64,000 bases of DNA, taken from the IMG/VR virus record IMGVR_UViG_3300025706_000022, positions 1-64,000 of that record. The stretch is one strand, 5' to 3'. The stretch is from a virus. Lineage: Duplodnaviria > Caudoviricetes. Within the stretch, counting starts at the first letter, position 1. Each line of letters starts with the position of its first letter. The notes beneath the pieces are model-generated. The model worked only from the letters and a program-made list of their open reading frames with translations. It ran no database searches and was not told where the DNA came from. Positions 1 to 64,000 of this stretch are shown here, piece by piece. A program made the translations under genes and the position numbers.

Positions 1-311
1 ATCGAACCACACACCTCCCACGCAATCGCTGCCTCTTTCCACCCAGATTGCTCGCTCTCACGCAACTTCATTAAATCCTCAGAACAGCATTTGTGCTCTT
101 CTGTTTTAATGCGTAGCGCAATTTCCACCCTCATAGTTTCAGCGGCGAGCTTCTGATTTAGCCCTCTAATCACTTCGTTGGTGTGCAAAGCCCATTCTTG
201 GCGCTCTTTAGCCAACTTATTTTGTTCAGCAATAAGGGCGTTTGCTGATGCAAGTTGTCGTGCCAGTTCTTTATTGTTAGCCTCTAGGCTATTCACATAT
301 AGGATATTCAT
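1..311 (-). CDS. Hypothetical coiled-coil protein, truncated by the window edge
   Basis: Manual translation from ATG 311 (RBS AAGGA) is open to position 1: MNILYVNSLEANNKELARQLASANALIAEQNKLAKERQEW... Confidence 0.6.
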   Translation of the reverse strand, partial: MNILYVNSLEANNKELARQLASANALIAEQNKLAKERQEWALHTNEVIRGLNQKLAAETMRVEIALRIKTEEHKCCSEDLMKLRESEQSGWKEAAIAWEVCGS

Positions 312-326
312 TTTATTTCCTTAAAG

Positions 327-773
327 TTATCTTAGTAGAACGAGCTTAACTTTTGCATCTTCAAAATATTTCTTACTAATCTTCATTGCAGCACTCCATT
401 TACTATGGGGCTCAAGAGACTCAGTATCAGGTGCCACCACTACCTTAATGCCTGCTTGAATAATAGCCAAAGCGCATTTAGGACATGGAAATAGGGTACA
501 ATACATTATAGTATCTAGTGTTGATACACCACGCCTAGCTGCATTGAAAATTGCATTCACTTCAGCATGCACTGTAGCATCAAGCTTCTCTTCTACACTC
601 ATTATCCTATACTTAGAGTCATCCGCACCCCTAACAAACCCATTGTACCCAAGCGATACCGGAGAGTCATCAGGAGTAGTAATATATGCTCCAACCTTTC
701 GTTGTGGGTCTTTAGACTTATTGCTAATGGCAACAGCAATAGCCATATTATCGGCTACTTTTACTGGATTCAT
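327..773 (-). CDS. dCMP (deoxycytidylate) deaminase
   Basis: Zn-deaminase motifs HAEVNA and PCPKC, plus the N-terminal SKDP..KVGA..GYNG pattern. Confidence 0.92.
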   Translation of the reverse strand: MNPVKVADNMAIAVAISNKSKDPQRKVGAYITTPDDSPVSLGYNGFVRGADDSKYRIMSVEEKLDATVHAEVNAIFNAARRGVSTLDTIMYCTLFPCPKCALAIIQAGIKVVVAPDTESLEPHSKWSAAMKISKKYFEDAKVKLVLLR

Positions 774-794
774 ACTTCGTCCTATAGTGATTGG

Positions 795-871
795 TGGCCT
801 GCCCTACAAGAATCGAACTTGTACTCTGTCGCTTAGAAGGCGACTGCTTTATCCGGTTAAGCTAAGGGCAG
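795..871 (-). tRNA. tRNA-Arg (anticodon TCT)
   Basis: Cloverleaf: acceptor CTGCCCT/AGGGCAG, anticodon arm GTCGC-CT TCT AA-GCGAC, T loop TTCGATT, encoded CCA. Confidence 0.95.
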
Positions 872-876
872 GGTGT

Positions 877-1338
877 TTATGTATCTAGCTGAAGCAACTG
901 CTTTCTAATCTCGATGGCTAATTCATTTGCTTCCTGTTCAGATTTACAGTGTTTCTTTATTTGTTTAGAGTTAAGTCGGAGGGATACTACCCAACATTTA
1001 TGATAATTACAGAAGTAATACCCCTTGCTGCTACTGTTATTTAATTGGTTAACTGACTGAGTTACTAATCTTAAGTTTTCTAATCTATTATCAAGTTTAT
1101 TTTGGTTAATATGATCAATTACCAAATCATCCGCTATTTCACCAAAAGTAAACAACCAAATGAGTCTGTGTGCCTGATAGAACTTACCATAAAGCCTAAT
1201 GTGTCTATACCCTCTAGAGTTAACAGTACCTGCAATGGTACCTGCTTTTGCAAGACCTCTACTAACTTTCCAAATTAAATTATTGCCATTATATATGAAA
1301 CTCTGGTGTAATACTTTATATAATGCAGCCTGCTCCAT
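877..1338 (-). CDS. Free-standing HNH homing endonuclease between two tRNA genes
   Basis: AHRLIW...IDHINQNKLDNRLENL motif. The true start is probably ATG 1338 (RBS AAGGAG); the track start at 1416 lies inside a tRNA. Confidence 0.88.
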   Translation of the reverse strand: MEQAALYKVLHQSFIYNGNNLIWKVSRGLAKAGTIAGTVNSRGYRHIRLYGKFYQAHRLIWLFTFGEIADDLVIDHINQNKLDNRLENLRLVTQSVNQLNNSSSKGYYFCNYHKCWVVSLRLNSKQIKKHCKSEQEANELAIEIRKQLLQLDT

Positions 1339-1356
1339 ATCTCTCCTTATAATTGA

Positions 1357-1430
1357 TAACCCAGGTTGGAATTGAACCAACGACCCTAGTCTTATGAGGA
1401 CTCCGCTGCTAACCACTGAGCTACTGGGTT
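1357..1430 (-). tRNA. tRNA with CAT anticodon, probably Ile2 (lysidine, reads AUA) rather than Met
   Basis: Acceptor AACCCAG/CTGGGTT, loop CT CAT AA, T arm GTTGG-TTCAATT-CCAAC. C4-G69 and C5-G68 are TilS-type determinants. 3' end is A-TCA (CCA not encoded). Confidence 0.85.
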
Positions 1431-1462
1431 ACTTTAACCACTAAGTTACTGCCCTATGATTC

Positions 1463-1711
1463 TTAGCTACCTTCCTTTGCCATCATAAGTTTATATTGCG
1501 TAAAATCAATTTGTTGCACAATCCACTTATACTTAATACCCTCTTTCCATACTGGATTATGGTCAGTACCTACTACCTCTCCAATACCAAAGTGATCACG
1601 AATTGGTACTACTACTTTTACACCTGCATTAAGTGGTAATGGGTACTTGTATGTATATGGCTTAGACCAATCACCATTAGTGCCGCGTAGCTTTACTTGA
1701 ATAGCGAACAT
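1463..1711 (-). CDS. Hypothetical protein
   Basis: ORF with RBS; YTY...G.KVVVP...GIGEV loosely resembles small SH3-like/PriA N-terminal folds. Confidence 0.55.
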   Translation of the reverse strand: MFAIQVKLRGTNGDWSKPYTYKYPLPLNAGVKVVVPIRDHFGIGEVVGTDHNPVWKEGIKYKWIVQQIDFTQYKLMMAKEGS

Positions 1712-1892
1712 ATAACCCTTCTAAATATGATAAAGTATTTCTTGCTTCTTTACCGTCCATGTTACCAGAGATATAACATTGGAGAGTATTCTTTGATATG
1801 TCTATAGCCTTCTCTAGTGCCTGAACATATCGAGTTCTACGAACAATCCAGATAATGAGTCTATCCATCTTCTTCCTCTGTATTCTCATCAA
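1677..1892 (-). CDS. Hypothetical protein
   Basis: Co-oriented ORF in a tightly packed gene run; likely start at the internal MDRL. Confidence 0.45.
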   Translation of the reverse strand: MMRIQRKKMDRLIIWIVRRTRYVQALEKAIDISKNTLQCYISGNMDGKEARNTLSYLEGLYVRYSSKATRH

Positions 1893-2127
1893 GATCAGAG
1901 AGTTTCTCTTTAATTTCTTTCTTGATTAGCTCCTGTACCTTATCACTCAGAAGCGCAGTGACGTCCCACCCTTCAAGGTAAACTTCATTAATCTCTACTT
2001 CACCACCTTCTTCTGGATGGCAGTTCTCAGGAGGACCACTGGTCTTTGCAGGGATAATAGGCTCGTATTCAAACTCAACTTTAAGATCTACATCCCAAAT
2101 AGTGATTTCTTTATTCGTCTGAATCAT
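1861..2127 (-). CDS. Acidic hypothetical protein
   Basis: ATGA overlap with the upstream gene; GPPENCHPEEGGEVEI motif of a small phage protein type. Confidence 0.6.
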   Translation of the reverse strand: MIQTNKEITIWDVDLKVEFEYEPIIPAKTSGPPENCHPEEGGEVEINEVYLEGWDVTALLSDKVQELIKKEIKEKLSDLDENTEEEDG

Positions 2128-2495
2128 TTTACCTCCAGAACAGCATGACGAACCCTATTACGAGTCACAAAACGAAGGATCTTGCGATAACCAACACTTT
2201 CATGCGCAACAACCTTACTTTCAGTAACCCAAGCAACTAACCCGTTAGTTGACATCATCGGGAATACTGCTACTTCTATCTGCTTAGGCTCTTCAGGCTT
2301 AAGGCGGTAGTCATAGGTGACCCAATCCCAATCACACCAATGGGCAAGATTCCACTCAGCCTCACCACGTTTACGATATTGAAGTACTTTATTATCACGC
2401 TCAAATCCAGCACGAATTGTGTAACGGCGGTCATCTTCAGCAGATCTCATTTTATTGCTCCTTATTAACAGGTTGTTTATACATATACATTTCAT
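2124..2495 (-). CDS. Hypothetical protein
   Basis: Co-oriented ORF; probable start at the internal MRSAEDD. Confidence 0.55.
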   Translation of the reverse strand: MKCICINNLLIRSNKMRSAEDDRRYTIRAGFERDNKVLQYRKRGEAEWNLAHWCDWDWVTYDYRLKPEEPKQIEVAVFPMMSTNGLVAWVTESKVVAHESVGYRKILRFVTRNRVRHAVLEVK

Positions 2496-2847
2496 TAGGT
2501 GTTACTACGCTACCAGGACGAGATATCCCTGCTCTATCATCATTGAATACACCATTTAACTGACCATCTAGTATAATAGCGGCACCAGCCATGAGGTGGG
2601 CCAGATGGTGCACACCACTATCAGGCGCATAGTCTTCACCACTATACCAAGCTATAATATGCCGCATCATCGCATCATAGAAAGTTGAAGCCTTAACCTC
2701 AGTACCCCTCCAATTAAAGCGGCCATACTTGTCTGCCCCATTAGCCATTGCAGCACCTAAGGCCATAACTGCAATTGGTGGTATAGCTGCTGTAGTTGGC
2801 TTACCAATTGCTGCAGTCTCTTTGACATTAACTGTTGTGTTAACCAT
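2452..2847 (-). CDS. dATP/dGTP diphosphohydrolase-domain protein (DUF5664-like)
   Basis: K...IPP.A..ALG.AM..GA.KYG..NWR...YDA.MRH...W..GED...DSG.HHLAH pattern. Confidence 0.85.
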   Translation of the reverse strand: MVNTTVNVKETAAIGKPTTAAIPPIAVMALGAAMANGADKYGRFNWRGTEVKASTFYDAMMRHIIAWYSGEDYAPDSGVHHLAHLMAGAAIILDGQLNGVFNDDRAGISRPGSVVTPNEMYMYKQPVNKEQ

Positions 2848-3331
2848 TATTCACCTCATTCTTTCTATATTTAGTCATTGCAGCTTTTGCATCCTCTATG
2901 TTTACAAATTCGCCTAACCTGATTTGAACTCCATTTCCAGCATAGGCCTCTGCTCGCCACTTCTTATTATTTGCATGCCAATATACTCCTTTCATTCCTG
3001 AAGTATTGTTACTATACTCTCCTTTATTCATTAAGTTTTCTTGCTTAACACAGATTCTTAAGTTTTCAATTACGTCATTACTTCTATTCCTGTCAATATG
3101 GTCTATTTCTAAATTTTCGTCTAACGATCCAAAATGCATAACCCAAATAATTCTTGCCACATAGTAACATTTTCCCTTAAATTTAACTTGCCTATAACCA
3201 TTACTATTTTTATATGTTACCACATCTCCAATGCTAACTGCAGGGCAGGGATAAATTTTCCAAATAAGAAAGCCATCTTTGTATATAAATATGTTATGCC
3301 AGTCTTGGTTATAGTTGAGTTTAACAGCCAC
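2840..3331 (-). CDS. HNH endonuclease with AP2-like C-terminal DNA-binding domain
   Basis: EIDHIDRNRSNDVIENL, followed by NNTSGMKGVYW...KWRA...LGEF...EDA. Confidence 0.9.
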   Translation of the reverse strand: MAVKLNYNQDWHNIFIYKDGFLIWKIYPCPAVSIGDVVTYKNSNGYRQVKFKGKCYYVARIIWVMHFGSLDENLEIDHIDRNRSNDVIENLRICVKQENLMNKGEYSNNTSGMKGVYWHANNKKWRAEAYAGNGVQIRLGEFVNIEDAKAAMTKYRKNEVNNG

Positions 3332-3344
3332 CTATTACCTCCTT

Positions 3345-3373
3345 AGTAGGGCCACCCTAAGGCAGCCCTATTC
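3345..3373 (-). terminator. GC hairpin followed by CCTACT
   Basis: Minus strand ATAGGGCTGCC-TTAG-GGTGGCCCTACT, intergenic. Confidence 0.55.
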
Positions 3374-3376
3374 AGA

Positions 3377-3775
3377 TTACATCGATTCAACCAGCTTAGA
3401 CAGCTCATCGATAGACATTGCAGACAAGGCTTGATCTTGCTTCTGATCAATAATAGCCATGATCTTTTGCTTCTTCTCACGAGTCTCACGCTCAATACGG
3501 ATAGCATTAGCCTCATTGATCTTCACACTAATGATATACTTAACCAACTCAAATGCAAGCTTGGTATCATCATTGTTAGTAGTCACCGGAGTAACAAAAG
3601 AGACTTCTTCAGTCTCCTTAAGCTCATTGTGTAGATTACGAGCCACACTGTCAAGACATGCCTTACCTGCAGTAGAGACAAGCGGCAAGTCCCACAAGTC
3701 TTCAACAGTGAGCATACCCTTAGTAGTATCAAAACGGATCTTCTTACGGCTTGCCAATTCAAACATTTGTTCCAT
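3377..3775 (-). CDS. Conserved phage hypothetical protein, partner of the upstream 681-aa gene
   Basis: MFELASRKKIRF.T.KG.LTVEDLWDLPL N-terminus; start ATG 3775 with RBS. Confidence 0.7.
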   Translation of the reverse strand: MEQMFELASRKKIRFDTTKGMLTVEDLWDLPLVSTAGKACLDSVARNLHNELKETEEVSFVTPVTTNNDDTKLAFELVKYIISVKINEANAIRIERETREKKQKIMAIIDQKQDQALSAMSIDELSKLVESM

Positions 3776-3785
3776 GATATTTTCC

Positions 3786-5831
3786 TTAGAAAAGAATTTT
3801 AACAACACGAGTAAAACTACCACTAATACGACAGATCAGGCTATTACGCTGAGTACTAGAGAAGCCAAGACCACTAAGCTGGCGGTCTGACTCTTCAGTG
3901 CTCATCTTACTACCAACCATTTCCAACACCTTGCGGTGCTGATCAAGGTCTGGCTTAAGAAACTCGTTGAGGAAACCACGAGCCTTATCCTTATTGATAC
4001 AACCATTGATCATAAAGAAGTAGTGCTTATTACCCACCTTGTAGTCATCCCAGAAGTTAGGGGACAACATAATAGAGCTTACTTCTTGGAAGGTATTAGT
4101 AGGAATACCCCATGCATCACGGGAGGAAACACTTGCTTCAATCAATGGCTTAATCATCACATCGGTCTTACCATCAATCTTAGTTACAGCAATCTCTGCT
4201 ACAGCGATGTAACCACCTTGAGGTACAGCCTTATCATAAACAAGATGATAAATCTTACCAAGGACTTCTATTTCAACTTCAAAACCTACACCCTGAGAAC
4301 GCTTATTGAAGTTATTCACACGCAGTGTATAGATACCTGACCGCATAGTCTTAATTTTTTCGTAGAAGATGTTCTCTACAGGATGCTCCATCATACCATT
4401 GACGCCATTTGCATCTACATCAAGCATACCGCCATTAGGGGATTTACTACCACGATATGATGCGTAGTTAATACGACGACTACCTGGCTCTTGCATATGA
4501 AAATCAAGGTCATCTTTATATTCCCAAGCAAGGCGACAGCACACATCACCAGTTACATTACCACCTGCTTGTTTAACTCGTTCCTTGATTGAATCAGCAA
4601 AGCCACCGTTATATGACCAGGAAAACTTATTAGGCCACTTGAATAGATCAGGGGCAGTCGAATTCTTGGCGGTAATAAGACTAACCAAGTTACCTTGATG
4701 TGCGTTATCAATCATTACCTCCACCTTCTTTGCAGAGGGTAGGATATGTTCAATAAACTGATCAATTGTTACTTCATCAACTTTAGACAGTGACTTAGGC
4801 GCTTTGTTACCTGCCTCATTCAGCATACTATCAAACACATCAGTACTAAGATGCTTTACTGAACGATCTGCAAACAGAATATTGTTCACAGTAATATCGT
4901 TAATTGTTGCATAACGACGCTCTAGAGCAGAAACAAGACCTAGCTCTTCAAGCGTCTCTTTTGCCTTCTTAATCATTGATGCAGTTACAAGAGCAGTAGG
5001 TCGCTTATAATTAGCTGGTGCAACCTTTACTTCGTACTTCTTTACAGCGTCTTCAAGAGGTACATTCTCAGAGAGGTCTACTAGCAGAGTACCAATTACA
5101 CTATTACGAATACGAGCTACTGCAGAATTGGCAGTAAGCACTCGTTCCCATACAAATAGTTTAACATCCACACTATCTTGCTCAGCATATTGCTCAGCAT
5201 CAAGATATGCACATTTAAGGTTATAAAACTCCCTTACATTATGCAAATGCTCTGCACCACGATATAGAGTGTTTTGTGTAATGAGTTCCATTACAGTTTC
5301 AAGTGCATCTTCAGTGATACTATTTAATGCACGATACATCAAGTCAAAAGTAGACCGATGCTCACCCAGTTTAGAGTCAATCATGCCTTTACTACAGAAA
5401 TGCTTACCTAGAATATGTACAAAGAAGTGCTCCCAAGTAGCAATACCACCATTAACAAATGATTCAAATGACCTATTGGCACCAGCAGTCCTCTCAGTAT
5501 GCAAGAAGACATTTGAGATTTCACTGCTCTTAACAAGGGCAGACAACGCATCTGCAACTACTTGATAGCCACCCTCAGCCTGCACATCCCAAATACTAAC
5601 TACTTTACCATCAATAATTGCTACAGCACCACCAATAGCTCTAATGAATTGTTTACAACAGTTACAATCATGTTCTGTACGCTGACGATAAAGAGGGTTA
5701 GTACCTTCTGGGAATGAGCCAAGATAAGTATCCCATAATGCATCCTTAGATACAGCTACACGGAACATAGGATAGTCGCTCATACGGCCAAATTGGACTG
5801 CAACAGCTTGTTTAAAATCAATAAAGTTCAT
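3786..5831 (-). CDS. Large conserved phage protein with N-terminal HDCxCC motif and C-terminal YfaP/DUF2135-like beta domain
   Basis: RTEHDCNCCKQF; DDLDFHMQEP...LDVDANG...VENIFY...G.YTLRVNNF. Confidence 0.6.
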   Translation of the reverse strand: MNFIDFKQAVAVQFGRMSDYPMFRVAVSKDALWDTYLGSFPEGTNPLYRQRTEHDCNCCKQFIRAIGGAVAIIDGKVVSIWDVQAEGGYQVVADALSALVKSSEISNVFLHTERTAGANRSFESFVNGGIATWEHFFVHILGKHFCSKGMIDSKLGEHRSTFDLMYRALNSITEDALETVMELITQNTLYRGAEHLHNVREFYNLKCAYLDAEQYAEQDSVDVKLFVWERVLTANSAVARIRNSVIGTLLVDLSENVPLEDAVKKYEVKVAPANYKRPTALVTASMIKKAKETLEELGLVSALERRYATINDITVNNILFADRSVKHLSTDVFDSMLNEAGNKAPKSLSKVDEVTIDQFIEHILPSAKKVEVMIDNAHQGNLVSLITAKNSTAPDLFKWPNKFSWSYNGGFADSIKERVKQAGGNVTGDVCCRLAWEYKDDLDFHMQEPGSRRINYASYRGSKSPNGGMLDVDANGVNGMMEHPVENIFYEKIKTMRSGIYTLRVNNFNKRSQGVGFEVEIEVLGKIYHLVYDKAVPQGGYIAVAEIAVTKIDGKTDVMIKPLIEASVSSRDAWGIPTNTFQEVSSIMLSPNFWDDYKVGNKHYFFMINGCINKDKARGFLNEFLKPDLDQHRKVLEMVGSKMSTEESDRQLSGLGFSSTQRNSLICRISGSFTRVVKILF

Positions 5832-6287
5832 TTGTAATCTCCAGGAAAATACGAAATAGCACGATCAAAGTAATACTTACCGTCTACACCTAAAGCATAA
5901 ACATCATCTGGTGAATGATGCATTATTGCCTCATTTATCATTTATGTTGAGGAGCTACTTGTACAGGGCAACCAAACATCTGGATGGTAGTCATTTTCTA
6001 AGCTCCTTAATTGTATCCTCAACTAACCCATCGAACTGCTTTCTAGTATCATTCGATCTATTCTGTTGCTTTATCGACTCACTATCTGCTTGTTGCCAGT
6101 ATGTCTGCCCTAATTGCCATGCCTTATTAAGAGTAATTCTTAATTCATCCTCAGTAATCATTTTGTTTCCTTAAACTTAGAGCATACATAAATCGGTTTG
6201 TACCTAAACATGTAACACCAGCCATTAGCAGGTACTACATTATAATCACATCTCTTACACTTCTCTTCATCTAGACGCTCAGGTACG

Positions 6288-8258
6288 CTAATGGGTTTCC
6301 ATCCAACTGTAACCATGTTTTGCTTCTCCATCAGTGATCATAACATTAAACTCTTCAGCAGCATGCTTGAATGCCCAGTGAGCAATCTCTTTAGCCTTAT
6401 CAATAGTTTCAGGCGTATCCTTAACTAAGAATTGACACTCATCATGATAAATAGTAAGTGGTTGCCACCAGATGCCCTCATCATTAAGCCTCTTACACAT
6501 ATGATAAATAGCAGACTTCACAGTAACACTCTCAAACCGTTGCAGAAGGTAGTTCAATACCTTATGGAAAGAATCACTATAAATCTTACTACCATCAATA
6601 CCATAAATATAACCAAAGCCAGTATCACGCTTAGTAGATGCAAATACATTCTCAAGCTTCTTATTAAGTTCAGCCAAACCAACTACCTTCTCAGCAAACT
6701 TAGCCTTAATCTTAGCACCAAGAGTAGCATCACGCTTACCAGTGATATATAGCGCTGCTTTCTCTGCACCTACACCAAATAGGTATGCGTAAATAAATGT
6801 TTTAGCCTGTTTACGAGTTACTATAATATCATACCCAAGATCCTTCATTACAGCTGTAAGAGCATCAGCATTAGCTTGGTGAATATCACCATCAAGCACT
6901 AGATCAGTAAACTCTTGATTACCAAGATGATGACAGAATGCTCTCATCTGATTACCACTAGAATCACAGCCAATAATTACTGTGCCTGGGTCTGCTCTAA
7001 ACAGGTCTCTAACTCGTGCACCCCATGCATTATCTACCCCTGGTACATTGGCAATAGTCTTATGGGTCATGCGTCCAGTGGGTGTACCAAAATTCATTGC
7101 ACCACCATGAACTCTAGAGTTTTCATCACACGCTTCAATCCAACCCTTAAGAATATTGGCTCTTGAGTTAGTAGTCAAGTACTCATCGTATTGAACCCCT
7201 AGTGGACCTAGTAACTCTAACGATGATGAGCTAATTTTAGGAGAGACAATCTCCATTTTCTTAGTCTCTTCATTCCGTTTAAAGTTCCAATCATCAGGTT
7301 CCCATCCGATAGAGTATAACCAATGTTTAGCATCATCAGGGCTACTAAGTATGCGTCTATGGAACTCTACCCTACAATACGGCCCTTCTACTAAGCACCC
7401 TGAATACAGTCCGTTCTCAACTGGCACATTAAACCAATTAGCGAGATGTTGATGATAGTATCCTTTTACAGTCCACTTAGGGTACTTAGTCTCACCGACT
7501 GCAGTCCTAGACTGAAGACTGTCCATATCATGACCAGCAACCCTACTAATTTCTTTCGCAGGATCTTCTGCAAACGGTACATTAGATAAAAAGCTTTCAG
7601 TGTTAATACGATCTTTGATTATTACTTTAAGCCCCATTATTGGTTCAATGGTAGACTCTAACGCTCTTAGATCTACTTCCATTCTGGCAAGAAGATGTAT
7701 GGCTTGATCTTTATCGAATAGCCAACCCTTAAGCTCTGCCTCTGCCATGAATCTGGCTGATGCATGCTCATTGCGAATGCTAAGTTTGAGCATTGGGTTT
7801 TTAGCAGCTTCTTTTGTAAACTCATTGATAAGATACTTATATACTTTATGCCCCACATTAACGTCTTGAATACAATAAGTGATCATTTCCTCAGATAACT
7901 GTGACCAGTCGTTAAATTCAACCTTGAGGTCACCAAGAGCTTGGGACCAAACTTCTAACCCATGCCCTTTATACCCAAATCTCCTAAACTTCATCATTTG
8001 TGAAAATAACAGTGTATCATGCAAGGCTGTATTTACATTAGGGGACCAATTAAATAACTTCTTAAGAATATTCAGGTCAAAATTGATAAGATTATGCGCA
8101 GCGATTACTTTTGCATTATTAAGGTACTCTTTCCAAGATAAATCACCATCCTTAAATACCCTTATCTCACCTGAGTCCATATCCTTAGTAACCATAACCC
8201 ACATTTTTGTTGCAGTCTGAAGTAACCCATTTGTTTCTGTATCTAGGTAAATCCTCAT
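6288..8258 (-). CDS. polA: Family A (T7 gp5-like) DNA polymerase with 3'-5' exonuclease domain
   Basis: ExoI LDTET, AHNLINFD, YCIQDV; GTPTGR; motif A GCDSSGNQMR; motif B RKQAKTFIYAYLFG; motif C YHDE. Confidence 0.96.
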   Translation of the reverse strand: MRIYLDTETNGLLQTATKMWVMVTKDMDSGEIRVFKDGDLSWKEYLNNAKVIAAHNLINFDLNILKKLFNWSPNVNTALHDTLLFSQMMKFRRFGYKGHGLEVWSQALGDLKVEFNDWSQLSEEMITYCIQDVNVGHKVYKYLINEFTKEAAKNPMLKLSIRNEHASARFMAEAELKGWLFDKDQAIHLLARMEVDLRALESTIEPIMGLKVIIKDRINTESFLSNVPFAEDPAKEISRVAGHDMDSLQSRTAVGETKYPKWTVKGYYHQHLANWFNVPVENGLYSGCLVEGPYCRVEFHRRILSSPDDAKHWLYSIGWEPDDWNFKRNEETKKMEIVSPKISSSSLELLGPLGVQYDEYLTTNSRANILKGWIEACDENSRVHGGAMNFGTPTGRMTHKTIANVPGVDNAWGARVRDLFRADPGTVIIGCDSSGNQMRAFCHHLGNQEFTDLVLDGDIHQANADALTAVMKDLGYDIIVTRKQAKTFIYAYLFGVGAEKAALYITGKRDATLGAKIKAKFAEKVVGLAELNKKLENVFASTKRDTGFGYIYGIDGSKIYSDSFHKVLNYLLQRFESVTVKSAIYHMCKRLNDEGIWWQPLTIYHDECQFLVKDTPETIDKAKEIAHWAFKHAAEEFNVMITDGEAKHGYSWMETH

Positions 8259-8938
8259 GGTAAGTGCCTATAATTTTTATACGTAACAATATTCCAGATA
8301 GTGCCACGCTTGCAACCATATTGGCTACCTATCTGGTCGTTAGTTAGCCCCTCTTTTGAAAGTTTACGAATATTGGCGATATCCTCATTAGAGAACATTA
8401 CTTTTCCAACCCCTACCTTACTAACTTCAGAGGCTATACTATTGTCAGTTTTACTTATAAGCAGTTGATCTCTTTTGTTAATTGCTTCTTCAATGGTATA
8501 GGCAGTTGCATAAGCTTTTTTACCATTAACTATTATTTGTACCTTAAATGCTTGATGGTAATCGCTCCAATGAATATTTCTTTCGCCTAATTGATTATCT
8601 ACACGCGGAGCTATTTGGTTTTGTAGATTTATACTACTGGATACTTCACGCAAGTTCTCAATTCGGTTATCAGTTTTATTTCTATCAATATGGTCTATTT
8701 GCTTTCCAGGAGTAAGATTATTGTTAAACATGATCCATACTAGCTGATGAGTATACCAGAGTACCTTATCTATTCTAATACCGTAGTACCCATTAGCATT
8801 CATGAACCCTGCTTTTGCCCCCTTTCTGGCTAATGAAGAAACATTATAACGATAAAATAACTCACCACCCCTATACTCAAACCTCTCTAAGAGGAGCTCT
8901 CGTGTAGGGTGGGTTTCTTTAGAGAAGTTTGACATCAC
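8255..8938 (-). CDS. Free-standing HNH endonuclease abutting the DNA polymerase gene
   Basis: QIDHIDRNKTDNRIENL, AP2-like segment, C-terminal HTH-like module; stop overlaps the pol start. Confidence 0.9.
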   Translation of the reverse strand: MMSNFSKETHPTRELLLERFEYRGGELFYRYNVSSLARKGAKAGFMNANGYYGIRIDKVLWYTHQLVWIMFNNNLTPGKQIDHIDRNKTDNRIENLREVSSSINLQNQIAPRVDNQLGERNIHWSDYHQAFKVQIIVNGKKAYATAYTIEEAINKRDQLLISKTDNSIASEVSKVGVGKVMFSNEDIANIRKLSKEGLTNDQIGSQYGCKRGTIWNIVTYKNYRHLP

Positions 8939-8946
8939 ATTCCTTT

Positions 8947-9174
8947 CTATTGAATTTTTAGCAGGTACTTTGGAATTAGCACTTTAGTATTTCCCCTTGC
9001 TACTCTACGACATTGAACTACTTTAGTCGATTTATTCACAATATGAATGTAGTTGTTAGGCAACATAAGGATTTCATATGCGTCTACTAACCATTCCTGT
9101 ATAGCTTTCACTACTAATTTCTTAGATGGCAAGTGAAATTCTACATATGCTTCGTCAGGAACACTAATTATCAT
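8947..9174 (-). CDS. Hypothetical protein
   Basis: Co-oriented ORF with tight packing. Confidence 0.55.
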   Translation of the reverse strand: MIISVPDEAYVEFHLPSKKLVVKAIQEWLVDAYEILMLPNNYIHIVNKSTKVVQCRRVARGNTKVLIPKYLLKIQ

Positions 9175-9175
9175 G

Positions 9176-9445
9176 CTAGTCCTTTTTCATAGTAATTTCT
9201 GCTTCAGTAAAGGGATCCCATTTATTTTCGGGTTTACCTAGCCATTGGTCACGCTCACGAGCAGTAATCCAGCCATCACGGGCATCATTATTCATTATTC
9301 TCAATACTTCAGTATTGGGGTTATCTCCTTTGTACACAATAATAAATGAGTTATCAAAGTCAATATTATGTAACTCTTCCCAACGAGTGAATGTGTCTTT
9401 ACGGACTCCTGTAACCCAGTCCATCTCCTCGTAGATATACTTCAT
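9176..9445 (-). CDS. Hypothetical protein
   Basis: Co-oriented ORF with tight packing and RBS. Confidence 0.55.
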   Translation of the reverse strand: MKYIYEEMDWVTGVRKDTFTRWEELHNIDFDNSFIIVYKGDNPNTEVLRIMNNDARDGWITARERDQWLGKPENKWDPFTEAEITMKKD

Positions 9446-9446
9446 C

Positions 9447-10226
9447 TTACTTCACTCCATTAACATAAAGGTCAGTCAGAGCATCCTTCATACTACTGAT
9501 GCCACCATTGATAATCTTTATATTGCCACCTACAGACTTGATAATCTCCTGATGATTATGTGAAGCATGGTTCTTGTGGTATAGAATGACATCTGCACGC
9601 TTAGCCATAGACTTGAGCTGCTCAGTGCTATTACCAGTGCGATCATTCCAGAAATCAAGATCAAAGAATTCATAGAACTCTGAGGAGATGATACCTGCTT
9701 GATGGCTTAGTAAGCCTGTAATAAGCACCTTAGGCTTAGTCACTTTCTCCTTAGGGGCTTTGTTAAGAAATCCATCACGTGTAATCTTAGGTGCAACCTC
9801 TAGCACCAAGTCTTCAAGACCCATCATAATCTCTTGCTTAATCTGCTCTAGCATCCTTTGAGCAATATTATGCGCAGCCTCAGTAATTAGCGTATCCAAG
9901 CTAGGCATAGTATTCTTGATGGTAAACGGTAGCATTGCTGCTGCTTCTTTAACTTCGATCATGGCTTCTTCAACCTCTTCTTTAATTGATTTCTTAGCTA
10001 GCCTATAATGACGAACTTTCCTACCATTATCTCGCACCATGGTAGTGACTGTTATTTCTTCCTTTTCTACTAGTGCATTAAGCTTGGCAAATACGATTGA
10101 GCTAGAGATGTTAAAATGTGTATGTAAGTCTGCTGCTGTACTGTTAGGATGATCCTTTAGATAATCCAGGATCATCTCATTAGAGACCATTACGGGCGGT
10201 TTACGCTTCCTTGCTTCAATATTCAT
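9447..10226 (-). CDS. Winged-HTH protein with C-terminal DUF2325-like Rossmannoid domain
   Basis: ILDYLKDHP.STAADL...F.IS...V...LN.LVE.E.I; C-terminal KVLITG...RADVILY....SH. Confidence 0.6.
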   Translation of the reverse strand: MNIEARKRKPPVMVSNEMILDYLKDHPNSTAADLHTHFNISSSIVFAKLNALVEKEEITVTTMVRDNGRKVRHYRLAKKSIKEEVEEAMIEVKEAAAMLPFTIKNTMPSLDTLITEAAHNIAQRMLEQIKQEIMMGLEDLVLEVAPKITRDGFLNKAPKEKVTKPKVLITGLLSHQAGIISSEFYEFFDLDFWNDRTGNSTEQLKSMAKRADVILYHKNHASHNHQEIIKSVGGNIKIINGGISSMKDALTDLYVNGVK

Positions 10227-10238
10227 TTTATAATCCTC

Positions 10239-10266
10239 AGTAGGGGAGAGTCACCCCCTCCCCATT
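10239..10266 (-). terminator. GC hairpin followed by CCTACT
   Basis: Minus strand GGGGAG-GGGGTGA-CTCTCCCCTACT, right after the SSB stop. Confidence 0.55.
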
Positions 10267-10272
10267 ATTTAA

Positions 10273-10779
10273 TTAAAACACAGGTTCGTCAGGAAGGTTA
10301 TCATCACCCAACTCAGACGGGTCAATGACCTCAGTATCAACAGAGTCAAACTCTTCGAAGTCACCAGGCTTCTTGTGGTACACAATATGCTTGATAACCT
10401 GAACAGCCTGAAGACTAGTAGCAATACCCTTTACACCTTCAAAGGTGTAATCATACTGGAAGATACGGATATTACAAATAGACCCATTACCAATAGAATT
10501 CGGGTCAATGGCTACAAGATTACCATTGACAACCTTGGGAGGATCAGCCTTAGTGCCATCAGTCTTTACAGCGTTCTTGGCAATATTAGCGGTATAGAAC
10601 ACACCAACATCATCCTCTTGCATCTTAGTCTTGATATTAAGCTCTTTCCATTCTTTATTCTGTGCCTTATCACGAGTAAAGATTTGGATAGACCAACGCC
10701 CAGTCTTCTTGAGCTTAGTGCTGGGACGCTCAGGATTCAGTTGAGCAAAACGAACTTCTACGTTCTTTAAAATAGTCAT
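10273..10779 (-). CDS. Single-stranded DNA-binding protein, T7 gp2.5-like
   Basis: IGNGS..N.....Y.....G....LQAVQVI pattern; acidic tail ending in Phe (DDNLPDEPVF). Confidence 0.8.
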   Translation of the reverse strand: MTILKNVEVRFAQLNPERPSTKLKKTGRWSIQIFTRDKAQNKEWKELNIKTKMQEDDVGVFYTANIAKNAVKTDGTKADPPKVVNGNLVAIDPNSIGNGSICNIRIFQYDYTFEGVKGIATSLQAVQVIKHIVYHKKPGDFEEFDSVDTEVIDPSELGDDNLPDEPVF

Positions 10780-11057
10780 GTTTCTGCCTTTGCAGTTAGG
10801 TTAGGTTGCGCGTTATTCTGTAGATAAGCAGGAGGTTCCTCATGCCCTACAGGGTTATAGTGGAAGATAGACTTATGAAACCTATAAATCTTATCTATAC
10901 CACGGCCTTTGATGAAGGCAACCACTTCATCATAAGTTTTGAAATGTTGCGGTGCTTGAGTAATATTCTTTACACGTTGCCATTTACCAAAGATACCATG
11001 CTTAAGCGATACTTCCCAATCACCTGAATACGGATTTACTTCAATCTTAAATTTCAT
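10776..11057 (-). CDS. Hypothetical protein
   Basis: ATGA-coupled ORF. Confidence 0.6.
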   Translation of the reverse strand: MKFKIEVNPYSGDWEVSLKHGIFGKWQRVKNITQAPQHFKTYDEVVAFIKGRGIDKIYRFHKSIFHYNPVGHEEPPAYLQNNAQPNLTAKAET

Positions 11058-11281
11058 GGCGCATCATCTCCCATATCTTCTTCATCATCTTTAAAAATAG
11101 TATTCCAATCATTTTCTGTATAACCAGTCATAATAAACTCACGTTGGCTAGCAGTTAAATGAGGGAACACATCTTGTATCAAAGCGCTACTAGTAAGCCA
11201 CGCCCTATATTCCTCTTCAGAAATAGGAATATCAAGAGTATTTAACTGACGAGTAAGTGGGCTTCTCATAGTAATTAACAT
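11054..11281 (-). CDS. Conserved small phage hypothetical protein
   Basis: LIQD.FP.L....REF.MTG....W motif. Confidence 0.65.
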   Translation of the reverse strand: MLITMRSPLTRQLNTLDIPISEEEYRAWLTSSALIQDVFPHLTASQREFIMTGYTENDWNTIFKDDEEDMGDDAP

Positions 11282-11709
11282 TTTTCACTCTCCACATTAG
11301 ATAATGCTACAGATTTAAGAATATTAATGCAGCTCATATTAAACTTACTTGGAATATAGTAAGCAGTACCTCCACTGTTACTAGTAGTATTATACAGCAA
11401 AGTATATCTACCACCATATAGTTGTTCAGCTACTTCAAATACACCTGCAGTTTCAGTGATATCCTTCATCTTTTCTACAGCAAAGTTAACCACCTTAATA
11501 CATTTGAGGTCATTATAAGACTCAACTAAACATGGTGCACCTCCTAAGAGATAGTCCCAGTCAAATTCTACAAAGCCATTCACTTCTTTTGCCTCTAGCT
11601 TCCCTACTGCTACTGCCATACTAAGTATAGTAGCAAGAATATCTGCTACTACTTCAGCAGGCCAGGTTTCCATTAGCTCTTTAAGTTGCTTTGGTGCTTG
11701 TAGCATCAA
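11275..11709 (-). CDS. Hypothetical protein
   Basis: Coupled ORF. Confidence 0.55.
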   Translation of the reverse strand: MMLQAPKQLKELMETWPAEVVADILATILSMAVAVGKLEAKEVNGFVEFDWDYLLGGAPCLVESYNDLKCIKVVNFAVEKMKDITETAGVFEVAEQLYGGRYTLLYNTTSNSGGTAYYIPSKFNMSCINILKSVALSNVESEKC

Positions 11710-12563
11710 TCTTCCTTCTCAAAGTAGTTATTTACAACAGCTTTCTTTTCATTGTAGTACTCTTCAGGAACACTCTCCTCAATGGAAGTAAGCCAAATAC
11801 CACGAGTGAGTTCAAGAATCATATCACGATTATCATTCAGTAACTGAATAGAGAACTGGTGAGTAGGGTCTTTGCAGTAGTCAACACCTTCTTTCATTTT
11901 AAGCTTATGCTTGATAGTGTATGTAACTGCGCCTTGTACATCTGGAGGAACTGCTCTAGGGGAAATACCAAGTTGATTTGCAATCCAAACTTTAATCTTT
12001 TCCTTACCTTGTACAAGTTCCTTATGCTGTAACTGAGCTAACTCTGCAATAGCCTGGAATTGAGTCAGCATAGGCTTCATCTCTTCCTTCATCATTTCAG
12101 CGAACCCAGTCTTAATGAACTGCGTAATATGATCAGGATTTAAAAGTGCACCTGCAGTTACATTACCATGTACATCCTTAACTGCTTCACGGCCACCAGT
12201 CATGCGGGTATGTTCGTCAACAATAACATCCAAGTAATCTGGATATTGGCGGGCTATATACTTAATAGTTAAATCGTATGGTACAAGATAACAAGGATAG
12301 TATTTACCACGATCATCCTTATAACTATGTGGAATTAACACTGGCTTATCTGTAGAGATTTCAGTGGATTTGGCGTCGCCGACGGCGCTCACTCCACTTT
12401 GTTTTTCTACAAGTCTATTGAGACTACGCATACAATCTGCAGGGCGCTGTCCAGTAAAATCAGCAAGCTTCACCGAATTTACATAAATACCATCTTGATA
12501 TTGCACAAAAAGGTCGCTCAGTTTCTTTTGCATTGCTTCTTGATTACCGATCTTGGTATTCAT
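11706..12563 (-). CDS. Rha-like N-terminal DNA-binding/regulatory protein
   Basis: VNSVKLADFTG.R.....R....L and SYKDDRGK.YPCY.V, typical of Rha domains. Confidence 0.65.
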   Translation of the reverse strand: MNTKIGNQEAMQKKLSDLFVQYQDGIYVNSVKLADFTGQRPADCMRSLNRLVEKQSGVSAVGDAKSTEISTDKPVLIPHSYKDDRGKYYPCYLVPYDLTIKYIARQYPDYLDVIVDEHTRMTGGREAVKDVHGNVTAGALLNPDHITQFIKTGFAEMMKEEMKPMLTQFQAIAELAQLQHKELVQGKEKIKVWIANQLGISPRAVPPDVQGAVTYTIKHKLKMKEGVDYCKDPTHQFSIQLLNDNRDMILELTRGIWLTSIEESVPEEYYNEKKAVVNNYFEKED

Positions 12564-12586
12564 TTGTATTACTCCTATTGATTTAA

Positions 12587-12973
12587 TCAGATGAAATTAT
12601 CTGATTTGATACCCATGTGAGCCAAGCTAATATCTGCATCAATATGTGGTATGATAGCAGTATTCATTTCAATAAGCTTACGTAGTTTATCCTTAAGCTT
12701 CTCTGTTTCCTTTTGTTTAATACCAATAAAATCACGTTTATTTAAATCCTCAAGTATAGCCTTATACTCCTTAGTACTGCTCTTAAGTCTAGAAGATAGC
12801 TTTTCAAGACCCTCTAATGTTTGAATCTCCTCATTGGATGAAAGATGCATATCATTAATAACCTCTTCTTTAGTCATACCATACGCATCTGCAATAGCAT
12901 CTACTTTAAAGTATATCTTACCATCTATTACTCCAGTAAACTTATCTGGCATACCCACTCCTATAGAAAACAA
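12587..12973 (-). CDS. Hypothetical protein with possible KilA/Bro-like N-terminus and coiled coil
   Basis: IDGKIYF....IA.AYG; heptad-rich C-terminus. Confidence 0.5.
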   Translation of the reverse strand: MFSIGVGMPDKFTGVIDGKIYFKVDAIADAYGMTKEEVINDMHLSSNEEIQTLEGLEKLSSRLKSSTKEYKAILEDLNKRDFIGIKQKETEKLKDKLRKLIEMNTAIIPHIDADISLAHMGIKSDNFI

Positions 12974-15105
12974 TACTCAGCCTTAGCAACTTCTAGTATG
13001 TTGAAATTACCAGTCTTTACTTCCAAATCATCAATACCCAACTGTTTAAGAAGATCACCAAGAGGGTTATTGTAATACAACATAATGAAACTACTTCTGA
13101 CGTCTTCATGTAGTTGCTCCATACCACCAGCTAATGTACCAAATGAATCATGTACAGTTACTAGTGGCTCTTTACAATAATGTGCAGTAAGCATTAGATG
13201 TGTTGCATCCATACTATGCACAATATTTGGTGGTGCTCCAGTCTTTTGTTTAGAAGGACTTTCGCGTTTATTGTTATTATCTCGAATAGATAATGACAAC
13301 GTATCATCGTAGTATGGGGCCTTGACCTTAGTTAGTTCACCAATACGATAATCTTGCACTACTGGAAAATTAACTATAGGGGTATTCCATTCCAAAGATT
13401 TACCTACATTACCTTTGCGTTTACCAGCAGTTTCAAATAACTTAAGTAGTGCTACACTGGTAGGCATAGCCTGTTCCATGGTATCGTACACAATCTGGCC
13501 TAACCAAATAGCCCAAGCCCTGTCCATGCCTTCTAAATAATCAATACCATGCTTAGGAGCGTCTTCAATAATCTGTTCACCAGCCCCGAAACGGGTTACG
13601 CCATAGACCATTGTCATAACCCCTCTCTTAACAAGCTTTCTACGCTCATTAGCTTCTTTTACTTTCTTCCAATAAATTGGTGCAGCTTCTTTTATATGAG
13701 CTTGATACTTATGCTTAAATTCCTTTACTTCTTCATATAAATCCTTAGTCTCATCCTTATCAGCAGAGTGTATAATACCCTTACGTAGCCTACTGACTTC
13801 TTTTATTATCTCTTCTAGCTTATCAACATTATCTACCTTCATCTCATTTATACGTTTCCATACAAACTCAGAGATATACTTATAAAGATCTTGAACAGAC
13901 TTATTAGCGCAAAGATTAGTATGATAAGCAGTTTCTTCATCTCTAGTTAAAGCTGAGAGATGTTGACTTCCATTGTTGCTTCCGTCTACATAGCATATTA
14001 ACCGAGACACAAACTTCTCTACATCCTCACCGCTAGCACGCCATTGCTGAATGAGAGCTATTTCGATACAGGCAGCTAGAAATTGCCAGGGAGAATCTGC
14101 ATCCATCCAACCAGTAAACTCATCTGGGTTATTAGCATAGTTTAAGAATACGCCCATATTATCGTTAGCCCACTCTACTCTTTGCTCTAATGATAATTTG
14201 TCAGATTTAACACCATAAGTGGTCTTACCTGCCCAAGTTGATGCTAGGGCATGCTTAATCCACTTTTCACCATGAACACCAAGCTCCTTACCCTCAGCTA
14301 GTAGTAATAGACTCTTAGCTAAGTCAGTACTTTGTTCATTTAGAAAGCCAGTAGCGGGGTAACAACGGCCTCTAAAATCGAAGAAGTATTGATGATAAAA
14401 GACCTTGCTCTGTAGCTCTATACCTAGGTTTATGATAGTCTCAGCAAGTCTTTTCTTTGACTCTCTAGCCACAGGGTTAGAAGACTTGTAGTACTCCTTA
14501 AACACCTTAGTATTATCCTTAAAATGCTTAAGAGCTACTGATAGAATATTAGTATTGATTACCCATCCTCTATTGAATAATTTATGCATCATTTCAATAG
14601 CCATAGGCGTACTCGCCTCAGTCAACCTAGCCTTGCTCCTCCTTATTAGCTTCTTAATTGGAATAGGGCATGGCGTAAATGTAGGCTTGATTGCTGCTGC
14701 TCTAGGCCTTTCATCCCATAGGGATTTAATCTTAGACTCTTCTATATTTACAAAGATACCTTCATTATCTTCAATAATAACTTCGAATAAACCTACTAAA
14801 GAAAAGCACTTTAAGAAGAAACATCCAGTTTTACCTGCTGCATCTGGGAAATTCTCAAAAGAACTACCTGACTGCTTTAAAATAGTTTCACCTACAGTAG
14901 CAACGATAACATTTACATTTGTATTATCAGCCATTAGATATGTAGCTATCATATCAAATGCTATATCTGTAAGACGACTGATGCTTACGCCACTCTCTTC
15001 ATTTAAAAAATCCAGGAGAGGTGATTCAAATTGATCATTAAATGTCTGACTTTCTACTGCTGTATACAGTATCTCCCTCTTCACAACAAATTCTCCATTT
15101 GACAA
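12961..15105 (-). CDS. Single-subunit (T7-type) DNA-directed RNA polymerase with short N-terminus (RNAP2)
   Basis: FDFRGRCY; motif A DGSNNGSQH; motif B RKLVKRGVMTMVYG; PNIVHSMDATHL; motif C VHDSF. Start may be GTG 15084. Confidence 0.95.
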   Translation of the reverse strand: MSNGEFVVKREILYTAVESQTFNDQFESPLLDFLNEESGVSISRLTDIAFDMIATYLMADNTNVNVIVATVGETILKQSGSSFENFPDAAGKTGCFFLKCFSLVGLFEVIIEDNEGIFVNIEESKIKSLWDERPRAAAIKPTFTPCPIPIKKLIRRSKARLTEASTPMAIEMMHKLFNRGWVINTNILSVALKHFKDNTKVFKEYYKSSNPVARESKKRLAETIINLGIELQSKVFYHQYFFDFRGRCYPATGFLNEQSTDLAKSLLLLAEGKELGVHGEKWIKHALASTWAGKTTYGVKSDKLSLEQRVEWANDNMGVFLNYANNPDEFTGWMDADSPWQFLAACIEIALIQQWRASGEDVEKFVSRLICYVDGSNNGSQHLSALTRDEETAYHTNLCANKSVQDLYKYISEFVWKRINEMKVDNVDKLEEIIKEVSRLRKGIIHSADKDETKDLYEEVKEFKHKYQAHIKEAAPIYWKKVKEANERRKLVKRGVMTMVYGVTRFGAGEQIIEDAPKHGIDYLEGMDRAWAIWLGQIVYDTMEQAMPTSVALLKLFETAGKRKGNVGKSLEWNTPIVNFPVVQDYRIGELTKVKAPYYDDTLSLSIRDNNNKRESPSKQKTGAPPNIVHSMDATHLMLTAHYCKEPLVTVHDSFGTLAGGMEQLHEDVRSSFIMLYYNNPLGDLLKQLGIDDLEVKTGNFNILEVAKAEYCFL

Positions 15106-15120
15106 AAATAATATGATAAA

Positions 15121-15151
15121 AGTAGGAGGGAACGGCCCGAAGGCCGTCCCC
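15121..15151 (-). terminator. cUUCGg hairpin followed by CCTACT, just upstream of RNAP2
   Basis: Minus strand GGGGACGGCC-TTCG-GGCCGTTCCCTCCTACTTTT. Confidence 0.7.
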
Positions 15152-15721
15152 AGGTACTAATAGAGAATACCTTGCAAGACTCCTATAAATGTGTATATTA
15201 CCACAGTCATAACAGCCGTTGCAATAAAGCCTAATACTGATAGGTCTAAGATAAGCTTAAACAAGGCCCATAAATTAACATACACTATTCGGACTATTAG
15301 TGAGAATGTCATAATTACCTCTAAATATAGCCATTAACTCCAAGAAGTAACAGCAAGCCAATAAAGTGCTGCAAAGGCTATTTTAATTCCAGCTACTATA
15401 ATAATCACGAATATTGTAGAGGGAAGCATTATTGATAATACTAATAGAATAGTCAGCTTAATTAGCTCACCCATACTATTACCTCCTTAAGCCTAATAAA
15501 ATACCCACTTGGGACTATGGTTAACTTATTAGACACAATACTCATGTTATTACCTTTCTAGTGAAGCCCTACTATTTTGTCGAATCGTATATTTGCAGTA
15601 TCACGATGTTTTTTGAAACGAGCGATCAATGCTCTAATGAAGATTTCAGCCAGTATGGTTGACGTAGCTAACTGTAGCTCAAAGGTAGTTTTGAAAAGTG
15701 ATTTACCCTTCTTTTGGGCCA

Positions 15722-16243
15722 TCAATAACTCCACTGACTAAATTCTTCACTTAGAGCTACCAACTTAGACTTGATATAAGACTTAGTTGGCTGTACAACT
15801 GCAGTATTTAAAGGCTTGATCACGCCTTCATTTACTGGTACTACTACTCGATTATGCACAAGCTCCCCAACACTCGCTTCAGGAACCATTGCATTATTGA
15901 GCTTCTTTGTTACTTCAACATTCTGAGCAAGAAGCTGCTCATTCTGTTCTTTAAGTTCTACTACACGCTTAGAAAGCTCCTCATGCTCCTTACGAAGAAC
16001 TTTCAACTCGTTTACAACAGGAGTGATAGTTACAAGCTCAATAAACTGATCCTGAGTCATGATATTATTGAGATCCAGATACTTCATGATACTCTCACTG
16101 TTGGTGATCACACCTACCAACATTGCAGCACTAACAATACAGATAGCTGCAAGTGAGACAAGAGCCAATACTATCCCTTGAATAGCTTCAAAGAAGTAGA
16201 TTGCAAAGCGAGCAACAGGATTGTACTTAACGATGGCGTTCAT
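15722..16243 (-). CDS. Membrane-anchored coiled-coil protein
   Basis: Hydrophobic segment IVLALVSLAAICIVSAAMLVGVI followed by heptad repeats. Confidence 0.65.
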   Translation of the reverse strand: MNAIVKYNPVARFAIYFFEAIQGIVLALVSLAAICIVSAAMLVGVITNSESIMKYLDLNNIMTQDQFIELVTITPVVNELKVLRKEHEELSKRVVELKEQNEQLLAQNVEVTKKLNNAMVPEASVGELVHNRVVVPVNEGVIKPLNTAVVQPTKSYIKSKLVALSEEFSQWSY

Positions 16244-16261
16244 TTGATTCTCCTAAACTAA

Positions 16262-16480
16262 TTAAAAATAGAACTTACGACGTGCTTCATACTTCAGTCT
16301 TGCAACCTTCTCCTCATAGAGTTCAGACTGATACTTCTTGAGACGTGATGCTTTGTCTTCAATGAAGATACCAACTGTATACTTTATGGCACTACTGAGA
16401 ATGTACCAGACTCTTTTAAACGGTCTAACCTTACTTACCTCATAAACTCTTGTTGCTTCCCCTTCTATTACATCTCTCAT
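16262..16480 (-). CDS. Hypothetical protein
   Basis: Coupled ORF. Confidence 0.55.
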   Translation of the reverse strand: MRDVIEGEATRVYEVSKVRPFKRVWYILSSAIKYTVGIFIEDKASRLKKYQSELYEEKVARLKYEARRKFYF

Positions 16481-16680
16481 TTAGACTTACTCCGATTAGT
16501 AGTAGGCCTAGCTGGGGCAAATGATTCAATAACCTTGTTACCGTAACGGTCATGAACTTGATATCCACCATTAGAGCTGTGGTAGATCTTAGCGCTATCC
16601 ATTGGAGTTACTGGCCCTTTGTAACCCTCATAAGCACAACCAGAGGTGATAAGAGTTAACACTATAAGTAAAAATTTCAT
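16477..16680 (-). CDS. Small predicted lipoprotein
   Basis: MKFLLIVLTLITSGC lipobox-like signal. Confidence 0.65.
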   Translation of the reverse strand: MKFLLIVLTLITSGCAYEGYKGPVTPMDSAKIYHSSNGGYQVHDRYGNKVIESFAPARPTTNRSKSK

Positions 16681-17063
16681 TGCATCTGCTCCATAAGTTT
16701 TTCAACAGAGTTCACATAATTCATCATAGTTTGATAACCCTTTTCAGAGTCTGCACTAGTAGCACATTCCTTGTTAAACCCTGAAACCAGCTTATCACGG
16801 TTCTTGTACTTCTTAAATGCATTCACTACACCAATTGAGTACTTGCTCATAAAAGTCATAGCAGTTCTTTGCGGTATAGTAAGGGCTACATACTTCTTTT
16901 CAAAGGATAATTCGGCAGCTTCCATTGAGTTACCGCTTTTATCTATATCGTTGTAAGTTTCAATCAGGCCACCAGTGATTTCACAGAAATTAGCCTTTGA
17001 AATACCAGCAAAAGCATTGAAAGAAACAAGAGCAGCAATGATCATAATCATCTTCTTAAACAT
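16677..17063 (-). CDS. Predicted secreted/periplasmic protein
   Basis: Sec signal MFKKMIMIIAALVSFNAFA; two Cys. Confidence 0.65.
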   Translation of the reverse strand: MFKKMIMIIAALVSFNAFAGISKANFCEITGGLIETYNDIDKSGNSMEAAELSFEKKYVALTIPQRTAMTFMSKYSIGVVNAFKKYKNRDKLVSGFNKECATSADSEKGYQTMMNYVNSVEKLMEQMQ

Positions 17064-17137
17064 GGTAATACTCCTAAGTTAAATTGACATAGACACTCTC
17101 CCGAGTGTTTCGCTCATTTAGAGCTCTTCAGTATGTC

Positions 17138-17356
17138 TTACTTTCCTTCCACATAGTATGGCCACACAATGGGTACAGACTGATGCCCATTAAGCAAACA
17201 CACAATGTGAATATTGTTTCGCTCTTTTTCAGGATACTTGCTAAGAGCATTATCAACTACGCGGCTCATATCACCATGGTAAGTGGTATGGAACAAGTCA
17301 TACTCCTGAGTCTCAGGGTTATAACAAACTGCAGTTACCTTTTTGCTCGTGTTCAT
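17138..17356 (-). CDS. Hypothetical protein
   Basis: ORF with AGGAG RBS. Confidence 0.55.
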   Translation of the reverse strand: MNTSKKVTAVCYNPETQEYDLFHTTYHGDMSRVVDNALSKYPEKERNNIHIVCLLNGHQSVPIVWPYYVEGK

Positions 17357-17539
17357 TTACATCTCCTTGATTGAAAGCCACTTGATCATAATACTATCTT
17401 CATAAAGTGTAACCCTAAACTCGCCAGGAAAGCAGAACTTGTACTGCATAAGCACTCCCATATCATGGCTACTCAGGGTTACACCACCCTTTTTCAACAA
17501 CTCCTTAACTTCTTCTTCAGACATTTTAAGCCCTTTAAA

Positions 17540-17749
17540 TTAAAATCCTTCAGGATGAATTTGTAAGAATTGCAGCATTTTCTTACGGTATCTTGGAATT
17601 ACTTGCGGATAATACTTTTGAATATATTCATGAAGCTGAACAATATCCATAGTACGCTTACGATGTGCCTGTAAAGCAGCAAGTGCAGACGGTGGTATCT
17701 CTTTCTTTTTAGGTGCTTCTGGGAAAAGATCTTCTACTAAATTAGACAT
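17540..17749 (-). CDS. Small protein with P.AxAALxxHRKR motif shared with 61681-62088
   Basis: IPPSALAALQAHRKRTMDIVQLHEYI. Confidence 0.6.
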   Translation of the reverse strand: MSNLVEDLFPEAPKKKEIPPSALAALQAHRKRTMDIVQLHEYIQKYYPQVIPRYRKKMLQFLQIHPEGF

Positions 17750-17763
17750 TTATTTCTCCTTAA

Positions 17764-17848
17764 TGGTGCCCGTAGTGGGGATCGAACCCACATGACTTTC
17801 GTCGCTGCGTTTTAAGCACAGTGCCTATACCAATTCGGCTATACGGGC
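17764..17848 (-). tRNA. tRNA-Leu (anticodon TAA)
   Basis: Acceptor GCCCGTA/TACGGGC, anticodon arm CTGTG-CT TAA AA-CGCAG, long variable arm, TTCGATC loop, encoded CCA. Confidence 0.95.
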
Positions 17849-17854
17849 ATTAGC

Positions 17855-18088
17855 CTACTTCAAATCAGGGTACAGCTCGTATATCTCATCATTAATCATC
17901 GGCTGGCCATATCCATCTTGAAGGATAAAATCGCCAGTCCTTTGGTCTATTCGAATCTGAATATACTTTACAGTAATTCCTACTTTCATCCAATTAGTGG
18001 GCGACCTTTTAATTGCATTACTAACTGCAGTAGTAGCCCTTACTAGCTCTTCTGCATAAAACCACCCATTAAGTTTATCTTGTTTCAC
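17855..18088 (-). CDS. Hypothetical protein
   Basis: Coupled ORF. Confidence 0.55.
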   Translation of the reverse strand: MKQDKLNGWFYAEELVRATTAVSNAIKRSPTNWMKVGITVKYIQIRIDQRTGDFILQDGYGQPMINDEIYELYPDLK

Positions 18089-18318
18089 TTGATTCCTTCC
18101 ACTTGTTCAATTTCAACTAGTTTAAAAATCCGATACAGAGAATTAGGGTTAAGCCCACTAAACTCTGCTACGAACTGATTCGCTTCTTCCTGGCTAAACA
18201 ACGAAGGCCATGAGCCCCTATTGCTACAAAGTTCACCCTGAGGGTAATCTTCATCGAATACCAGAATTGCGAGATCCTTCTCTAATGCTTTACCAAAAGA
18301 CATACAAATAACCTCCAA
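18085..18318 (-). CDS. Hypothetical protein
   Basis: ORF with GGAGG RBS. Confidence 0.5.
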   Translation of the reverse strand: MEVICMSFGKALEKDLAILVFDEDYPQGELCSNRGSWPSLFSQEEANQFVAEFSGLNPNSLYRIFKLVEIEQVEGIK

Positions 18319-18594
18319 AAATTAATGCTACCATTAGTGATGCGCAGAAAATATCCATTCCGAGACTAGATTTCATTCTATGCCTCTAACTACTTTGAAT
18401 CACGAATATTACTGAACAGGTAGATAGCCAGACTGATCACAGAAATCATGAAACCAGTCTTACCAGATTCAGCCACAACACCTTCATAAACTTCTTGATA
18501 AGTAACACGCATGGTATTTCTCCTAAGTAAAATTAAACTACATGAAATTCAACCATTGAAGCTACTCTTTCGAATAGCTCCTAGTTTGAATCTA

Positions 18595-19074
18595 TTACAA
18601 GTACTTGCCCATCAACTGCTTACCAGCATTCAAAGCCTTGTTACCAGCAGCAGTTGCAGCGTCCAATGTAGCTTGTGCAGCCTTCTTAGTCTCTTCCAGA
18701 ATCTGGGAGTCAACATAAGTGGTACAGGCAAGCTGGATCGGTTCTTGACCCTTGAAGCGATCTGCAAGATACAGATGCGAGACTATCACAGAGCCAGCGC
18801 CAAGAGCAGCGCCAGAGATAGTATCAGCAACAAGAATCGTTGCAACAGTACCAGCGGCCATTGGAGGTGCAACAATAGCGATAGTAATACCGGATGCAAC
18901 TAGCATTACACCACCACCGTATGCAGCACCTGCACCAATCGACTTCCATACTGCACTTGCTTCACACTGGTTTATTCGCTGAGCACGAGTCTGCTCAGCA
19001 GCCTTAACTTGTGTGGACAACAGTGCCAAAGCGATAACAGCAACAATAGCAACAATCAAAGATTTCTTAAGCAT
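18595..19074 (-). CDS. Secreted/membrane glycine-zipper-like protein
   Basis: Signal peptide, then C...GAGAAYGGG...GAALGAG...C. Confidence 0.65.
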   Translation of the reverse strand: MLKKSLIVAIVAVIALALLSTQVKAAEQTRAQRINQCEASAVWKSIGAGAAYGGGVMLVASGITIAIVAPPMAAGTVATILVADTISGAALGAGSVIVSHLYLADRFKGQEPIQLACTTYVDSQILEETKKAAQATLDAATAAGNKALNAGKQLMGKYL

Positions 19075-19122
19075 GGTAATACTCCTATTTAAATTAAACT
19101 ACAGTAAGTGATACCTCTTTCG

Positions 19123-19139
19123 ATATCATATAAGATGGA
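19123..19139 (-). promoter_or_regulatory. Repeated 17-bp motif TCCATCTTATATGATAT, candidate phage-RNAP promoter (copy 1)
   Basis: Identical copy at 21814-21830 and a 15/17 copy at 19705-19721; all intergenic and upstream of minus-strand starts. Confidence 0.6.
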
Positions 19140-19164
19140 TAGAAACCCAAAGTTAAAAACCAAG

Positions 19165-19683
19165 TTATTTTGGATCAGGAACGTGAGTGTAAGATTTATT
19201 GTTACGAATGCTCCACATCGTTTTTCTAGATTGACCATAAGACTTTGCTAAGATTGTGTCTGACATATTTGGTAATTTCATTAGCTGCTTAATTTCAAAC
19301 ACTTGTTCATCAGTAAGTTTACAAAGCCAATTTGGGTACACTCGTTTACTGTCATCCCTTAATCCTGTTGAAATTGCATGCTGTTGTTGATGTGACCAAG
19401 AAGCCCACTCAAGATTAGTAAGGGTGTTATTAGCCTTATTACCATCAATATGATTAACTGAGGATAATTTATCGGGGTTAGGTATGAATGTTTCAGCAAC
19501 CATTCTGTGTACATGAATTGTAATTGCTTTTCCACGAAGCTGCCCCCAAAGTCTAACTAGTCTATACCCATCCTTATTGGGTGCAGGGTTTAATTGAAAT
19601 CCGGTGTTTATATTTTTAACATTACCAAACGTAGAGATTGCATAGTGTGTACTTCTAAACTGCTTCCATATTTCTTCAATCAT
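19165..19683 (-). CDS. NUMOD4/HNH endonuclease related to the two intron-encoded HNHs
   Basis: E.WK......Y.IST.G.V; VHRMVAETFIPNP.....VNHIDGNKANN...NLEW; C-terminal KLT.EQV HTH. Confidence 0.9.
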   Translation of the reverse strand: MIEEIWKQFRSTHYAISTFGNVKNINTGFQLNPAPNKDGYRLVRLWGQLRGKAITIHVHRMVAETFIPNPDKLSSVNHIDGNKANNTLTNLEWASWSHQQQHAISTGLRDDSKRVYPNWLCKLTDEQVFEIKQLMKLPNMSDTILAKSYGQSRKTMWSIRNNKSYTHVPDPK

Positions 19684-19704
19684 AATTTCTCCTTGGATAT
19701 TTGT

Positions 19705-19721
19705 ATATCAATTAAGATGGA
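19705..19721 (-). promoter_or_regulatory. Candidate promoter motif TCCATCTTAATTGATAT (copy 2)
   Basis: 15/17 match to the other two copies; directly upstream of the HNH RBS. Confidence 0.55.
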
Positions 19722-19734
19722 GAAGACGGCGCAG

Positions 19735-19941
19735 TTATTTTCTCTGCTTTTTAGGCTCTTGTGACCCTTCATAAAACTTCTTGAGTGTAGATGCAACCGT
19801 GAAGTATCCATTAAGATTGCAATTACCATTCTTAAGGTTACCATCTATGTTGCATTGAAATATTGTTTTCTTATCCTTTGCAGGTAAGATTGTGATACGG
19901 CTATATTTGCAGATGTTGCATTTATAGAGTGGGAGGGTCAT
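19735..19941 (-). CDS. Small Cys-rich protein
   Basis: CNIC...C...C pattern. Confidence 0.5.
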   Translation of the reverse strand: MTLPLYKCNICKYSRITILPAKDKKTIFQCNIDGNLKNGNCNLNGYFTVASTLKKFYEGSQEPKKQRK

Positions 19942-20203
19942 TACTAGTAGCCCCTTCTAATTTTTCTTTATTAATCTTATTTCTAAGCCTATACCTACAT
20001 AGGCTAGAGCAACATTTTTGTTTCTGTCTAACTCGTTCAAATACCTTACCACAAAAGCCACATGGCATTTGTTTTTCAATACGTGCTTGTTGCTTAAGTA
20101 ACTCCCTATGTTTTCTGAGCTCCTCTTTCTGTTCTGCAATGGATGATGAGGTAAGCTCGCTCTTACGCTCAACTGATGTCACCATTTTCTTGATCTTAGC
20201 CAT
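19922..20203 (-). CDS. Basic Zn-finger protein
   Basis: CGFCGKVF......KCCSSLCR; AGGAG RBS. Confidence 0.6.
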   Translation of the reverse strand: MAKIKKMVTSVERKSELTSSSIAEQKEELRKHRELLKQQARIEKQMPCGFCGKVFERVRQKQKCCSSLCRYRLRNKINKEKLEGATSNDPPTL

Positions 20204-20221
20204 TTATATTCTCCTATCTTA

Positions 20222-20440
20222 ATAGGGGTTCGTCCACTTCTCGCAGGTCTCCCGACGTCCGCTTTGCCGATACCCCTATGATGCCAACCCCGAAAAGCGG
20301 ACTACGGAGCAGGACGGGGCAAACATCCGGTTTTTCCAAAGTAGCTAGAATTGGACGTCCATGATTAATTCTTACGAATCAAGGGCTTATCGCTACGTTG
20401 CCCCCGACCCAGGTCTGACTGCTTCGACACAAAAGCGGAC
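20222..20440. repeat. GC-rich non-coding island with three GTCCGCTTT boxes and inverted repeats
   Basis: GTCCGCTTT at 20257-20265; AAAGCGGAC at 20294-20302 and 20432-20440; IR ATAGGGGT (20222-20229) / ACCCCTAT (20272-20279). Confidence 0.65.
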
Positions 20441-20542
20441 TAATATCATATATTACTATATAGGCTGTCCATTTAATAATTGCTGGATTTTGGATTAATA
20501 GCCCCAAGTATTTCTACTTAGGGCCACCAATCACACTAACTA

Positions 20543-21103
20543 TTAACCACCGTAATGGCTAACCTCAGGACGCGGCACATCAACAACACCGCCTAGACCA
20601 GTATTAGGGCTAACCTTAACACGGCAAGGACGGCCAACTGCAGCGTAAGCTTCTGCTACAATAGGGGAGCCACACATAATTTCCTTAGCTACATCTTTCT
20701 CACCAATAGCTACAATCTCGCGTGCATGGAGACGACGAATACATTCTTCGTCCTTCCAAGTGCTACCAATACTAAGGCCAAAGCCAGCACCAGCACCACC
20801 AACAGTGGAGGAGCCCATACAGGTTTCAGTAAGAGTAGTCGTCAATGCAGGAGCATACACTGTCGGTACATTCTTAACAGTAGTAGTACCACTTGCACGA
20901 GTGCTAACTTCAGCAGGAGAGTTAAAAGTGTTAGTTAAGGTAACACCTTCATTCGAGCCAGTAGAAGCAACAGCACCAGATGCAGACTGAGCCTGACTAG
21001 CACTACCACTCACTGCCTGACTCTCTTGGGCATGAGTAGGCGTAACAACACCCATCATAAGAGCAGCTGCACTGATTACAACAATAGACAGAATATGCTT
21101 CAT
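20543..21103 (-). CDS. Secreted Ser/Ala-rich protein with Cys-containing C-terminal domain
   Basis: Signal peptide to THA; NVP.V.AP......TCMGSS..G..G.GFG.S.G.T..D..C.RRL.AR; four Cys. Confidence 0.7.
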   Translation of the reverse strand: MKHILSIVVISAAALMMGVVTPTHAQESQAVSGSASQAQSASGAVASTGSNEGVTLTNTFNSPAEVSTRASGTTTVKNVPTVYAPALTTTLTETCMGSSTVGGAGAGFGLSIGSTWKDEECIRRLHAREIVAIGEKDVAKEIMCGSPIVAEAYAAVGRPCRVKVSPNTGLGGVVDVPRPEVSHYGG

Positions 21104-21106
21104 TTA

Positions 21107-21247
21107 TTACTCCTTAGGCTCGGGAAAGAGATCAAGCACCTTACCAATAGCGTCTTTCAAATTCTGAAGAGCTTCCTTGAAAGTCAGATCAGATGGCGGT
21201 GGTTGATGATCATCAGCAACAACACCAGTTTGTCCAGTATCACCCAT
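21107..21247 (-). CDS. 46-aa small ORF (not in the track)
   Basis: Manual translation MGDTGQTGVVADDHQPPPSDLTFKEALQNLKDAIGKVLDLFPEPKE; AAGGAG RBS; its 3' end carries the RBS of the next gene. Confidence 0.5.
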   Translation of the reverse strand: MGDTGQTGVVADDHQPPPSDLTFKEALQNLKDAIGKVLDLFPEPKE

Positions 21248-21308
21248 ATACTTCTCCTTTTAGGAGGCCCAGGATAGAATTATTCCAGGCCTATTACTAC
21301 TTAACTAA

Positions 21309-21707
21309 TTAGAACGGATTAACAACAGGCAGCGGGGCCGGATTGACACCGATGGTCGTGAAGTTACCAGTGGCACCACTAGTGTTACCAGCTTGAGCAC
21401 CGTACAGGGAACCAGCACCAGCCAGACCAAGAGCACCACTCACCGAGTAACCCTGATTGGCAGCCTGACCACCTTGACCAACAACAACGCCATTCGGTCC
21501 AACAGCACCACCAGCAGCACCAGACTGTTGAGCCTGAGCACCAGAGGTCGTACCGGCAATACCAGCAATAGCGGCAACCGAGCCACCACCAGTAGCAACA
21601 CTAGTAGCACCAAGGGAACCAGCCTGAACCAAGCCAGCATACAGGTTGAAGGCGTTAGCAGCAGAAGCGGCAAACATAGCAACAGCAATAACGAACAGCT
21701 TTTTCAT
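21309..21707 (-). CDS. Secreted Gly/Ala/Gln/Asn-rich low-complexity protein (amyloid/fibre-like)
   Basis: Signal MKKLFVIAVAMFAASAANA; mature region has no K, R, D or E; host-like codon usage. Confidence 0.7.
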   Translation of the reverse strand: MKKLFVIAVAMFAASAANAFNLYAGLVQAGSLGATSVATGGGSVAAIAGIAGTTSGAQAQQSGAAGGAVGPNGVVVGQGGQAANQGYSVSGALGLAGAGSLYGAQAGNTSGATGNFTTIGVNPAPLPVVNPF

Positions 21708-21813
21708 GATAAATCTCCTAGAAGGAAAATTGATAACAACGTTGTTGCCTGTGCAACATATTAGTAGGTACAGGCTTCCCCACTAAAACAAACACTTTTG
21801 ATATAATACTTCT

Positions 21814-21830
21814 ATATCATATAAGATGGA
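21814..21830 (-). promoter_or_regulatory. Candidate promoter motif TCCATCTTATATGATAT (copy 3)
   Basis: Identical to 19123-19139; lies between the last tail gene and the secreted-protein block. Confidence 0.6.
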
Positions 21831-21840
21831 TGTTTTCCAG

Positions 21841-22431
21841 CTACACAATAACCCACCCATAAACGCCAGGCTCCCAGATATTATTACCAGCACCATCAGC
21901 CTGACTAACTTGCCAAGTACTACCATTATGGGTGCATAGATCACCCTCATTGGTAAATGGATTGACCAATTTATAGGCATCATACTGATCTAATGGTTGT
22001 ACCCAAGGCAGTGCTTCACCTGGAATTTTAGCCATACGAACCAATGCAGGAATAGCTGTAGGATCAGGGTACACAGCAGTATCATATTCTTGAATCACAT
22101 ACCATAATACATCTGATTCATCCTTATATAATCCAGGAGATACAACACCAGTCAATAATTCTGCATCCATACTCCACTGTGTACCACTAGCCAAAGCAGC
22201 TTCAGATGTCATTTCAGGAGGATTATCCCCTTGAGTAATAATAACACCAGAAATAGCTGCTACTGCCGCTTCAAACACAGGGTCACCCCATGCATGAAGC
22301 AATGCTACACTTGCAGTAGGTCCAGCATAAGATGGTACACTAAAATTATTAGGTCCAAACCCTTGTAACTCTAGGGCTTCATTTGCTGATTGCATCTCTG
22401 CAGCAGGAATAGCTGCACTAAAATTACTCAT
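21841..22431 (-). CDS. Tail-associated protein with C-terminal carbohydrate-binding (CBM5/12-like) module
   Basis: Y...N...GD.CTHNG.TW......N.WEPGVYGW C-terminus. Confidence 0.6.
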   Translation of the reverse strand: MSNFSAAIPAAEMQSANEALELQGFGPNNFSVPSYAGPTASVALLHAWGDPVFEAAVAAISGVIITQGDNPPEMTSEAALASGTQWSMDAELLTGVVSPGLYKDESDVLWYVIQEYDTAVYPDPTAIPALVRMAKIPGEALPWVQPLDQYDAYKLVNPFTNEGDLCTHNGSTWQVSQADGAGNNIWEPGVYGWVIV

Positions 22432-22591
22432 TTCTTCTCCTATTTAGGCGGATTATTGACAATGATATAATCAAAGACAGCCATTTTGATTTGATCAATC
22501 GGGAGTAAAGGTTCTACCGTTACTTCAACATTAGTGAGGATAACGCCAGTCCCAGGAACTGGAATGTCAGGTAAAGTGAATGTCTGTTTAC

Positions 22592-22771
22592 TCATTTCTT
22601 CTCCTCTTTCTTAGCTTGTATTGCTGTGATTACTTCCTTAGAGGGACTTTCTACATCCCTATTAAAAGCCTGTTCTGTACAAAAACCAAAACAGATAAGA
22701 CTACGAGCTTCATTCTTACTAGCACAACCACTAATAAGAAGGATTAATATTACTGCTGATATTTTGTACAT
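22592..22771 (-). CDS. 59-aa predicted lipoprotein (not in the track)
   Basis: Manual translation MYKISAVILILLISGCASKNEARSLICFGFC...; lipobox ISGC. Confidence 0.55.
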   Translation of the reverse strand: MYKISAVILILLISGCASKNEARSLICFGFCTEQAFNRDVESPSKEVITAIQAKKEEKK

Positions 22772-22788
22772 ATTACCCTTTCTATTGT

Positions 22789-23541
22789 TTAGTGAGTTCT
22801 GATAAATTCTTCTAAAAGAACTTGCTCTTCCGCAGTAACTGCCCTAGTAAGAAATACAAAATGATTAACTCTAAATGGAGTAGCAGTAAAATCATTAGGA
22901 AGCTCTTTTGTGCTCATTGATACAGTATTTCCTGTGGTAGGCCCTGAAGATGTAGTAAGAACATTATTAAGTATTGCACTAGCAGTCTGACTACTGCTTC
23001 CAGACCATACATGAGAATTAAGTTGTCCAGCAGTATTAAGTGTATTAGTAGTAGTAAAGTTCTTATTTAGCAAAGTTCCACTAAGTTTTGCTGGAGCTGT
23101 ACTTACCTGAATATATGTTCCTTGCCAATCATATATATACATTCCTGATACATTAGAACCTAGTGTAAAACCTATTCCAACTGTAGCAGCATTAAGAGAT
23201 ACAGTAGTTGGAACCGGCCTAAGTAGTACGCGATCATCTACTGCATCAAATGAAAGTCTTAATTTCCCACCAACATCAGCTACTACTGGCATCCTACTTG
23301 AACTAGATTGATCGTACTTAAAGGTATTACTACCAAGTCCGATTATCTTATTTTTCCATAATCCTACTGGTTGTCCAACAGCAGTAACAGGTATAGTTCC
23401 AGAAGAATCTTGGAACATCGTATCAAAATCAGTGGCATCAAACCAAAAGCCTGTTTCATTATTCTGAAACAAATCAGCAGGAGTCCAAAGACTAGCAGGA
23501 GGACCTTCTTCTTGCTTTCCAGAAATAAGGTCAAAGATCAT
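22789..23541 (-). CDS. Tail fibre / receptor-binding protein (LamG-like)
   Basis: W.PADLF....GFWFDA.D..TMFQDS.GT.PVT..GQPVG module; ..L.FD.VDD. Confidence 0.7.
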   Translation of the reverse strand: MIFDLISGKQEEGPPASLWTPADLFQNNETGFWFDATDFDTMFQDSSGTIPVTAVGQPVGLWKNKIIGLGSNTFKYDQSSSSRMPVVADVGGKLRLSFDAVDDRVLLRPVPTTVSLNAATVGIGFTLGSNVSGMYIYDWQGTYIQVSTAPAKLSGTLLNKNFTTTNTLNTAGQLNSHVWSGSSSQTASAILNNVLTTSSGPTTGNTVSMSTKELPNDFTATPFRVNHFVFLTRAVTAEEQVLLEEFIRTH

Positions 23542-24998
23542 TTTGAATCCTTACACATCATAACACCACGCCATGTAGCACCACCATCTCTAGTATAAAA
23601 ACCTAGGATATCAAGACCAGCAGTAGTGAAGGTAGGAACAGTGCCACCAGCCCACTTAATACCGCTCCACCACGTAATAGCGTAAGCTCCACCATTAGTA
23701 AGCTCTAATACAAAACTTGTTACATCATTCACCGCTGCTACATTAGAGACAGTGAAGGTAGTAAGAGCAGTGATAGTCTTAGAGAAAACTGCGCCAAGAG
23801 AGCAGTCTATATTAGCAGCTGCAACAGCGTTATATTGTTCAACAATAGCCGCATTAAATGTTTGCTTAACTGAGAAGACATTATCTGCATTAGTAGCAGC
23901 CTTAGCGTTCCATGTGCTCTTCTCTGCATCTGTCACAAACCGATTAGAAGAGTCTTGGGTGATAATTGAAGGTGGATGAGAAGCAGGGTGAGTATAGTTA
24001 TTAGCACCAGCAGCAATACCATCCAGCTTACTGGCTTGAGCTGAAGTCATGTGACCAGCAGCAGAAGCTGTAGCAGCAGGCATACTAATGGCAGGAGCAG
24101 TACCACCAGAAGATACTACTGGGCTAGTGCCTGTCACACCAGTTACTGTGCCATTTCCTTTAGCATTCCAAGTAGCTTTTTCTGTATCTGTTACAAATCT
24201 ATTGCTAGCATCTTGAGTAATGATTGCAGGAGGGTGAGAAGCAGGGTGAGTGTAGTTATTAGCACCAGCAGCAATACCATCTAGCTTGCTCTTATCAGCA
24301 GCAATCATAAAACCATCTGCTGATGTAGTAACAGCAGTATGAGTATGATTTACATCTGCTTTAGTAGCATCGCTAGGATGGGTATGGCTTATATCAGACT
24401 TACTAGTATCACTAGGGTGAATATGATCACCACGACTATATTCAGTAGCTATACCTGCAGCAGCAGACCCATCCATAATAGGTAGAGTATCTGATGGGGT
24501 TCCACCACCTCCACCCCCACCAATTGCTTGAATATCATTATCTAATTCTTGTAATGCTGTTTGAACCGTAGTTGCTATAATAGTTCCAGATGGCTCAAAT
24601 GAAGTTCCTGCAGCTGTTTCAGCATATTTATTTGCCTTACCTTCATCTTGAGGATGCACATGGTCACCCCTAGAAGTAACTTCTAGCATACCTGGATTAG
24701 CTACACCAGGCGCTGATGGAGGAATATCAGAGAATGGAGTCCTTGATAACGATTCCCAACCTGTTCCAGTAAGACCTTCAAAATCATCATCAGTAGTATT
24801 AAATCTAATAAGGCCTGCTGCAGCTACAGGCCTTTCTTCTGTTGGGCCTGATGGTAAAGCAGCTGCACCAGTATCACTATTTTTATAAACTGTATTGCTT
24901 GTTTCAGCCTTGTCATTATTTAGATTAATAAAGTTTTGATCTAATTCATTATTAGTTAGAGGAGAGCCCTTACCAGCCCTAGTGATAATGGTTGTCAT
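23538..24998 (-). CDS. Tail fibre protein with internal repeats
   Basis: N-terminal TR.GKGSPLT..E.D.NF.NLN; SRGDHxHP twice; 44-aa repeat twice; fibre-type C-terminal W..G..PT...G.DI. Confidence 0.8.
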   Translation of the reverse strand: MTTIITRAGKGSPLTNNELDQNFINLNNDKAETSNTVYKNSDTGAAALPSGPTEERPVAAAGLIRFNTTDDDFEGLTGTGWESLSRTPFSDIPPSAPGVANPGMLEVTSRGDHVHPQDEGKANKYAETAAGTSFEPSGTIIATTVQTALQELDNDIQAIGGGGGGGTPSDTLPIMDGSAAAGIATEYSRGDHIHPSDTSKSDISHTHPSDATKADVNHTHTAVTTSADGFMIAADKSKLDGIAAGANNYTHPASHPPAIITQDASNRFVTDTEKATWNAKGNGTVTGVTGTSPVVSSGGTAPAISMPAATASAAGHMTSAQASKLDGIAAGANNYTHPASHPPSIITQDSSNRFVTDAEKSTWNAKAATNADNVFSVKQTFNAAIVEQYNAVAAANIDCSLGAVFSKTITALTTFTVSNVAAVNDVTSFVLELTNGGAYAITWWSGIKWAGGTVPTFTTAGLDILGFYTRDGGATWRGVMMCKDSK

Positions 24999-25006
24999 GG
25001 CTCACC

Positions 25007-25465
25007 TCATTTAGATTGGATATTCCAAGTAGCAGAAATAGAGTCATTAACTCCTTTAGGAATAGTCGGGAAAGTAACACGAGATACCATAGTGCCTCCA
25101 CTTGCAGCATTAAATAGGCCTGCCTCATTCAGATCACCAGTAGCAACACCAGCACCGAATGTTCCTGCGAAACGAGCAGTATCATCTAATACATCAGTAG
25201 TAGCACCACTAGCAGAAGCAACGGCACGACCTAGCTCAGACCCGAGAGATGCATCTTCAGGGGTAGGTGCGGTAGCACCACCGCCTAACGCAATATGGGA
25301 AATAGTAGCAATTGATAAACCGGCAGTCTTTTTAGCTAGATAAGCTAGTCCAGTGTTCACAATCAAATTCTTAAACTCATAATGACCTTTAAGCTTACCA
25401 TCTGGGTCAAACAAATCAATAACAAGCGATCCAATTTGTTTATTTGTTTCTACAACATTGTTCAT
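25007..25465 (-). CDS. Virion structural (baseplate/fibre attachment) protein
   Basis: KNLIVNTG...IALG.G......L..E...EAGLFNA.SGG.M..R..F..I.K. Confidence 0.7.
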   Translation of the reverse strand: MNNVVETNKQIGSLVIDLFDPDGKLKGHYEFKNLIVNTGLAYLAKKTAGLSIATISHIALGGGATAPTPEDASLGSELGRAVASASGATTDVLDDTARFAGTFGAGVATGDLNEAGLFNAASGGTMVSRVTFPTIPKGVNDSISATWNIQSK

Positions 25466-25477
25466 ACAACCTCCTGG

Positions 25478-26074
25478 TTAAAAGGGGACACGGTAGTCTT
25501 CTACATAGTCTTCAGCAAAGTACGTCGGGTCTGCATAGCTAGATACCCTAAGTAATCCAATATCTGTTCCACCCATCACATCATCAAGGCCTACTACAAT
25601 AGTTGCACCTAGACGAAGATCTTCTACTACCTGATTAGCAACTTCATTGATATCAGGCATCCTACTAAGCCGAACATAACTCATTAGCTCAACATTAGTA
25701 GCTATAGAAGCTATATTCATTTCACGAACAGTCTCTTCAGACAAGACTTCTATTGGAGAGTATAAATCACTCAGTGTTAAATACATATCTTTCACTAACT
25801 CTAAAGACTCACTTCTAATATCAAAATCTGTTGGTACAATTCCTATCTCGAGAATAAAAGTTAATTCTTCTGCCCATAGAGCTACTTCTCTAATCTTTCT
25901 AACAGGTAATACAGGGATAAACTCTTGTTGACTAAGAATCATGCCGTAATCAACTGCAAGATCTAATGGTGGAACATCTACTATAGCACTAGACGTGGGG
26001 ATAGATACAGAAGTACCCGAGGATGGGCCTTCAACTACAAATGCTGGAGTCTTTAGTGTAATAGTAATAGTCAT
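25478..26074 (-). CDS. Putative virion structural protein
   Basis: Position in tail module; ends in a YFAEDYV motif. Confidence 0.5.
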   Translation of the reverse strand: MTITITLKTPAFVVEGPSSGTSVSIPTSSAIVDVPPLDLAVDYGMILSQQEFIPVLPVRKIREVALWAEELTFILEIGIVPTDFDIRSESLELVKDMYLTLSDLYSPIEVLSEETVREMNIASIATNVELMSYVRLSRMPDINEVANQVVEDLRLGATIVVGLDDVMGGTDIGLLRVSSYADPTYFAEDYVEDYRVPF

Positions 26075-26076
26075 GG

Positions 26077-26676
26077 TTATGCATCCGGTACAGTCTCAGT
26101 AGGGCTATATTGCAGCTCTACTAAACCACGCATAGGTTTCCATGTCTGAGGGTAAGCAAAGGAAGAAGGCTCAGTTACTCTTAATTCAAAGAAGCCGTAT
26201 ATCTTAGAGTCTGCTTCAGGCTGAACTGCCCATGCAGGTGAAAGACTTAGTGTTTTAGGGAAACGAATATACACAACATTATTCACATACTCTGTCCATA
26301 CAGGGTCTGTATCAGGTGGGGTGCTACTAGAATAGTTACTAGTATAAAAGTTAATATACGTTTTACCAGCATACAAGACTACATCATTAATCTGGTAAAG
26401 GATTCCTTCTAACCATTCTCCACGATACGTTGGATATCGCACCTGAAGCTTAGTCTGATTACCGTTAGGCTTGACATTAGTAGGAGGAGTAACAGCACCA
26501 ACTTCGTTATCTCCTTCAACAACCACAGCCTCATACACATATCCACCAGACACATTTTCAATAAACTTTAAGGTAACAGGGTATTCAAGCTGCTCCCCTT
26601 GGACTATTGACCACAATACAGACCCAGAGTCTGATTGTAGATCAGTAGTAGTGTCTGCTAGCATTGATCTAGCCAT
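26077..26676 (-). CDS. Putative virion structural protein
   Basis: Tail module position; YRGEW..G..Y..ND.V.Y.G..Y insert of carbohydrate-binding type. Confidence 0.55.
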   Translation of the reverse strand: MARSMLADTTTDLQSDSGSVLWSIVQGEQLEYPVTLKFIENVSGGYVYEAVVVEGDNEVGAVTPPTNVKPNGNQTKLQVRYPTYRGEWLEGILYQINDVVLYAGKTYINFYTSNYSSSTPPDTDPVWTEYVNNVVYIRFPKTLSLSPAWAVQPEADSKIYGFFELRVTEPSSFAYPQTWKPMRGLVELQYSPTETVPDA

Positions 26677-27128
26677 TTCAGCTCCTTACTGTGTGTTAGT
26701 TGGAGTAGTCCATCCCCTACAATCATTTCTGGAGTAGTGAATAGATTCTTTATTTCTTCATCAGAAGCTGCATGTAATAATTCGTCTTCAACACCATTAG
26801 TGCTATGACTAGTTACAAATATACAGTCTGATAATGTCTTTACTACTTTTTGTGTTCCTTTACTTGCTTGAATAATTAAAGGGGCATCGATTCTTGTTAA
26901 CCCCTTTTTATCAGAGGACCATACCATGGCAGACCCCTTTATAACCATGAATACATGATCAAACTTATGGACTCTACCGATTACAATCATCCCCTTAGGA
27001 ACTACTAGTTCACGTACATAGACACCAGGGGCAAAGTGATGATGCACTTCCTCTTTATAAGGAACTACACCACCACCTTTTCTTACCTGAACTCTCGTAT
27101 TTGATACTTGCAACTGAGAGAGCTTCAT
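26658..27128 (-). CDS. Cupin-fold protein in the tail module
   Basis: HHFAPGVYVRE...PKG....G.VHK.DH.....KG. Confidence 0.7.
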   Translation of the reverse strand: MKLSQLQVSNTRVQVRKGGGVVPYKEEVHHHFAPGVYVRELVVPKGMIVIGRVHKFDHVFMVIKGSAMVWSSDKKGLTRIDAPLIIQASKGTQKVVKTLSDCIFVTSHSTNGVEDELLHAASDEEIKNLFTTPEMIVGDGLLQLTHSKELKWLDQC

Positions 27129-27135
27129 TATTACC

Positions 27136-27636
27136 TCATATTGAGTATGGGTCTATTACAATCAACTCGTCTATAGTGGTTGCATTTGCTATTAGTAGTT
27201 TAAGATTAACATAATTATTATGGAGAGCTACTGCCCTGATAACACTAAGTGCTCTTAATTGATTTACTTGATTATTATTTAAAGTAACCAAAGTACCCGA
27301 ATCATCTCTAAGAATACACCCACCTTCTAGATCACCAGGAAGCTCTAACTCTTTATTAAGGAATGTGAATGTATGGCCTATAATAGAAAATGTACGAGTC
27401 CCAGTGTTGCCCATAGCAATATTTAAATCAATAAATTTCTTTTGTCTTAATTCCTGTCTTAATTCCTCTATATCAGGTAAGGTTTGATACTCACCATCAA
27501 TATAATGAGTACTACCAGGTGGGTAATCTTCCTCAACAATAGTATACTGAGGCCCATACAAGTTTTCAGTATTAGCAGCAGGTGTCACAACCTCTAGTAT
27601 TTTACCAGCTGAATCAAGTCTTAGAAGAGTAGTCAT
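27136..27636 (-). CDS. Tail-fibre assembly-like protein
   Basis: Follows the tail tip gene; C-terminal I.NATTI.EL..I. Confidence 0.5.
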   Translation of the reverse strand: MTTLLRLDSAGKILEVVTPAANTENLYGPQYTIVEEDYPPGSTHYIDGEYQTLPDIEELRQELRQKKFIDLNIAMGNTGTRTFSIIGHTFTFLNKELELPGDLEGGCILRDDSGTLVTLNNNQVNQLRALSVIRAVALHNNYVNLKLLIANATTIDELIVIDPYSI

Positions 27637-30600
27637 CTTAATAATCCTATAACTTGTAACGAAAGTCTACCTTGAACAACAGAGCCATCACTAGTATAAA
27701 CATAAGCTCTGAACACATGACCACCAGCTGATACATTAGCAACAACCCCAGCATTAGCCATAGCAGTTACCCAGCCACCCTGTGATGAGAAGCTAAATTC
27801 ACTAAAGGGTTGATCATCCAATGTAATTCTTATAAACACATTACGGCTACTTCCTGAATTAGGGTCATAGCAACCATAGATTACAGTAGCATGCACATTT
27901 TGAAAACCATTAGCAGAACTAAGCCAGATATCATTACCATTATGTGGAGTGACGATATTTCCAACTACACTCATACCAGCAGTAGTAATAGCATTACCAG
28001 CAACTCTTAATGTATCCACCTGAGCAACACCAATCTTAGCATTAGAAATAGTGCCATTAGCAATCATGGCTTCTTTCATATAAACACCAGCCGGTACATT
28101 CATACCATTGATAACTGTAGGGCTTGCTTGCACAATAAATGGCCATGCATCAAACCCAGGAGCACCAACTGCAAACCTATCAGCTTTCACTAAGAACTGC
28201 GAAGATGGATTGGTTGTACCAGTAACTGCTAATCCATATCCAGCTACATAACCACCATCAGTACTAATCTTAACTGTATACTGCCCCTCTAGCTGAGTCA
28301 CATCCGTTTCAATACCAGGAATCTTATTGATAGGAGTAGACACATCATCAGCCAGAGTGCTCATGTTGATTTCGTCTTCTAATGCCGTAATAAGCTTACT
28401 GACATCTACACCGGTGGTAGTAATAAATGGGCCAACCTTAACAGATTCAATACCATTTCTCGCTACAAAAGATGCCCACACATACCAGTTAGTAGCCGGT
28501 TCAGAACCAATAACGTGGTAAGGACCACCACTTTGCTCTACAAGCTTAGCAGCACTTACAACAGGTGCTGGAGCCCCATACAGTCTTTCTGCAGCATAAA
28601 TCCGAGTAGCGCCATGTCCACCATTAACTGTATAAGTAGCAGGGTCATGCTCAACTGAATACCATGTAATGCCCGCAAAAAGCTTAACATTAGTAGGCGG
28701 TGGAGTAATATCACCACCAGCACTAGTCTTAAAATTATTACCTGTATAAATAATATTAGCAGTACGTGTAAAGGTCTGTCCATCTAACTCAGCAGTAAAG
28801 TTGATAGAAGCATTAGGCTGACCAAGAGCTGTTATCTGATAATTACCAGCAGTAGTAGTACTTGTGGAGTCATCAACAGAAGCAGTTGCACCTATCTGAC
28901 TCGTTACTGAGTACGCTGCCTTATCATTATAGATCGTAGCTCCTTTTGATAGCCTAAAGTTACCATTAGCTGCAGTTAAATCTGGTAGCCCTTGTGCGTT
29001 ATCACCTACGTATATTAACGACTTCGTTAGCGTTGCCATAAGTGGTAAGTAAGCATCTAATGGGACTAAGCTAACTAATGGCCATCTACTACCTGTTCTC
29101 ACATTATACTCAGGTGCTGATTGTTTGCCATCACCTGATATAGCAACAACAGTAGCAGTCATTGGCTTAGCTACCATCGCAGGAATCTTAAAGCTTGTGC
29201 CTGCAACAACACCAATTTCCCACCAATCAGTTTCACCAGGAATTACAGCAAACAGTAATGTATAAGAAACCCTAATCGAATACTTTTCAACTCTTGTATC
29301 AAGAGCAGCATTCCAGGTTAGAGTACCACCTGTAGCAACACCTATCTCTGTACTAGGAATAAATTGAAGATTTGTAGCTTGAGCTAAGTCACCACTATAA
29401 ACGTTTCTCTGTTCAATTACTTCATCATCTTTAGCATTCCATGCAAGGTTTCTACAGTCAAATTTAGTAACTTCGAAAGAAATATCACCAAGCTCAGTAG
29501 CCTTAACACTAGATACCCTATACATCTCTCCAGGGATACCCAAAATAATACTTCTTATTTTGATTATATCACCAGGCTCAATGTAGATAAACCTTCTACT
29601 GGCACTAAATATTAAACTAGCGTTATACCGTGAAGATCTAACCATTTCCTCTGCAGTAGCCATAGCATGTGCATAGGAAGTATCACCTGCTTGAAAGGAT
29701 TCTCCTTCTAAGAGAACACCCTGATCTTCATTGAGGTAGATACCATAAACAGGATTGTTAGGGTCATTCTTAGGTGGCCAACTAGCAGAATCTTCTTTGA
29801 ATGCTTTTGCTTCATTGAAGAATTTAATTGTTTGATAATTAAGCTTGTCATTTAGCGAAGTCCAGGCCTGAGAAATATCAGCTGACAATATGATGTCATC
29901 ATCAGTGATATACGCAACAGAAAGCCTCTGATGTGGTCCCTTAATCCAACCATAATTCAAGTTACCACCATTATCTAATGGCGGCATCTGATTATTGTCG
30001 ATAGTAGTCATATACAGATCTACATCGGCAGCAGCTCCTGGCGGATATTGGACTACATCACCATAATTATAGAAAGCAGGTGTACCTTGAGTGATAACAC
30101 CACCATCAATAGGGCCTAAGCTTGTACTATCAAATACAGCCTTATACTCTTGTGGGTACGGGATAGATAGTCTATATCGGCCATCAGCCCAGATAAACTC
30201 AGCTGCACCCATACAATTAAGAAGCTTTTCAACGTTATCACGAACAGACTCTTTAGTATCAATTAGGATATTAGCTTCATATAAGTGTACAGTACGCTTA
30301 AGACCAGCCTTCTCACGCATTACCCAGTATTCACCCTCCATTGGAGGATAGAATGTACCATTAACCTGTACAAGACGATCACAGCATCTATGCGCCCAAT
30401 AGAAACTAACGAGGTCTATTTCATCTAGTCCAAGACCTTTACCATAAATCGGGTGCATTAAATAATCTAGCAAGCATAATGCAGGGCTATTTGAGTATAT
30501 CTTACCGCCAAGTTGTGCTGTATTAGTTGCACGGTCAAAAAGAATATCACTTACCAACAAGCCATCAATAGTAAAGGCTAGGGCTGGTACTCCAGTAAAT

Positions 30601-31739
30601 TGAGGCTCATCTCGATTAAGCCAAGCAACAGCAGCAATATGCGCAGTACCTGGATACCTAGAGCTTACCTCATCTGGTATATTACCATTGATCATTGCAT
30701 CGCCGCTACCACCAATCTTATGGCAGTGGATTCGAGTATCTAAGATCGGAGTATTATAAGTCTTATCATCAATAGTAATGTGAACTATGTCATTAATATT
30801 TTCATAGCATAACACTTGTCTAAAGAATAAAGCTTCATTTCTATCACCCCATCTGTTGAAAGACATGGTTGGAGCGAAGCCGTTAGTGATATCACCATCC
30901 CAATCAAAGAATGATGTTTTCTCATCAGGAAACTCTCCACGACCACTAGGGGCAATACCGTTACCATATCCTGCTGAGTCAGTTCCAGCAAGGTCTGGAC
31001 CATCTAACACTAGAGTGTCGGTGAATGGGTCAAAGCTAACGACCTTATAACTAAAGTAACCTAATACAGTAGATGCAACATTATCAGTAAGCATAAACGC
31101 ATAATGCTTAATTGTTATTGCCGCACCTTGAACAAGCAGTGATGGCGCTGGAAAGTTGTTGGTCTTTACAGTGTATCGAGTACCAGTTCCAGCGTACTGA
31201 ATACGAGTATTAGCCGCTAGTGCATGAATAACTGAATCTGCTGCAGCATAAATTTGGCCTACATAATCAGCAGAAGCCTGCGGCATACCATTAGTGGATG
31301 GGTCAAACACATATGGAGTTGGGTCTACTGAAACCAGATCTGCAATTGTCTTTGAACCGCCACTGGTAGGATAATACCCGCTAGCGTTTAGCTCCATTGC
31401 AACTGCTGAGTTAGCTAATTGATTAGGGTCTCTAGTGTCACCACATGCAGTAAATACTTGAACACCTGTTTCAGGTGCTACATAGGTATACCCATTTTGT
31501 GCATGATGGTATGTTCTTAATCCACCAATCTTATTTCTACCATAAGCAACGGGAATGTTTAATATTTCCCCTTCAATGGGGATTTGAAAACCTTTTTGAG
31601 CATCAGCCTCAGCCTCTGCCTTCTTAGCTGCTTCTTTTGCTTTCTTCTTTTGCTTTTGAGCTTGAACTTGGCTATATGCAGCCGAAGCAACCGTCATAGC
31701 AATAGAGATCATTGAACCAACTGATAATCCGAAAGTCAT
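27633..31739 (-). CDS. Central tail tip / host-specificity protein (lambda J-like)
   Basis: IPVAYG...GG; YSNSPALCLLDYL.HP.YG.GL; FN3-like region; C-terminal AGYGL...SQF...ADRFAV and I.NAKI. Start ATG 31739. Confidence 0.88.
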   Translation of the reverse strand: MTFGLSVGSMISIAMTVASAAYSQVQAQKQKKKAKEAAKKAEAEADAQKGFQIPIEGEILNIPVAYGRNKIGGLRTYHHAQNGYTYVAPETGVQVFTACGDTRDPNQLANSAVAMELNASGYYPTSGGSKTIADLVSVDPTPYVFDPSTNGMPQASADYVGQIYAAADSVIHALAANTRIQYAGTGTRYTVKTNNFPAPSLLVQGAAITIKHYAFMLTDNVASTVLGYFSYKVVSFDPFTDTLVLDGPDLAGTDSAGYGNGIAPSGRGEFPDEKTSFFDWDGDITNGFAPTMSFNRWGDRNEALFFRQVLCYENINDIVHITIDDKTYNTPILDTRIHCHKIGGSGDAMINGNIPDEVSSRYPGTAHIAAVAWLNRDEPQFTGVPALAFTIDGLLVSDILFDRATNTAQLGGKIYSNSPALCLLDYLMHPIYGKGLGLDEIDLVSFYWAHRCCDRLVQVNGTFYPPMEGEYWVMREKAGLKRTVHLYEANILIDTKESVRDNVEKLLNCMGAAEFIWADGRYRLSIPYPQEYKAVFDSTSLGPIDGGVITQGTPAFYNYGDVVQYPPGAAADVDLYMTTIDNNQMPPLDNGGNLNYGWIKGPHQRLSVAYITDDDIILSADISQAWTSLNDKLNYQTIKFFNEAKAFKEDSASWPPKNDPNNPVYGIYLNEDQGVLLEGESFQAGDTSYAHAMATAEEMVRSSRYNASLIFSASRRFIYIEPGDIIKIRSIILGIPGEMYRVSSVKATELGDISFEVTKFDCRNLAWNAKDDEVIEQRNVYSGDLAQATNLQFIPSTEIGVATGGTLTWNAALDTRVEKYSIRVSYTLLFAVIPGETDWWEIGVVAGTSFKIPAMVAKPMTATVVAISGDGKQSAPEYNVRTGSRWPLVSLVPLDAYLPLMATLTKSLIYVGDNAQGLPDLTAANGNFRLSKGATIYNDKAAYSVTSQIGATASVDDSTSTTTAGNYQITALGQPNASINFTAELDGQTFTRTANIIYTGNNFKTSAGGDITPPPTNVKLFAGITWYSVEHDPATYTVNGGHGATRIYAAERLYGAPAPVVSAAKLVEQSGGPYHVIGSEPATNWYVWASFVARNGIESVKVGPFITTTGVDVSKLITALEDEINMSTLADDVSTPINKIPGIETDVTQLEGQYTVKISTDGGYVAGYGLAVTGTTNPSSQFLVKADRFAVGAPGFDAWPFIVQASPTVINGMNVPAGVYMKEAMIANGTISNAKIGVAQVDTLRVAGNAITTAGMSVVGNIVTPHNGNDIWLSSANGFQNVHATVIYGCYDPNSGSSRNVFIRITLDDQPFSEFSFSSQGGWVTAMANAGVVANVSAGGHVFRAYVYTSDGSVVQGRLSLQVIGLLR

Positions 31740-31747
31740 GTTTTCTC

Positions 31748-32377
31748 CTAAGTGCCTGGTGGCTTCTTGCCCCACAGCAGTATTTGATCTGCTGAGCCAA
31801 CATAGATTTGGTTATATGAGGTATCACCGGGATAATTCTGAGCCATCCAATCCTTTGATGTTACGAGTGTTCTCCTTAACCCTAGTGGGCCCATTGGAGA
31901 AGCTCCCTCAAAGTTTAAGATTATTTCAGAGTCTGTAGATATAGTATACATTTGAGTATCAAGTATACCTGAGTAAAGCATAAATGCATTTTCAACCTGG
32001 GTAAATGGTGCACCAGGAGGGATACCATCAACAGTTTCATCGAATGTATTTATAAAACCGGACCAAGCCTTGATCTTAACACCAGATACACCATTCTCAA
32101 TCATGAAACGGTAGTCCATAGTTGGGTCGTTTATGGATACCTTGTAAGCTTCCCTATCTACGGGCGAGGATATCTTGGGTAAGTCTATTGTTGCAATACG
32201 TGCATCGCTATGGTATAACTCACCGTTAAAGGTAAAGTCATAAGGAAGCGTACATGATAGAATCTTTTCACCACCTATAAAGGGCCCTATATTGATTAGC
32301 AAAAATGCTGATACATGCTCTTGCGCAATCAGACGAGTTAGTGTTTCGCTCATTACCTTCATATTATAATGCCTCAA
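31748..32377 (-). CDS. Tail tip hub-associated protein
   Basis: Position between distal tail and tip genes; GF......G.LD...; D.SY.QI....W. Confidence 0.6.
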   Translation of the reverse strand: MRHYNMKVMSETLTRLIAQEHVSAFLLINIGPFIGGEKILSCTLPYDFTFNGELYHSDARIATIDLPKISSPVDREAYKVSINDPTMDYRFMIENGVSGVKIKAWSGFINTFDETVDGIPPGAPFTQVENAFMLYSGILDTQMYTISTDSEIILNFEGASPMGPLGLRRTLVTSKDWMAQNYPGDTSYNQIYVGSADQILLWGKKPPGT

Positions 32378-32984
32378 TAAGCGTTATAGTCCCTGGGTCT
32401 AACAAGACACCATCCGTATAGACCATACCAACAAGCGAGGTATTATCAAACATAACCCTCATTGTAGCCTTAGCACCGATCATAATCTCAGAGTTAACTG
32501 GAGTAGCCTTCCGTAATGGAGGAGCAATCTCTGCTACAGACCCAGACACTGATAGTATAACGTATAGTTTATAATCACCAGTTACCTTAGGGTCACCAAT
32601 ATTGACTAGTTCACCAGGCACTAGAACGCCACCTGAAAAGCTAATCGACTTTGCATTAGCACCAGCCTCTACTGATAGTTTAGGGCTGCCACTACTCCCA
32701 TCGCTACTAAATCTAAAGGCTTGAGGAGGTCTTACATAAAATCGTTTAGTATAACCAAACATCAATGAGTTAATCAAATGTTGCGGAGACTCATTGGTTG
32801 GCATTACATTTGCGTCTATTTCCCATCGTTGCGCGATATGGTCTGAAGTAATACGCTTCAAGTTCAGACTATCAGATGCAGCAACTGGTTGGTTAGACCG
32901 TAATGTCATTGGGGCTACAAAAAGACTAGATAGTTCTGAGTCTAGCCCTGTATTTGTAGAACCATTTAGTATTCCTGCCAGCAT
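32364..32984 (-). CDS. Distal tail protein-like
   Basis: First gene after the tape measure; QRWEI...G....YVR; I.P.LR. Confidence 0.6.
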   Translation of the reverse strand: MLAGILNGSTNTGLDSELSSLFVAPMTLRSNQPVAASDSLNLKRITSDHIAQRWEIDANVMPTNESPQHLINSLMFGYTKRFYVRPPQAFRFSSDGSSGSPKLSVEAGANAKSISFSGGVLVPGELVNIGDPKVTGDYKLYVILSVSGSVAEIAPPLRKATPVNSEIMIGAKATMRVMFDNTSLVGMVYTDGVLLDPGTITLIEAL

Positions 32985-33000
32985 ATCTATATTCCTATAT

Positions 33001-33032
33001 AGTAGGAGAGAAGGGGCCGAAGCCCCTTCTTA
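33001..33032 (-). terminator. cUUCGg hairpin followed by CCTACT, after the tape measure gene
   Basis: Minus strand AGAAGGGGC-TTCG-GCCCCTTCTCTCCTACT. Confidence 0.7.
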
Positions 33033-36000
33033 TCACCTAGATCCGTTTTCGTATGCAATCTGTCTCGTACCAGAAGTAATTTGAGGCATCATTCTGATAA
33101 TCTCTGCACGTGTTTGTCTACTAATGTCACCAGTAATAGCAATATTAACAGTAGAAGAGTTAGGTGTAGGCTCATTCTTTTTCTGATTCATAAGTTCTTG
33201 ACCCATATTAATCACACCGCCATTAGCATAACCTGGTACAATTGCTTGACCAAAGTTAATTGCGTCTAACAGCCCTCTATTAAGGGCAGTAGATTTAGCA
33301 TTAACAATATATTCACCATTAGAGACACGAGCAAGAATAGAATCTGAGCGACCAGTACCAGGGCCGTTTATTTTACCAGTATTACCACCACCAGCAAAAG
33401 CCCTAATTGCACCACCACCAGCAAATGCTTGCACATATCCACCATCGGCAAAGAAGGATTTAATCACATTAAACAACATCTTAGCGCCTTCAATCACACC
33501 GTCTATTAACCCACCCATATCAAAAGATTCAAATACCTTCATTATACTACCGCCAAAATCTTGTGCACCCGATATAATACCATCAAAACCAGTTTTAAAC
33601 GATGCACTAACGGTTTCAAAGAAGCCTTCTACATTAAGGTCATCCATTCCAGCAGTCTGTTCTGCTAACATCTTAGATTGCTCACTACCAGGAGTAGTGC
33701 CTAGGCCTGTTAGCGCTTCCATAAAACCACCCTTACCACCGCATATTGCTTCAGCTTGCTTAACAACGCATTCACCACCAGTACCAGCTGCTCCAGCTCC
33801 AGTAAGTCTCTCAGCCATACTTAACCCAGGCTTAGACTGACCAAAAGCCTCAGTAGCAACTCCACCTACTTTAGATTGACCAGATGTTTGGCCAACTTCA
33901 GATAATGGTCTGCTGATATCAGTAACAGGCTTTTCTTCCTTAGTAGAAGTGAACAAGGAACCAATACCAGTACGTGCTTTCTCACCCATTTTAATAAAGG
34001 CAGCATCACCTTTTCCTGCAAAATCATCCAGCATTGTATAGAAACCTTTAAGCAGATTGTCCATAAAGCTAGTAGTCATTTGTTGCAAGAATTGGGTAGA
34101 CAAGGTTTCCCACATCTTTTGTGCTACTTCCTTAAATGAGCTCTTGCCCTGCATAGCGCTTACTAAGCCCTCATTAAATTCTTTCTTAAAGTTTTCTGTA
34201 AATGTTTTACCAAAAGCAGTAGGTTGAAGGGTCTTTGCTCCCTCTTCTTCTGCGTTTTTAGGCAAAGCATCTTTGATATTACCCTTAAGCTTACCTATAT
34301 TCTTACTAATCCTATTCTTAGCAAAGTCAGAAGCAACAGCTAGCTTATCAGTCTCTTGTTCCATCAAAGATAATGAGGTTGTAATCATATCTAAGACTTC
34401 AGGAGTATCTAACAGCCCTTTAAAATCTTCTTCTGTAAGAGTAGGAAGATTAGCACTAGCAAGAGCACTATTAAGTTCTTCAAAAGAAGCAACTAATGAT
34501 ACTGCATTCTCTATCTTATCCTTAATCGTAGCTATAGGAGTACTAGTACCAGCAGGTGTAAACTGATTACCACCACCAGAATAGTTGTTAAACTTCTCAG
34601 CAGCAGAATCCTTAACCGCAGCAGCCTTCTTAACGGCCCTAGTACCAACACCCTTAACTGTATCTACAAGGCTATTAGCACCTTCTTCAAGTTTCTTTTG
34701 TATAACAGCTGTACCATTAACTACATTTACTGCAGCCTCTTGCATAAACTGCTTAATAGTGTCCCACTTACGTTGAGACTGAGTAGGGTCAGTATTACCA
34801 GGCAAGCTAGTCCATACATTTTTAAGCTTATCAATAGCGATTTCAAAACGACCAGCTAATACATCATCTAATGCACCAGCTCGTTTAATAAGAGCAGTAG
34901 CAACTTCAGTCTGAGACTGGGCACTAAAGTCAGAGACACCCAACTTAGGTGCTATATCATTGTAAGTGGTACCAGTGATTTGAAATGCACCGGCTGCAGT
35001 AGATTTACGACCTTGTTTGTCAATAAAACCAACTTTATTGGGGTGCTTTGACTCATCATCAAAGTAACCACCCGAGCCAACAATACGATTAAAGGCAGAA
35101 CCACTAGTAGCATCACTATTACTATGTTCGGACTTCATTAGTGTTTCTAAGAAGGTGAGTAATCTCTCTTGTTGAGTAAGGCTAGAGACCATCCCATCTA
35201 CACCGTCAGATATCTTAATGCTTGTTTCTTTTACCGCATCTGTAACCTGAGTGCCTACATCTCCAGATGTACCAGCTACAGCACCCTTCTTAGGCATTTC
35301 AGCAGCAGCAGCACTTGGCACAAAGATATCAAGGACATAGCTAGTAGCACCCTTAATACCATCACCCATTTTCTTAAATATACCAGTAAACCAACCGGCA
35401 ATAGACTTAAGCCCAGTCAATATACCATTCCAGATAGCTTGACCCATAGATGTAAAGTTAGCTACAGTAAAGAATTCACTCATAGCTTTCCAGAAACCAT
35501 CAGACCAAGCTTTTATTTGATCCATAAATATGAACAGGCCTTCTGGGAAACCAGCGTTAAATACCTTCTTAACAAAATCAATAGCAGCATTAAACTTACC
35601 GGAGATCCAATCCCAAGCAGCTACAATGCCATCATAAACTAACTTAGAGATTCCTTTTATTGCAGGCCAGATTTCATCCCAATTCTTCCAGATACCATAT
35701 GCAATTGCACCTAAGGCAGCAATTCCTGCTACAAGAGCAGCAACAGGCACACCTAACATAGCAGCACCAGTAGCAAAGATACCTACAAAAGCAACCTTAA
35801 TAGCTAAAAAGATAGGTGCCAGCATTGGCAAAAAGAGAGCGCCTAGGGCGGTCATAATAGCACCGAGAGAGGAAGTTATTACAGACATAAAAGCTCCCCC
35901 AATAGCTGCACCAATAGCAGCAGCACCAACTTGTAAGGCTAGTTTGCTAGTACCACTTACCCCTTCTTTATCAGCTATCCTCTCACCAGCAGCAAAGCCA

Positions 36001-39000
36001 TAAGTGCCACCTACCATACCACCAGCATTGGCTAGCCCACTTGCAATAGACTCTCTAGTCTTTTTAGCAGCTTCAGAAAATGCTTTTGAAGCATCAGTCA
36101 TCTTGGTCTGCAGCCCAGAAACAGAAGCAGTGAGCCTAGCTTGTTCTGTAGCCAACTTATTAGCAGCATCTGCAGCGGCAGTCATAGCTCTTGCAGCGTC
36201 AGCAGCAGACTGAGGCATTACTGAACCAGCCAAAAGACCAGCTTGGGCACGAGCATTAGCATCTCTAGTAGCTGTGGCTAATTGTTGTGCAGCAGGTAAT
36301 TGGGCATTCACACTAGATAGGTTTGCTTCTTGCCGTTTAAGGACAAGAGAGTCTGCTGCTTTAGTGATTCCATAGCCAGTTATAGCAGCGCCACCAGCAG
36401 GGAACGCCTTAGCAATATTAATCGCCGTTTCTAGAATAGCTTTACGCGCGCTATCAAATGCTAAGCTTAGTTTCGCTAAAGTAGTAAGTATGCTCAAAGG
36501 ATCCTTCATGCCGGTTACGCTATCCTTCATACTACCAAATAGGAATCCAGTAATGAAATTTACAGTATTTAATACCCAATCAGTAATTGAGTTTTGCGCT
36601 TTCTTCAATGTACTGTCGTTGATAATATTCACACCCACTACAGCAGCTATGGTTGTGCTTATCTGTGTTAACACAGTAGTTGGTACAAAGTTACCAAATA
36701 ACTTATTAATTAAGAGCACTAAACCAGTTGAAATAGCAGCAAATACTGGTACTTGAGAGCTTTCAGGAAGTGCATTAAGAAAGTCATGACCTATCATACG
36801 CATTGGAGACTTACGCTGAGGACCAGCACCTACATATGCTTCTGTATCAACTCCTACTGCACCGCCTTTATAAGTCATACCAGGAATAATGCCTTCCTTC
36901 TTATTAGCAAATCCCCCAGCCTGTTTAAAGGCAATAACAAATGGTTGGAAGAAAGCCTCAATAGGGGCAAGGAATGCTTTTATCTTAATAATAAGAGGAT
37001 CAAAAAACTTATTCAACGAAGCTATCATCGGATCAATATAGCCCTTTTGTACTTTCTTAAACTTAATTCCAGAAAGAGATTCCTTATCTTTAGTAGAGTC
37101 AAGAGCTTCAATTGGTGTCTTAAATAAACTAACAAAATCTGTTGCAAGTTTGTATACAGCATCGAGAGCAGTTTTGAACGAGTTAACATTAGAGGTTAGA
37201 TCACCAAAGTATGTAAATATAACCTTCATATTTTCAAGGAATGACCCTTTACTGAATACAGCACCTAGGTTTGCTTTAAGATTAGTAAAAATCTTAAGAA
37301 CAGTGAGCGCCATTGTTTTAAACCCATTAAGGGCTAGGTCAATAAACTTGATAACTAAGCCTAATGGCACGCCGAGTAATGCCCCAGCCCAAGTCTGAAT
37401 GCCGTTAATAAGATCAGGCCACCAAGAATGACCAATCACTTGATCATAGAGCCACTTAAAGGCATTATTGATAGAGGTAACAAACCAAGTAACCATCTTG
37501 AATACTGATTCAAAACCTATAATGTGCTTTCTTAAATCGATTTCAGCAAATGAAAATGCACTTGTTGCTTGCTGATCAAGAGAACTCTTTTCAGAAGCTC
37601 GCCTATCTGAATCCCCTCTAACCGTAGTATTATACTTGCCAATAGTTTTAACATACCTGTTTTGAATTTCATTTTGTTCTTGTCTAGATTTATCCAGTAT
37701 ACTGCCAAGCTTAGCAAACTCATCACGTCGTGCCAGTAACTGGCCGGATGACATAATCTCACCCATCGCAGAGACAGCATCTTGCTGAATCTTTTCTTGA
37801 TCTTTATAACTTTCCAACTGCATACTTTGGACGTAATACATCTTATTAATTTCTTTTACTAATGCTGACTGAAGTACCTTCAAATCATAGTCAATACTAT
37901 TTATAAGCTCCTTATTCTTATCTGAATCTGGTTGAGATTCAGCATACTTTTTGAGGTCAAGAGCACGCTTTATATAAACTTCTAGTTGATCTGTATTCTG
38001 TGTTTTAACACTAACATTATCCAGCTTGCCTGCCTCTAAATACTGACGGGCATTTTGAGTTAGCATTTTATCAAACATATCAGAATCACCACTACGATCA
38101 AAATATTTCCCTTTGGCGTATCCCTTAAAGTCTTGAGAAGCTACCTCAATATCCTCTTGCTCTTTGTCGTAAGCCTTTTTCTTTTTAAAGTAGGCATCAG
38201 CTTCTTTAGTCATTCTACCAATTTCTTCGAATGAACCTTTAAAAACATTAGATACTTCAGTACCAAATTTCTTAATGCTATTTAGCGGCCCTGATAGTAA
38301 CCCAGAAGAAGTCTTAGCAATGTTTGTAATCATATCAGTCCAGTAGGAATGACCGATGACTACATCATATAGCCACTTAAACATATTAGCAATAGTCTTA
38401 GTGAACTTATCGAAAAATCCAGTTACAGTACTAAATGATGGCAAGAAAGATTCTAGATCAAGCTTGACTGCATCAAAAGTAATAGACGCAAGATCTTCTT
38501 TAATATTAGTAATTAAGATCAAGAATCTAGCTTCTAAGATGTTGAACTTCCAATCAAGCGTTTTAGCAAATTTGCCTAATGAGATCGCCCAACTGTTAAT
38601 GATTCTTGGTAAGTCTAGACCACTAAAGATATTACCTAAGGCAACACCTAGCAGCTTTACTGCATTGTTCATATTAGTAAATGCTTGTGCAAATGTGATA
38701 CCCACATTATCAAATGCACCATTTACTTTTCCAGCCTGTTTAAGAAGAGCATCAAAGACCTTAGTGGCTGTTAGCTCACCGGCCTCACCCATCTCTCTAA
38801 GCCTACCAATAGAAACATCCATACCCTCTGCAATAGCACTAGCAAGCCCACTGGCATTCTCAGAAATAGAACGAAGTTCATCACCTTGGAGGCGACCAGA
38901 AGATAACGCTTGGCCTAACTGCATAATCGCTGATTCTGCTTCTTGTGCAGAAGAGCCAGATATAGCAATAGCTTTGCCAACAGTCTGAGTTACCAATGCA

Positions 39001-39692
39001 ACTTCACGTTGAGATGCTTGGAACTGCGCAGAGTTCTTAGCAATACGGTTATAAAGAGAAGCAGTAGCATCTAATGATGTTCTAGTAGAAAATGCTATCT
39101 CTGAAATATCATTAAATGCTCTTTTTGCTGCTACAGTAGAGTCTGTAACAAGCTTGATCTTAGTGTTTAGATTCGTTATAGAGTCTGCAAACCTAAACAT
39201 ACCAGTAGCAGCGAATGCACTAGCAATACCACCGGCTGCAATTACTAACCCAGAAATAGCATTAGACGTGGATTTAGCACTCTTATTAAGATTTGCTAGC
39301 TGGTCATTAATCTTCTTTAGTCCAGCATCTTGTTTAGCAACATTAGTAAGCGATGTATCTACATTATCTAGGCTCTTACTAAGTGAGCTAGCATCCTTAG
39401 AGGTAGTTGCAAGATTATTATTAGTACCAATCTTACTCAAGGCTGCAGCAGCACTAGTAGCAGCCTTAGCAGTGCTTTCGAGCTTTTTATCTGCTTGAGA
39501 AGCACCAATATTTGTTAGCTTGGAGCTAACGTTACCTAATTCCTTGACTGCTTTTTCAGCCCTTACTTTGGTCAGTTGTGAATCAACAGCAGCAACCTTT
39601 TTACTTATCTTAGCGAGTGCTGAATCTATAGCACTCAATTCACCAAGCGCTTGTTGACTTTTTGACCTTACTTCTAGTTCGATAGCCATCAT
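33033..39692 (-). CDS. Tape measure protein with internal lambda-R-like muramidase domain
   Basis: Tape-measure domain (QLGQALSSGRLQGDELRSISENA); STAAGAFQI...T...DFS..SQ...A..LI...GAL...W.SLPG; C-terminal FADGG...G.GTGRSDSI. Confidence 0.95.
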   Translation of the reverse strand: MMAIELEVRSKSQQALGELSAIDSALAKISKKVAAVDSQLTKVRAEKAVKELGNVSSKLTNIGASQADKKLESTAKAATSAAAALSKIGTNNNLATTSKDASSLSKSLDNVDTSLTNVAKQDAGLKKINDQLANLNKSAKSTSNAISGLVIAAGGIASAFAATGMFRFADSITNLNTKIKLVTDSTVAAKRAFNDISEIAFSTRTSLDATASLYNRIAKNSAQFQASQREVALVTQTVGKAIAISGSSAQEAESAIMQLGQALSSGRLQGDELRSISENASGLASAIAEGMDVSIGRLREMGEAGELTATKVFDALLKQAGKVNGAFDNVGITFAQAFTNMNNAVKLLGVALGNIFSGLDLPRIINSWAISLGKFAKTLDWKFNILEARFLILITNIKEDLASITFDAVKLDLESFLPSFSTVTGFFDKFTKTIANMFKWLYDVVIGHSYWTDMITNIAKTSSGLLSGPLNSIKKFGTEVSNVFKGSFEEIGRMTKEADAYFKKKKAYDKEQEDIEVASQDFKGYAKGKYFDRSGDSDMFDKMLTQNARQYLEAGKLDNVSVKTQNTDQLEVYIKRALDLKKYAESQPDSDKNKELINSIDYDLKVLQSALVKEINKMYYVQSMQLESYKDQEKIQQDAVSAMGEIMSSGQLLARRDEFAKLGSILDKSRQEQNEIQNRYVKTIGKYNTTVRGDSDRRASEKSSLDQQATSAFSFAEIDLRKHIIGFESVFKMVTWFVTSINNAFKWLYDQVIGHSWWPDLINGIQTWAGALLGVPLGLVIKFIDLALNGFKTMALTVLKIFTNLKANLGAVFSKGSFLENMKVIFTYFGDLTSNVNSFKTALDAVYKLATDFVSLFKTPIEALDSTKDKESLSGIKFKKVQKGYIDPMIASLNKFFDPLIIKIKAFLAPIEAFFQPFVIAFKQAGGFANKKEGIIPGMTYKGGAVGVDTEAYVGAGPQRKSPMRMIGHDFLNALPESSQVPVFAAISTGLVLLINKLFGNFVPTTVLTQISTTIAAVVGVNIINDSTLKKAQNSITDWVLNTVNFITGFLFGSMKDSVTGMKDPLSILTTLAKLSLAFDSARKAILETAINIAKAFPAGGAAITGYGITKAADSLVLKRQEANLSSVNAQLPAAQQLATATRDANARAQAGLLAGSVMPQSAADAARAMTAAADAANKLATEQARLTASVSGLQTKMTDASKAFSEAAKKTRESIASGLANAGGMVGGTYGFAAGERIADKEGVSGTSKLALQVGAAAIGAAIGGAFMSVITSSLGAIMTALGALFLPMLAPIFLAIKVAFVGIFATGAAMLGVPVAALVAGIAALGAIAYGIWKNWDEIWPAIKGISKLVYDGIVAAWDWISGKFNAAIDFVKKVFNAGFPEGLFIFMDQIKAWSDGFWKAMSEFFTVANFTSMGQAIWNGILTGLKSIAGWFTGIFKKMGDGIKGATSYVLDIFVPSAAAAEMPKKGAVAGTSGDVGTQVTDAVKETSIKISDGVDGMVSSLTQQERLLTFLETLMKSEHSNSDATSGSAFNRIVGSGGYFDDESKHPNKVGFIDKQGRKSTAAGAFQITGTTYNDIAPKLGVSDFSAQSQTEVATALIKRAGALDDVLAGRFEIAIDKLKNVWTSLPGNTDPTQSQRKWDTIKQFMQEAAVNVVNGTAVIQKKLEEGANSLVDTVKGVGTRAVKKAAAVKDSAAEKFNNYSGGGNQFTPAGTSTPIATIKDKIENAVSLVASFEELNSALASANLPTLTEEDFKGLLDTPEVLDMITTSLSLMEQETDKLAVASDFAKNRISKNIGKLKGNIKDALPKNAEEEGAKTLQPTAFGKTFTENFKKEFNEGLVSAMQGKSSFKEVAQKMWETLSTQFLQQMTTSFMDNLLKGFYTMLDDFAGKGDAAFIKMGEKARTGIGSLFTSTKEEKPVTDISRPLSEVGQTSGQSKVGGVATEAFGQSKPGLSMAERLTGAGAAGTGGECVVKQAEAICGGKGGFMEALTGLGTTPGSEQSKMLAEQTAGMDDLNVEGFFETVSASFKTGFDGIISGAQDFGGSIMKVFESFDMGGLIDGVIEGAKMLFNVIKSFFADGGYVQAFAGGGAIRAFAGGGNTGKINGPGTGRSDSILARVSNGEYIVNAKSTALNRGLLDAINFGQAIVPGYANGGVINMGQELMNQKKNEPTPNSSTVNIAITGDISRQTRAEIIRMMPQITSGTRQIAYENGSR

Positions 39693-40018
39693 TCGTCCTT
39701 GTAAGTAACAACCTGCCCTACAGCTCTACCATAACGTAATGCTATAGCCTCAATAAAATGAGCAGGTGCTTGGTCAGAATGCCCTTCATTGAGGGCGCTA
39801 ATATATGGTACATTGTTGGTTACTTCATACACTGGAAACTTTTTACCAGGTACTTCTCTTATTTCCCAGCCCTCTCTTGCTACACCTGTATCAATAGGCG
39901 TAGCAAGAACAAGCTCATCTGTCATCTGTTGAACAGCTGCAAGAATGCCAGACTGGATACGGCTAGTTACTTGCTTTTGAAGAGAAGACATAGTAATTTT
40001 AACGTTCTTTACTGGCAT
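39689..40018 (-). CDS. Tail completion protein (HK97 gp10-like)
   Basis: TPIDTG.AR.GW; NNVPYI..LN.GHS.QAP..FI. Confidence 0.85.
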   Translation of the reverse strand: MPVKNVKITMSSLQKQVTSRIQSGILAAVQQMTDELVLATPIDTGVAREGWEIREVPGKKFPVYEVTNNVPYISALNEGHSDQAPAHFIEAIALRYGRAVGQVVTYKDE

Positions 40019-40030
40019 TTTTGCTCCTTT

Positions 40031-40659
40031 CTATTTCAATACGTTAGGTAATTCCCTAGAGCTAGATAAGAAGTGGAACACCCCAGACCGCTTAAAGCTT
40101 TCCAATGTTATCTTTCTTTCTTCTGCTCGTTTAACTTCCTGTGCTTTAAGAGTGGCCAAAGAACTAAATAATTCTTCTGGCTTAGCCTTAACACCAAAAG
40201 CCTGTAAGATCATCATAGTGCGCTGATCCTCACGCCACCCAGGAGGATACTTATTAAAATACTCTCGCCATCCGAATAACTCATCATAGGGCATCTCAGC
40301 ACGAATTTGGTATACGGGCATTCCCAGAAGAGCAGCTAACTCGTATAGAGCTAAGTCCTCGTCTGAGAGTGTTACTTTCCCTCACCCACCCCAGAGTATT
40401 TCATAATTTCATTGGAGAGCCTATTCAACTCATCCATTGGAAAACTAGAAAACTCTTCATCAGAGAGTTCTTTTGCATCTTCTACTGCAAAGTTCATAAT
40501 CAGACGAAGAGTCTCCAACCCCTCACCTTCAGGCTTGTTCTTTACATGTTCTTGAATCTGCATAACTTCTTGCACAGTGAGCTTACTAATAGTAATCTTC
40601 TCACCCATAAAGTTAATTTCCTTGGTAATACGCTTTGCTGCGAGTGATTTGAGACTCAT
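40031..40659 (-). CDS. Tail assembly chaperone G (40372-40659) and frameshift product GT
   Basis: The G ORF ends G GGA AAG TAA; the -1 frame is open through 40031. Confidence 0.88.
40375..40381 (-). promoter_or_regulatory. Programmed -1 ribosomal frameshift site GGGAAAG
   Basis: Same heptamer as lambda G/GT, in the canonical position upstream of the tape measure region. Confidence 0.9.
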
Positions 40660-40663
40660 TTTA

Positions 40664-40870
40664 TTACTCCATAGATTTTTGAATAATTTCAAGTTGCTTT
40701 TTAAGTTGGTGAAGGCCACTTAGGGCTTTAAATACTTCACTAGACTTATCTGGACTATCTTGAAATTCTTGAATACGATTGAAGGTCTTTGCAAGGCTAC
40801 TCTCAACGCAATCTTGCATACGTTTTACAGTAACTCTAAGCACAAATCTAGAATCAAATTTGCGATCCAT
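40664..40870 (-). CDS. 68-aa helical protein between tail tube and chaperone genes
   Basis: Internal ATG 40870 with GGAG RBS; fills the intergenic gap. Confidence 0.5.
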   Translation of the reverse strand: MDRKFDSRFVLRVTVKRMQDCVESSLAKTFNRIQEFQDSPDKSSEVFKALSGLHQLKKQLEIIQKSME

Positions 40871-40966
40871 ATTATACTCCATAGCAGGGCACTCTGTCTG
40901 AATAAACAGTGGGCAAGAGTCATTTAAGTAATCATTACCAGCGATCACCCCCTTTATTACTACCTA

Positions 40967-41545
40967 TTAGGGGGCGCCATCCAGAGTAAACGCGCCCCAA
41001 ACAATAGATTGCAGGGTGATAGCAATCGTAGCTTGGTTAGAGTCAGTCAGGTTAGGGGTGACCAGTAGGGAGTCAATCTTACCATTGAAATACCAATACG
41101 TATTTTCAACAGTACCCAGACCAGCAGGCTTTGACGAGTAATCAGTCGGTTCAGAATTAAGCAGCGCAAAACGGAACACAGCTTGTTTACCAGAACCAAC
41201 CAAATCACCCAAACTAGAGCCATCAGCCCATTGGGTAGCAACATAGTTAAGCGTGATTTCCATAGACGGAGCATCAGCTTGACCTTGAATCTGTTGCGAC
41301 ACAGATTGACCAAACACAGGCACGTTAACGATATTTGGCGGGGTACCAATAGCAGGGAATTCACGAACGTTAACAATACGAACGAAATCACCAGCAATAG
41401 GCGCACCACCAACATTCTCTGTAGCAAAGAGAGCATCGTAGCCAGCTTTAGTGAAAGCAGCGGGCGGCGGAGTAGGGCCAGTCGCATTGAATGCGATGGA
41501 CATATCCGAGAACATACCTGCGCCAATAGAAGCAATATGAGACAT
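40967..41545 (-). CDS. Major tail tube protein
   Basis: VREFP.IGTP.NIVNVP.FG....QI.GQ.DAP..EIT.NY; high-expression codon bias. Confidence 0.88.
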   Translation of the reverse strand: MSHIASIGAGMFSDMSIAFNATGPTPPPAAFTKAGYDALFATENVGGAPIAGDFVRIVNVREFPAIGTPPNIVNVPVFGQSVSQQIQGQADAPSMEITLNYVATQWADGSSLGDLVGSGKQAVFRFALLNSEPTDYSSKPAGLGTVENTYWYFNGKIDSLLVTPNLTDSNQATIAITLQSIVWGAFTLDGAP

Positions 41546-42018
41546 TAGGTTTCCTTCCGAAAGTAAGAGAATTGAATTTGATACGTAGAGCGAAGTAGAG
41601 AACTATTATTCTGAGCTTCACCTCTTATCTCAAAATTAGACTCACGCCTAAATTGAGTTACTGCTGTATCACTTTGGGTAGCAAGACTCTGACCAGCGAA
41701 GAATTTATCAAATATATCGGCTATTTGATATGCACGCTTTGGCCCTGCTCCATTTGGTGTAAATATTTCTACAAACATTATACCTTTTAGGGTATCCTTA
41801 AAACCTTCGCCATTAGTTACTAGATCAAACCTACCAAACTCAGTAGTGTTTTTATCAGTGATGTAACCTCTAGGTACAACTAAAAAGAATTGATCAGCCC
41901 ACTCTTGACTAGAAAATAGAGAAAATACATCATCTAGCAAATTTGAATATCTGCCTTGTGGCCTAGTAGTCACATGCGTAGTTGGCGCTAACCGCTTAGA
42001 AACTCGTTTAGTAGCCAT
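41545..42018 (-). CDS. Tail terminator-like protein
   Basis: Synteny; G....EIF.P.G.G..RA..IAD.....F. Confidence 0.65.
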   Translation of the reverse strand: MATKRVSKRLAPTTHVTTRPQGRYSNLLDDVFSLFSSQEWADQFFLVVPRGYITDKNTTEFGRFDLVTNGEGFKDTLKGIMFVEIFTPNGAGPKRAYQIADIFDKFFAGQSLATQSDTAVTQFRRESNFEIRGEAQNNSSLLRSTYQIQFSYFRKET

Positions 42019-42395
42019 TATACATCCTCCTGCGCGGCATATAACGTTATTGTGTACCCGTTATCATTATTTGCTTTACTACTCTCAGTAGAGTGGACCA
42101 CATTTAGAGTATTACCCCTAACAATAACCTTATCAAACACATCAATACTAGCAACCCCTGCCTTATCAAAATCTTCAGTGATAAGGAGGAGCTTAAGAAC
42201 ACTAGTATTTGTATTCTCCATAGTTTCTCTAATGACTACAGCCCTAAATACATACGATACTGATGTACTGCCTATTGCTTCTCCAGTAGCGTAGTCAAAG
42301 TCAGTAGTGCCATTATTGATAAAGGTTACATCCTCAGCAAGATCTTCAATTAATGCGAATGCTTTGCGCACATAGGCCTTTACCATGGATCTCAT
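42018..42395 (-). CDS. Head closure / head-tail joining protein
   Basis: Synteny; YD..TG pattern; start ATG 42395 with AAGGAG. Confidence 0.6.
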   Translation of the reverse strand: MRSMVKAYVRKAFALIEDLAEDVTFINNGTTDFDYATGEAIGSTSVSYVFRAVVIRETMENTNTSVLKLLLITEDFDKAGVASIDVFDKVIVRGNTLNVVHSTESSKANNDNGYTITLYAAQEDV

Positions 42396-42405
42396 GGATA
42401 TCTCC

Positions 42406-42927
42406 TTAGTTTGCTCTCCACCAAGCATTTCCACCAGAACCAGTATACTTACGCTGTAATGCTGCGTTACCATCCATAGTTAAGGGATAATAGTAGTTTT
42501 CTGCTGTAGTGGAAAAACGAGGTGGGAGTGCAGATTCGCCATCAAGACCCTCTAATTCAATAACATCAACCTTCAGTTTAGATATTGAGCCAGTTTCGTC
42601 TAATAAACCATCGTTATTAAGTAATTGATAAGCTTGTTCACAAGTAGCAGCTAACATACGCTGCGGAATAACTACTGGATCTAATTCAACAACCTTTCCA
42701 AGTACAGGTTCCAAATAGCTACCGATACGAGGAAATGCTATCGTTTGTAGATCACTCGCAGCAACACCAACCCAAATAATCTCATTCAGCATACGGGTTG
42801 CCGTAATGAGGGATTGCTCCTTCATCTGGTTATCTGCACTAGTCCAAGCTGCAGCATCAACCCGACCTAAGAAATAAGTGTCAGCATCTGCTACTGAAAT
42901 ATACGAGTTCTTTCCAACCTCAAGCAT
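42406..42927 (-). CDS. Head-tail adaptor
   Basis: NSY.SVA.AD.YF..R....W......KE..L..ATR.L...W.G...Q..AFPR. Confidence 0.8.
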   Translation of the reverse strand: MLEVGKNSYISVADADTYFLGRVDAAAWTSADNQMKEQSLITATRMLNEIIWVGVAASDLQTIAFPRIGSYLEPVLGKVVELDPVVIPQRMLAATCEQAYQLLNNDGLLDETGSISKLKVDVIELEGLDGESALPPRFSTTAENYYYPLTMDGNAALQRKYTGSGGNAWWRAN

Positions 42928-42953
42928 ATGCCCTCCGTAGCTACATGTAGCTG

Positions 42954-44138
42954 TTAGCTGTGGAAGATCGGGAGAATACCCAGGGTAAGAGCAGAGGTAG
43001 CTTTACGAACAAAAGCACCCTTATCACCAACAGCAACAGTAGCACCAGACAGATCACGCATAGCAGAACCACCAGTACCAATCTGCATGTAATCTGCATC
43101 AGCAACGAAGTTGTCTTCATCACCGTACCAAGAATAACCACGCGGATGGACGATATAGCCCCAACGATACCAAACATCAGTAGTACCACCACCCATAAAG
43201 GCAGATGGAACGTGGCCAATCTCAACCGGCATAGGAACAGCCAATTGGTTAAATGCCAGACTGTTAGGCATAACAATAAACGTGGTCTCTGGTCCAACCA
43301 GATCAACACCAGCGCCAGTATTAATGGCAGTACGTTCAGCAGAGGTCAGGCCTTGATTAGCACGTGTAATAATCAAGCGGAATTTACCGGAGAAAATGGT
43401 TTCAAATTCAACCATACCATCGGTAACACGAGTTTCATCAACCAGATTAGCAGAACGAAGCGAAGCCAACACCTTGGGCGATACAACAAGGTAGGCATAG
43501 GCAGGCTCATAATCCTTCCAACCCATACCCATAGCGGTAAGGAAGGCTTCAGCGCGAGCAGCACCTTGTTTAGCAGCATCAGCATCAACGATAAGCTTAT
43601 TCAAGCCCATATCAACGTACATACCGTACTTCTGATCTTCTGGGTTATTATCAAACGTTTGGCCACCAAGACCAGTTGCACCAGAGCCAGAACCAGCACC
43701 ATTCAGCAGCTCAGAGATAGCAACACCCTTCAGGACAGACAAGAGTGCGTTATGCTCATCTTGAGTGCGAGTCTCAGCAAAATCACGACCAATCTTAGCC
43801 AGGCCGTCTTCTTGCGTAACAACTTGCTTCATATTGACTTGTTCAGCACCATGCGTGCGAACCGTCTTAATGTACTTAGCATAGTTTGAAGACTGGGTAG
43901 TCTTAGTACCAGCAGTTGCATCAGTAAGCGAAGCAACGTTGATAACAGGCTTCAGCGGCTTTTTCCAACGAAGTTGACCAACAAAAGTTTCAGTATTGGT
44001 GTCAATGTCGGCTTGAGCACCGGCAATACCAGTACCAACCAGTTTCTTAGCATTGGTGTATGCTTCATCGGAGTAGGCAGAGATAGCCTCTTGCAGAACC
44101 GAATCAGTTGCACCGGGGATATTAGTACGAGCAGTCAT
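42954..44138 (-). CDS. Major capsid protein
   Basis: 394 aa, follows the scaffold gene, strongest codon bias; ..RWGYIVHP.G.SW ending. Confidence 0.85.
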   Translation of the reverse strand: MTARTNIPGATDSVLQEAISAYSDEAYTNAKKLVGTGIAGAQADIDTNTETFVGQLRWKKPLKPVINVASLTDATAGTKTTQSSNYAKYIKTVRTHGAEQVNMKQVVTQEDGLAKIGRDFAETRTQDEHNALLSVLKGVAISELLNGAGSGSGATGLGGQTFDNNPEDQKYGMYVDMGLNKLIVDADAAKQGAARAEAFLTAMGMGWKDYEPAYAYLVVSPKVLASLRSANLVDETRVTDGMVEFETIFSGKFRLIITRANQGLTSAERTAINTGAGVDLVGPETTFIVMPNSLAFNQLAVPMPVEIGHVPSAFMGGGTTDVWYRWGYIVHPRGYSWYGDEDNFVADADYMQIGTGGSAMRDLSGATVAVGDKGAFVRKATSALTLGILPIFHS

Positions 44139-44157
44139 TACTTTTCCTTTAGTTTAT

Positions 44158-44886
44158 TTATTGCCTTTGGTTTGGTAGTTTACCTTCGGCAGCAAGTTTG
44201 AGAACCTCTTCTTGCGTTCTAGCAAATAGAGATTTGGGAGTACTATTAGGCGTTCCAGTAGGGGTTTGAGTTCCGCCACCAGAGCTAGCCTTTGGCTTAA
44301 GCAAGAAGCTATTAGCCTCGTCTGCAACAAAAGTAGAAATAAAGTCCTTAATCGAAACACCAGAGCGATGAACCCAGTTGTTTTTATCATCTTTGATTAC
44401 TTGGCCGATAACCTCATGAAAAGCCATATCAGCTGCTTTTTCATTACGGAACTCAGTAGAACGTAACAGATCACGGACCTGACTATCACGAGTAAGTTCA
44501 AGAACTCGTTGTTCTAATGTAGTATGCTTACCAAGTAAATCATTGTAAGCAGCATCTTTTTCTACGAGCTTCATTTCGTATACTTCCTTGTGCTTACCTT
44601 CTTCTTCCAATTTCTTAAGCTGAATCTCGCGTTCCTTCTTCTCAAGCTCCTCTGCCTTTTTGAGTGCAGAATCACGAACAGAGTAGGCGTTATCAAGTTT
44701 AGTCTTGATATCTTTTAATTGTTCAGCAACCTTTTCAGCAACAAGCTTTGAAATCATGTCCTGATCGGTGTTGCCACTTTTATTTTGGTCATCATTCTTA
44801 CCGTCTTGATTCTTACCAGCATCCTGATTAGTACCATCAGCATTCTGATTCTTATCTTTCTGGTTGTTTTGATCTTCAGTACTCAT
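44158..44886 (-). CDS. Capsid scaffolding protein
   Basis: Low-complexity N-terminus, coiled coil, ...FLLKPKAS.GGG; start ATG 44886. Confidence 0.8.
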   Translation of the reverse strand: MSTEDQNNQKDKNQNADGTNQDAGKNQDGKNDDQNKSGNTDQDMISKLVAEKVAEQLKDIKTKLDNAYSVRDSALKKAEELEKKEREIQLKKLEEEGKHKEVYEMKLVEKDAAYNDLLGKHTTLEQRVLELTRDSQVRDLLRSTEFRNEKAADMAFHEVIGQVIKDDKNNWVHRSGVSIKDFISTFVADEANSFLLKPKASSGGGTQTPTGTPNSTPKSLFARTQEEVLKLAAEGKLPNQRQ

Positions 44887-45052
44887 TTTACTACTCCTAT
44901 GGGACACAGCCCGGTTAATTGTGCTATAGCTACATTCTATAGCATACTGCAAAGAAAATATAGTGGGAAACCAATTGAGGGGACAGTACCTCTAAAGAGG
45001 CGGGAGAGAAGGCTTATCAGCCATTACATGGCCTATCCCACTATCAAAACTA

Positions 45053-48000
45053 TTAGCCTATTCCATAGAAGCCTTTATCATGCTTCCAAAAATCAGGCGG
45101 TATATCTTCTAGAATATCCTCAGCTTTGAGAATATCCTGTTCAGTCATAAGTCTTCCACCAACTTTACTTTTTCCAGCTATTGGAATAATACCTTTTTCA
45201 ATGGCCTCTTCCAAATACTGATCATAAAGCTCTTTAGGTAATCCACGCTCACGCAGAAGATCTAATGTAGCCTTTACTGTATTTTTCGTAACAGCATCAG
45301 CATACATTTTTCTAATAGCCGTCTTAGCCTTAATCATATCACCAGCATTAGTGAAGAAAGCCGAAATATTCAACAAAGGTCGTTAGTCTTTGCCCGTTAC
45401 TGTCGAGTTAGTTAATAATTCTTCCAAGTATTACCAATTCGTATTTGACGAATGGTAGAAGGGTGCGATCCAAATTCTACAGCTATTTCTGCATCTAACT
45501 TTCCATTTTTGATACATTCTCGTATATAAGGTACATCCTCTGCAGTTATCTTTCTAGTCCTAGGTGCACCATTATAACGACCAGGGATAGTCAGACCTAG
45601 ATGCTTCCAGTTGTCACCAATCCTAATAGCGTTTATAGATTGCCTAGTAACACCGTATTCATCTGCAATCTCTTGATCTTTTTTGCCAGCAAGCATTAAT
45701 TTAATTATAGTAGGTATTTCTGACTCTACTAATACCGACTCAACCCTATGTGAACCGCGTGGCATTAACCCAGTATCGTATGCGTGCTGAACATTTTCAC
45801 TGCGAGTTGCCCATTCTAGATTAATTACATGGTTATGTAACCTATTCCCATCAATATGATTTACATCTGATTTAGAAAAGGGATTTGGTATAAAAGCCTT
45901 TGCAACCAACCTATGTAGCTTTTCTGTGCGTCTAACACCATTGTATGATATATGAAACTGCCTATAACCACCTACGATATTACCTAATGTGATGCACCCA
46001 TTAGAGCCACAATATAGTCTACCATGGTTACTAATAGAATAGTTTGCATCACCAACTTGTTTCCATTCTTCTTGCATGTTTACTCCTTGTGCTCGACAGC
46101 ACTGCTGCATATTACTATGCAGACTAGACTATATCTTCAAAGTAAATACATGTATTTACGATGTCCCCCGTTTCCACTCACTTGAGTGTACTGGCGCAAT
46201 GCCATAGTCGTTACACCTTCCTTATTTCTAAGGATTGGCTCGGTATTGTCCTAACGAAGGAGTTTCACCGAATTAGAGGGATTTAACCACAACAAAATTT
46301 ATCGTGGATACTAGTTGTTTCTATACCATTACGCTTACCCCATAAAGCAAAGTTCTTAACTAGAGTAGCATCGTTAGAGTGATTGCCATTGACGGCATAT
46401 GCCGTTCTAGCAGACACTGCATCAGCTACTTCATTTATTTTATTACTCTTATTAACTAACTCTTCAAACCAAGTGGGATCAGTTTTATTATCTACTTGAA
46501 TAATATTAGTGATCCAGTTACCATCAGCATCCTTATAATTAAGCCTTTCCTCAAATCGTTGGGTATAATATTGCTCCAACACACTACCATCAAGGTTCAC
46601 CCAAGGCACATGTGTCCAACTCTTAGGTTGCTTATTGGGTAACCCCAACTCAGCTATATCAATATCTTTGTAAACATCACCCACCTGAAGCTTAATATCA
46701 AACTTCTTACCAGTAGGTCTATAGCCCTTGTCCTTAACCCCAAATAGTATATCAGAGATGGTACTATCGGGTTTATATCCAGGTATACGTTTAAGGATTT
46801 GTTCTCGATAAGATACCTTTGGATCTATTCCTAGTATCCAAGCTAGCACAGGATGAGGCTTAGCCCCTTCTTTATACTCACCAAATGCGGTTTTCTTCAT
46901 AAGGCTTACCCAATCAAACTCAGCTTTAGAAGGCTTTGCTGTTAACAGAAAGTCTTGTGCCAGCCTACCGAAGAACTTAGTAAAATCATTCAAAATAGGT
47001 ACACGATTAGACATATGCTCAGACATGATTGCACCTATCTGAGCAAAATCTTTGGGCGTAACTACTTCATCATAATCCCTAGTAAGCTTCTCTACAAAAT
47101 CCTTTGTTTTAGGATCAAGGAACCATAAGTCAGACATCAAGTCATCACCTGGCCTAGTTCCACTATCAAATATGTCTTTGACCTGTTTACGAAGCTGCAT
47201 TAGTTCGTCTGCAGTATCTTGATCCCAACGTGCTATTTTAGCAGCACGGGCAGAGATTTCACCCAATACAGCATCGCGTTCCTCAGCTTTAATTACTAAG
47301 ACACCATCATCTTTACCTAAAGCCTTAGCTAATTTCTTTTCTACATTCATGGTAGCAGTTCTCTGTCCGGCGCCGTATAGAGAGACCATGTTATGCGCTT
47401 TTGACAATGTGTTAACAAGGGGTCGTTAGTCCCCTGTCATAATTTATTAGTAGTTCTTCCAGGTATTTCCTCTACGAATTTGGTTTATGGTTGCAGTTGC
47501 TACACCAAACATAGGTGCAATATCGCAATCACGTAATGTGCCAAATAAGCTTCGAATAACCGGTATATCTTCTCCAGTTAACTTCTTAACTGGGCCATTA
47601 CCTATAATCGGCTGTCTTTCAATAAATCGCCAAGTACGGTTACATCGAATATCATCAATTGTATTTGGGGCCACGTTATACTTTTTGGCAAGAGTAATAT
47701 TTCTATCACCAGCCTTTAAGGCATCAATAATTTCATGAACTTCTGTTTCTAGAAGGATATGCATATAGCTACCTTCTCCAGAAGCAATTAACCCTAATTT
47801 TACAGCATGCTCATTATTCTCTGTAGGAGTACACCACTCTAGGTTACTAGACTTATTATTAAGCTTATTACCATCAATGTGGTTAGCCCAGGGCTTACCA
47901 TCTACCCTAGGTATAAAGGCCCTAATAACCAATTTATGAACATCGATAGTTATCCTATCCTTACGAGAGGTAAACTGTATACTAACTTGTAAGTATCCTC

Positions 48001-51000
48001 TAGCAGTAATGAAGGGATTAAGAATGAAATCAGTGCTATTGTTGCGAATACGCCCCAGATTGCTGACACTATACATGCCTTCTGTGTCTGGGATAATACG
48101 AAATTCTTCTGTCATAATGACTCCATGGGTGTGTAAATTATGCTGCATATTACTATGCAGATCAGACTATATCTTCAACAAACAATGTTTGCTGTCCCGC
48201 GTTTCCACTAGACTTCTAGTGTATGAGATTCATAATCCGTTCTGGACCGTATTCTCTAGTCGTTGAACCTTCCAAAGAGTCCCCTCTAAGGCTTGGCTGC
48301 TGATTGTCCTTTAACGAAGGAGTTTCCAGCAATTAACGGGATTTTACAAGGCCACAAGTTTAGCCTTCCTTAAATCCTTCTCGCTTAGCCCCAATCTTTC
48401 ATTAAGCTTTTTAAACCTAGGATCATTAAAGGTCATAGAAGCAATCTCGTCATAGAGACGCCGCTTCTGGTTAGTAGGAACAACATTACTAAGTTCTGCT
48501 AATTGCTTATTCTTAGTAGACAATGCAATAATCTGAGCACCAGAAGATGAAGCATCTTGCTCTAGAGCTACTTTAATCATATAATTATCAAGTGGAGTAA
48601 GATCTTTGTAACTGCCACCTAAAAATTTATCAATGCGGTATTGTTCAAGGGCAAGCCTAAATAACTTTCCCTGTTCTTCAGCATCCGCCATCTGAACGAT
48701 CTTAGATTCAAGGATATCACGAATATCCTGAGGCTTTTGTCTTTCTATACGTTTACCTAATAAAACAAGATCAGCACGCCATTTATCTGCAATCTTCTGC
48801 CTACCAGTTTGAGAGAGACCATTAAAGCGTCCTTCAAACTCATCACTTAGGCCACCTAAGAAACCACCTATCTGGTCTTGTAGGTTATAATATCCATCAA
48901 TACCTAAGGGTTTAGCTTCTGGTGTATTTAAGAAAGGACGAAAGGACTCACCAGATTGTGGTCCAATGTAGCCGCTATCATATATGCGACCGCGATGATC
49001 AATGAAAGCGTGATTACTAAAAGACATATCGTTCTTAACATAATGTTCCATAGCCTTAAATCTATCGTATGCATCACCACGAGCAGTCATGTGATCACGA
49101 TAATGATTCAAATCATTAAAATACTTAGCCTTACCCTTATCGTCTTGGAAATCCAATAACTTTCTCGTAAACCCATAAAACTCAGGATCTACTTTATACT
49201 TACTATTGCTATACCAATTAAGGGCATCTGCTAATGGTTCGTCAATTAGCTCTGCAGGTATTTCAGTGAAACTACTTGAAGATGTAATTGGTATTTGTGT
49301 ATCATATCCGCCCTTAGCAAAATATGTTTTGAACCCAGGTTTAATATATAGTTGGTTATCATATCTATTATTCACACCAATACGATAGCCTACATCGATA
49401 GCACGATTAAGGTATGAGTAGTGCTTAATACGAGCATCGGTAATCCTAAGATTTACACTAAATGTATCGTAGTATTGACCAAAGTATTGACCACTCATAC
49501 GACTACGCATACGCCTTTTCTTAACACCAAAAGTATCTAGTGTATAAAATCCTACTTTTTGAGCATAATCTAAGATTTCTACACCTGCATCATACCATTC
49601 TTTTTTAGATCCACGAAAATTAGTAGTATTAAATAGATCTCTTCCTAATTCAATGGCTAGTTGATCCCTATCAGGGGCATCATCCATTGCTAACCGTTTA
49701 GCAAACCTCAAATAGAACTGCTGAGTTTCAAACTTACCTAATCCCTGAAATACTCTACGCATTTGAAGTTTCATAGGTAATTGTGTTTTTAAGAAGATAT
49801 CTACTGTAGAACGTAACTGTAGTGCTATAACGGGTAATTGTCTAGCTTCCCATAGATTACGCTCTTTAATATTAGCAATAAAATTCTTGCCCAAATCATC
49901 TAATTGTATAGGGCCAAGAACAGGATCAAGATACTCACCTTGCTTAATCTTGTAGAAGAAGTCAGAATTATTTCTTAACTGTGTCTCAATAAACTCTGAC
50001 ACGTTAGTAACACTATTCTTCATTTCTGAGTTAAGAACAGCCTTAAGATTACCCCAAGGCTTTCCTTGTTTACGAAAACGCTCAAATGTTACACGAAGAT
50101 TATCAGTGACAACTGCAGCCTCATTCATGCCTACAGACTTCTGTATTTCTATCTTGAAATCTTGTAGGAACTTCTTATCATCTGCGGTTAATACTGTGCT
50201 TTCATCAATAAGCCTAACAGCGCGTTTATCAGCAGCCATATTAGGTTGATAGATGCGGGCATCCTCTCTACGCTTAGTAATAGGATTATATATTAGCTGA
50301 TCTTCAGTTGGAGGGCTGTTTAGAACCCTATTCTTAGTACCAGCCTTTACATGAGGTAGAATACCACGATAGTTAGTAACACTTAAAGTACCATTTAGCT
50401 CACCAGACTGTAGTTTATAATACTCTACGAGTTTGCTAACGGCCTCTTTATCTCTAAGTATTTCAAGAGGGGATGTATATCCCAGTGTAAGTGTGTCCAG
50501 TCTTTCTTTTGCATTCGCGAATACTTTACTAGTAGCTTCTACGCTACCGTTATAACCACCTGCTGTATTATTATCACCAGTTAGTAGCTTAAGCTCATTG
50601 AGACCTACACTAGCACCCTTAGGTGTTATAAACCTCTCAGCTGTAAGCTCATTATTTTGGAACATCTTAAGGCGATGCATATCTCCTAGATGCATTAGCT
50701 GAATTCTATCTGGTTGTTTCTTTAACCAATCATTATAAGAAATAGTGTCATAAGGTGTTCCAGTAAAATAACTAGAGGCATACTTATCATAGGCTTCAAT
50801 CTCTGCTTCCGACATTCCAGCTGTATTACGGGCTCTAGTGGCTCTTACAGAATCAACTTTTGCTAAGTCTGCCCAAGCCTTAGGAACAGGTATTGTAGTA
50901 GACCTACACCTATAATGTTGTGGTGGTAAATGACCAGTATCAGAAACTGGATAGATATTTCCATCCATATATCTGCATACTGGAGTAGTTCTAGTGTCTA

Positions 51001-51634
51001 ATACCGCGGCGTATTGGTATCCTTTCAAGTATTTGCTATTCTCTGCATATACTTGCTGGTCTACTTGTGCATACACACTAGTAATCCCGGTAATAACAAT
51101 ACCTTCACTATGTACACGAGTAAGATTAAACGTTTTAGATACACGTTTAATCATTTGTTCTTCAGTTAAGCCTTCAGCTAGGCCGCCTCTAATAGCAGCC
51201 TCTATACGCTTACGCTCATTTAAGCCAATGCCTTTCCAACCTTCTGCAAGAGTCTTATTAGCATAGAGAGGTTGTGTTAATACTATCTCGCTAGCAATAG
51301 CACGAGTAGGTCTCTCAGGCTCAAAGAAATCTCTGAATGACTTATTGAGAGTATCTAAAGAACTTACTTGTGCTTGATTACCAAACTCAATAAAACTTTT
51401 TGCATTATGGCGATACGCTGTTTCTGTAAATCGCCTTATCTCTGCATCTGTTGCAGGGCTGATCGGCATTTCTTTTGAATAGTTTCCAGGGAGTATTGCG
51501 AGCATTCTAGTTTCATGGTCATCAACTAATGCTAATGTTTGTGCGGTAACTCGCTCTGTATAAAGTCGAGTCATAGCAGCATCATGTATGGTTTTATCAC
51601 CAGCAACCTCGACCGCTGTCTTTTCTACTTTCAT
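45053..51634 (-). CDS. MuF/SPP1-gp7 head protein fused to T7-type RNA polymerase; join(48362..51634, 46301..47404, 45053..45361), 1561 aa
   Basis: MuF motifs AVLD.RTT..C...DG and PPQHYRCRS; RNAP DHRGRIY; motif A DASSSGAQ. Splicing restores motif B RKA|SKAHNMVSLYG and motif C IHD|AF. Confidence 0.9.
45362..46300 (-). mobile_element. Group I intron 2 (IA-type), inserted in RNAP motif C
   Basis: P1 CCACGAU/GUUGUGG with U.G at the splice site; P3 TCCCTC/GGGGGA; P4 TCGGT/ACCGA; P7 GACTA/TAGTC; AAGATATAGTCT; terminal G. Confidence 0.93.
45412..46077 (-). CDS. Intron-encoded NUMOD4/HNH homing endonuclease
   Basis: LHRLVAKAFIPNP...VNHIDGNRLHN...NLEW; two C-terminal HTH-like repeats; start ATG 46077. 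Confidence 0.92.
   Translation of the reverse strand: MQEEWKQVGDANYSISNHGRLYCGSNGCITLGNIVGGYRQFHISYNGVRRTEKLHRLVAKAFIPNPFSKSDVNHIDGNRLHNHVINLEWATRSENVQHAYDTGLMPRGSHRVESVLVESEIPTIIKLMLAGKKDQEIADEYGVTRQSINAIRIGDNWKHLGLTIPGRYNGAPRTRKITAEDVPYIRECIKNGKLDAEIAVEFGSHPSTIRQIRIGNTWKNY
47405..48361 (-). mobile_element. Group I intron 1 (IA-type), inserted in RNAP motif B
   Basis: P1 AAGGCU/GGCCUU with U.G at the splice site; P3 TCCCGT/GCGGGA; AATTGCTGGAAA and AATCAGCAG; TCAACGACTA; AAGATATAGTCT; terminal G. Confidence 0.94.
47447..48115 (-). CDS. Intron-encoded NUMOD4/HNH homing endonuclease
   Basis: VHKLVIRAFIP...NHIDGNKLNN..SNLEWCT..EN..HA; two C-terminal HTH-like repeats; start ATG 48115. Confidence 0.92.
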   Translation of the reverse strand: MTEEFRIIPDTEGMYSVSNLGRIRNNSTDFILNPFITARGYLQVSIQFTSRKDRITIDVHKLVIRAFIPRVDGKPWANHIDGNKLNNKSSNLEWCTPTENNEHAVKLGLIASGEGSYMHILLETEVHEIIDALKAGDRNITLAKKYNVAPNTIDDIRCNRTWRFIERQPIIGNGPVKKLTGEDIPVIRSLFGTLRDCDIAPMFGVATATINQIRRGNTWKNY

Positions 51635-51660
51635 ATGGTACTCCTAGAGATTAGTCAAAA

Positions 51661-51706
51661 GAAACTGGGTGAGGTAGTACCATAAAGGCCTTATACCCAC
51701 CCGGTT
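51661..51706 (-). terminator. Hairpin with U-tract between portal and MuF-RNAP
   Basis: Minus strand AAACCGGGTGGG...CTCACCCAGTTTCTTTT. Confidence 0.5.
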
Positions 51707-51708
51707 TA

Positions 51709-53259
51709 TTATTTTGCTGGAGGCTTAGCAGCTAATTTACTAGCTGTATTAAGACCATCCTCATACTTCTGTGCAGAAGGTACAATATTCTCATCTTCGT
51801 TAATTTCGTCTTGAGCCTCATCATCATTATACTCAGGACTAAGCAACTCATTAGCCTTAAGAAGACGAAGCCATTCACTACGAGGTATAAGACCTTCTTT
51901 GTAAATCTCAGTCATCAGTCTAATATAATCTTGACCAATAGCTGTAGGATCAAAATCTGGACTTAATGTAAATATAACATCATTATTTGTTAATCCAAGG
52001 TCATAACGACGATTAAGCATATACACAATAATACCACTAACTACCTCGCTGAGCTTAGTATTGAGTGTACCAAGAGTAGCAACTTGAGCAGCGCTACGAA
52101 TAGTAAGTGCTACACCAGATTCAGCCGTTTCAGGTGCTAAGAATCTAATCCCTAGCTTAGCTAACTCATCCATTTTGGATGCAATAGCTGATTCTAAATC
52201 TTTAAGGGCTTCCGTAGGTGGTGATAAAGAACCAATCTCATCACCCTTACGTAAACGAATCCAAGTGCCTAACCCCTGATTAACGATTTCTGTAAAGTCC
52301 TCATCAGGCATATCACTAGCAACCCATGGAGTATATGTAGCAGCGCCATAAAGTAAGTGGTTACGCCTGGACATTACATTATAGAGTGCTTGTTCCTTGT
52401 CCACAAAAGTTGTGATATAAGGCTCAATAGCATCAATATTGCCATTAGCAGGATAAGCAGGAATCGTTGTCATCAGCTCACCATGCATCCTGGGCTGGAT
52501 AAGGCTAACTTGTTTAAATCCAGAGGATTTACTAGGTTGAGTCTGACCTTCAATAAGAACTGGGTTAGCTTCACCTTCAAGCTCAAATACACGTATTTGA
52601 TAAGCATTGTCAATTAATTCATGAACCCAGATAGTATCCACCACATATGGATGGAATGCTAGTGGATCAAGGTATTTATCCACATAACCTCTTACAATAA
52701 TCCTACTAAGAACTCGTTTTCCATTTATAGTAGTAGTTTGCCAATTAATAACATTTTCAGCTTGCCAAATTACTGCATATGGCTTAACTTGCTTAAAATC
52801 GGCTGAATCCATTGCTGCTATCTGTTCTTCAGATAACATTGGGTAATCAACATAAATCCATGCTCTACTAGTTTGCATTTCTTCATTAAGAAGTTTATCT
52901 AAGAATGCTATTAAACTACCACCCTCAACTGTAAAATCAGATTTAATCCATTCCATTGCCTCTTCCGAGACTTCTTTCTTATATTCTATTTGTGGAGGCT
53001 TCCTGAGAAGACCACCGATAACTACAGAGATAAACTGGCTAGTAATGCCAGGTAGCTCAGCCTCTGCCTTAAAGAAGGCATACTGCTCTAGGCTCATTGT
53101 TGGTGAAAATGGAAGTAAGTAATTCTTAGCATTGGGTAGTATATCAGCATCCTTAACATATTGCTGACTATGAGCAAAGGCTCTACACTTTTTCCATGTA
53201 TCTACCAGAGAGTCATAAGAATCACATGGTTCATTAACTTGAGTTTTAGCCTGTGCCAT
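51709..53259 (-). CDS. Portal protein
   Basis: 516 aa, downstream of terminase; Y......A...G....; Q...YN..S...H.LY..A; acidic C-terminus. Confidence 0.88.
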   Translation of the reverse strand: MAQAKTQVNEPCDSYDSLVDTWKKCRAFAHSQQYVKDADILPNAKNYLLPFSPTMSLEQYAFFKAEAELPGITSQFISVVIGGLLRKPPQIEYKKEVSEEAMEWIKSDFTVEGGSLIAFLDKLLNEEMQTSRAWIYVDYPMLSEEQIAAMDSADFKQVKPYAVIWQAENVINWQTTTINGKRVLSRIIVRGYVDKYLDPLAFHPYVVDTIWVHELIDNAYQIRVFELEGEANPVLIEGQTQPSKSSGFKQVSLIQPRMHGELMTTIPAYPANGNIDAIEPYITTFVDKEQALYNVMSRRNHLLYGAATYTPWVASDMPDEDFTEIVNQGLGTWIRLRKGDEIGSLSPPTEALKDLESAIASKMDELAKLGIRFLAPETAESGVALTIRSAAQVATLGTLNTKLSEVVSGIIVYMLNRRYDLGLTNNDVIFTLSPDFDPTAIGQDYIRLMTEIYKEGLIPRSEWLRLLKANELLSPEYNDDEAQDEINEDENIVPSAQKYEDGLNTASKLAAKPPAK

Positions 53260-53274
53260 TGCATTACTCCTAAG

Positions 53275-53553
53275 TTAGCGAACTCCGGAGCGCAGCATCT
53301 GGTTAAAGGCATCAATTGTACCATTAAACATAATGCCACCACATCTAGCTTCAATAGTATCTTCCCCAGTGGATAGAATAACCCAATTAGAGGGGATACG
53401 CTCGTTATTAGTCAGTGTTACAGGCGTACTATTGGCTGGTTTAGGAGGTGCAATAGGCAACTCAACAGCCACCTCTTCCTTAGTAATGTTTAAAATAGAC
53501 TCAAGGCTAGCAACATCCTTGGCGGCAATTGTTTGTAATTCTTTTGCAGTCAT
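53275..53553 (-). CDS. Small hypothetical protein between terminase and portal
   Basis: ORF with GGAG RBS inside a 40-bp repeat. Confidence 0.6.
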   Translation of the reverse strand: MTAKELQTIAAKDVASLESILNITKEEVAVELPIAPPKPANSTPVTLTNNERIPSNWVILSTGEDTIEARCGGIMFNGTIDAFNQMLRSGVR

Positions 53554-53586
53554 CGATTTTTACTCCGTAAAATTCTGTGTGAACAT
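53547..53586 (-). repeat. 40-bp leader/RBS repeat, copy A
   Basis: 36/40 identical to 56992-57031. Confidence 0.85.
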
Positions 53587-53597
53587 ACAATATCCTG

Positions 53598-54992
53598 TTA
53601 GAAAGCAAATCCTCTACTAGAAGATCTACGGTGTTGAATTGGCCAATGATAATCAAAGTAATACCTGATACCATCAGAGAAGTGCTCTACATCTTGACTC
53701 TTGTCAATCATAGCAGTATCACTATTCTTATCTACCCACTGGGTACGAGCTAGTGATTCTATTACTGGTCTGCATTTAGCAGATACAAATGCATATCTAT
53801 TACCAGGCTTTTTAGTACGAGGGTTACTAGCAGTCTTAAATCTAGCATTAGTAGCATTAACACTATCTACGATAGGTGGATGTGCTGATTTAGCTAGTAC
53901 ACTAAACCCATACGATTCTAATATAGTAAAGTCTGTGGTACCTACTACAGCGCTAGTTTTAGCAGAACGACCTGAAGGATCAGGATAGCAGTAGATAGAG
54001 CTAGGAGGCCTGTCACTGTTAACAAATCTTCCATAAATAGTGGCAGCCAGTTGTTCTGTATCAGCACTGCCTTGGATATAATCAAAACAGCCAGTAAACT
54101 CACCACGCTTAACCCAGACACTACTACACTGTTTCCGCACGTTAAAGTCGATAGCAATATGCACAGGCTCGCCATCACCTGGAGTAATAAGGCCTTCTGG
54201 TACAACATTATTTTTCCTATCAAAACAGTAAAATACATTATTACCCGAATCTTCAAACCTGGCAAGATATTCTCTTGCAAATCTGATCGGATCCATATTA
54301 TTAGAGCTACGCTCTACTTCCTCTACATCTAAATATGGTGATTTGGTGTAGTCGTAATGATAGCTCTTCCAACGATCATCTGTTTGGCTATTATTAAATA
54401 AGTCAAAGAAAGTATCATAACCCTTAGGTGTGCTAATACACATAAACCTACCAGGATTAACTTCCATCTGCTTACCAGTATATTCAAAGATCTCTCTAGC
54501 AAACTCAGCGGCCCTTTTAGGGGACCACCGAGTGTCTATAGTAGGCATAAGAATAGATTCAATCATATCCTGCTTAGCTGCTTCTTTCATGTCAAAGGAA
54601 GTAAGCTCGTCTACTAGCACGAAGTTATTACCCTTACCGCGTTGACGCTCAACAGCTTCACCTGATACTAATCTTAGCTCTACATGATTAGGGAATCTAA
54701 AATACCCTTTATCTCTACTGTACTGTACTGCATGTGACTCTAAGCCAAACTGATAGGCCAACAGAGGGTAATAAATATCCACTGTCTGGCTATATGTAGG
54801 GCATACGATAATGGCATTCTTATTAGGAATCCATTCTGGTAGCATGCTTAGCTCACCTACTATCTGTGAAGCTGAGGCAGCCCCTTCTACTGACTTGCCC
54901 CAACCTCGAGATGCACATACTACAGTATGTCTATGATCTTTCTTAACGAATGTATCATGAAACACTTTTGATTGAGTAGGGTGTAATTTCAT
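53598..54992 (-). CDS. terL: Terminase large subunit
   Basis: Walker A ASRGWGKS; Walker B VLVDE; ISTPKG; F.REYLA.F; nuclease AIDFN and EHFSDGIRY. Confidence 0.95.
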   Translation of the reverse strand: MKLHPTQSKVFHDTFVKKDHRHTVVCASRGWGKSVEGAASASQIVGELSMLPEWIPNKNAIIVCPTYSQTVDIYYPLLAYQFGLESHAVQYSRDKGYFRFPNHVELRLVSGEAVERQRGKGNNFVLVDELTSFDMKEAAKQDMIESILMPTIDTRWSPKRAAEFAREIFEYTGKQMEVNPGRFMCISTPKGYDTFFDLFNNSQTDDRWKSYHYDYTKSPYLDVEEVERSSNNMDPIRFAREYLARFEDSGNNVFYCFDRKNNVVPEGLITPGDGEPVHIAIDFNVRKQCSSVWVKRGEFTGCFDYIQGSADTEQLAATIYGRFVNSDRPPSSIYCYPDPSGRSAKTSAVVGTTDFTILESYGFSVLAKSAHPPIVDSVNATNARFKTASNPRTKKPGNRYAFVSAKCRPVIESLARTQWVDKNSDTAMIDKSQDVEHFSDGIRYYFDYHWPIQHRRSSSRGFAF

Positions 54993-55006
54993 GATACATC
55001 CTTTCT

Positions 55007-56998
55007 TTATGGTAAAGTAACTCCTGTCTTATCTGCAACCCATGTTTCAGTGTCGGTGATTTCCTGTGTGGCGGCTGTACGTCCTAGGAAAATCATGGAG
55101 TATATGTTTCCTGTCACTGGAAGCGATCCGGTACTGCGACTACCAACATTCAAGGCAAAGTTTCCAAATGGCCCGTCACCTGCTGATGCCTCACCAACTT
55201 GACTAGTCGCCTCAACAACACCATTAACGCGAAATATGATCTCAGTCGCATTTGTTGGTTGTGAGTAATCCAAAGCAACTGTAGCAACCTCTGTTATCGG
55301 TGGCGCAGACGTATTAGCAAGCGCAATAGTCTGACCACCAGACCCCGCTAGAGCAGTCTCGTATCCACTAACGGAATTTCTACCAGCAAAGTAGAATCCT
55401 CCCGTTGTGTCTGGAGGCCCAAACTCTGCATAACATTTATACCCTGAGTCATTCGGCCTAAAAACCCCCAAGAATAGGGATGCCGCACTCGTTCCAGACA
55501 AATCGAAACTCGCCGAACTTACCCTATCATCCACCCCGTCGAACTGTAGCCACTTTGGTAGACCTACAGTATTATAAACATCGTTTTCAACACGTTGATA
55601 TGGTCCAAATTCAGCACCTTTTGCGATTTGAATACCCCACACATAGGCACCAGATGCCCCATCTCCATTATATGTATCAGTCAACCCATCTGGACTTAAA
55701 TACACGTCAAACCATACACCATTGTCGGCAAGTGAAATTGGCACTGTCATTGTGCATAAGTACCAGCCATTAGGGAATGCCGTTATAGTTGCATTGGTAG
55801 GCGCAGCATAATAATCACCTAACACGGCACCACTACCAATTAGCTCGAAGTATTTGCCAAAATAAGAAGAATAGTCCCCATAAGCATACAATATAAAGTA
55901 ATTACGTCCATTCGGTTTAACCCAAGCTGATACTGTATGCGACCCTTCACCTGTTGGCACAATGGTATTCCTGGTTACACCAAAGTACGTATTAAGATTA
56001 GTGCCCTCGGTCATCAGGTCTGCGGTTGCAGTACCATCGGGGGCTGTTACGGCATTAGGCGTAATAGTTACATGTGTTAATACATCAAAATGTGCAGTGA
56101 TATTTTCAGAATACGATACTAAGTTAATACGCTCTTTGTAGATCGGGCGCTTGGCGGCGGTGGCTTGGGAGGCGTGGTTGTTGCGGCCTGACTTGTCCAG
56201 AATCAGTCCAACAGGCTGCCCATCCGCAGTGACCGGCGTAGTGCCTGCGCTGTCTTGGAACATGGTGCTCAGGTCGGACGGGTCGTACCATACACCTTGA
56301 GCACCATCCTCAAACAATTCTGAAGGATAGTATACATAAGCAGCAATACTCATACTATTAGATGTTGCATCAACAGAGCCAGCAGCATTAGTCCCTGTAA
56401 CATCACATGCAAGGGTATGACCTTTATCAGTATCTAGTATAGTATATGTACTAGATCTTTCTCCAGTTATATTTACACCATCTAAAGTCCATTGGTATGT
56501 ATATGTTGGAGTAGGATTACCTGTCCATGTCCCTTGTGTGCAAGTGATTACTTCACCTGCCTCAGGAGTACCAGATATAACAGGAGCTACAGTATTTACT
56601 GGCAACTCTGCAGGAATACTAATAGCATTAGACCAAATACGAGTATCACCAATAGCGTTAGTTGCAATTTCTTTACAACGAATATTTGCAGCAGCATCAT
56701 TTTCTACTACTACATAGGTAAGGCCAGTAGCACCATCAATATTAGTACCATTGTGTTGCCACTGATGGGCAATAGATACTGCTCCTGTCCAAGTACCTGG
56801 AGTACAGGTTAATGTAGAGCCAATTGCAGATGCGCCGGTTACAACAGGGCGTGTAACATTAACTGGGGCACCAGGAGGCTCATTGTCTAGGCCTATCTTA
56901 CCATATCCAGCTAATATACCCACATTATCAATTTCTGATTCATCTGAGTATGCACTATCTACGCCTGTAGCTAGGATATCATTCCTGGTAACAGTCAT
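55007..56998 (-). CDS. Virion surface protein with two Ig-like repeats plus lectin/LamG-like domains
   Basis: P.N...P.I.G....G..LTC..GTW.G....QW...G..I.G....TY twice; WYDPSD..TMFQDSAGT.PVT..GQPVG; FDGVDD. Confidence 0.75.
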   Translation of the reverse strand: MTVTRNDILATGVDSAYSDESEIDNVGILAGYGKIGLDNEPPGAPVNVTRPVVTGASAIGSTLTCTPGTWTGAVSIAHQWQHNGTNIDGATGLTYVVVENDAAANIRCKEIATNAIGDTRIWSNAISIPAELPVNTVAPVISGTPEAGEVITCTQGTWTGNPTPTYTYQWTLDGVNITGERSSTYTILDTDKGHTLACDVTGTNAAGSVDATSNSMSIAAYVYYPSELFEDGAQGVWYDPSDLSTMFQDSAGTTPVTADGQPVGLILDKSGRNNHASQATAAKRPIYKERINLVSYSENITAHFDVLTHVTITPNAVTAPDGTATADLMTEGTNLNTYFGVTRNTIVPTGEGSHTVSAWVKPNGRNYFILYAYGDYSSYFGKYFELIGSGAVLGDYYAAPTNATITAFPNGWYLCTMTVPISLADNGVWFDVYLSPDGLTDTYNGDGASGAYVWGIQIAKGAEFGPYQRVENDVYNTVGLPKWLQFDGVDDRVSSASFDLSGTSAASLFLGVFRPNDSGYKCYAEFGPPDTTGGFYFAGRNSVSGYETALAGSGGQTIALANTSAPPITEVATVALDYSQPTNATEIIFRVNGVVEATSQVGEASAGDGPFGNFALNVGSRSTGSLPVTGNIYSMIFLGRTAATQEITDTETWVADKTGVTLP

Positions 56999-57031
56999 CG
57001 CTTTTTACTCCGTAAAATGCTGTGTAGACAT
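56992..57031 (-). repeat. 40-bp leader/RBS repeat, copy B
   Basis: 36/40 identical to 53547-53586. Confidence 0.85.
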
Positions 57032-57041
57032 GATTATCCCC

Positions 57042-57341
57042 TTATTTACACGTAGAAACGTATACTTTAGCACCAGTACCACTAATAGAATCAAGCTTAG
57101 CGCGTACTTGTTGCCAAGGAGCAGCTACAGCAAAACCATCAGAAGCATTATCAGTACCTGACAAAGTAATTGTACCAATACTTAGCCAGCCCACACCATC
57201 ATTACTTACTTGAATCTCAACTGATGCTGCAACAGCTCCAGCACCAACTACACTAGCCTGTACAGACCAGTTAATTGTTTCAGAGTTGAATGCATCACCA
57301 GTGATAGGGGCAACTGCATCTTTAAGAATGTATTTTTGCAT
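57042..57341 (-). CDS. Small beta-sandwich virion-associated protein
   Basis: V.IQVSNDG..W...T.TL.G....DG.....PW..VRA. Confidence 0.6.
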   Translation of the reverse strand: MQKYILKDAVAPITGDAFNSETINWSVQASVVGAGAVAASVEIQVSNDGVGWLSIGTITLSGTDNASDGFAVAAPWQQVRAKLDSISGTGAKVYVSTCK

Positions 57342-57370
57342 GATATTTCCTTGAGAGTTGTGAAGGGTTA

Positions 57371-57838
57371 CTATTTACTACCAATCGTCATTCTATATTT
57401 ATCTACAGTGCTAGGAGTATTATTAGGAGCATCAAAACTGGGGAATTCTTGTCGTACTTCCCCAAGAGTCTCATTAATCCTATCTACAAGTTCTTCCTCT
57501 TCTCTCATTATTTCAGAGGTATCAAGGGTAATGATAACTGGCACATGACTACTAGCACCATTATTACTACTTTCTACAGGTACAGTTGCATATGCATAAG
57601 GCAGCAATGCCTTTAACACATTAAACTTAATACCCATAAGAGTTGCTATAACCATACGACTAGGCTTAGGTGACAATTTGATCTCTTGGATCTCCATATC
57701 AATTTCACCTATTTGCATTACCAATCTCCCGAGTGGACAAACTCGGAGTTGCTCAAGCCTTAGCTGAGACTTAGTACTAGGAGGTGTCCCTGGAGTGGCA
57801 GACTTACGATACGCTACAGGAGTAACAGTATCACTCAT
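57371..57838 (-). CDS. Putative terminase small subunit
   Basis: First gene of the packaging block; helical, L..LLPY.Y; assigned by position only. Confidence 0.45.
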   Translation of the reverse strand: MSDTVTPVAYRKSATPGTPPSTKSQLRLEQLRVCPLGRLVMQIGEIDMEIQEIKLSPKPSRMVIATLMGIKFNVLKALLPYAYATVPVESSNNGASSHVPVIITLDTSEIMREEEELVDRINETLGEVRQEFPSFDAPNNTPSTVDKYRMTIGSK

Positions 57839-58008
57839 GTTATCTCCTTTCTTAGTAGATCATGAGATTATTGGATTTTCGTAGCTTGCCCCTCTAACAT
57901 ATAAATATGCAGAAGGGATCATTTGGCAAAAATAAATAAGAAAATTCCACATACCATATACCATAACACCCATATAGGGCATCATAGTATACGGTATGTG
58001 GTATTGCC

Positions 58009-58614
58009 CTAAAGCTCTTTCCAGGTTCTTTTACTTCTAGCCTTCATTACTGTAGCCCTCTGAACATTGAGTTTCTTAGCTAAGGCTGCATTTGATTCAG
58101 TAGAAGAGCGTATAGCTAATACATCATTTACTGTTAATTTAAAACCAACTCCTGTGTTACCCCTACCCTTATTAATCATATCAGCTACATTATCTGCTTG
58201 TGTACCAGCAAATAGATGCTCTATATTACAACACTTAGGGTTATCACATTTATGTAGTATATACAAATCAGTAGGGCCATTATGCTCCACCCATACTATC
58301 CTATGTACTCTTAACGAAGTACCGTTTGTATAACCAGCATAGTTTAACTGACCATAACCATCACCATCAAGAGCACCCTGGTATTCAATACAACCAGTCT
58401 CTTTATTAGTAACACACCTAGACTTAATATAATCAAGCACATGAAGGCCAGTCCTAGTCTTCTTTACTAGAAACCCACATTCAATTGCCTTATAGAAGTG
58501 TCTTAAACAATAACCCCTAGTGTTTACTTTATTAGAACAACAGTTGAGATTACATTGACCATTATCTTTAACAATAGTATGCCTCTCAAAGAATTCTTTT
58601 GTACATTCAAACAT
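58009..58614 (-). CDS. Free-standing HNH endonuclease
   Basis: GYGQL...RVHRIVW...G....ILHKCDNPKCCNIEHLFAGTQADNVADM; C-terminal KLT..DV HTH; start ATG 58614. Confidence 0.9.
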   Translation of the reverse strand: MFECTKEFFERHTIVKDNGQCNLNCCSNKVNTRGYCLRHFYKAIECGFLVKKTRTGLHVLDYIKSRCVTNKETGCIEYQGALDGDGYGQLNYAGYTNGTSLRVHRIVWVEHNGPTDLYILHKCDNPKCCNIEHLFAGTQADNVADMINKGRGNTGVGFKLTVNDVLAIRSSTESNAALAKKLNVQRATVMKARSKRTWKEL

Positions 58615-58712
58615 AGTAACTCCTGTTACTCTCCATAAGGAACAAGTAGGCAAGTAAGTGGAGAGCTTACAATTCGGGGATCAACCTAGCCTACTTGTAA
58701 CTAGTTATAGCA

Positions 58713-59159
58713 TTACTCTACAACAGTAACACTATTGTATTGTTTGTCGTTATTAAGCTTACGAAGTACAAAGTTATGTGGGCTGTAGTTATCGGGCTCT
58801 AACTGACGAACTCCATATCCAGGTGGGATTTCGCCGTTAAATTGAATGTAGATCACATCTTTAGTGTACCAGTAGTAGTCCTTCTCTGTCTTCTTAGATT
58901 GCATAGTAATAATCTTATTACCATGTTGATCAGTGTCAAGGCTTTCTACAGACACACGATCCCAACCAAAACCATCACGCACCAATACATATGGTGTCAA
59001 CACATCATTATCATTCTCATCAACAGTATGCTCTTGATAAAAGAACACTTTATTACGCACTTGTACAGGATTCAACACAAACATTATATTACTCCTCAAA
59101 CAAAGCAAATCTAGGGTTATCAACAATCTCAATAGATTGAGAGTTACTACTAGTGACAT
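58713..59159 (-). CDS. Hypothetical protein, possibly a degenerate HNH fold
   Basis: VIY.QFNGEIP.G..V...D...P.N resembles an HNH core without the His/Asn residues. Confidence 0.45.
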   Translation of the reverse strand: MSLVVTLNLLRLLITLDLLCLRSNIMFVLNPVQVRNKVFFYQEHTVDENDNDVLTPYVLVRDGFGWDRVSVESLDTDQHGNKIITMQSKKTEKDYYWYTKDVIYIQFNGEIPPGYGVRQLEPDNYSPHNFVLRKLNNDKQYNSVTVVE

Positions 59160-59553
59160 CTTCTATAGTACCAGTATGATATCCAGCTGGTACTCTACAT
59201 ATGTACTCCCACACATCATGTGGTGTGTTATCATATGGTACTGCAGGTCTAAGCCACTTATGGTCTAAGAATCTAAGCCTATGGTTGAGAGTTACACGCC
59301 AATCACTGTTAACACTACTCTGTATACGCTGTCTATGTCGTTCAATATAGTACACACTATGTACCTTATCGAAGCGTATTCCAGTCAGACCAGTGAATTC
59401 TTTTTCACTGAGCACATTATGACCCTCTTTATGGCGTATATACAGATTGTCAATTACTAAGCCACGTAGTGGATTTATCATTTCTACCATACACGATCTA
59501 TCTAACTTACCGTGTACAGACGTCCACAGATCACGCATATCCTTATTGCTCAT
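59089..59553 (-). CDS. Hypothetical protein
   Basis: ORF with AAGGAG RBS. Confidence 0.55.
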   Translation of the reverse strand: MSNKDMRDLWTSVHGKLDRSCMVEMINPLRGLVIDNLYIRHKEGHNVLSEKEFTGLTGIRFDKVHSVYYIERHRQRIQSSVNSDWRVTLNHRLRFLDHKWLRPAVPYDNTPHDVWEYICRVPAGYHTGTIEDVTSSNSQSIEIVDNPRFALFEE

Positions 59554-59562
59554 ATAATCTCC

Positions 59563-59643
59563 TTATAATGCTAAGTGTACATCTTATAGTCGCTAAGTGC
59601 ACACTATATATCGAACACATTACACTTATAATGCTAAGTGCAT
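59563..59643. repeat. Three direct repeats TTATA(A/GT)(T/C)GCTAAGTG
   Basis: Copies start at 59563, 59584 and 59626, next to a very AT-rich tract. Confidence 0.75.
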
Positions 59644-59963
59644 ATTACTAGTCTCTAACAAAGGCCGCGCCATATACTATATATGGTACTCCTCTAGTAC
59701 TACTAATACATTTAATTATTTCTTTATTATACAACAACATAATTATTTATTCTTTATAATATATTTAACTAATCTATCCAGTATTTTTAATTCTATCTTC
59801 TTTTAATCTTAATATAATTATGTTAATAGATTGTGTAGACTAAATCGTTATAATAATCTTATATTACATTATAATACTCTTATATACTAATATAACCCCT
59901 CCTTACCTCCCCTTCCGTGACCTTTTATGCTCCACGCCCCCGGCTTTTTTCGAAGGCAATACA

Positions 59964-61454
59964 CTATAATTGGGTCTTTTTAGCCCATACATTAAGAGTG
60001 TCTAACTCATCTTGTGTTAATCTAAGCTTACCTCCATTAGCCTCATATTGATGGTGTAGTGTCCTAACACCATTAGCCATTAAATATAGTTTCTTATATT
60101 TGCAATGTTTATCATTAAACGGAACAACACATTCTTTTTGTTTATCGTATCTAAATACATAATCAAAGATAGGATATATCAAATCCCCAGACTTACCAGG
60201 TATACGCTTTCCATCAACAATAGTATCAGGATAAAATCTATGGAACTCAGGGGTACACCCTCTAGTTTTACCAGGAGGCTTAACACCTATGTTATGTAAG
60301 AATGGTCTAACTTTAAATGGCATACTAAAATAATCACGCTTATAAGTATCAGGGTGGTGTCCTCTTAGTATACGGCCATTATTATCTACATGCTGCCTAG
60401 CACCATCATGAATAGCATCACTAAACATACACAATGAATGTTCAGTTATTTGATCCCACATGGTACGTTTAATTAACTCTTCAATCCAAACTTGATTGTA
60501 TAAATCTATACAACTAGTTCTAGTGAATTCTTCTTGACCAGGGACATTAACATCCTTAGTAATAAATAACTCTGAATAAGAATAAGACTTAGGAAAGCCA
60601 GTATCCTTATCAGCCCAAGAGTTAGATATATTAGTAGAAAACAATAAAAGTAGCTGATAGTATCTAAACTGATCATAGTTAGTTATATTAAGGGATAGAG
60701 TATCATAGGGCTCTTGTGGGTGTTCCTTAAACATTTCATACTCTTCAGTAAAATCTTCTTTCATAAATTGCTCTAACACATTACCAATGATTAACTTTTG
60801 CATTAATTGTGGACAAACATAAATACTGCCATCCTTAAAGTTACCATAGTCTTTACCAACAAAATTAGGTACTTTGTAGAAAGCATAACTAGCCTTTATA
60901 CTACCGTACTCATTAGGCGGAAATGGATTAGGTACAAAGAAGTCAGGCTTAACTATTTTAGTGTTATTATCTAAAAGCATTGAAGTAAAATGTAATAATG
61001 GTGAAGTTACTCTTGCTTCTCTAATATACTCAATTAATGTCCGTATTTGTCTCTCAGATAACCAAGGATTGCTGTATTTATCCACCATCTCCTTAAAAGT
61101 AAGCCTACGTTCTATCCAATTAATTAAAAACTCTTTGAGTGTGTATGGATTAGTCCACCCAGGGCCATATCCTCTAGAATCCTTAAACATTCTTAAAGTA
61201 AAACTATCATAATGAAGCCAAGGGTCTAATACAATATTAGGTGTCCATTTATTCTTAGGTGTGCTTTTAGATACTTCTCTTGCTTTTTTAATAGCCCCTT
61301 TTTCATCTCCTAAAAATTCTGGACTATTTATATATTCTATGCCTAATTCTTTTAGTGTTTTACCGCCCCATTTAATATCTGCATAAGCAGGCTTATCAGG
61401 GCATACGTAAGGTTCCAATCTTTTCTTTGCCACCAGTATTACTCCTTTCTTCAA
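59964..61454 (-). CDS. Large hypothetical protein (496 aa)
   Basis: Long ORF with AAGGAG RBS, AT-rich codons, no recognised motif. Confidence 0.7.
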   Translation of the reverse strand: MKKGVILVAKKRLEPYVCPDKPAYADIKWGGKTLKELGIEYINSPEFLGDEKGAIKKAREVSKSTPKNKWTPNIVLDPWLHYDSFTLRMFKDSRGYGPGWTNPYTLKEFLINWIERRLTFKEMVDKYSNPWLSERQIRTLIEYIREARVTSPLLHFTSMLLDNNTKIVKPDFFVPNPFPPNEYGSIKASYAFYKVPNFVGKDYGNFKDGSIYVCPQLMQKLIIGNVLEQFMKEDFTEEYEMFKEHPQEPYDTLSLNITNYDQFRYYQLLLLFSTNISNSWADKDTGFPKSYSYSELFITKDVNVPGQEEFTRTSCIDLYNQVWIEELIKRTMWDQITEHSLCMFSDAIHDGARQHVDNNGRILRGHHPDTYKRDYFSMPFKVRPFLHNIGVKPPGKTRGCTPEFHRFYPDTIVDGKRIPGKSGDLIYPIFDYVFRYDKQKECVVPFNDKHCKYKKLYLMANGVRTLHHQYEANGGKLRLTQDELDTLNVWAKKTQL

Positions 61455-61653
61455 ATTGTTTACATTGTGTTACTTTAAATGGAAACTGCACTAAATTAGC
61501 TATTGTAGGTCTAGCTGAACAAGAGTACTCATACCAGAATATATGAGGCATTTCCCATGATTCTTCCTCTCTATGTACATGATAATGTTTACAATTACGG
61601 CATGAAGGCATAATTACTCCTAAACGAAAAATAGGGGAACAGCTTGTGGCCAT
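61396..61653 (-). CDS. Small Cys-rich protein
   Basis: CRNCKH...C...C; probable start at the internal MPSC. Confidence 0.45.
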   Translation of the reverse strand: MATSCSPIFRLGVIMPSCRNCKHYHVHREEESWEMPHIFWYEYSCSARPTIANLVQFPFKVTQCKQFEERSNTGGKEKIGTLRMP

Positions 61654-61662
61654 TCCCCTAAT
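61631..61662 (-). terminator. Rho-independent terminator after the Ala-rich gene
   Basis: Minus strand TAGGGGAATGGC-CACAA-GCTGTTCCCCTATTTTT. Confidence 0.7.
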
Positions 61663-61680
61663 TTACTACCTAGCTACTCT

Positions 61681-62088
61681 TTAAGCAGCAGTGGCAGGCG
61701 CCTGAGCAGCCTTAGCCTTCTCAAGCAGTTCTTCCACATTAACACCAGTAGAAGCCAGGTATTCTTGCAGAGCAATAGCCGAATTAGCCTTATTACGGTA
61801 TTCAGCCAGATGAGCACCACGAGGCTGAGCATTAGCAGCACGTTCAGCTTCTTCTTTAGCCTTCTTCTCAGCTTGTTCAGCCATCAGCTTTTCAGCAAGC
61901 GGAGCCAGCTTCTTCAGATCACCAGACTCACCGGCTTCCAGGACTTCCAGGATAGCGGTACCAAGAGTGGCACGCTTACGATGCAGTTCCAGAGCGGCCT
62001 TAGCCTGCGGGCTAACTTCACGCTTAGGCTTGGCGGCACCAGAGATAGCGGCAGCAGCGGCGGCAGAGACGTTGGTGGTTTCAGTCAT
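61681..62088 (-). CDS. Ala-rich, apparently highly expressed helical protein with an internal repeat
   Basis: Host-like codon bias, own terminator; SPQAKAALELHRKRA and QPRGAHLAEYRNKA. Confidence 0.7.
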   Translation of the reverse strand: MTETTNVSAAAAAAISGAAKPKREVSPQAKAALELHRKRATLGTAILEVLEAGESGDLKKLAPLAEKLMAEQAEKKAKEEAERAANAQPRGAHLAEYRNKANSAIALQEYLASTGVNVEELLEKAKAAQAPATAA

Positions 62089-62330
62089 GATTGTATTACT
62101 CCATATATAGATTGCTAGATACTATCTAGCGGATAATCCTATTAGCAACATGCTAAAGGACAGAATTGGTCGGTTACTTCTACGGCGTCTCACGACGTTA
62201 GGTACAACAACAAACAAATTCGGCGGACACCTCGTGTCCTTTTATGCTCCACGGGGCCGGTTCTTTTTACTCACATAGCACTGCAATTGCAGAATATGCT
62301 ATCTAGTCTAACGACTATACATCAAATCTA

Positions 62331-62627
62331 CTATCGACCATATGAGTGACCGCTACAGCCACCACTATGGTGAATTTGTCTAGAGTACTCAGAGTCAGCT
62401 GGATATTGTCTATGCATCTCTTGATAACGAGATAGAAGCATATTCCAACTAGACCGCTTTAATGGTATGATAGAGCAGTTAGCTGTTACTACTTCATACT
62501 GCATTACCTCCTCTTTAGTAGCATAATATTTATCAGTTAGCCTAAAATGACGATGAAGACCTTTACCCCTACTATGGCCAATAAGCCATTGCCAGGTTGC
62601 AATTCTTTCTTTACTTGAGTCTTTCAT
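62331..62627 (-). CDS. Hypothetical protein
   Basis: Coupled ORF. Confidence 0.45.
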   Translation of the reverse strand: MKDSSKERIATWQWLIGHSRGKGLHRHFRLTDKYYATKEEVMQYEVVTANCSIIPLKRSSWNMLLSRYQEMHRQYPADSEYSRQIHHSGGCSGHSYGR

Positions 62628-62887
62628 TAGTCTTCCCTTACTAACCTATCAAGCCTACCGCACTCAATATTGATAGATACATAAGGATGAATAGGCTTAT
62701 TAACACCACCGTAGTACCCAGTATAAAACCCTAAGATGAATGAATTAGCATCTTCAGGTTGTAGATTAACAAGGCCCTGATAACAAGCCTTTTGTAAATC
62801 CTTTAATGATGGTGTAACCATATTAAATGGTACATTAGGATTGTCATTCACCTTCGGATTATAATTCACTTCTGCGTTATCACTCAT
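62627..62887 (-). CDS. Hypothetical protein
   Basis: Coupled to the ligase stop. Confidence 0.5.
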   Translation of the reverse strand: MSDNAEVNYNPKVNDNPNVPFNMVTPSLKDLQKACYQGLVNLQPEDANSFILGFYTGYYGGVNKPIHPYVSINIECGRLDRLVRED

Positions 62888-63819
62888 TACCTACCATCCT
62901 CTCTAAATCCTGCGATATGCCATCTACTAGCACGAGGGAAGCGTGGCTTATACCCATCAAGTCCAATAGCAAAGTGACGCATAACAATAATCTTGCCAAG
63001 GTACTTTTCTTGATTGAACCAAATATGTCTACGCTCATCATGATTAAAAGAACCACAAGAAATCTCTAATGGCTCACCATTATAATTCACTATAAACTTA
63101 CCAGTAGTATTAGCAGGAACCATTCCATCTCTAGTAACACTACGCTCAGTATACCCTAAGGCATTAGTCTTAGCTTCATTGATATTGATCATCTGCTCAA
63201 CAAAGCCAATTACTTCTACTTCACACTCAGTAAACCGTTTAAGCTTAAAGAGAATGTTGTCATTGAAGGTAGAACGACCATGCTTATAGCGACCATCTTC
63301 TGATCTAAGCATGATACCCTCATAACCGAGAGTAAGACTCTTTTCTTCAAATGCAAGTAAATCATCTAAACAATTGATAAAAGTATGCCCTACAGGATGC
63401 AACCAATCATCACCACTAGGAAGGCTCAATAGTCTATCTTTAAATTTACCAGTAGTAATTCTATCAAACACATGGAAGTGGATATCACCAGGCTTGTTAT
63501 ATGACATTACATGTGATTGTGTAGTGTTATACACATTGGTATCAGTAGGCTTACCTACAATTAATTCACCATCAAGACCGTGTAAGTGCTTAAACATACC
63601 TTGTGCTTGCATACTCGGAATAGGCTTGCCACTACGTGATTGTAACACACCATTCCATGCAATAGCTCTTATACCGTCTAGTTTAGGGCTAGCAAGGTAC
63701 GGAAACTTAAGCTTATCAAGACAGTGGGGGTCTACCAATGGATCTAGCGTTGCGGATAACAGCGGTTTTACAGGCATTACTCTCATCTCCTTTAAGCTTT
63801 CGAATTGCATCAGCTGCAC
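62887..63819 (-). CDS. ATP-dependent DNA ligase
   Basis: Motif I SPKLDGIRA; LDGEL; FHVFD; YEGIMLR....Y..GRS...KLK; PRFP. Confidence 0.95.
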   Translation of the reverse strand: MQLMQFESLKEMRVMPVKPLLSATLDPLVDPHCLDKLKFPYLASPKLDGIRAIAWNGVLQSRSGKPIPSMQAQGMFKHLHGLDGELIVGKPTDTNVYNTTQSHVMSYNKPGDIHFHVFDRITTGKFKDRLLSLPSGDDWLHPVGHTFINCLDDLLAFEEKSLTLGYEGIMLRSEDGRYKHGRSTFNDNILFKLKRFTECEVEVIGFVEQMININEAKTNALGYTERSVTRDGMVPANTTGKFIVNYNGEPLEISCGSFNHDERRHIWFNQEKYLGKIIVMRHFAIGLDGYKPRFPRASRWHIAGFREDGR

Positions 63820-63937
63820 AAAAATCTCTAATACGCTCTACATCTGGACCATGCCCATGCTTCTTACACGTATCCATATAATGCATCCATGCAGCAACTG
63901 CAGCGTCTTCTAGTCCACGTAAATAATCTTCATTCAT
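63716..63937 (-). CDS. Hypothetical protein overlapping the ligase 5' end
   Basis: ORF with GAGG RBS; the overlap makes the ligase start uncertain. Confidence 0.4.
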   Translation of the reverse strand: MNEDYLRGLEDAAVAAWMHYMDTCKKHGHGPDVERIRDFCAADAIRKLKGDESNACKTAVIRNARSIGRPPLS

Positions 63938-64000
63938 TATTCCTCCTCATTATATTGATAATCTTCAGGATGTGGTACCGGTGGACCTTGGTAAAAGGTA

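Follow-up and report, generated by a model that had tools for sequence, protein, structure and literature searches.

The window, a 64,000-nt stretch of DNA from a long-tailed caudoviricete phage of activated sludge, carries two genes of the T7 family of single-subunit RNA polymerases, both on the minus strand: a compact enzyme, named RNAP2 (12961..15084), and a polymerase fused to a MuF domain, whose gene is sited between the portal and scaffold genes. The two enzymes are only distantly related (blastp E-value of 2e-4), in agreement with the clear divergence noted in an earlier, sequence-only reading of the region.

Sequence and predicted structure of RNAP2

The RNAP2 frame is open over 12961..15105 (−), and the 714 codons that the sequence-only reading took for the protein are indeed present from TTG 15105. 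This TTG has no ribosome-binding site, whereas a GGAG stands at a typical distance before GTG 15084, and the source contig's public gene call has 707 aa. The product is thus most likely a protein of 707 residues starting at GTG 15084, rather than one of 714, and the 707-aa numbering is used below. The PF00940 profile matches RNAP2 with an E-value of 1.7e-76 and 258.3 bits (curated cut-off, 22) and phrog_414 matches it with an E-value of 1e-112. An hhalign alignment with T7 RNAP (E-value of 3e-57) pairs the catalytic residues of the two enzymes: D236/R238/R240 with T7 D421/R423/R425 (D-x-x-G-R motif), D367 with D537 (motif A), K486/Y494/G495 with K631/Y639/G640 (motif B), H623 with H784, and H645/D646 with H811/D812 (motif C). 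All these residues are kept (100%) in a family alignment of 33 sequences. By these sequence criteria, RNAP2 is an intact T7-family single-subunit RNA polymerase with every catalytic motif present, as the sequence-only reading had it for motifs A, B, and C, and it is very probably active. The gene is uninterrupted here and in 20 relatives (693–785 aa), while the copy in G021 is split by an intron.

The AlphaFold model of RNAP2 has a pLDDT of 90.3 and a pTM of 0.84, and over residues 1–707 it superimposes on the T7 and mitochondrial RNAPs with Z-scores of 35–43. In the sequence alignment, RNAP2 residues 130–706 pair with T7 262–882, and the whole model pairs with T7 72/75–883, with 580–640 residues aligned. 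RNAP2 is about 170 aa shorter than T7 RNAP and lacks T7 residues 1 to ∼70, the segment of the AT-rich recognition loop, and subdomain H; the shortening is mainly N-terminal, as had been proposed. In the model, a β hairpin at residues 101–112 occupies the place of the T7 intercalating hairpin, as judged by the alignment offset, and a long hairpin at residues 581–607 that of the T7 specificity loop, matched by position. According to the model, and with both hairpins assigned by position only, RNAP2 retains the helical promoter-binding core, the intercalating hairpin, the thumb, and a specificity loop of T7 length. Since the AT-rich recognition loop segment is missing, RNAP2 may nonetheless fail to recognize promoters unaided. 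T7 RNAP and the human and yeast mitochondrial RNAPs share with RNAP2 the fold, catalytic motifs, intercalating hairpin, specificity loop, and an aromatic C-terminal foot; the mitochondrial enzymes possess a PPR domain and an N-terminal extension, neither of which is found in RNAP2.

The resemblance to the reduced RNAPII of phage N4 that the sequence-only reading had suggested was not supported. Judged from pairwise E-values and Z-scores, RNAP2 is far closer to the T7 and mitochondrial RNAPs (E-value of 2e-50) than to N4 gp15 and gp16 (E-values of 0.003 and 0.15), and its model superimposes on N4 RNAPII with a Z-score of 21. It is a single chain rather than two polypeptides, and tblastn found no relatives of N4 gp1, gp2, or N4SSB below an E-value of 1, a search that may miss remote homologues. 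Because the promoter-binding core, intercalating hairpin, thumb, and specificity loop are kept in sequence and model, RNAP2 does not appear to be a split, stripped enzyme of the N4 RNAPII type. Its best cultured relatives are the RNAPs of roseophages DSS3_VP1 and DSS3_PM1 (37% identity; the DSS3_VP1 enzyme has 732 aa) and of the Pelagibacter siphophage Kolga (30%). The closest homologues overall reach 51–63% identity; the genome comparison presented below was made on contigs other than theirs. At about 700 aa, RNAP2-type enzymes rank with the smallest single-chain polymerases in the family and, with their predicted promoters, could serve in vitro transcription.

Genes around RNAP2

RNAP2 lies upstream of the replication genes, as first noted: five genes separate it from a gp2.5-like single-strand DNA-binding protein (SSB; 10273..10779, −), conserved in all relatives compared, and a family A DNA polymerase follows at 6288..8258 (−). 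Two genes come directly after RNAP2. The start of p128 (12587–12973, −), which has weak winged-helix matches, overlaps the RNAP2 stop, and p285 (11706–12563, −) has a weak Rha/Ant-like match. Both lack homologues in the five relatives compared; being specific to the present genome, they are unlikely to supply a core specificity factor, a role that had been proposed for the nearby small genes. Two further proteins of unknown function are conserved: p144 (11275..11709, −), a member of the RNAP2 operon whose homologue immediately follows RNAP2 in G001 and G014 and comes one gene later in G021, and the small p75 (11054..11281, −), found downstream of RNAP2 in three relatives. Atlas and Pfam searches gave no match to p144, to p75, or to any of the small early genes, and a predicted complex of RNAP2 with p144 scored 0.00, which speaks neither for nor against binding.

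Upstream of RNAP2, a GC-rich hairpin with a UUCG loop (15121..15151, −; ΔG of −23.8 kcal/mol, z of −4.8) is followed by a C-rich CTCCTACT leader; it stands 16 nt before TTG 15105 and 37 nt before GTG 15084. The same architecture recurs at 33001–33040 and, less closely, at 10237–10262. The region from 12500 to 22000 is represented in contigs of activated-sludge metatranscriptomes, in which 68, 31, and 23% of its sampled words are present.

The MuF-fused polymerase and its introns

Two group I introns, each carrying an HNH gene, split the MuF-fused polymerase gene, whose joined reading frame is 1561 aa long. Exon 1 (48362..51634, −; 1091 aa) encodes the MuF domain, the D-x-x-G-R motif, and motif A; exon 2 (46301..47404, −; 368 aa) encodes motif B, the equivalent of the specificity loop, and motif C through its H-D pair; exon 3 (45053..45361, −) encodes the last 102 aa. 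Intron 1 (47405..48361, −) is inserted beside the codon of the motif B lysine and intron 2 (45362..46300, −) directly after that of the motif C aspartate, so that a full-length polymerase in the present genome requires two splicing events. RNA contigs from four runs over 44001–64000 include unspliced intron sequence and contain no clean exon–exon joint of this gene. One odd RNA joint has one side at the 5′ splice site of intron 2 (46301, with a 3-nt ambiguity); it was set aside as unreliable, its other side lying 163 nt inside exon 3 with 27 nt of support and an adapter nearby. Cover by RNA contigs is missing at about 60.0–61.3 kb and above 62.7 kb.

In relatives, the MuF-fused polymerase is mostly encoded by one uninterrupted ORF of 1528–1581 aa. 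Every catalytic motif is kept across the clade at 49–66% identity, which implies, at the sequence level, that selection acts on the polymerase activity. DSS3_VP1, a member of the Naomviridae with the same module order as the present phage (37% identity for RNAP2 and 26–33% for the MuF-fused polymerase), also carries an uninterrupted 1463-aa version, annotated only as "minor head protein-like." The loop region of the MuF-fused enzyme was mapped to T7 725–768 by blastp (E-value of 1e-5). This placement comes from sequence alignment only: the AlphaFold model of the domain, built on a three-row alignment, has a pLDDT of 40, and hhalign of that alignment against T7 is weak (probability of 20%). The loop has equal length and near-identical sequence in the seven of seven genomes checked, including the present one, G003, and G020.

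The two polymerases form a conserved pair

The comparison set consists of the present genome and 20 relatives, whose loci were found with an alignment query, a single-protein query having returned none; a megablast search with 10 kb against phage records gave no match. Both polymerases occur in 18 of 18 RNAP2-bearing relatives that are at least 90% complete, and gene order is conserved among the relatives. The sequence data thus support a conserved pair of divergent T7-family polymerases, with the counts here and below drawn from related genomes and hence from non-independent events.

Two candidate promoter classes track the two polymerases

The first motif, class A, consists of a GCGG element, a spacer of 8 to 9 nt, and an 11-mer core. 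The exact core occurs in 21 of 21 genomes (51 matches, on the coding strand only, against one for the reversed control), with one to four copies per genome. The motif bears no likeness to a sigma-70 promoter. It is found upstream of the RNAP2 gene in all 21: 41 of the 51 copies lie within 7 kb upstream, where about five would be expected, and the nearest copy is at a median distance of 1.85 kb. The present genome has three copies: one at 21817..21827 (−), a variant with two changes upstream of an HNH gene (19708..19718, −), and one at 19126..19136 (−), 4.05 kb upstream of the RNAP2 start and separated from it by about 14 small ORFs and a tRNA-Leu. The assignment of this candidate early promoter to the MuF-fused polymerase is made by covariation only: DSS3_VP1, whose MuF-fused enzyme has a different loop, lacks class A, which supports the view that the presence of class A tracks this loop. 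Alternatively, the class A sites may serve another conserved phage protein.

The second motif, class C, is dispersed and occurs in 18 of the 21 genomes (72 matches, coding strand only, against none in the control). It is missing from the present genome, G003, and G020, and these three alone have a deviant specificity loop in RNAP2. Class C is thus present only with one type of RNAP2 loop, which supports a second promoter-like class that tracks RNAP2, a covariation that rests on three deviant lineages and DSS3_VP1. In many relatives, a class C site stands 60 to 90 nt upstream of a class A site. DSS3_VP1 carries another motif, TAGG..CGTTAAAGAGG, in 13 to 14 coding-strand copies, each followed by a GGGG hairpin and a CTCC leader. 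The same hairpin and leader architecture follows class D, a TAGGTAGTAA..GGGG type of site defined post hoc from four sites in the present genome: 61655..61672, 40948..40966, 33022..33039, which runs directly into the GGGG hairpin and CTCCTACT leader, and the weaker 21288..21303 (all −). By analogy with the DSS3_VP1 motif, these four sites are candidate RNAP2 promoters. Class D is absent from the closest relative, G021, and no promoter motif common to the two genomes was found. The motifs linked to the RNAP2 loop precede replication genes as well as scaffold/capsid and tail genes.

Other repeats were also noted: a 21-mer named class B, at 62233–62253 and 59916–59936, and a 25-mer common to the present genome and G021, at about 62175–62199. 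The repeats returned by a k-mer and blastn-short search within the present genome alone were mostly ribosome-binding sites.

A proposed relay of the two enzymes

The covariation of motifs and loops suggests that RNAP2 and the MuF-fused polymerase read different promoter sets, and it points to a relay in which an injected polymerase would transcribe early genes including that of RNAP2, which would then serve the remaining genes. The position of class A upstream of RNAP2 is what a relay with the virion polymerase first predicts. The two-polymerase cascade of the sequence-only reading is retained in this form, with a conserved pair of enzymes and a motif class tracking each, but stripped of its likeness to N4 RNAPII. 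The MuF-fused enzyme, whose fusion and gene position would fit a virion protein, would be packaged, ejected with the DNA, and initiate at the invariant class A sites, driving a run of small early genes with RNAP2, p144, and p75 at its end. Through its specificity loop, RNAP2 would then recognize another set of promoters that varies with the lineage: class C sites in most relatives, TAGG..CGTTAAAGAGG in DSS3_VP1, and, in the present genome, probably the four class D sites. These promoters would precede the replication and structural genes and yield transcripts beginning with a GGGG hairpin and a C-rich leader. Considering the class C sites close to class A in many relatives and the leader before RNAP2 here, RNAP2 may also reinforce its own operon. 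That RNAP2 is the non-virion polymerase of such a relay, built from two distant T7-family enzymes, is the reading we favor with moderate confidence.

The main competitor, which we regard as unlikely, leaves the early genes including RNAP2 to the host RNAP and the rest to RNAP2, as in T7 and siphophage Xp10 (PMC4496689). The MuF polymerase domain would then act in DNA ejection, priming, or defense against the host, or as a late intracellular enzyme, and class A would be either an unusual promoter of the host or a site bound by a conserved regulator. Packaging of the MuF-fused polymerase is indicated only by its MuF fusion and its place in the head module, and sites resembling sigma-70 promoters turn up all over the region in a simple scan (49, against 39.7 expected). 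However, the class A core contains no −10-like hexamer with the key A2 and T6 and is identical in phages of 40–46% G+C with presumably different hosts; this competitor also has to accommodate the retained catalytic motifs of the MuF-fused polymerase and the tracking of its loop by class A.

Still less likely is a strict N4 analogue, with a reduced RNAP2 unable to open or recognize double-stranded promoters and recruited by a phage factor, either a small neighbor or the SSB. The parts missing from RNAP2 and the conservation of p144 and p75 in its operon would fit such a dependence, and cofactors are used by most T7-like RNAPs besides T7 itself (Table 1 of PMC4496689). Against it stand the single chain with its thumb, intercalating hairpin, and full specificity loop, the much greater closeness to T7 than to gp15/gp16, the failure of tblastn to find gp1, gp2, or N4SSB relatives, and the lack of conservation of the two adjoining genes; moreover, the RNAP2 loop covaries with a duplex-type sequence motif. 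That RNAP2 mainly makes primers or activates an origin for the replication module next to it, rather than being a general middle/late transcriptase, is very improbable: RNAP2 heads the block of SSB, DNA polymerase, and helicase genes, and T7 and mitochondrial RNAPs do prime replication, but the loop-covarying motifs are dispersed and also precede scaffold/capsid and tail genes.

Relation to known transcription relays

Relays started by a virion polymerase operate in N4, jumbo phages, crAss-like phages, and P23-45, and we rate the proposed relay as a variant of those of N4, P23-45, and phiKZ/AR9. To our knowledge, no long-tailed phage has been described with a relay of two right-hand (T7-type) enzymes of which one is carried by a MuF head protein. 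In N4 (Schitoviridae), virion RNAP gp50 is followed by RNAPII (gp15 and gp16) and then by the host RNAP (PMC4496689). There, as here, one of two T7-family polymerases resides within a large protein of the virion module; the second is encoded among the early genes, predicted ones in our case, and the early promoters, candidates here, are few (three in N4). In contrast, the present phage is long-tailed, the carrier is a portal-associated MuF head protein instead of the 3500-aa gp50, RNAP2 is one chain nearer to T7, class A has no conserved hairpin, and gp1/gp2 relatives were not found. RNAP2-linked motifs also precede structural genes, so the host RNAP may be dispensable late.

In the Thermus siphophage P23-45, virion RNAP gp96, fused to the tape measure, transcribes pre-early genes including that of the non-virion RNAP gp64 (PMC10770324). 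The relay proposed here from sequence is similar in its structural-protein-fused first enzyme and in its two dissimilar motifs, one per enzyme, which are candidates in our case. The P23-45 enzymes, however, are of the two-barrel, cellular type, the fusion partner differs, and the late genes use the host RNAP. The jumbo phages phiKZ and AR9 have virion and non-virion RNAPs (PMC7598289, PMC9209446) and share the host-independent two-polymerase program, proposed here, but these are multisubunit enzymes of jumbo myophages.

More tentatively, a widespread clade of ∼75-kb siphophages may run its whole program without host RNAP on two T7-family enzymes, the MuF-anchored, injected polymerase reading one frozen promoter while the loop and promoter of the minimal 700-aa polymerase co-evolve by lineage. 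The clade would comprise hundreds of uncultured genomes, a sludge phage deposited in GenBank in 2011, and the dU-DNA Naomviridae, and its polymerases and promoters would, if so, form a natural series of matched pairs. Both enzymes have named candidate promoters, natural loop and promoter variants exist, and DSS3_VP1 on Ruegeria pomeroyi DSS-3 provides a cultured system, with promoter-like motifs that differ from those of the present genome. The paper founding the Naomviridae, the nearest cultured family, mentions neither RNA polymerase.

Uracil-containing DNA occurs in AR9 and in the cultured relatives DSS3_VP1 and DSS3_PM1 (PMC8323127). For the dU-DNA gene set, Dcd plus a YfbR-type dTMP phosphatase, the present genome has a deaminase-family gene at 327–803 and no PF12917 match. 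If dU-DNA were general in the clade, the proposed relay would add to AR9 a second, independent example of self-sufficient transcription on uracil DNA.

RNAP2 is a trimmed T7-type RNA polymerase

The window makes up the initial 64 kb of an IMG/VR record of 75,571 bp that is rated complete, and all its genes lie on the minus strand. The ORF at 12961–15105 (−) is open for 714 codons when counted from a TTG without a ribosome-binding site; the GTG at 15084 is preceded by GGAG at the usual spacing and, since the public gene call (P0003) also gives 707 aa, the 707-aa numbering is used here. The product, RNAP2, matches Pfam PF00940 with 258 bits (cut-off 22) and phrog_414 with an E-value of 1e-112. 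Its residues 130–706 align to residues 262–882 of T7 RNAP with 26% identity (E 2e-50), and a profile alignment pairs 133–707 with T7 269–883 (E 3e-57). The catalytic set is complete and is invariant in the 33-member family alignment: D236/R238/R240, D367, K486/Y494/G495, H623, and H645/D646. With this Pfam score and every catalytic residue kept, the intact polymerase proposed in the sequence-only reading is confirmed.

The AlphaFold model of RNAP2, computed with the same family alignment as input, is confident (pLDDT 90.3, pTM 0.84) and corresponds over its full length to T7 RNAP 72/75–883 and human POLRMT 434–1230. The enzyme is indeed shorter than T7 RNAP mainly at the N terminus, as had been noted: in the MAFFT alignment to T7 RNAP, RNAP2 has no counterpart of the first 70 or so residues, of the segment with the AT-rich recognition loop, or of roughly residues 150–215 (subdomain H). 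What remains of the N-terminal region is a five-helix bundle with a short β hairpin (residues 101–112), which may be equivalent to the intercalating hairpin, judging by its alignment offset to T7. Thumb, palm, and fingers are kept, and a long hairpin (residues 581–607) would, by its place, be the equivalent of the specificity loop. Foldseek and VIA-align rank T7 RNAP and the human and yeast mitochondrial RNAPs on top (Z 35–43 over 580–640 residues), with N4 mini-vRNAP (Z 22) and N4 RNAPII gp16 (Z 21) lower. This T7/mitochondrial-like fold with its thumb, palm, fingers, and hairpins makes RNAP2 a trimmed T7-type polymerase and not an enzyme of the N4 RNAPII type; the likeness to N4 RNAPII drawn earlier is not supported. 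In N4 RNAPII, the enzyme is split in two, the thumb is truncated, and duplex DNA is not transcribed (PMC4496689), whereas RNAP2 possesses a thumb.

The MuF-fused polymerase gene carries two group I introns

The second T7-family enzyme, the MuF-polymerase, begins in a 1096-aa ORF (48344–51634) that carries the MuF domain (Pfam) and ends just past RNAP motif A. Its gene contains two group I introns (Rfam, 99.7 and 89.2 bits), each followed by an HNH gene. Colinear alignment to a "minor head protein-like" protein of roseophage DSS3_VP1, which is 1463 aa long and uninterrupted, together with the P1 pairings, places exon 1 at 51634–48362, exon 2 at 47404–46301, and exon 3 at 45361–45053, all on the minus strand. 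The P1 pairing has a U·G at both 5′ sites, a G precedes both 3′ sites, and the joined exons give a 1561-aa frame, in which one junction lies next to the lysine of motif B and the other immediately follows the aspartate of motif C. Metatranscriptome contigs on 44–64 kb, which prove neither transcription nor its absence, include unspliced introns, and a clean spliced joint was not found among them. The MuF-polymerase is only remotely alike T7 RNAP (E 5e-7 and 1e-5) and RNAP2 (E 2e-4), in line with the clear divergence reported from the sequence alone, and blastp detects no likeness to N4 mini-vRNAP.

In G003, a 92-kb relative, the MuF-polymerase gene is broken elsewhere too (C1:33658–36227 and 31800–32600), both past motif A and within the N-G-N-H-S region, which suggests additional intron sites. 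The RNAP2 gene of the closest relative, G021 (IMG/VR 3300010429_001459), is split at motif B by an insert of roughly 280 nt (C1:23837–24115; loci L088/L089), its parts being 53% and 77% identical to RNAP2 of the window; because this insert resembles, in its 3′ part, the cores of the group I introns in the window, RNAP2 genes are also intron targets. Two further free-standing HNH endonuclease genes lie in the window, one at 8255–8938 (−), directly ahead of the DNA polymerase gene, and one at 19165–19683 (−), behind a variant copy of the class A motif.

The polymerase pair is conserved among relatives

RNAP2 is a member of a large family of 700–790-aa polymerases encoded on metagenomic viral contigs of 62–92 kb. 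Among 20 such records searched for the MuF-polymerase, each of the 18 with a completeness of 90% or more encodes it as well, mostly as a single ORF of 1528–1581 aa. The gene order is uniform: terminase, portal, MuF-polymerase, scaffold, capsid, tail, small genes, RNAP2, SSB (gp2.5-like), and DNA polymerase; the position of RNAP2 upstream of the last two, read from this genome, recurs throughout the relatives. The cultured relatives DSS3_VP1/PM1 (Naomviridae, dU-DNA) have an RNAP2 of 37% identity. A relative with a partial sequence, "EBPR siphovirus 1", was deposited in GenBank in 2011 (JF412302.1); at 25771–31144, a "head protein", an HNH gene, and the next ORF show the same MuF-polymerase split, and the annotation goes no further than "head protein" and "hypothetical protein". 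RNA polymerase is nowhere mentioned in the Naomviridae paper, the papers naming Naomviridae hold no description of these two enzymes, and the polyvalent-protein survey gives virion RNAP modules for N4-like phages only. As in DSS3_VP1, the window encodes a protein of the dCMP/dCTP-deaminase family (327–803 (−), PF00383, E 3.5e-22); a YfbR-type dTMP phosphatase was not found.

Promoter-like motifs and the specificity loop

Three copies of a 22-nt motif, class A, occur in the window at 19.1, 19.7, and 21.8 kb. Its core 11-mer, ATCTTATATGA, is identical in the four complete relatives compared, and a GCGG element lies 8–9 nt upstream of the core. The exact 11-mer has 51 copies in 21 genomes, always on the coding strand, against one for the reversed control, counts that overstate independent events as the genomes are related. 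Within 7 kb upstream of RNAP2 lie 41 of the 51 copies (about 5 expected), at least one in each genome, at a median distance of 1.85 kb. Class A is absent from DSS3_VP1.

Class C (CCCGTTAAATTAACCC type) has 72 copies in the 21 genomes (controls, 0), on the coding strand only, and is dispersed ahead of scaffold/capsid genes, SSB, and other genes; JF412302.1 has one site, at 4427. It was not found in this genome, G003, and G020, which are exactly the genomes with a deviant RNAP2 specificity loop. The 18 class C genomes have in common a 12–13-aa insertion in the loop; the loops of this genome and G020 are of T7 length and differ in sequence, and that of G003 carries substitutions. The equivalent region of the MuF-polymerase, placed on T7 725–768 by blastp, is constant in length and nearly constant in sequence in all seven genomes checked, the three deviants included. 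DSS3_VP1 differs in this region and has a short RNAP2 loop; its own motif has 13–14 coding-strand copies, with a GGGG hairpin and a CTCC leader downstream of every copy. Four sense-only, intergenic sites of the window (61672, 40966, 33039, and 21303), called class D by a definition made after the data were seen, are similar in form and continue into a leader of this type. Such a leader also lies directly ahead of RNAP2 (15151–15121, ΔG −23.8 kcal/mol, z −4.8).

In eight relatives (G002, G004, G009, G010, G013, G015, G017, and G018), class C often stands 60–90 nt upstream of class A, which looks like tandem promoters for the same early genes. A hairpin-like repeat, CAGCCCTG..GGCTCTAAA, absent from this genome, forms a cluster a short way ahead of RNAP2 in G001 (oriented 34054, 38513, 38545, and 38602) and G005 (oriented 44650), and may be a terminator or regulatory element.

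A proposed virion-first relay

The two-polymerase cascade put forward from the sequence gains support from this comparison, in the conserved pair and in the two motif classes tracking the two enzymes. The simplest reading is a four-part relay: class A would be the promoter of the conserved MuF-polymerase, transcripts from class A would lead to synthesis of RNAP2, the dispersed, lineage-specific motifs would be RNAP2 promoters, and the MuF-polymerase would act before RNAP2. Packaging of the MuF-polymerase in the virion is assumed from its domain and genome position. Such a relay, inferred here from sequence, would resemble those of N4 (PMC4496689), P23-45 (PMC10770324), and phiKZ/AR9, with another combination of parts; the proposed system is widespread, undescribed, and directly testable. 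Sequence words sampled from 12500–22000 were recovered at 68, 31, and 23% in three activated-sludge metatranscriptomes; as these are contigs, they are proof neither for nor against transcription.

With the AT-rich loop missing, RNAP2 could work with a helper protein. Immediately downstream of RNAP2 lie p128 and p285, for which the five relatives compared contain no homologue, and a search for relatives of N4 gp1, gp2, and N4SSB found none; of the genes that follow RNAP2, p144, p75, and SSB are conserved.

Other repeats and intergenic elements

A 34-nt stretch, 94% identical at 56992–57025 and 53547–53580 (−), spans the start of two genes, from the leader through the ribosome-binding site into the first codons: an Ig-like gene of 663 aa and a 92-aa ORF that comes next after the terminase gene. 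A 25-nt intergenic stretch at about 62175–62199 (−), with a 4-bp stem and a GTGA loop, is single-copy in this genome and in G021 (oriented 22853–22877, 96% identical), although the non-coding sequences of these two genomes otherwise have little in common. The class B 21-mer occurs at 62233–62253 and 59916–59936 (−), 20/21 identical, with CGTG/CACG ends, each copy preceded by an A-run and CCGG. After the second copy come about 300 nt that consist almost wholly of A/T, and three GCACTTAGC repeats; class B is possibly an origin.

Follow-up and report, generated by a model that had tools for sequence, protein, structure and literature searches.

A single gene on the minus strand of this phage encodes a MuF minor head protein fused to a complete T7-type RNA polymerase (RNAP), confirming in full an observation made earlier from the letters of the DNA (the sequence-only reading). 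Since a head protein and a polymerase are joined in one product, the phage probably carries its own transcription enzyme in its capsid. The window, the 64,000-nucleotide stretch analysed here, belongs to a long-tailed phage from wastewater digesters. Its genome record is a linear metagenome assembly of 75.6 kb without terminal repeats, which includes a 2219-aa tape-measure-sized ORF, and its relatives are named as siphoviruses.

Exons, introns and place of the fusion gene

PHROG profiles gave the gene order TerL, portal, fusion gene, scaffold, major head protein and adaptor. The fusion gene directly follows terminase and portal, and is split into three exons by two group I introns.

53598-54992, minus strand: terminase large subunit (phrog_2, E 6e-30)
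51709-53259, minus strand: portal, immediately upstream of the fusion gene (phrog_145, E 4.9e-53; weak Pfam match to DUF4055)
48362-51634, minus strand: exon 1, 1091 codons; MuF module, linker, middle domain, and RNAP N-terminal domain to motif A and the first half of motif B
47405-48361, minus strand: group I intron 1, 957 nt, interrupting motif B after A1091 and before S1092 (Rfam RF00028)
47447-48148, minus strand: homing endonuclease of intron 1, 233 aa (Pfam NUMOD4 and HNH_3)
46301-47404, minus strand: exon 2, 368 codons, located by tblastn with homologue P0002; rest of motif B, fingers, NGNHSND histidine and motif C
45362-46300, minus strand: group I intron 2, 939 nt, directly after the codon for the motif C catalytic Asp (Rfam RF00028)
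45412-46110, minus strand: homing endonuclease of intron 2, 232 aa (Pfam HNH_3 and HTH)
45053-45361, minus strand: exon 3, 102 codons plus stop, from AFFTNAGDM... to the C-terminus, located by tblastn with P0002 aa 1462-1563
44158-44952, minus strand: head scaffolding protein (phrog_206, E 5e-12)
42954-44138, minus strand: major head protein (phrog_247, E 7e-16)

The gene had been claimed to sit where gp7/MuF normally lies, and it does occupy that position, between portal and scaffold/capsid. A portal homologue was found directly upstream of the fusion gene in all related loci with enough flank (44/44). Joining the exons gave a product of 1561 aa and 178 kDa with no internal stops, in agreement with the length and coordinates proposed earlier.

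Three features placed the splice junctions: a P1 helix containing a U.G wobble, a G as the last intron base, and an exactly collinear match to P0002, which lacks the introns. The exon 1 ORF spans 48344-51634, tblastn with P0002 stops at 48362, and the exon ends in ...AAGGCU, which pairs with intron GGCCUU to form the wobble-containing P1 of intron 1; the terminal G lies at 47405. In intron 2, P1 is CCACGAU/GUUGUGG, again with the U.G wobble, and the terminal G lies at 45362. The spliced protein aligned with P0002 over aa 3-1561 in a single ungapped HSP at 71.9% identity.

Matches to RF00028 covered 48143-48413 (99.7 bits) and 46105-46368 (89.2 bits), the gathering score being 50. The two intron cores are paralogous to each other, with paired changes in stems, and their endonucleases are 39% identical. 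A ribozyme core followed by an HNH ORF, placed at the most conserved catalytic codons, is the arrangement known from HNH-encoding group I introns in the polymerase genes of phages; here, however, two paralogous introns occupy a single RNAP gene, at motifs B and C. A related DNA contig carries a different insert, of 1085 nt, starting exactly at 48362, and ∼40 of 120 homologue clusters end within P0002 aa 1093-1104, at several distinct positions. Judged by such insert positions, motif B is a favoured site of insertion in the MuF-RNAP family. We infer that both introns are spliced; metatranscriptome contigs from two libraries held the junctions only in unspliced form, and contigs of this kind may derive from DNA or precursor RNA and drop rare forms.

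MuF, middle and polymerase domains

Five features of exon 1 mark out the domains of the fusion protein.

50579-51634, minus strand: MuF / SPP1-gp7-type head-morphogenesis module, aa 1-352 (Pfam PF04233, PHROG, AF2, Foldseek)
50528-50572, minus strand: disordered linker, aa 355-369, the only internal stretch with pLDDT <50 (AF2, aa 1-720)
49910-50527, minus strand: conserved domain without assigned function, aa ∼370-575 (∼200 aa), between MuF and RNAP and confidently folded (AF2)
48980-49000, minus strand: T/DxxGR motif DHRGRIY, aa 879-885, aligned with T7 DWRGRVY
48533-48556, minus strand: motif A DASSSGAQ, aa 1027-1034, catalytic Asp 1027, aligned with T7 DGSCSGIQ

Exon 1 contains YAAVLDTRTTPVCRYMDG and PPQHYRCRS, as the claim of a MuF domain had it, and the Phage_Mu_F core (PF04233; aa 143-248, 50891-51208) scored 50.9 bits against a cut-off of 29.6, and 55.8 bits in a six-frame search of the genome. 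PHROG placed the module with head morphogenesis proteins (phrog_241, E 5e-55). AF2 modelling of aa 1-720 gave a pLDDT of 86, and of >90 for the module, and the suggested AlphaFold check of the N-terminus yielded a complete stand-alone MuF protein: Foldseek against BFVD, whose matched targets are themselves predicted structures, recovered whole stand-alone MuF/minor capsid proteins of ∼360 aa (E down to 1e-13, TM ≤0.71). Structure searches with this N-terminal model recovered no solved MuF structure. Apart from the fusion gene, nothing in the complete 75.6-kb genome matches PF04233, and the fusion protein must therefore supply whatever head role MuF has here. The middle domain gave no Pfam match and ends before the first T7-aligned residue (model residue ∼176-180, i.e., aa ∼575).

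By profile and structural model, residues ∼575-1561 are a whole T7/mitochondrial-type single-subunit RNAP with all catalytic motifs intact. DHRGRIY and DASSSGAQ are present as the sequence-only reading had stated, and motifs B and C are restored in frame across the splice junctions: motif B (R1089/K1093/Y1101-G1102) spans junction 1, with K1093, Y1101 and G1102 in exon 2, the last two codons of which are motif C H1458-D1459. A family profile searched against the PDB matched T7 RNAP at E 1.5e-25, mitochondrial RNAP at ∼1e-22, and also N4 RNAPII; N4 vRNAP was not among the matches of this search. Sequence identity to T7 RNAP is ∼15%, and phmmer with the single sequence barely finds it (E 0.38). 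Taken singly, the window exons stayed below the Pfam RNA_pol (PF00940) cut-off of 22 bits, at 14.4, since the two stretches that score best are broken by the introns, whereas the intron-less P0002 reached 47.6 bits. Introns in motifs B and C thus hide the polymerase from Pfam, and the split gene illustrates why routine annotation overlooks it.

The proposed structure check returned a T7-type RNAP fold, modelled on the 72%-identical P0002 (aa 400-1563) and not on the window's own joined protein. The AF2 model (pLDDT 83) matched T7/mitochondrial-type RNAPs by Foldseek at E 6e-17 to 1e-15, and VIA-align superposed it on T7 RNAP with Z 28.4 and rmsd 3.4 over 525 residues (T7 residues 41-882). Z values were 24-28 to T7 and mitochondrial RNAPs as against 13.7-16.1 to N4 vRNAP chains. 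The likeness to T7 and mitochondrial RNAPs, in fold and catalytic motifs, extends over the whole enzyme (T7 residues 34-883); the differences are a 575-aa N-terminal extension (MuF, linker, middle domain) and a place in a late head module.

The great divergence from canonical RNAPs revealed by the single-sequence phmmer search, and an active site interrupted by two introns, might suggest that the RNAP domain is a catalytically dead relic, retained as a DNA-binding or ejection protein. We regard this as highly improbable: the catalytic residues of DxxGR, motif A (Asp), motif B (Arg/Lys/Tyr-Gly), NHSND (His) and motif C (His-Asp) are all present, and removing the introns restores the motifs exactly. 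Furthermore, all these positions show little or no variation across the family: the motif C catalytic Asp and motif B Tyr are invariant, and the motif A Asp and motif B Lys nearly so.

The MuF-RNAP family and known virion polymerases

More than 400 MuF-RNAP homologues were found. Among 1.84 billion proteins, phmmer found no more than 159 clusters at 50% identity, and in near-full-length matches the RNAP part always lay behind a 630-960-aa N-terminal extension. The fusion is present on at least 539 IMG/VR viral contigs, sampled in digesters, sludge, sediments, rivers and the sea. All of 31 diverse members, down to ∼20% identity, keep MuF by Pfam, and Pfam RNA_pol is above threshold in 25/30 full-length relatives; the search recommended earlier, for proteins combining Phage_Mu_F and RNA_pol, thus turned up many. 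Pfam identified no further domain, MPTase included, in the 31 members or in the longest forms. By its distribution the fusion is ancient and common; chance is excluded because of the number of homologues and the match of the family profile to T7 RNAP.

Cultured members are the Ruegeria roseophages DSS3_VP1/PM1 (Naomviridae), in which this fusion goes by the name of 'minor head protein-like protein', with 1463 aa (DSS3_VP1: QGH74596). Literature searches found no publication describing a MuF-RNAP fusion, and the papers on DSS3_VP1 contain neither virion proteomics nor any mention of an RNA polymerase.

The genome encodes another polymerase.

12961-15105, minus strand: second, canonical single-subunit RNAP, 714 aa (Pfam RNA_pol, 258 bits)

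Searched against the PDB, this enzyme matched mitochondrial RNAP at 1e-49 and T7 RNAP at 1e-39. Its relationship to the fused RNAP is no more than distant (hhalign E 7e-4), and it matches the PHROG 'N4-like RNA polymerase' family. A second canonical RNAP also occurs in 3/3 near-complete relatives and in DSS3_VP1/PM1. The 714-aa RNAP is presumed to be the non-virion polymerase of a two-polymerase relay.

In phage N4, the gp50 vRNAP travels in the capsid, is ejected and serves the early genes, after which a second phage RNAP acts (PMC4496689, PMC5512222). As in N4 (Schitoviridae), a T7-superfamily single-subunit RNAP is encoded here among virion genes, and this structural-module RNAP is paired with a separate compact one. 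The sequence-only reading had set the two systems apart, and they do differ in RNAP lineage, which is nearer T7 (Z 28) than N4 vRNAP (Z 14-16) for the fused enzyme, in the carrier, which is MuF with no MPTase domain by Pfam, and in virion type, which is long-tailed with a siphovirus head module and no N4-like late-gene neighbourhood. They differ also in size (1561 aa against ∼3500 aa for N4 vRNAP), and packaging has been shown for N4, whereas MuF-RNAP is presumed to be packaged. The fused enzyme did not qualify as an N4-like virion RNAP (gp50) by fold Z, by the absent MPTase or by the siphovirus head neighbourhood; MPTase fusion and late-gene neighbourhood are criteria from a survey that records N4-like virion RNAPs in N4-like phages alone (PMC5512222).

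In portal-terminase phages, MuF proteins form part of the head, and MuF fusions are regarded as injected effectors (PMC5512222). The effector/toxin fusions (ADP-ribosyltransferase, RNase, RelA/SpoT) resemble the present gene in having MuF beside the portal gene and a C-terminal enzymatic cargo, an arrangement read as capsid delivery (PMC5512222), and the Foldseek neighbours of our N-terminus include the ART-bearing MuF protein of Xanthomonas phage Xp12. The cargo here differs, being a 1000-aa template-dependent polymerase for the phage's own genes and not a toxin or host-modifying enzyme; no RNAP cargo is mentioned in the MuF-fusion survey (PMC5512222). In Thermus phage P23-45, an RNAP is fused to the tape measure and a second, non-virion RNAP takes over (bioRxiv 10.1101/2022.12.01.518664). 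That phage too is long-tailed, with an RNAP fused to a structural protein, there one that leaves the virion; it has a two-barrel RNAP on a tail tape measure, whereas here a right-hand T7-type RNAP is joined to a head protein.

Proposed delivery and early transcription

We consider it fairly likely that MuF-RNAP is packaged in the capsid, ejected and used for early transcription, with a subsequent relay to the 714-aa RNAP. The fusion gene would be expressed late, together with the head genes, and both group I introns would have to splice, restoring motifs B and C. The MuF module would dock the 178-kDa protein at the procapsid portal, like gp7 in SPP1, so that a few copies would be enclosed with the DNA. 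At infection, the protein would exit via portal and tail, either together with the DNA or before it; its RNAP would transcribe the first phage genes without host RNAP or new protein synthesis, and may also help draw the genome in. The canonical RNAP would then assume later transcription. Such a scheme would resemble the polymerase relay of N4 but have arisen independently, with a T7-lineage enzyme for which MuF serves as the delivery tag. The odds of a virion-RNAP function are raised by the sole MuF, by conservation of the fusion to ∼20% identity and by the second canonical RNAP.

A protein of this mass must at least partly unfold to traverse a siphovirus tail, a point that we counted against ejection. 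Promoter searches found no class attributable to the fused RNAP; just one repeated T7/SP6-like motif stood out clearly, in three copies, and it might be that of either RNAP.

Host and T7 RNAP pull the T7 genome into the cell by transcription. The packaged and ejected fusion protein could likewise have a mainly mechanical role, as a portal-proximal RNAP that pulls the genome in by transcribing, gene expression being a by-product or minor. Such a role would draw on the same architecture and conservation as the main explanation, and the location of 87 of the 97 ORFs on one strand of the genome suits entry by one-directional transcription. Furthermore, from SPP1 gp7 biology (PMC5512222), MuF at the portal would set the enzyme beside the last-packaged, first-ejected DNA end. 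This reading, which we think unlikely, is nevertheless compatible with early transcription, since any entry-coupled transcription yields early RNA.

It is also doubtful that the RNAP stays behind, either tethered by MuF to portals or procapsids in the producing cell or separated by linker cleavage that leaves only MuF in the head. The tethered form could, for example, couple late transcription or concatemer processing with packaging. The fusion gene does sit among late head genes, and the disordered linker is a plausible cleavage site, but PHROG recognised no prohead protease gene in the head module, where scaffolding falls to a separate protein. The canonical RNAP could serve all gene classes if host RNAP made the first transcripts, and one good sigma-70-like site lies at 58939; such sites are, however, just as frequent on the non-coding strand as on the coding one (12 vs 12). 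Retention of a second complete RNAP on MuF across 159 clusters would be hard to explain if it were discarded.

As to the capsid-delivered enzyme, we lean slightly towards regarding MuF-RNAP fusions as a distinct and widespread class of virion RNAP, ejected through a long tail, starting a host-independent two-polymerase programme and independent of N4. The proposed class would include the uracil-DNA Naomviridae, where a virion RNAP would presumably parallel that of the uracil-DNA Bacillus phages PBS2/AR9. The proposal is directly testable, because Ruegeria phages DSS3_VP1/PM1 with the same fusion are in culture.

Capsid-borne RNAPs are known from few phage groups: N4-like podoviruses, Thermus phage P23-45, giant phiKZ/AR9-like phages and crAss-like phages. 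If the proposal is true, the MuF-carried T7-type RNAP adds a new and abundant group of virion RNAPs, and the MuF cargo system would be able to deliver a 1000-aa template-dependent machine, not small toxins alone. The MuF-RNAP family may also be a source of compact T7-type polymerases that are highly divergent and have new promoter specificities. Finally, delivery of such an enzyme would account for how these siphoviruses could begin infection without host transcription.

A complete MuF protein joined to a T7-type RNA polymerase

The gene on the minus strand at 51634-45053, in three exons (51634-48362, 47404-46301 and 45361-45053), had been read from sequence only as a MuF head protein fused to a complete T7-type RNA polymerase (RNAP), a candidate for delivery with the capsid. 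Database searches located MuF in its N-terminal part, with a Pfam Phage_Mu_F match at aa 143-248 (50.9 bits, cut-off 29.6) and a PHROG 'head morphogenesis' match at aa 86-349 (E 5e-55). An AlphaFold model of aa 1-720, based on 31 aligned relatives, had a mean pLDDT of 86 and a sole internal disordered stretch at aa 355-369. Among predicted viral structures, the first match of this model was the protein of phage DSS3_VP1; the next, with TM up to 0.71, were several dozen stand-alone proteins of ∼360 aa (head morphogenesis or minor capsid), each covered from end to end. Fold searches of the PDB returned generic helical-bundle rows only, which are uninformative on MuF. Because the Pfam and PHROG matches are joined by whole-length fold matches to stand-alone proteins, aa 1-352 make up a complete MuF protein, more than a motif; the N-terminus thus models as MuF, as claimed. 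No second MuF occurs in the genome.

Between this module and the polymerase lies a conserved and confidently folded domain of ∼200 aa (aa ∼370-575; 49910-50527, minus strand); it matches no Pfam family, and T7 RNAP lacks an equivalent.

The polymerase is barely visible to simple searches. T7 RNAP was just detected by single-sequence search (E 0.38, at the DxxGR motif) and the window's exons taken singly fell under the Pfam RNA_pol threshold, which accounts for relatives' records being labelled only 'head protein'. Intron-less relatives exceeded that threshold, with 47.6 bits for P0002, a metagenomic homologue. A 35-sequence profile retrieved T7 RNAP at 1.5e-25, mitochondrial RNAPs at ∼1e-22 and N4 RNAPII at 1.7e-6. 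The fold was tested on P0002 in place of the window's joined protein. An AF2 model of P0002 aa 400-1563 (pLDDT 83, pTM 0.77) matched mitochondrial and T7 RNAPs in Foldseek (E 6e-17 to 1e-15), and VIA-align gave Z 28.4 (rmsd 3.4, 525 residues, T7 residues 41-882), against only Z 14-16 for the N4 virion RNAP. On the strength of the family profile and the P0002 model, aa ∼575-1561 are predicted to be a whole T7-type enzyme, N-terminal domain included. The active site is intact, all catalytic positions being present in the window's fused RNAP and invariant or nearly so across the family, which counts against a rival explanation, that the fused RNAP is a dead enzyme. The sequence-only claim of a complete polymerase is borne out by the profile, the modelled fold and these positions.

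Two group I introns in the polymerase motifs

Rfam identified two group I introns, and no others in the genome, at 48143-48413 (99.7 bits) and 46105-46368 (89.2 bits). As read from the sequence, intron 1 has a P1 of AAGGCU/GGCCUU with a U.G wobble, a predicted 5′ splice site after 48362 and its terminal G at 47405; intron 2 has a P1 of CCACGAU/GUUGUGG, a predicted 5′ splice site after 46301 and its terminal G at 45362. When the uninterrupted P0002 (1563 aa) was aligned to the three exons, the breakpoints fell exactly at the predicted splice sites. The predicted joined product, uninterrupted by stops, is 1561 aa, the length first proposed, with a mass of 177.7 kDa, and aligns with P0002 as a single ungapped HSP (71.9%). 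Unspliced, the gene reads as five ORFs of 1096 aa, 233 aa (NUMOD4/HNH), 374 aa, 232 aa (HNH) and 107 aa.

A closely related phage in X5, a sediment DNA run, is collinear with the window on both sides of 47382-48362 and carries there a different insert of 1085 nt. Since this insert starts exactly at 48362, the 5′ splice site of intron 1, it independently supports that boundary, and the comparison points to turnover of an intron or endonuclease at one site within the population. Neither predicted joint (48362/47404 and 46301/45361) occurred in contigs of two RNA libraries, although contigs cannot show absence; junctions covered by these contigs were unspliced only, which is not interpretable as to splicing. 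A low-depth contig of X4, an RNA library run, joins 45195-45198 to 46298-46301, i.e., to the predicted 5′ splice site of intron 2. This joint lands 163 nt inside exon 3, its shorter side is only 27 nt, the contig has an adapter attached, and it may be an artefact.

Intron 1 interrupts motif B (R1089-K-A / S-K1093 ... Y1101-G) and intron 2 directly follows the aspartate codon of motif C (H1458-D1459 / AFF). Their ribozyme cores are paralogues whose stems show paired changes, and their endonucleases share 39% identity. About 40 of 120 homologue clusters (P0001-P0120) stop within P0002 aa 1093-1104, at several distinct positions, and four more at P0002 aa 1413-1433; none stops at the motif C intron site of the window. 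Judging from these stops, motif B of the fused RNAP is a recurrent hot spot for insertions in the family. The double interruption, in motifs B and C, is a particular feature of the window's gene.

Besides the two intronic endonuclease genes, at least six free-standing genes of homing-endonuclease type (HNH, NUMOD4, SegE-like GIY-YIG) were found, one of them immediately following the gene for family A DNA polymerase (6288-8258).

Free-standing homing-endonuclease-type genes (L005 is further sequence with its own coordinates)
2840-3331, window
8255-8938, window
19165-19683, window
58009-58653, window
2736-3458, L005
3630-4184, L005

The head module and a second polymerase

The record behind the window is 75,571 bp long and rated complete in IMG/VR, the window being its first 64 kb; of 97 ORFs, 87 are encoded by the minus strand. 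The fusion gene sits in a head module in which every gene has a PHROG match. The locus had no megablast match among phage records.

Head module, in gene order
53598-54992, minus: terminase large subunit
51709-53259, minus: portal
51634-45053, minus: fusion gene
44158-44952, minus: scaffold
42954-44138, minus: major head protein
after the major head protein, minus: head-tail adaptor

Elsewhere, a 681-aa protein encoded downstream of the DNA polymerase (3786-5831, minus) matches end to end PHROG phrog_1735 (E 1e-257), a family without known function. A dCMP/dCTP deaminase-family gene lies at 327-773 (minus; PF00383, 78.9 bits). The related Naomviridae carry dU in place of dT by means of a deaminase and an HD-family dTMP phosphatase. 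Since searching this phage for an HD-domain (dTMP phosphatase-like) gene yielded none, a uracil-DNA genome as in DSS3_VP1 is neither supported nor contradicted here.

The fused RNAP has a companion, a canonical single-subunit RNAP of 714 aa (12961-15105, minus; Pfam 258 bits) with all motifs present (FDFRGRCY, DGSNNGSQH, K..YG, VHDSFGT). Nearest to it among phage proteins are the 'RNA polymerase' of DSS3_VP1 (37% identity) and the RNAP of Pelagibacter phages Kolga and Aegir, and it also matches the PHROG 'N4-like RNA polymerase' family. Fused and canonical enzymes are only remotely similar and barely alignable (hhalign E 7e-4; phmmer), so that an origin of the fused RNAP as a recent duplicate of the phage's own RNAP was rejected. 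The pair recurs in three of three near-complete relatives and in the roseophages DSS3_VP1/PM1.

A T7/SP6-like motif of 20-22 nt, CCATCTTAWWTGATATMSAA, whose end resembles the SP6/T7 promoter, occurs in three intergenic copies upstream of a block of small genes.

Putative promoter motif CCATCTTAWWTGATATMSAA, intergenic copies
19119-19138, minus
19701-19720, minus
21810-21829, minus

The block ends just before the canonical RNAP gene, at a strong hairpin-plus-U terminator (15128-15151, minus; 10 pairs, 8 of them G-C); the 636 nt before this terminator contain nothing but tiny ORFs, whose ribosome-binding sites are good. The motif sequence is not conserved in three related genomes and is assignable to neither polymerase, and no promoters for the fused RNAP could be identified. 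Sigma-70-like sites (10/12 or better) numbered 12 on each strand, giving no strand excess, and a regional scan for host-type promoters did not rise above shuffles.

Distribution of the fusion and its proposed role

The fusion is deeply conserved. Homologues formed over 400 clusters at 90% identity, the majority being 1490-1560 aa long and having both Pfam domains. When all 1.84 billion representatives were scanned with phmmer, 159 clusters emerged, and in near-full-length hits the RNAP part always followed an N-terminal extension of 630-960 aa. MuF was present in 31 of 31 diverse members tested; by Pfam, the longest members contain no extra domains or inteins. Relatives are encoded on at least 539 IMG/VR contigs, with the portal gene directly upstream in all 44 loci with enough flank. 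They include gp47 of EBPR siphovirus 1 (47% identity), likewise split by an HNH gene, and an uninterrupted 1463-aa 'minor head protein-like protein' (QGH74596 in DSS3_VP1) of the cultured roseophages DSS3_VP1/PM1 (Naomviridae). Window DNA was found in runs from anaerobic digesters, activated sludge, sediment and river water, digesters being its likely source. Kolga and Aegir lack the fusion but encode a stand-alone relative of its MuF and a relative of the canonical RNAP; these gene contents suggest that the RNAP cargo was joined to MuF within the fusion-bearing lineage.

The protein is a member of both the MuF and the T7-type RNAP families. The N4 relay is the closest system by function, but the N4-type virion RNAP differs in RNAP lineage, in its MPTase domain, absent here, and in its carrier, so that the fusion protein does not belong to that type. 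MuF as a cargo carrier and virion RNAPs are already known; no description of their combination was found by full-text literature search, nor in PMC8323127, PMC5512222, PMC12697855 or PMC10783043, and the DSS3_VP1 papers nowhere mention RNA polymerase. A survey from 2017, devoted to fusions of MuF and of the N4 RNAP, contained no MuF-RNAP architecture and reported virion RNAPs of the N4-like kind exclusively from N4-like phages (PMC5512222).

In portal-terminase phages MuF proteins form part of the head, and their fusions have been interpreted as injected effectors (PMC5512222); a rival explanation for the present protein is that its RNAP is tethered or cleaved off, without delivery. Infection begins with a virion RNAP in N4 (PMC4496689) and in P23-45, whose enzyme is a tape-measure fusion (bioRxiv 10.1101/2022.12.01.518664). 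Another rival gives the fused RNAP a mainly mechanical role, pulling DNA. We favour, with moderate confidence, delivery of an active polymerase as one scheme. During procapsid assembly, MuF would dock the 178-kDa protein at the portal, and a few copies would be enclosed with the DNA. On infection the protein would accompany the DNA out of the capsid and transcribe the first genes, after which the canonical RNAP would take over.

Follow-up and report, generated by a model that had tools for sequence, protein, structure and literature searches.

The window analysed here is a 64,000-nt stretch of DNA from an uncultured ~75.6-kb phage of wastewater sludge whose genome is rated complete by CheckV. 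Between the portal and scaffold genes it carries, on the minus strand, a gene predicted from its sequence and from structural modelling to encode a T7-type single-subunit RNA polymerase (RNAP) fused to a MuF domain. The gene lies in three exons, separated by two group I introns that each contain an HNH endonuclease ORF.

The MuF-polymerase gene

Exon 1 (48362..51634, minus strand; 1091 codons in the ORF list) encodes, in this order, a MuF/SPP1-gp7 domain (Pfam PF04233, residues 143-248, E 3e-13), the N-terminal part of the RNAP, the DHRGRIY motif, motif A (EQDASSSGAQ) and the first Arg of motif B. It ends with ...DLRKA, the last codon being GCU, and is collinear with gp28 of roseophage DSS3_VP1 as far as residue 1126. 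Exon 2 (46301..47404, minus strand; 368 codons), delimited by the ORF list and by collinearity with the homologue and T7, begins with SKAHNMVSLYG, the remainder of motif B, and ends with ...TSIHD, which includes the catalytic Asp of motif C. Exon 3 (45053..45361, minus strand; 102 codons plus stop) runs from AFFTNAGD to FYGIG. When joined, the three exons form one open frame of 1561 codons.

We judged membership of the RNAP family by DxRGR, the motif A Asp (T7 D537), R627/K631/Y639 of motif B and H811-D812 of motif C. The corresponding motifs in the exons (DHRGRIY, QDASSSG, R-K-A|S-K...Y-G and IHD|AF) align to the T7 residues and are invariant or nearly so across 40-69 homologues. By BLASTP the spliced product matches T7 RNAP with E values of 5e-7 (T7 397-582) and 1e-5. 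Translation of T7 gene 1 confirmed the T7 numbering, with R627, K631, Y639 and G640 lying in RSVTKRSVMTLAYG; the joined motif B has the same spacing (R+4=K, K+8=Y), and a Met at K+4 is likewise common to both proteins. The first-pass annotation of this DNA had placed an intron inside motif B with the junction LRKA|SKAHNMVSLYG and exactly this T7 spacing, and both parts of that proposal are borne out, the placement by collinear intron-less homologues, the T7 alignment and the fold match described below.

A Pfam scan of the window's separate exon ORFs returned no match to RNA_pol (PF00940). The same family scores 44-49 bits (cut-off 22) on three intact homologues (P0002, P0004 and P0009) whose identity to the C-terminal portion of exon 1 is 56-75%, and its best-matching stretch in them spans the intron site. 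Because the separate exon ORFs fall below Pfam RNA_pol, membership rests on the joined product and the homologues. A profile of 40 homologues compared with PDB sequences gave a marginal T7 match (E 0.0087), with the DxRGR and motif C segments correctly aligned. P0078 is another intact homologue and shares 56% identity with the last 492 residues of exon 1; its AF2 model (pLDDT 83.9) has T7 and mitochondrial RNAPs as top fold matches (E ~3e-17, probability 1.00), with motif B within a helix (611-626). It is the fold search on the modelled protein, rather than the sequence profile, that settles the question of a T7 RNAP fold. The MuF fusion further suggests that the polymerase may be packaged in the virion.

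Intron boundaries, ribozyme core and endonuclease

Intron 1 (47405..48361, minus strand; 957 nt) is identified by its RF00028 match and delimited by a U.G pair in P1, a terminal G and a gap-free join to intron-less homologues. When both strands of the 64 kb were searched with 4227 Rfam families, RF00028 matched 48413-48143 over the full model (1-253) with 99.7 bits (gathering score 50) and E 1.3e-24, therefore far beyond chance. The 5' exon ends ...GGAAGGCU at 48362 and the intron begins with AAACUUGUGGCCUUGUAA from 48361. P1 pairs exon AAGGCU (48367-48362) with GGCCUU of the internal guide sequence (IGS; 48353-48348) over 6 bp, with U.G at the 5' splice site, while P10 comprises 3 bp only. 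The last base of the intron is the G at 47405, and exon 2 starts with UCA AAA GCG at 47404, its first codon aligning with residue 1127 of the intron-less DSS3_VP1 homologue. The predicted ligation junction is GGAAGGCU|UCAAAAGCG (codons GCU|UCA). Within the O-helix (motif B), the intron at this position separates the Ala codon of ...DLRKA from the Ser codon of SKAHNMVSLYG, and the exons join without gap or overlap relative to the intron-less DSS3_VP1 gp28 (1126|1127) and P0004 (1085|1086). The insert was also considered as an intein; this was rejected because the unspliced frame meets an in-frame UAA (48346-48344) five codons into it.

Three relatives carry introns at the same site and repeat the P1 pairing there: L088 has an orthologue of intron 1 that is likewise 957 nt long and 68% identical over 931 nt, and L089 and L093 have ORF-less introns of 209 and 284 nt. 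Splicing at a junction one or a few bases off the predicted one is scarcely credible. Joining exon 1 up to ...GC with G|UCA would also keep the frame and leave the protein unchanged, and a further relative, L090, has a one-base offset at the 3' end; however, the L090 contig has 1.3x coverage, the predicted junction alone combines a U.G pair at the exon end with a terminal G, and the three same-site introns match it.

The ribozyme core (48143..48361, minus strand) was defined by the Rfam alignment, a helix-by-helix check and covariation, and comprises the P1 3' strand (IGS), P3, P4, P5, P6, P7, P7.1, P7.2, P8 and P9, with no P2. P3 pairs UCCCGU (48341-48336) with GCGGGA (48200-48195), P4 pairs UGCUG with CAGCA, P7 pairs GACUA (48261-48257) with UAGUC (48169-48165) within AAGAUAUAGUCU, and P9 is a hairpin (48160-48143) with a GUAA loop; all helices are complementary. 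The 5' strand of P7 is followed by P7.1 (GAGA...UCUC with inner GUCC/GGAU) and P7.2 (CACUAG/CUAGUG), both of which covary and both of which precede the 3' strand of P3. With P7.1 and P7.2 present and P2 absent, the sequence assigns the intron to the subgroup IA type. Across 13 related introns 92.8% of cells pair, versus 30-41% with slid 3' partners; compensatory change on both sides is seen in 33 of the 50 pairs, and none of 500 shuffles attained the observed pairing values. The first-pass annotation had claimed a group I intron at these coordinates, an AAGGCU/GGCCUU pairing with U.G at the splice site, the P3, P4 and P7 elements and a terminal G, and had named a covariance-model scan and a comparison with intron-less relatives as checks; every element was found where it had been placed, and the two checks, together with the compensatory changes, uphold the intron.

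Downstream of the endonuclease ORF, intron 1 forms a 3'-terminal hairpin (47413..47439, minus strand) with stem UGACAGGGG/CCCUUGUUA and loop ACUAACGAC, followed by a 7-nt spacer (ACACAUU, 47412-47406) and the terminal G. A like hairpin occurs in 9 of 11 related-intron tails, the ORF-less ones included, and is absent from L088_A and L003_C; these hairpins have a UAACG-containing loop, covarying stems and a spacer of 8-12 nt before the last G.

The ORF within intron 1 (47447..48148, minus strand) is identified from its sequence as an I-HmuI-like HNH homing endonuclease. It matches the Pfam families NUMOD4 (PF07463; 34.8 bits, cut-off 23.4, E 1.9e-8) and HNH_3 (PF13392; 28.4 bits, cut-off 24.8, E 1.2e-6) and aligns with I-HmuI (PDB 1U3E; E 4.5e-8) from query residue 15 onward, with the HNH His of 'NHIDGN' aligned to that of 'DHKDGN'. 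The ATG at 48148 that opens the longest ORF lies inside P9 and was dropped as a start in favour of AUG 48115 (residue 12 of the longest ORF), since the latter has GGAG (48124-48121) upstream with a 5-nt spacer and lies near the onset of I-HmuI similarity; the product is likely to be 222 aa long. Site-specific nicking and homing would be expected of such an enzyme.

Intron 2 (45362..46300, minus strand; 939 nt, RF00028 89.2 bits) splits motif C directly after the catalytic Asp. Its P1 is CACGAU/GUUGUG, and it contains a second HNH ORF (46110-45412), to which the intron 1 ORF is 39% identical. Exons 2 and 3 meet at IHD|AFFTNAGD, a join that corresponds to residues 1378|1379 of the collinear DSS3_VP1 protein and aligns with T7 IHDSFGT.

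Motif B in relatives and the question of splicing

Of the 120 closest relatives, 44 have an interrupted motif B, with the breaks at five or six points, and the invasions of its 14 codons fall at five different points. Among 62 intron-less alleles, only one 42-nt stretch of the gene shows higher nucleotide conservation than the O-helix codons. Some contigs carry two to four introns in tandem with exons of 11, 21 or 33 nt between them, and in L115, L088 and L089 these micro-exons between adjacent introns are conserved and in frame. Since such micro-exons make sense only if the introns are spliced, they support splicing. The DNA pattern GGCT-N6-9-GGCCTT-N-TAAAAT has 52 matches in IMG/VR, nine of them in the MuF-RNAP gene: three loci at the intron 1 site, which share one sequence over the 300 nt compared, and six loci nine bases downstream. 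Not being site-specific, the pattern was rejected as a census of the intron 1 site. Insertions upstream of motif A in two relatives (L010 and L007) matched no group I model and no Pfam family. A search of the phage collection found no DNA near-identical to the window; the identical intron-bearing allele is present in DNA of an independent study (run X5).

The phage is present in two activated-sludge RNA libraries, X4 and X11, for which the available data are at contig level. Their contigs cover exons and introns of the window alike. The 5' splice site is crossed unspliced by contigs of both libraries and the 3' splice site by X4, the X11 contig there having just 12 nt on the exon side. No spliced contig and no joint skipping 47405-48361 was found in the X4 and X11 assemblies, and all intron-crossing contigs have the unspliced form, which could be pre-mRNA or carried-over phage DNA. 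Because contigs drop minority forms and cannot show absence, and the libraries may contain DNA, these data neither support nor refute splicing. One contig (depth 2.8) has a joint from 45195 to 46298 with a 27-letter short side; one end adjoins the 5' splice site of intron 2. It was discounted, the other end lying 166 nt inside exon 3.

Contigs that keep the intron at the splice sites would also fit an intron that no longer splices, the polymerase then being made as separate fragments that associate without covalent linkage, as with genes that free-standing homing endonuclease genes have split. The fragments would be an exon 1 product ending LRKAKLVAL, an exon 2 product from TTG 47407 and an exon 3 product from its own start, and the ORF finder does give a TTG-started ORF (47407-46283) and a separate ORF at 45376-45053. 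We nevertheless consider this highly improbable: the 20 nt preceding the TTG are conserved intron tail and contain no Shine-Dalgarno sequence; one break would separate R from K in the O-helix and the other would come directly behind the catalytic Asp; the whole ribozyme core, including the pairing of P1 to the exon, is conserved and covarying; and the 11-33-nt exons of relatives would be untranslatable on their own.

Two interruptions, both in catalytic motifs, could likewise mark a decaying pseudogene with relic introns in a phage that uses a putative second RNA polymerase or the host enzyme. This too is very unlikely, as the exons retain every invariant residue of DxRxR and of motifs A, B and C, the joined frame stays open over its whole length, the intron cores score as high as those of relatives, the X5 allele is identical, and the genome is complete by CheckV.

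Proposed mechanism and known systems

We therefore favour, with a probability of close to nine in ten, a mobile, HNH-carrying IA-type group I intron in the O-helix codons of a MuF-fused T7-type RNAP gene, whose catalysis, timing and homing we infer from the sequence. The late pre-mRNA would fold into the ribozyme, and an external guanosine would attack after U48362, which the P1 U.G pair holds in place. In the second step the released exon would attack after the terminal G 47405, ligating GCU|UCA, and the 1561-aa polymerase would become translatable only once both this intron and that in motif C had been removed. The I-HmuI-like nicking endonuclease would spread the intron by cutting alleles that lack it in co-infecting relatives.

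More tentatively, and possible rather than probable by analogy with the action of PhiPA3 gp210 on phiKZ, motif B may be an arms-race hot spot, in which differing intron HNH endonucleases cut uninvaded or differently invaded co-infecting alleles while each insertion immunises its own site. The outcome would be the mosaic of insertion points and tandem introns seen in relatives, and, if so, output of the packaged polymerase would depend on how efficiently two to four splicing reactions proceed. With their five insertion points, the O-helix codons form a compact natural system in which target choice, competition between introns and micro-exon splicing can be studied. Should the endonucleases attack co-infecting relatives in the way known from PhiPA3, they may bear on phage-phage competition in wastewater. 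What is known of how group I introns work is unchanged by our finding.

HNH-bearing introns in polymerase catalytic motifs are a known pattern, and the element is of an ordinary kind, in a host gene for which our literature search found no published intron. With the I-HmuI-family introns in the DNA polymerase genes of Bacillus phages SPO1/SP82 and Bastille (I-HmuI and I-BasI; references 37-38 in PMC11620839), intron 1 shares its IA type, its HNH ORF and its position in a conserved catalytic region of a phage polymerase gene. It differs in its host, a MuF-fused T7-type RNAP as opposed to a family A DNA polymerase, and in an ORF placed after P9, ahead of the terminal hairpin. Different phages in the SPO1/SP82 and Bastille studies reportedly have introns at nearby but different positions; we know of no report for these introns of a site density like five in 14 codons, or of micro-exons.

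According to the first-pass annotation, single-subunit RNAP genes of phages are not known to contain group I introns, and our search of the full-text literature likewise found no report of one in a T7-type phage gene, the matches being thymidylate synthase, DNA polymerase, terminase and jumbo-phage cases only. The T7-family single-subunit RNAP is now added to the set of phage genes in which mobile group I introns occur. The closest case in the literature is PhiPA3, where the gp210 intron interrupts the gene (gp211/209) for the beta subunit of a multisubunit virion RNAP and its endonuclease has been shown to nick the uninterrupted allele of phiKZ, a co-infecting phage (PMC11620839); phiKZ itself has predicted introns (PMC10914365). 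Like intron 1, the PhiPA3 element is a group I intron with an HNH nicking endonuclease at a conserved RNAP gene site. The PhiPA3 enzyme, however, is a two-barrel multisubunit polymerase of a nucleus-forming jumbo phage, whereas the present one is a single-subunit enzyme of the T7 family, in a ~75-kb phage.

The MuF-RNAP homologue of DSS3_VP1/DSS3_PM1 (Naomviridae) is uninterrupted, 1463 aa long and collinear with the three joined exons; it lies between portal and coat genes (MN602266 gene 00028) and is annotated 'minor head protein-like protein'. The reported intron of DSS3_VP1 sits in the terminase gene instead, and the paper mentions no RNA polymerase (PMC8323127). The closest GenBank phage is EBPR siphovirus 1 (JF412302, 2011), which shares 55.7% identity with exon 1 over its final 513 residues and in which the gene is split into gp47/gp48/gp49 by an 850-nt insertion in motif B. 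That insertion is the only intron in its gene, is unannotated, lies seven codons downstream (after ...NMV, inside the Val codon) and matches RF00028 weakly, below the gathering score (40.5 bits, E 2.9e-8). Ordinary gene callers miss the polymerase, which is filed in GenBank and IMG, as in EBPR siphovirus 1, as 'head protein', 'HNH endonuclease' and 'hypothetical protein'. In multi-intron polymerase genes of phages and giant viruses, among them the RNAP genes of Bodo saltans virus (PMC5871332), several self-splicing introns are likewise clustered in catalytic motifs of RNAP genes, sometimes with very short exons; those RNAP genes are multisubunit and the present family is single-subunit.

Boundaries and core of the motif B intron

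Scanning the entire window against Rfam gave two minus-strand hits to the group I intron family. The first (48413-48143, RF00028, 99.7 bits, E 1.3e-24) covers the site at which the first-pass annotation had proposed a group I intron interrupting RNA polymerase (RNAP) motif B. The minus-strand 5' exon closes at 48362 with GAU UUA AGG AAG GCU, followed by the first intron bases AAACUUGUGGCCUUGUAA; reading on into the intron meets a UAA stop five codons in. The intron sequence GGCCUU (48353-48348) pairs with exon AAGGCU, placing the last exon U opposite G, and a short P10 joins intron UUG to exon CAA at exon positions +2 to +4. The final intron base is the G at 47405, after which the exon resumes with UCA AAA GCG CAU AAC AUG GUC UCU CUA UAC GGC. 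The pairing of exon and intron in P1 and the terminal G therefore delimit an intron of 957 nt at 47405-48361, with a predicted ligated junction GGAAGGCT|TCAAAAGCG and a protein segment across it reading ...DLRKASKAHNMVSLYG. Comparison with intact homologues maps these boundaries: on the 1463-aa protein of phage DSS3_VP1, the translation of exon 1 extends to residue 1126, exon 2 covers 1127-1378 and exon 3 starts at 1379, while in P0004, a more similar uninterrupted protein from a metagenome, the intron position corresponds to the boundary of residues 1085 and 1086. Thus, the group I intron is confirmed at exactly the coordinates first assigned to it.

Helix by helix, the core comprises P3 (UCCCGU/GCGGGA), P4 (UGCUG/CAGCA), P5 (UCC(UU)/(AA)GGA), P6 (CC/GG), P7 (GACUA/UAGUC, in a pseudoknot with P3), P8 and a P9 hairpin (CUGCAUA-GUAA-UAUGCAG); P2 was absent in this check. 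Two hairpins, P7.1 and P7.2, lie between P7 and the 3' strand of P3, an arrangement that marks subgroup IA. We aligned this core with those of 12 relatives within the gene family, namely the second intron of the window and introns of six metagenomic contigs and EBPR siphovirus 1. Standard pairs occupy 92.8% of the cells in this 13-intron alignment, versus 30-41% in controls with the 3' partners displaced by 1-3 columns, and both-sided changes occur in 33 of 50 pairs; none of 500 shuffles reached any of the observed pairing measures.

An open reading frame (ORF) within the intron matches the Pfam families NUMOD4 and HNH_3 and also I-HmuI, an HNH homing endonuclease of known structure (1U3E, E 4.5e-8), with the latter similarity beginning at residue 15 of the longest ORF. 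Since the AUG at 48115 has GGAG five bases upstream, the likely product is the 222-aa protein encoded at 48115-47447. By its sequence, the predicted endonuclease belongs to the I-HmuI family, known from the SPO1-type DNA polymerase introns. Beyond the ORF, a hairpin with a nine-base loop ACUAACGAC (47439-47413) is separated from the terminal G by a 7-nt spacer. A tail hairpin with UAACG in its loop, covarying stems and a similarly short spacer recurs in 9 of 11 related intron tails, the UAACG loop being missing in the site-A intron of the related contig L088 and in the EBPR siphovirus 1 intron. In related introns without an ORF (209-285 nt) the tail hairpin follows P9 directly, and the ORF is therefore an insertion in a peripheral loop.

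The interrupted gene and its second intron

The source IMG/VR record has 75,571 bases and is rated complete. Directly 3' of a portal-like ORF, the minus strand encodes a 1096-codon ORF (51634-48344) with a Phage_Mu_F domain (PF04233, E 3e-13) at its start. Downstream follow, in order, the 233-codon NUMOD4/HNH_3 ORF, a 374-codon ORF with a TTG start, a second HNH ORF and a 107-codon ORF, and then ORFs of 264 and 394 codons. The last two occupy the places of a hypothetical gene and the annotated 'main coat protein' in DSS3_VP1 and, by position only, are taken to be the scaffold and major capsid genes. Three tRNA genes lie on the minus strand at 798-871, 1357-1430 and 17767-17848 (RF00005, 54-66 bits).

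Joining exons 1, 2 and 3 (51634-48362, 47404-46301 and 45361-45053) creates a single open frame of 1561 codons, which would encode a protein of ~175 kDa. The second intron removed in this way (45362-46300, minus strand; RF00028, 89.2 bits at 46368-46105) interrupts motif C just past its catalytic Asp (TSIHD|AFFTNAGD), pairs with its exon through P1 (CACGAU/GUUGUG) and has its own HNH ORF (46110-45412), 39% identical to that of the first intron.

The separate exon ORFs of the window do not reach Pfam RNA_pol, and the first intron splits the most recognisable RNAP segment. Uninterrupted relatives (1460-1560 aa), which share 56-75% identity with the exon 1 product over its C-terminal 492 residues, have PF04233 as well as PF00940, the latter at 44-49 bits (cut-off 22), with the best PF00940 stretch spanning the intron site. 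An AlphaFold model of an intact relative, P0078 (69-row alignment, pLDDT 83.9), found T7 RNAP and mitochondrial RNAP as its best PDB matches (E 3e-17, probability 1.00). The predicted spliced window protein aligns with T7 397-582 (E 5e-7) and T7 725-855 (E 1e-5), the second alignment crossing the motif C intron junction. Translated T7 gene 1 has DWRGR at 421, DGSCSG at 537, RSVTKRSVMTLAYG at 627-640 and HDSFG at 811. In 40-69 homologues the motif B columns K, K, M, V, Y and G are invariant and the first Arg is more than 90% conserved. These alignments and conserved columns, together with a spacing that matches T7, thus bear out the proposed equation of R-K-A|S-K...Y-G with T7 R627/K631/Y639. 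Within the R-x3-K element, the intron separates positions +2 and +3; it falls in helix 611-626 of the model, the predicted O-helix counterpart. Sequence and modelled fold together identify the interrupted gene as one for a T7-type RNA polymerase.

Insertion sites in relatives and the case for splicing

The MuF-RNAP gene occurs at 588 or more IMG/VR loci, 80 of which were taken up here. A search with the C-terminal part of exon 1 was examined over its top 120 cluster representatives, of which 44 are ORFs broken within motif B: 5 after LRKA, the site of the window intron; 13 after the following K-A, nine bases further along; 1 after the following Q (LRKAAKAQ; P0003); 14 after ...NMV; 10 after ...V-T-F; and 1 after ...Y-G. 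Three further ORFs break at AVNG|NHSND. Motif B is an insertion hot spot.

Several relatives combine sites. L088 has an orthologous 957-nt intron at the LRKA site (68% identity over 931 nt), then a 21-nt exon (AKAQNMV) and a 285-nt ORF-less intron in the Val codon, this motif B tandem occupying 5743-7004, and a third intron at AVNG|NHSND. L089 (7289-7751) carries a 209-nt ORF-less intron at the LRKA site, a 33-nt exon (TKMQSMVSFYG) and a 221-nt ORF-less intron after YG; L093 has a 284-nt intron at the LRKA site and another after V-T-F. The polymerase part of L115 (IMGVR_UViG_3300028410_000014, minus strand, 12221-10092) holds four group I introns: one after RRLY, one after RKAAKA, a third eleven bases further along within the NMV Val codon, and a fourth at AVNG|NHSND. 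The 11-nt exon CAAAACAUGGU separates the second from the third. All introns of these four contigs score at or above the Rfam gathering score. Across 62 alleles that lack introns, the 42-nt stretch KAAKAQNMVTFYGA ranks second in nucleotide conservation (mean pairwise identity 0.79 versus a gene mean of 0.62), and the stretches with the AVNG|NHSND and IHD|AF sites rank third and sixth. Insertion at such highly conserved stretches is the pattern expected of homing endonuclease targets.

Other loci showed further features. L090 (4231-5215) has an intron at the LRKA site whose guide AACCUUCC pairs the exon U with A, and a single additional T stands between its terminal G and the exon-2 codon; contig coverage is 1.3x, so a sequencing error is possible. 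Among 52 IMG/VR loci (L091-L142), the P1 guide pattern GGCU...GGCCUU-N-UAAAAU also marks apparent intron starts in other phage genes, preceded by peptides that recur, for instance VAVMMLPLVLRA and GISLGSRSVFLA; one guide sequence may thus serve related introns in genes that are themselves unrelated. Immediately 5' of motif A, L007 (8260-8726) and L010 (8015-8702) carry insertions of ~465 and ~690 nt with no group I match and no Pfam family, that of L007 being an in-frame segment of ~150 aa with a DGYHRL motif.

Two activated-sludge RNA libraries (X4 and X11) contain the phage, with contigs covering introns and exons. These cross the splice sites with the intron retained, the 3' site with useful length on both sides only in X4. 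No exon-exon joined contig was found among the X4 and X11 contigs, which may represent phage DNA or pre-mRNA and from which minority forms may have been dropped. One X4 contig (depth 2.8) joins 45195 to 46298 with 27 letters on its short side; its two ends fall 3-4 nt away from the motif C intron's 5' splice site and 166 nt inside exon 3. DNA contigs from an independent 2022 activated-sludge study have the identical intron-bearing allele. As a rival to splicing, the first-pass annotation had named translation of exon 2 from an independent TTG start; no ribosome-binding sequence precedes this TTG. The best available argument for splicing comes from the micro-exon relatives, whose short in-frame exons keep invariant motif residues and would be untranslatable alone.

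Comparison with known phage introns

Mobile group I introns have long been known in phage polymerase and nucleotide-metabolism genes, and the element itself is an ordinary one of this kind. The only close GenBank phage is EBPR siphovirus 1 (JF412302.1, 2011; 25771-31144), in which gp47 'head protein', gp48 'HNH endonuclease' and gp49 'hypothetical protein' correspond to exon, intron ORF and exon: we find one MuF-RNAP gene with an unannotated 850-nt intron after ...NMV, whose RF00028 match is sub-threshold. By contrast, the dU-DNA roseophage DSS3_VP1 (MN602266.1, 21242-25633) has an uninterrupted gene (00028, 'minor head protein-like protein'). Its product is 32.6% identical to exon 1 over the region before motif B (E 1e-61), matches all three exons in blastp and, being collinear with them, is most likely an intron-less MuF-RNAP homologue; the paper on DSS3_VP1 (PMC8323127) is silent on this gene and on any RNA polymerase. 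DSS3_VP1 and DSS3_PM1, Ruegeria phages that are both without the intron, are the nearest cultured relatives. In the RNA polymerase passages of a survey of MuF and polyvalent proteins, virion RNAP modules are assigned solely to N4-like phages and prophages, and no fusion of MuF with RNAP is described.

The first-pass annotation knew of no intron in a single-subunit RNAP gene, and our literature searches likewise found no report of one in a phage T7-type gene; its interpretation is supported. Introns predicted in phiKZ showed no splicing in long-read transcriptomes (PMC10914365). For the host gene, the nearest published parallel is the PhiPA3 gp210 intron, in the beta-subunit gene of a multisubunit virion RNAP, where the PhiPA3 HNH enzyme nicks the phiKZ allele and confers a competitive advantage (PMC11620839). 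Compared with these systems, what is new is the host gene and the family's mosaic of multiple insertion sites and micro-exons, not the intron mechanism.

Follow-up and report, generated by a model that had tools for sequence, protein, structure and literature searches.

A probable mobile group I intron behind the motif C aspartate codon of a MuF-fused, T7-like phage RNA polymerase gene

Among phage genes for polymerases and for nucleotide metabolism, endonuclease-bearing group I introns within conserved motifs are classical (T4, SPO1, Twort), and multi-intron phage genes are exemplified by Twort orf142 and nrdE and by T4 td/nrdB/nrdD. Both the presence of endonuclease-carrying introns in the catalytic motifs of phage polymerases and the presence of several introns in one gene are already well documented. 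A very high intron density in conserved core genes was reported for crAss-like phages of the Zeta group (PMC7886860), and the same paper lists a reference for an intron in a multisubunit RNA polymerase gene of AR9. [quoted passage not shown] This intron contains gp210, an I-HmuI-type HNH endonuclease that cuts the intron-less PhiKZ allele and gives a competitive advantage (Birkholz et al., bioRxiv 10.1101/2023.09.30.560319).

The present locus was found in a 64,000-nt stretch of phage DNA (positions 1 to 64,000 of IMG/VR record IMGVR_UViG_3300025706_000022, referred to as the window). As in PhiPA3, an intron with an I-HmuI-type endonuclease lies immediately after conserved Asp codons of a gene for a phage RNA polymerase that is packaged in the virion or, here, presumably so. 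The PhiPA3 gene, however, encodes a subunit of a multisubunit cellular-type polymerase of a jumbo phage, whereas that in the window, known from sequence alone, encodes a T7-like single-subunit polymerase fused to MuF and has two introns, in motifs B and C. The multisubunit polymerases of jumbo phages and giant viruses are of the two-barrel type with an NADFDGD motif, as opposed to the polymerase encoded here, whose T7-like palm is of the right-hand type and bears motifs A, B and C. The SPO1 and SP82 introns (I-HmuI and I-HmuII) are similar in being phage IA-type introns in a conserved polymerase motif with an HNH endonuclease, which is a nicking enzyme in SPO1/SP82, but their host gene is a DNA polymerase gene, and the ORF of the SPO1 intron sits in another peripheral loop of the ribozyme whereas that of the window intron is placed after P9. 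With the multi-intron phage genes, the locus shares several putative self-splicing introns in one essential gene, all of which would have to splice for function; the host genes differ. The basic phenomenon is not new, and it is for the host gene that no earlier report was found in the literature searched. In that literature, in which absence is no proof, no group I intron in a T7-like single-subunit RNA polymerase gene was encountered and nothing specific was found on MuF-RNA polymerase fusions; in the DSS3_VP1 paper, an RNA polymerase goes unmentioned. Catalytic-motif introns of polymerases, known in DNA polymerases and multisubunit RNA polymerases, would now extend to the single-subunit RNA polymerase family.

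The host gene is situated on the minus strand between the portal and scaffold genes and consists of three exons. Exon 1 (48362..51634, 1091 aa) carries a MuF domain (aa 143-248), the sequence DHRGR, motif A (DASSSG) and the first half of motif B; exon 2 (46301..47404, 368 aa) opens with SKAHNMVSLYGAG, by which motif B is completed, and closes with TSIHD, the first half of motif C; and exon 3 (45053..45361, 102 aa plus stop) starts with AFFTNAGD, completes motif C and encodes the C-terminus. Each exon is a multiple of three in length, and together they form a 1561-aa frame without internal stop, the junctions of which (marked ^) read LRKA^SKAHNMVSLYGAG and TTSIHD^AFFTNAGD. The first of the two introns (group I, 47405..48361, minus strand, 957 nt), one of two RF00028 matches within the window (48143-48413, 99.7 bits), encloses an HNH endonuclease ORF (47447-48148) and has AAGGCU/GGCCUU as P1. 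An intron in another catalytic motif of the same polymerase had been part of the original prediction and is seen in the split of motif B, RKA^SKAHNMVSLYG, where the expected ligated RNA would contain AGGAAGGCT joined to TCAAAAGCGCAT.

The second group I intron had been predicted at 45362-46300, and both a match to RF00028 and a gap-free junction in comparison with intron-less homologues, from which its boundaries were taken, support this position, at which it occupies 939 nt of the minus strand. Across the junction, the homologues read TSTVHDAFFTSA in gp49 of EBPR siphovirus 1 (50% identity over 434 aa), TGTIHDAFFTNV in gp108 of roseophage DSS3_VP1 and GTIHDAFFTNA in P0002, the closest metagenomic relative, none with a gap. 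Exon 2 finishes with the codons ACT AGT ATC CAC GAT (T S I H D), of which GAT occupies 46303-46301 immediately before the first intron base at 46300, and exon 3 opens at 45361 with GCT TTC TTC ACT (AFFT). Thus, the 5' splice site lies directly behind U46301, G45362 is the last base of the intron and removal of the insert gives TSIHD^AFFT, as predicted, in the place of IHDSF of T7 RNA polymerase, with which phmmer aligns IHDAF. The expected ligated RNA would contain AGTATCCACGAT joined to GCTTTCTTCACT (GAU^GCU). Within 40 nt of the proposed 3' site, 45362 was the only G that yielded IHD^AFFT without gain or loss of a residue relative to the homologues; other 3' splice sites, which gave frameshifts or extra residues inside the invariant HDAF, were rejected. 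An intein was also rejected, as the insert is out of frame, contains stops and has a ribozyme core.

The opening bases of intron 2 are AAAUUUU GUUGUGG UUAAAUCCC. The P1 that had been proposed, CCACGAU/GUUGUGG, was read exactly, with the last seven nucleotides of exon 2 (46301..46307, minus strand, part of the I-H-D codons) able to pair with an internal guide sequence at 46287..46293 (minus strand), which was identified both by reading the sequence and by RNAalifold, and with the final U of the exon opposite G at the cleavage site. No P2 was evident in intron 2, and P1 leads straight to P3. An in-frame UAA (46283..46285, minus strand) at the boundary of P1 and P3, five codons past the splice site, ends translation of unspliced RNA; the corresponding ORF (46283..47407) closes with IHDKFCCG and the stop at 46285-46283, just as anticipated for the frame that would be read without splicing.

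The RF00028 match of intron 2 (46105-46368) scored 89.2 bits, the gathering score being 50, with an E-value of 1.9e-21 for the whole window and 1.1e-22 in a local search, which is far beyond chance. The Rfam model misplaced P1 upstream and aligned P3 to P9 with high posterior; together with RNAalifold, this alignment places the ribozyme core at 46105..46282 (minus strand). The core was read as P3 (UCCCUC 46281-46276 / GGGGGA 46169-46164), P4 (UCGGU 46271-46267 / ACCGA 46244-46240), P5 (UCCU/AGGA) with the loop UCGUU (46257-46253), P6 and P6a, P7 (GACUA 46209-46205 / UAGUC 46131-46127) and, after P8, P9 (CUGCAUA-GUAA-UAUGCAG, 46122-46105). Two further hairpins between GACUA and GGGGGA, UGGC-AUUGC-GCCA and CACUC-AAGU-GAGUG, which are inserts in the Rfam alignment, correspond to P7.1 and P7.2 and mark the predicted fold as IA-type.

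Comparison of intron 2 with intron 1 and four introns at other sites on other contigs (six family introns in all) showed P7 to be invariant. For this set RNAalifold predicted 36 pairs, found compensatory changes at 21 and recovered P1, P3, P4, P5, P6, P6a and P9. The U.G pair at the splice site was kept in all five introns whose P1 falls in the aligned stretch, and exon and guide strands were noted to covary (CCACGAU/GUUGUGG, AAGGCU/GGCCUU, CACGAU/GUCGUG, ACGGU/GCCGU and CAUGGU/GCCAUG). From a comparative standpoint, such tracking of each exon by its own guide argues well for the use of these P1 helices. The 50-nt tail that follows the endonuclease ORF of intron 2 includes a hairpin (CAAAG/CUUUG, 45374..45392, minus strand), 11 nt upstream of the 3' splice site, with the conserved loop ACUAACGAC. 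The stems of this hairpin are compensatory between introns (GGGG/CCCC in intron 1, CAAAG/CUUUG in intron 2, UGCAAU/AUUGCA in relative L012), and the loop is complementary to that of P5, AACGA to UCGUU in intron 2 and UAACG to CGUUA in intron 1. Judged by complementarity only, a contact between these loops may dock the 3' end, an ORF of about 670 nt away, back onto the core.

Given these elements, splicing of intron 2 would be expected to begin with pairing of CCACGAU in the pre-mRNA, i.e., the last seven exon bases in the I-H-D codons, with the guide GUUGUGG, whereupon a guanosine held in P7 would attack just past the U of the wobble pair; G45362, at the intron terminus, would then dock and the exons would be ligated at GAU^GCU, giving the invariant IHDAF of motif C. 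On unspliced RNA, the UAA five codons into the intron would halt ribosomes ahead of the core. A decayed intron that no longer splices would instead leave the polymerase gene a broken relic and the phage reliant on another enzyme, for which a candidate exists in a second, intact single-subunit RNA polymerase gene in the window (12961-15105, PF00940, 258 bits). The weak P10 of intron 2 (approximately three A-U pairs) and the fact that splicing itself is predicted from sequence agree with decay, which is nevertheless considered very unlikely because every core pairing is intact, as are the invariant sequences of P7 and J8/7, at 89 bits, because the guide fits the exon with a U.G pair and because the endonuclease ORF is intact. 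In addition, the three exons are open and conserved with invariant catalytic residues, and values for exon 2 against P0002 of 0.21 for dN and 2.2 for dS (dN/dS approximately 0.1) indicate purifying selection on the exons. The same phage sequence also occurs on several contigs, the intron-bearing exon products of the window gene recurring on 6-7 of them. With a high degree of confidence, 45362-46300 is taken to be an IA-type group I intron, functional and mobile, within a MuF-fused, T7-like single-subunit RNA polymerase gene; that it splices and homes, that its endonuclease is active and that the polymerase is packaged are inferences.

Mobility would depend on the intron-encoded HNH homing endonuclease (45412..46077, minus strand, 221 aa), the likely start of which is the ATG at 46077, preceded 5 nt upstream by AAGGAG (46088-46083); the longest frame begins at 46110, inside P9. 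The protein matched Pfam HNH_3 at 31.5 bits (cut-off 24.8), with HTH matches below threshold, and matched I-HmuI (PDB 1U3E) over its full length (residues 4-170, E 2.2e-10), the HNH motif being kept. Encoded between P9 and the terminal hairpin, this I-HmuI-like enzyme would introduce a nick or a cut close to the motif C codons when relatives with an intron-less allele co-infect, and repair from the intron-bearing allele would copy the intron in. Such a target would be hard to mutate away because it encodes catalytic residues.

The distribution of introns among relatives bears on this proposal. P0002 has neither intron 1 nor intron 2, and in EBPR siphovirus 1 motif B (NMV^) is interrupted by an unannotated intron and motif C by none. 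Relative L012 has one intron only, exactly at IHD^AFF (763 nt, Rfam 100.9 bits, P1 CCACGAU/GUCGUGG); its exons 2 and 3 are 77-78% identical in amino acid sequence to those of the window gene and its intron core is 66% identical. In relative L005, an intron at the same IHD^ site is accompanied by at least two further interruptions, and the P1 exon strand CCACGAU is found at this site in L005 as well as in L012. In relatives L006 and L007, introns (Rfam 62.9 and 65.7 bits) lie 7 nt upstream, after the second base of the codon for Ile or Val of IHD. Altogether, the gene family is interrupted at approximately nine positions around motifs B and C. Among 240 cluster representatives, a non-random sample in which the end of a contig may account for some of the breaks, motif B is where 39 end (RKA^, RKAAKA^, NMV^, NMVTF^ or LYG^), while 23 end at AVNG or NHS, eight at T[IV]^ and two at IHD^, and the recurrence of the same positions points to a family-wide hot spot. 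When closely related phages differ in occupancy in this patchy way, homing is the usual reading. A megablast search of the window gene against GenBank phages gave no match.

Intron 2 might alternatively splice and yet be immobile, its endonuclease inactive or kept for another role and the intron inherited vertically. Only three lineages with an intron at the exact site of intron 2 were found among the approximately 240 cluster representatives, an exact-pattern scan of IMG/VR for the P1 region of same-site introns gave no further copies, and cleavage by the endonuclease is a prediction. (Three matches to the P1-region pattern in metagenome contigs were set aside as unrelated to the polymerase gene and without an Rfam match.) Immobility is nonetheless thought unlikely in view of the intact ORF with its full-length I-HmuI match and retained HNH motif, the patchy occupancy and the different combinations of core and endonuclease at the same site. 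Thus, the endonuclease of intron 2 is just 42% identical to that of the L012 intron at the same site and 40% identical to that of intron 1, while the closest to it (62%) is that of L007, in another phage and at the site 7 nt upstream. The core of intron 2, on the other hand, is most similar to that of intron 1 in the same genome (70-72%, with one 38-nt stretch at 95%), which indicates that core and endonuclease have different histories. Such reassortment at one site, together with the location of the closest endonuclease elsewhere, indicates ongoing exchange and favors a mobile intron. The approximately nine insertion positions, exon-tracking guides and reassorting cores and endonucleases constitute a data set for the retargeting of introns and homing endonucleases.

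Identification of the host gene as a polymerase gene was not evident from its separate exons. When these were scanned singly against Pfam, exon 1 matched only Phage_Mu_F (PF04233, aa 143-248, E 3e-13), exons 2 and 3 were without any match and RNA_pol (PF00940) was matched by none. The family is large, however, and all 25 intact relatives that were aligned, which are 49-62% identical to P0002, itself 72% identical in amino acid sequence to the window gene, matched both PF04233 and PF00940, the latter with a best E-value of 6.5e-14. The polymerase assignment therefore rests on intact relatives, motifs and the fold of a relative. The motifs occur in the order DHRGR, DASSSG, RKA^SKAHNMVSLYG (with K at R+4 and Y at K+8) and IHD^AF, and H-D-A-F, the Asp of motif A and the Lys, Tyr and Gly of motif B were invariant in the alignment of the 25 intact relatives. 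By phmmer, GTIHDAFFT of P0002 aligned with ALIHDSFGT of T7 RNA polymerase, which places the Asp of motif C at D812, one of the two metal-binding aspartates of the T7 enzyme; NGNHSND of P0002 likewise aligned with NFVHSQD, and DHRGR with DWRGR of T7, this DxRGR motif being also the place of a weak match of exon 1 to T7 RNA polymerase. Phmmer searches of PDB with single exons gave marginal T7 matches only (E 0.17), and the family profiles A3 and A4 gave none to T7 in PDB, their sole match being to a small archaeal regulator-like protein, in the region that precedes the polymerase. A 50-column hhalign match between A4 and the second RNA polymerase of the window, at a probability of 3.6%, was meaningless.

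Evidence for the fold was obtained from an AlphaFold (AF2) model of relative P0124 (628 aa, C-terminal part, 67% identical to exon 2, pLDDT 75.5), in which H525-D526 is located at the turn between two short strands, where the beta-hairpin of motif C has its tip. In a Foldseek search of PDB with this model, T7 RNA polymerase gave the best E-value (1.9e-6), all those listed of the 24 matches at E ≤ 0.001 were T7 or mitochondrial RNA polymerases and N4 RNAPII appeared lower in the list (E 0.007); the TM-scores were low (approximately 0.35), so that the fold class is supported rather than fine detail. From the T7 alignment, the invariance of motif C and the fold of P0124, it is concluded that intron 2 directly follows the codon (GAT, 46303-46301) for the catalytic Asp of motif C, as the original prediction had held. 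The position of the break also bears on whether the polymerase might be split, i.e., made as separate polypeptides, with no RNA splicing and with the endonuclease gene free-standing between their coding regions. T7 RNA polymerase is known to tolerate some splits, but here the break would come directly after the catalytic Asp, at the hairpin tip in the P0124 model, exon 3 has neither an ATG nor a ribosome-binding site at AFFT, its sole in-frame start being a TTG in the intron tail, and the endonuclease gene has a full ribozyme core beside it. Translation of the exons as separate polypeptides is thus regarded as extremely improbable.

Since motifs B and C are both missing from exon 1 by itself and exons 1 and 2 together stop at the Asp, it would follow logically that both introns, that in motif B being related to intron 2, must splice before active polymerase is made. 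The products of unspliced and half-spliced mRNA (1096 aa and 1466 aa) would all keep the complete N-terminal MuF head-incorporation domain. On a speculative reading that is judged improbable, the efficiencies of the two splicing reactions would therefore set the shares of capsid slots taken by active and by dead, truncated polymerase; the introns, far from neutral, would provide splicing-gated control of the dosage of virion polymerase or a MuF-only isoform for assembly, and the endonucleases could, as with PhiPA3 gp210, disable the virion polymerase gene of intron-less competitors. The polymerase is presumably delivered with the virion. When the two introns are overlooked, the gene is annotated as three unrelated ORFs ('head protein', 'hypothetical') and a MuF-fused, presumably injected RNA polymerase is missed. 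Misannotation of this kind was noted in the published genome of EBPR siphovirus 1.

Comparison of the intron 2 endonuclease (window 45412-46077) with the endonucleases of two other contigs, L007 (2089-2757) and L012 (2349-2846), indicated 62% identity with the L007 protein, which belongs to another phage and lies at a site 7 nt upstream, as opposed to only 42% identity with that of the L012 intron, which occupies the same site as intron 2. The nearest relative of the intron 2 ribozyme core, on the other hand, was intron 1 of the same genome (70-72%), and the two cores were 95% identical over the 38 nt from P7' to P9. Judged from these sequences, the evolution of intron 2 is mosaic, its endonuclease and core having different nearest relatives.

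The P5 loop (UCGUU or CGUUA; window 46253-46257 in intron 2) was complementary to UAACGA, the conserved loop of a hairpin immediately 5' of the 3' splice site (window 45380-45384). This pair of loops, considered in intron 2 and at the equivalent places in intron 1 and L012, could form a kissing interaction that would dock the 3' end of the intron across the ORF. Covariation between the two loops was not seen since both are conserved.

Metagenomic members of the MuF-RNAP family (P0001-P0253) number in the hundreds and are for the most part annotated as 'SPP1 gp7 family head morphogenesis protein'. Approximately 30% of the representatives seen were cut, at about nine recurrent positions located in motif B, the NHSxD region and motif C. 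Several interruptions were noted within a single RNAP gene fragment of L005 (Logan SRR27827412 contig, positions 1-2864), which contained at least three. An HNH ORF lay upstream of the codons for motif B, NMVTF| was the site of an intron (Rfam, 82.1 bits) with a 102-aa ORF after it, and another intron began at IHD|.

In EBPR siphovirus 1 (JF412302.1), the published annotation lists gp47 as 'head protein', gp48 as 'HNH endonuclease' and gp49 as 'hypothetical'. A group I core was read from the sequence at 4140-5000, where ...CAGAACATGGT is followed by AAUUCAGAGG...CUGAGCCAAGCC...GGUGCAACGACUA, so that motif B of a MuF-RNAP gene is split by an unannotated intron. Rfam did not report this intron at the gathering threshold, probably because an ORF interrupts the core. 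A sequence-pattern match was also noted in an unrelated contig (VNIW01000309.1, 8358-8384, minus strand), in which AAAAAUUUGUCGUGGAUAAAUUCAGUUAAUUGCCGGG, directly after ...GCA AGT CAC GAT within a 923-aa ORF, looks like P1, P3 and P4 of this intron family; this site had no Rfam match at the gathering threshold.

The window also contained, on the minus strand, an uninterrupted gene for a second single-subunit RNA polymerase of 714 aa (12961-15105; PF00940, 258 bits). Thus, the phage encodes two T7-like RNA polymerases, one fused to MuF and the other free. Three tRNA genes were identified with Rfam on the same strand, at 798-871, 1357-1430 and 17767-17848.
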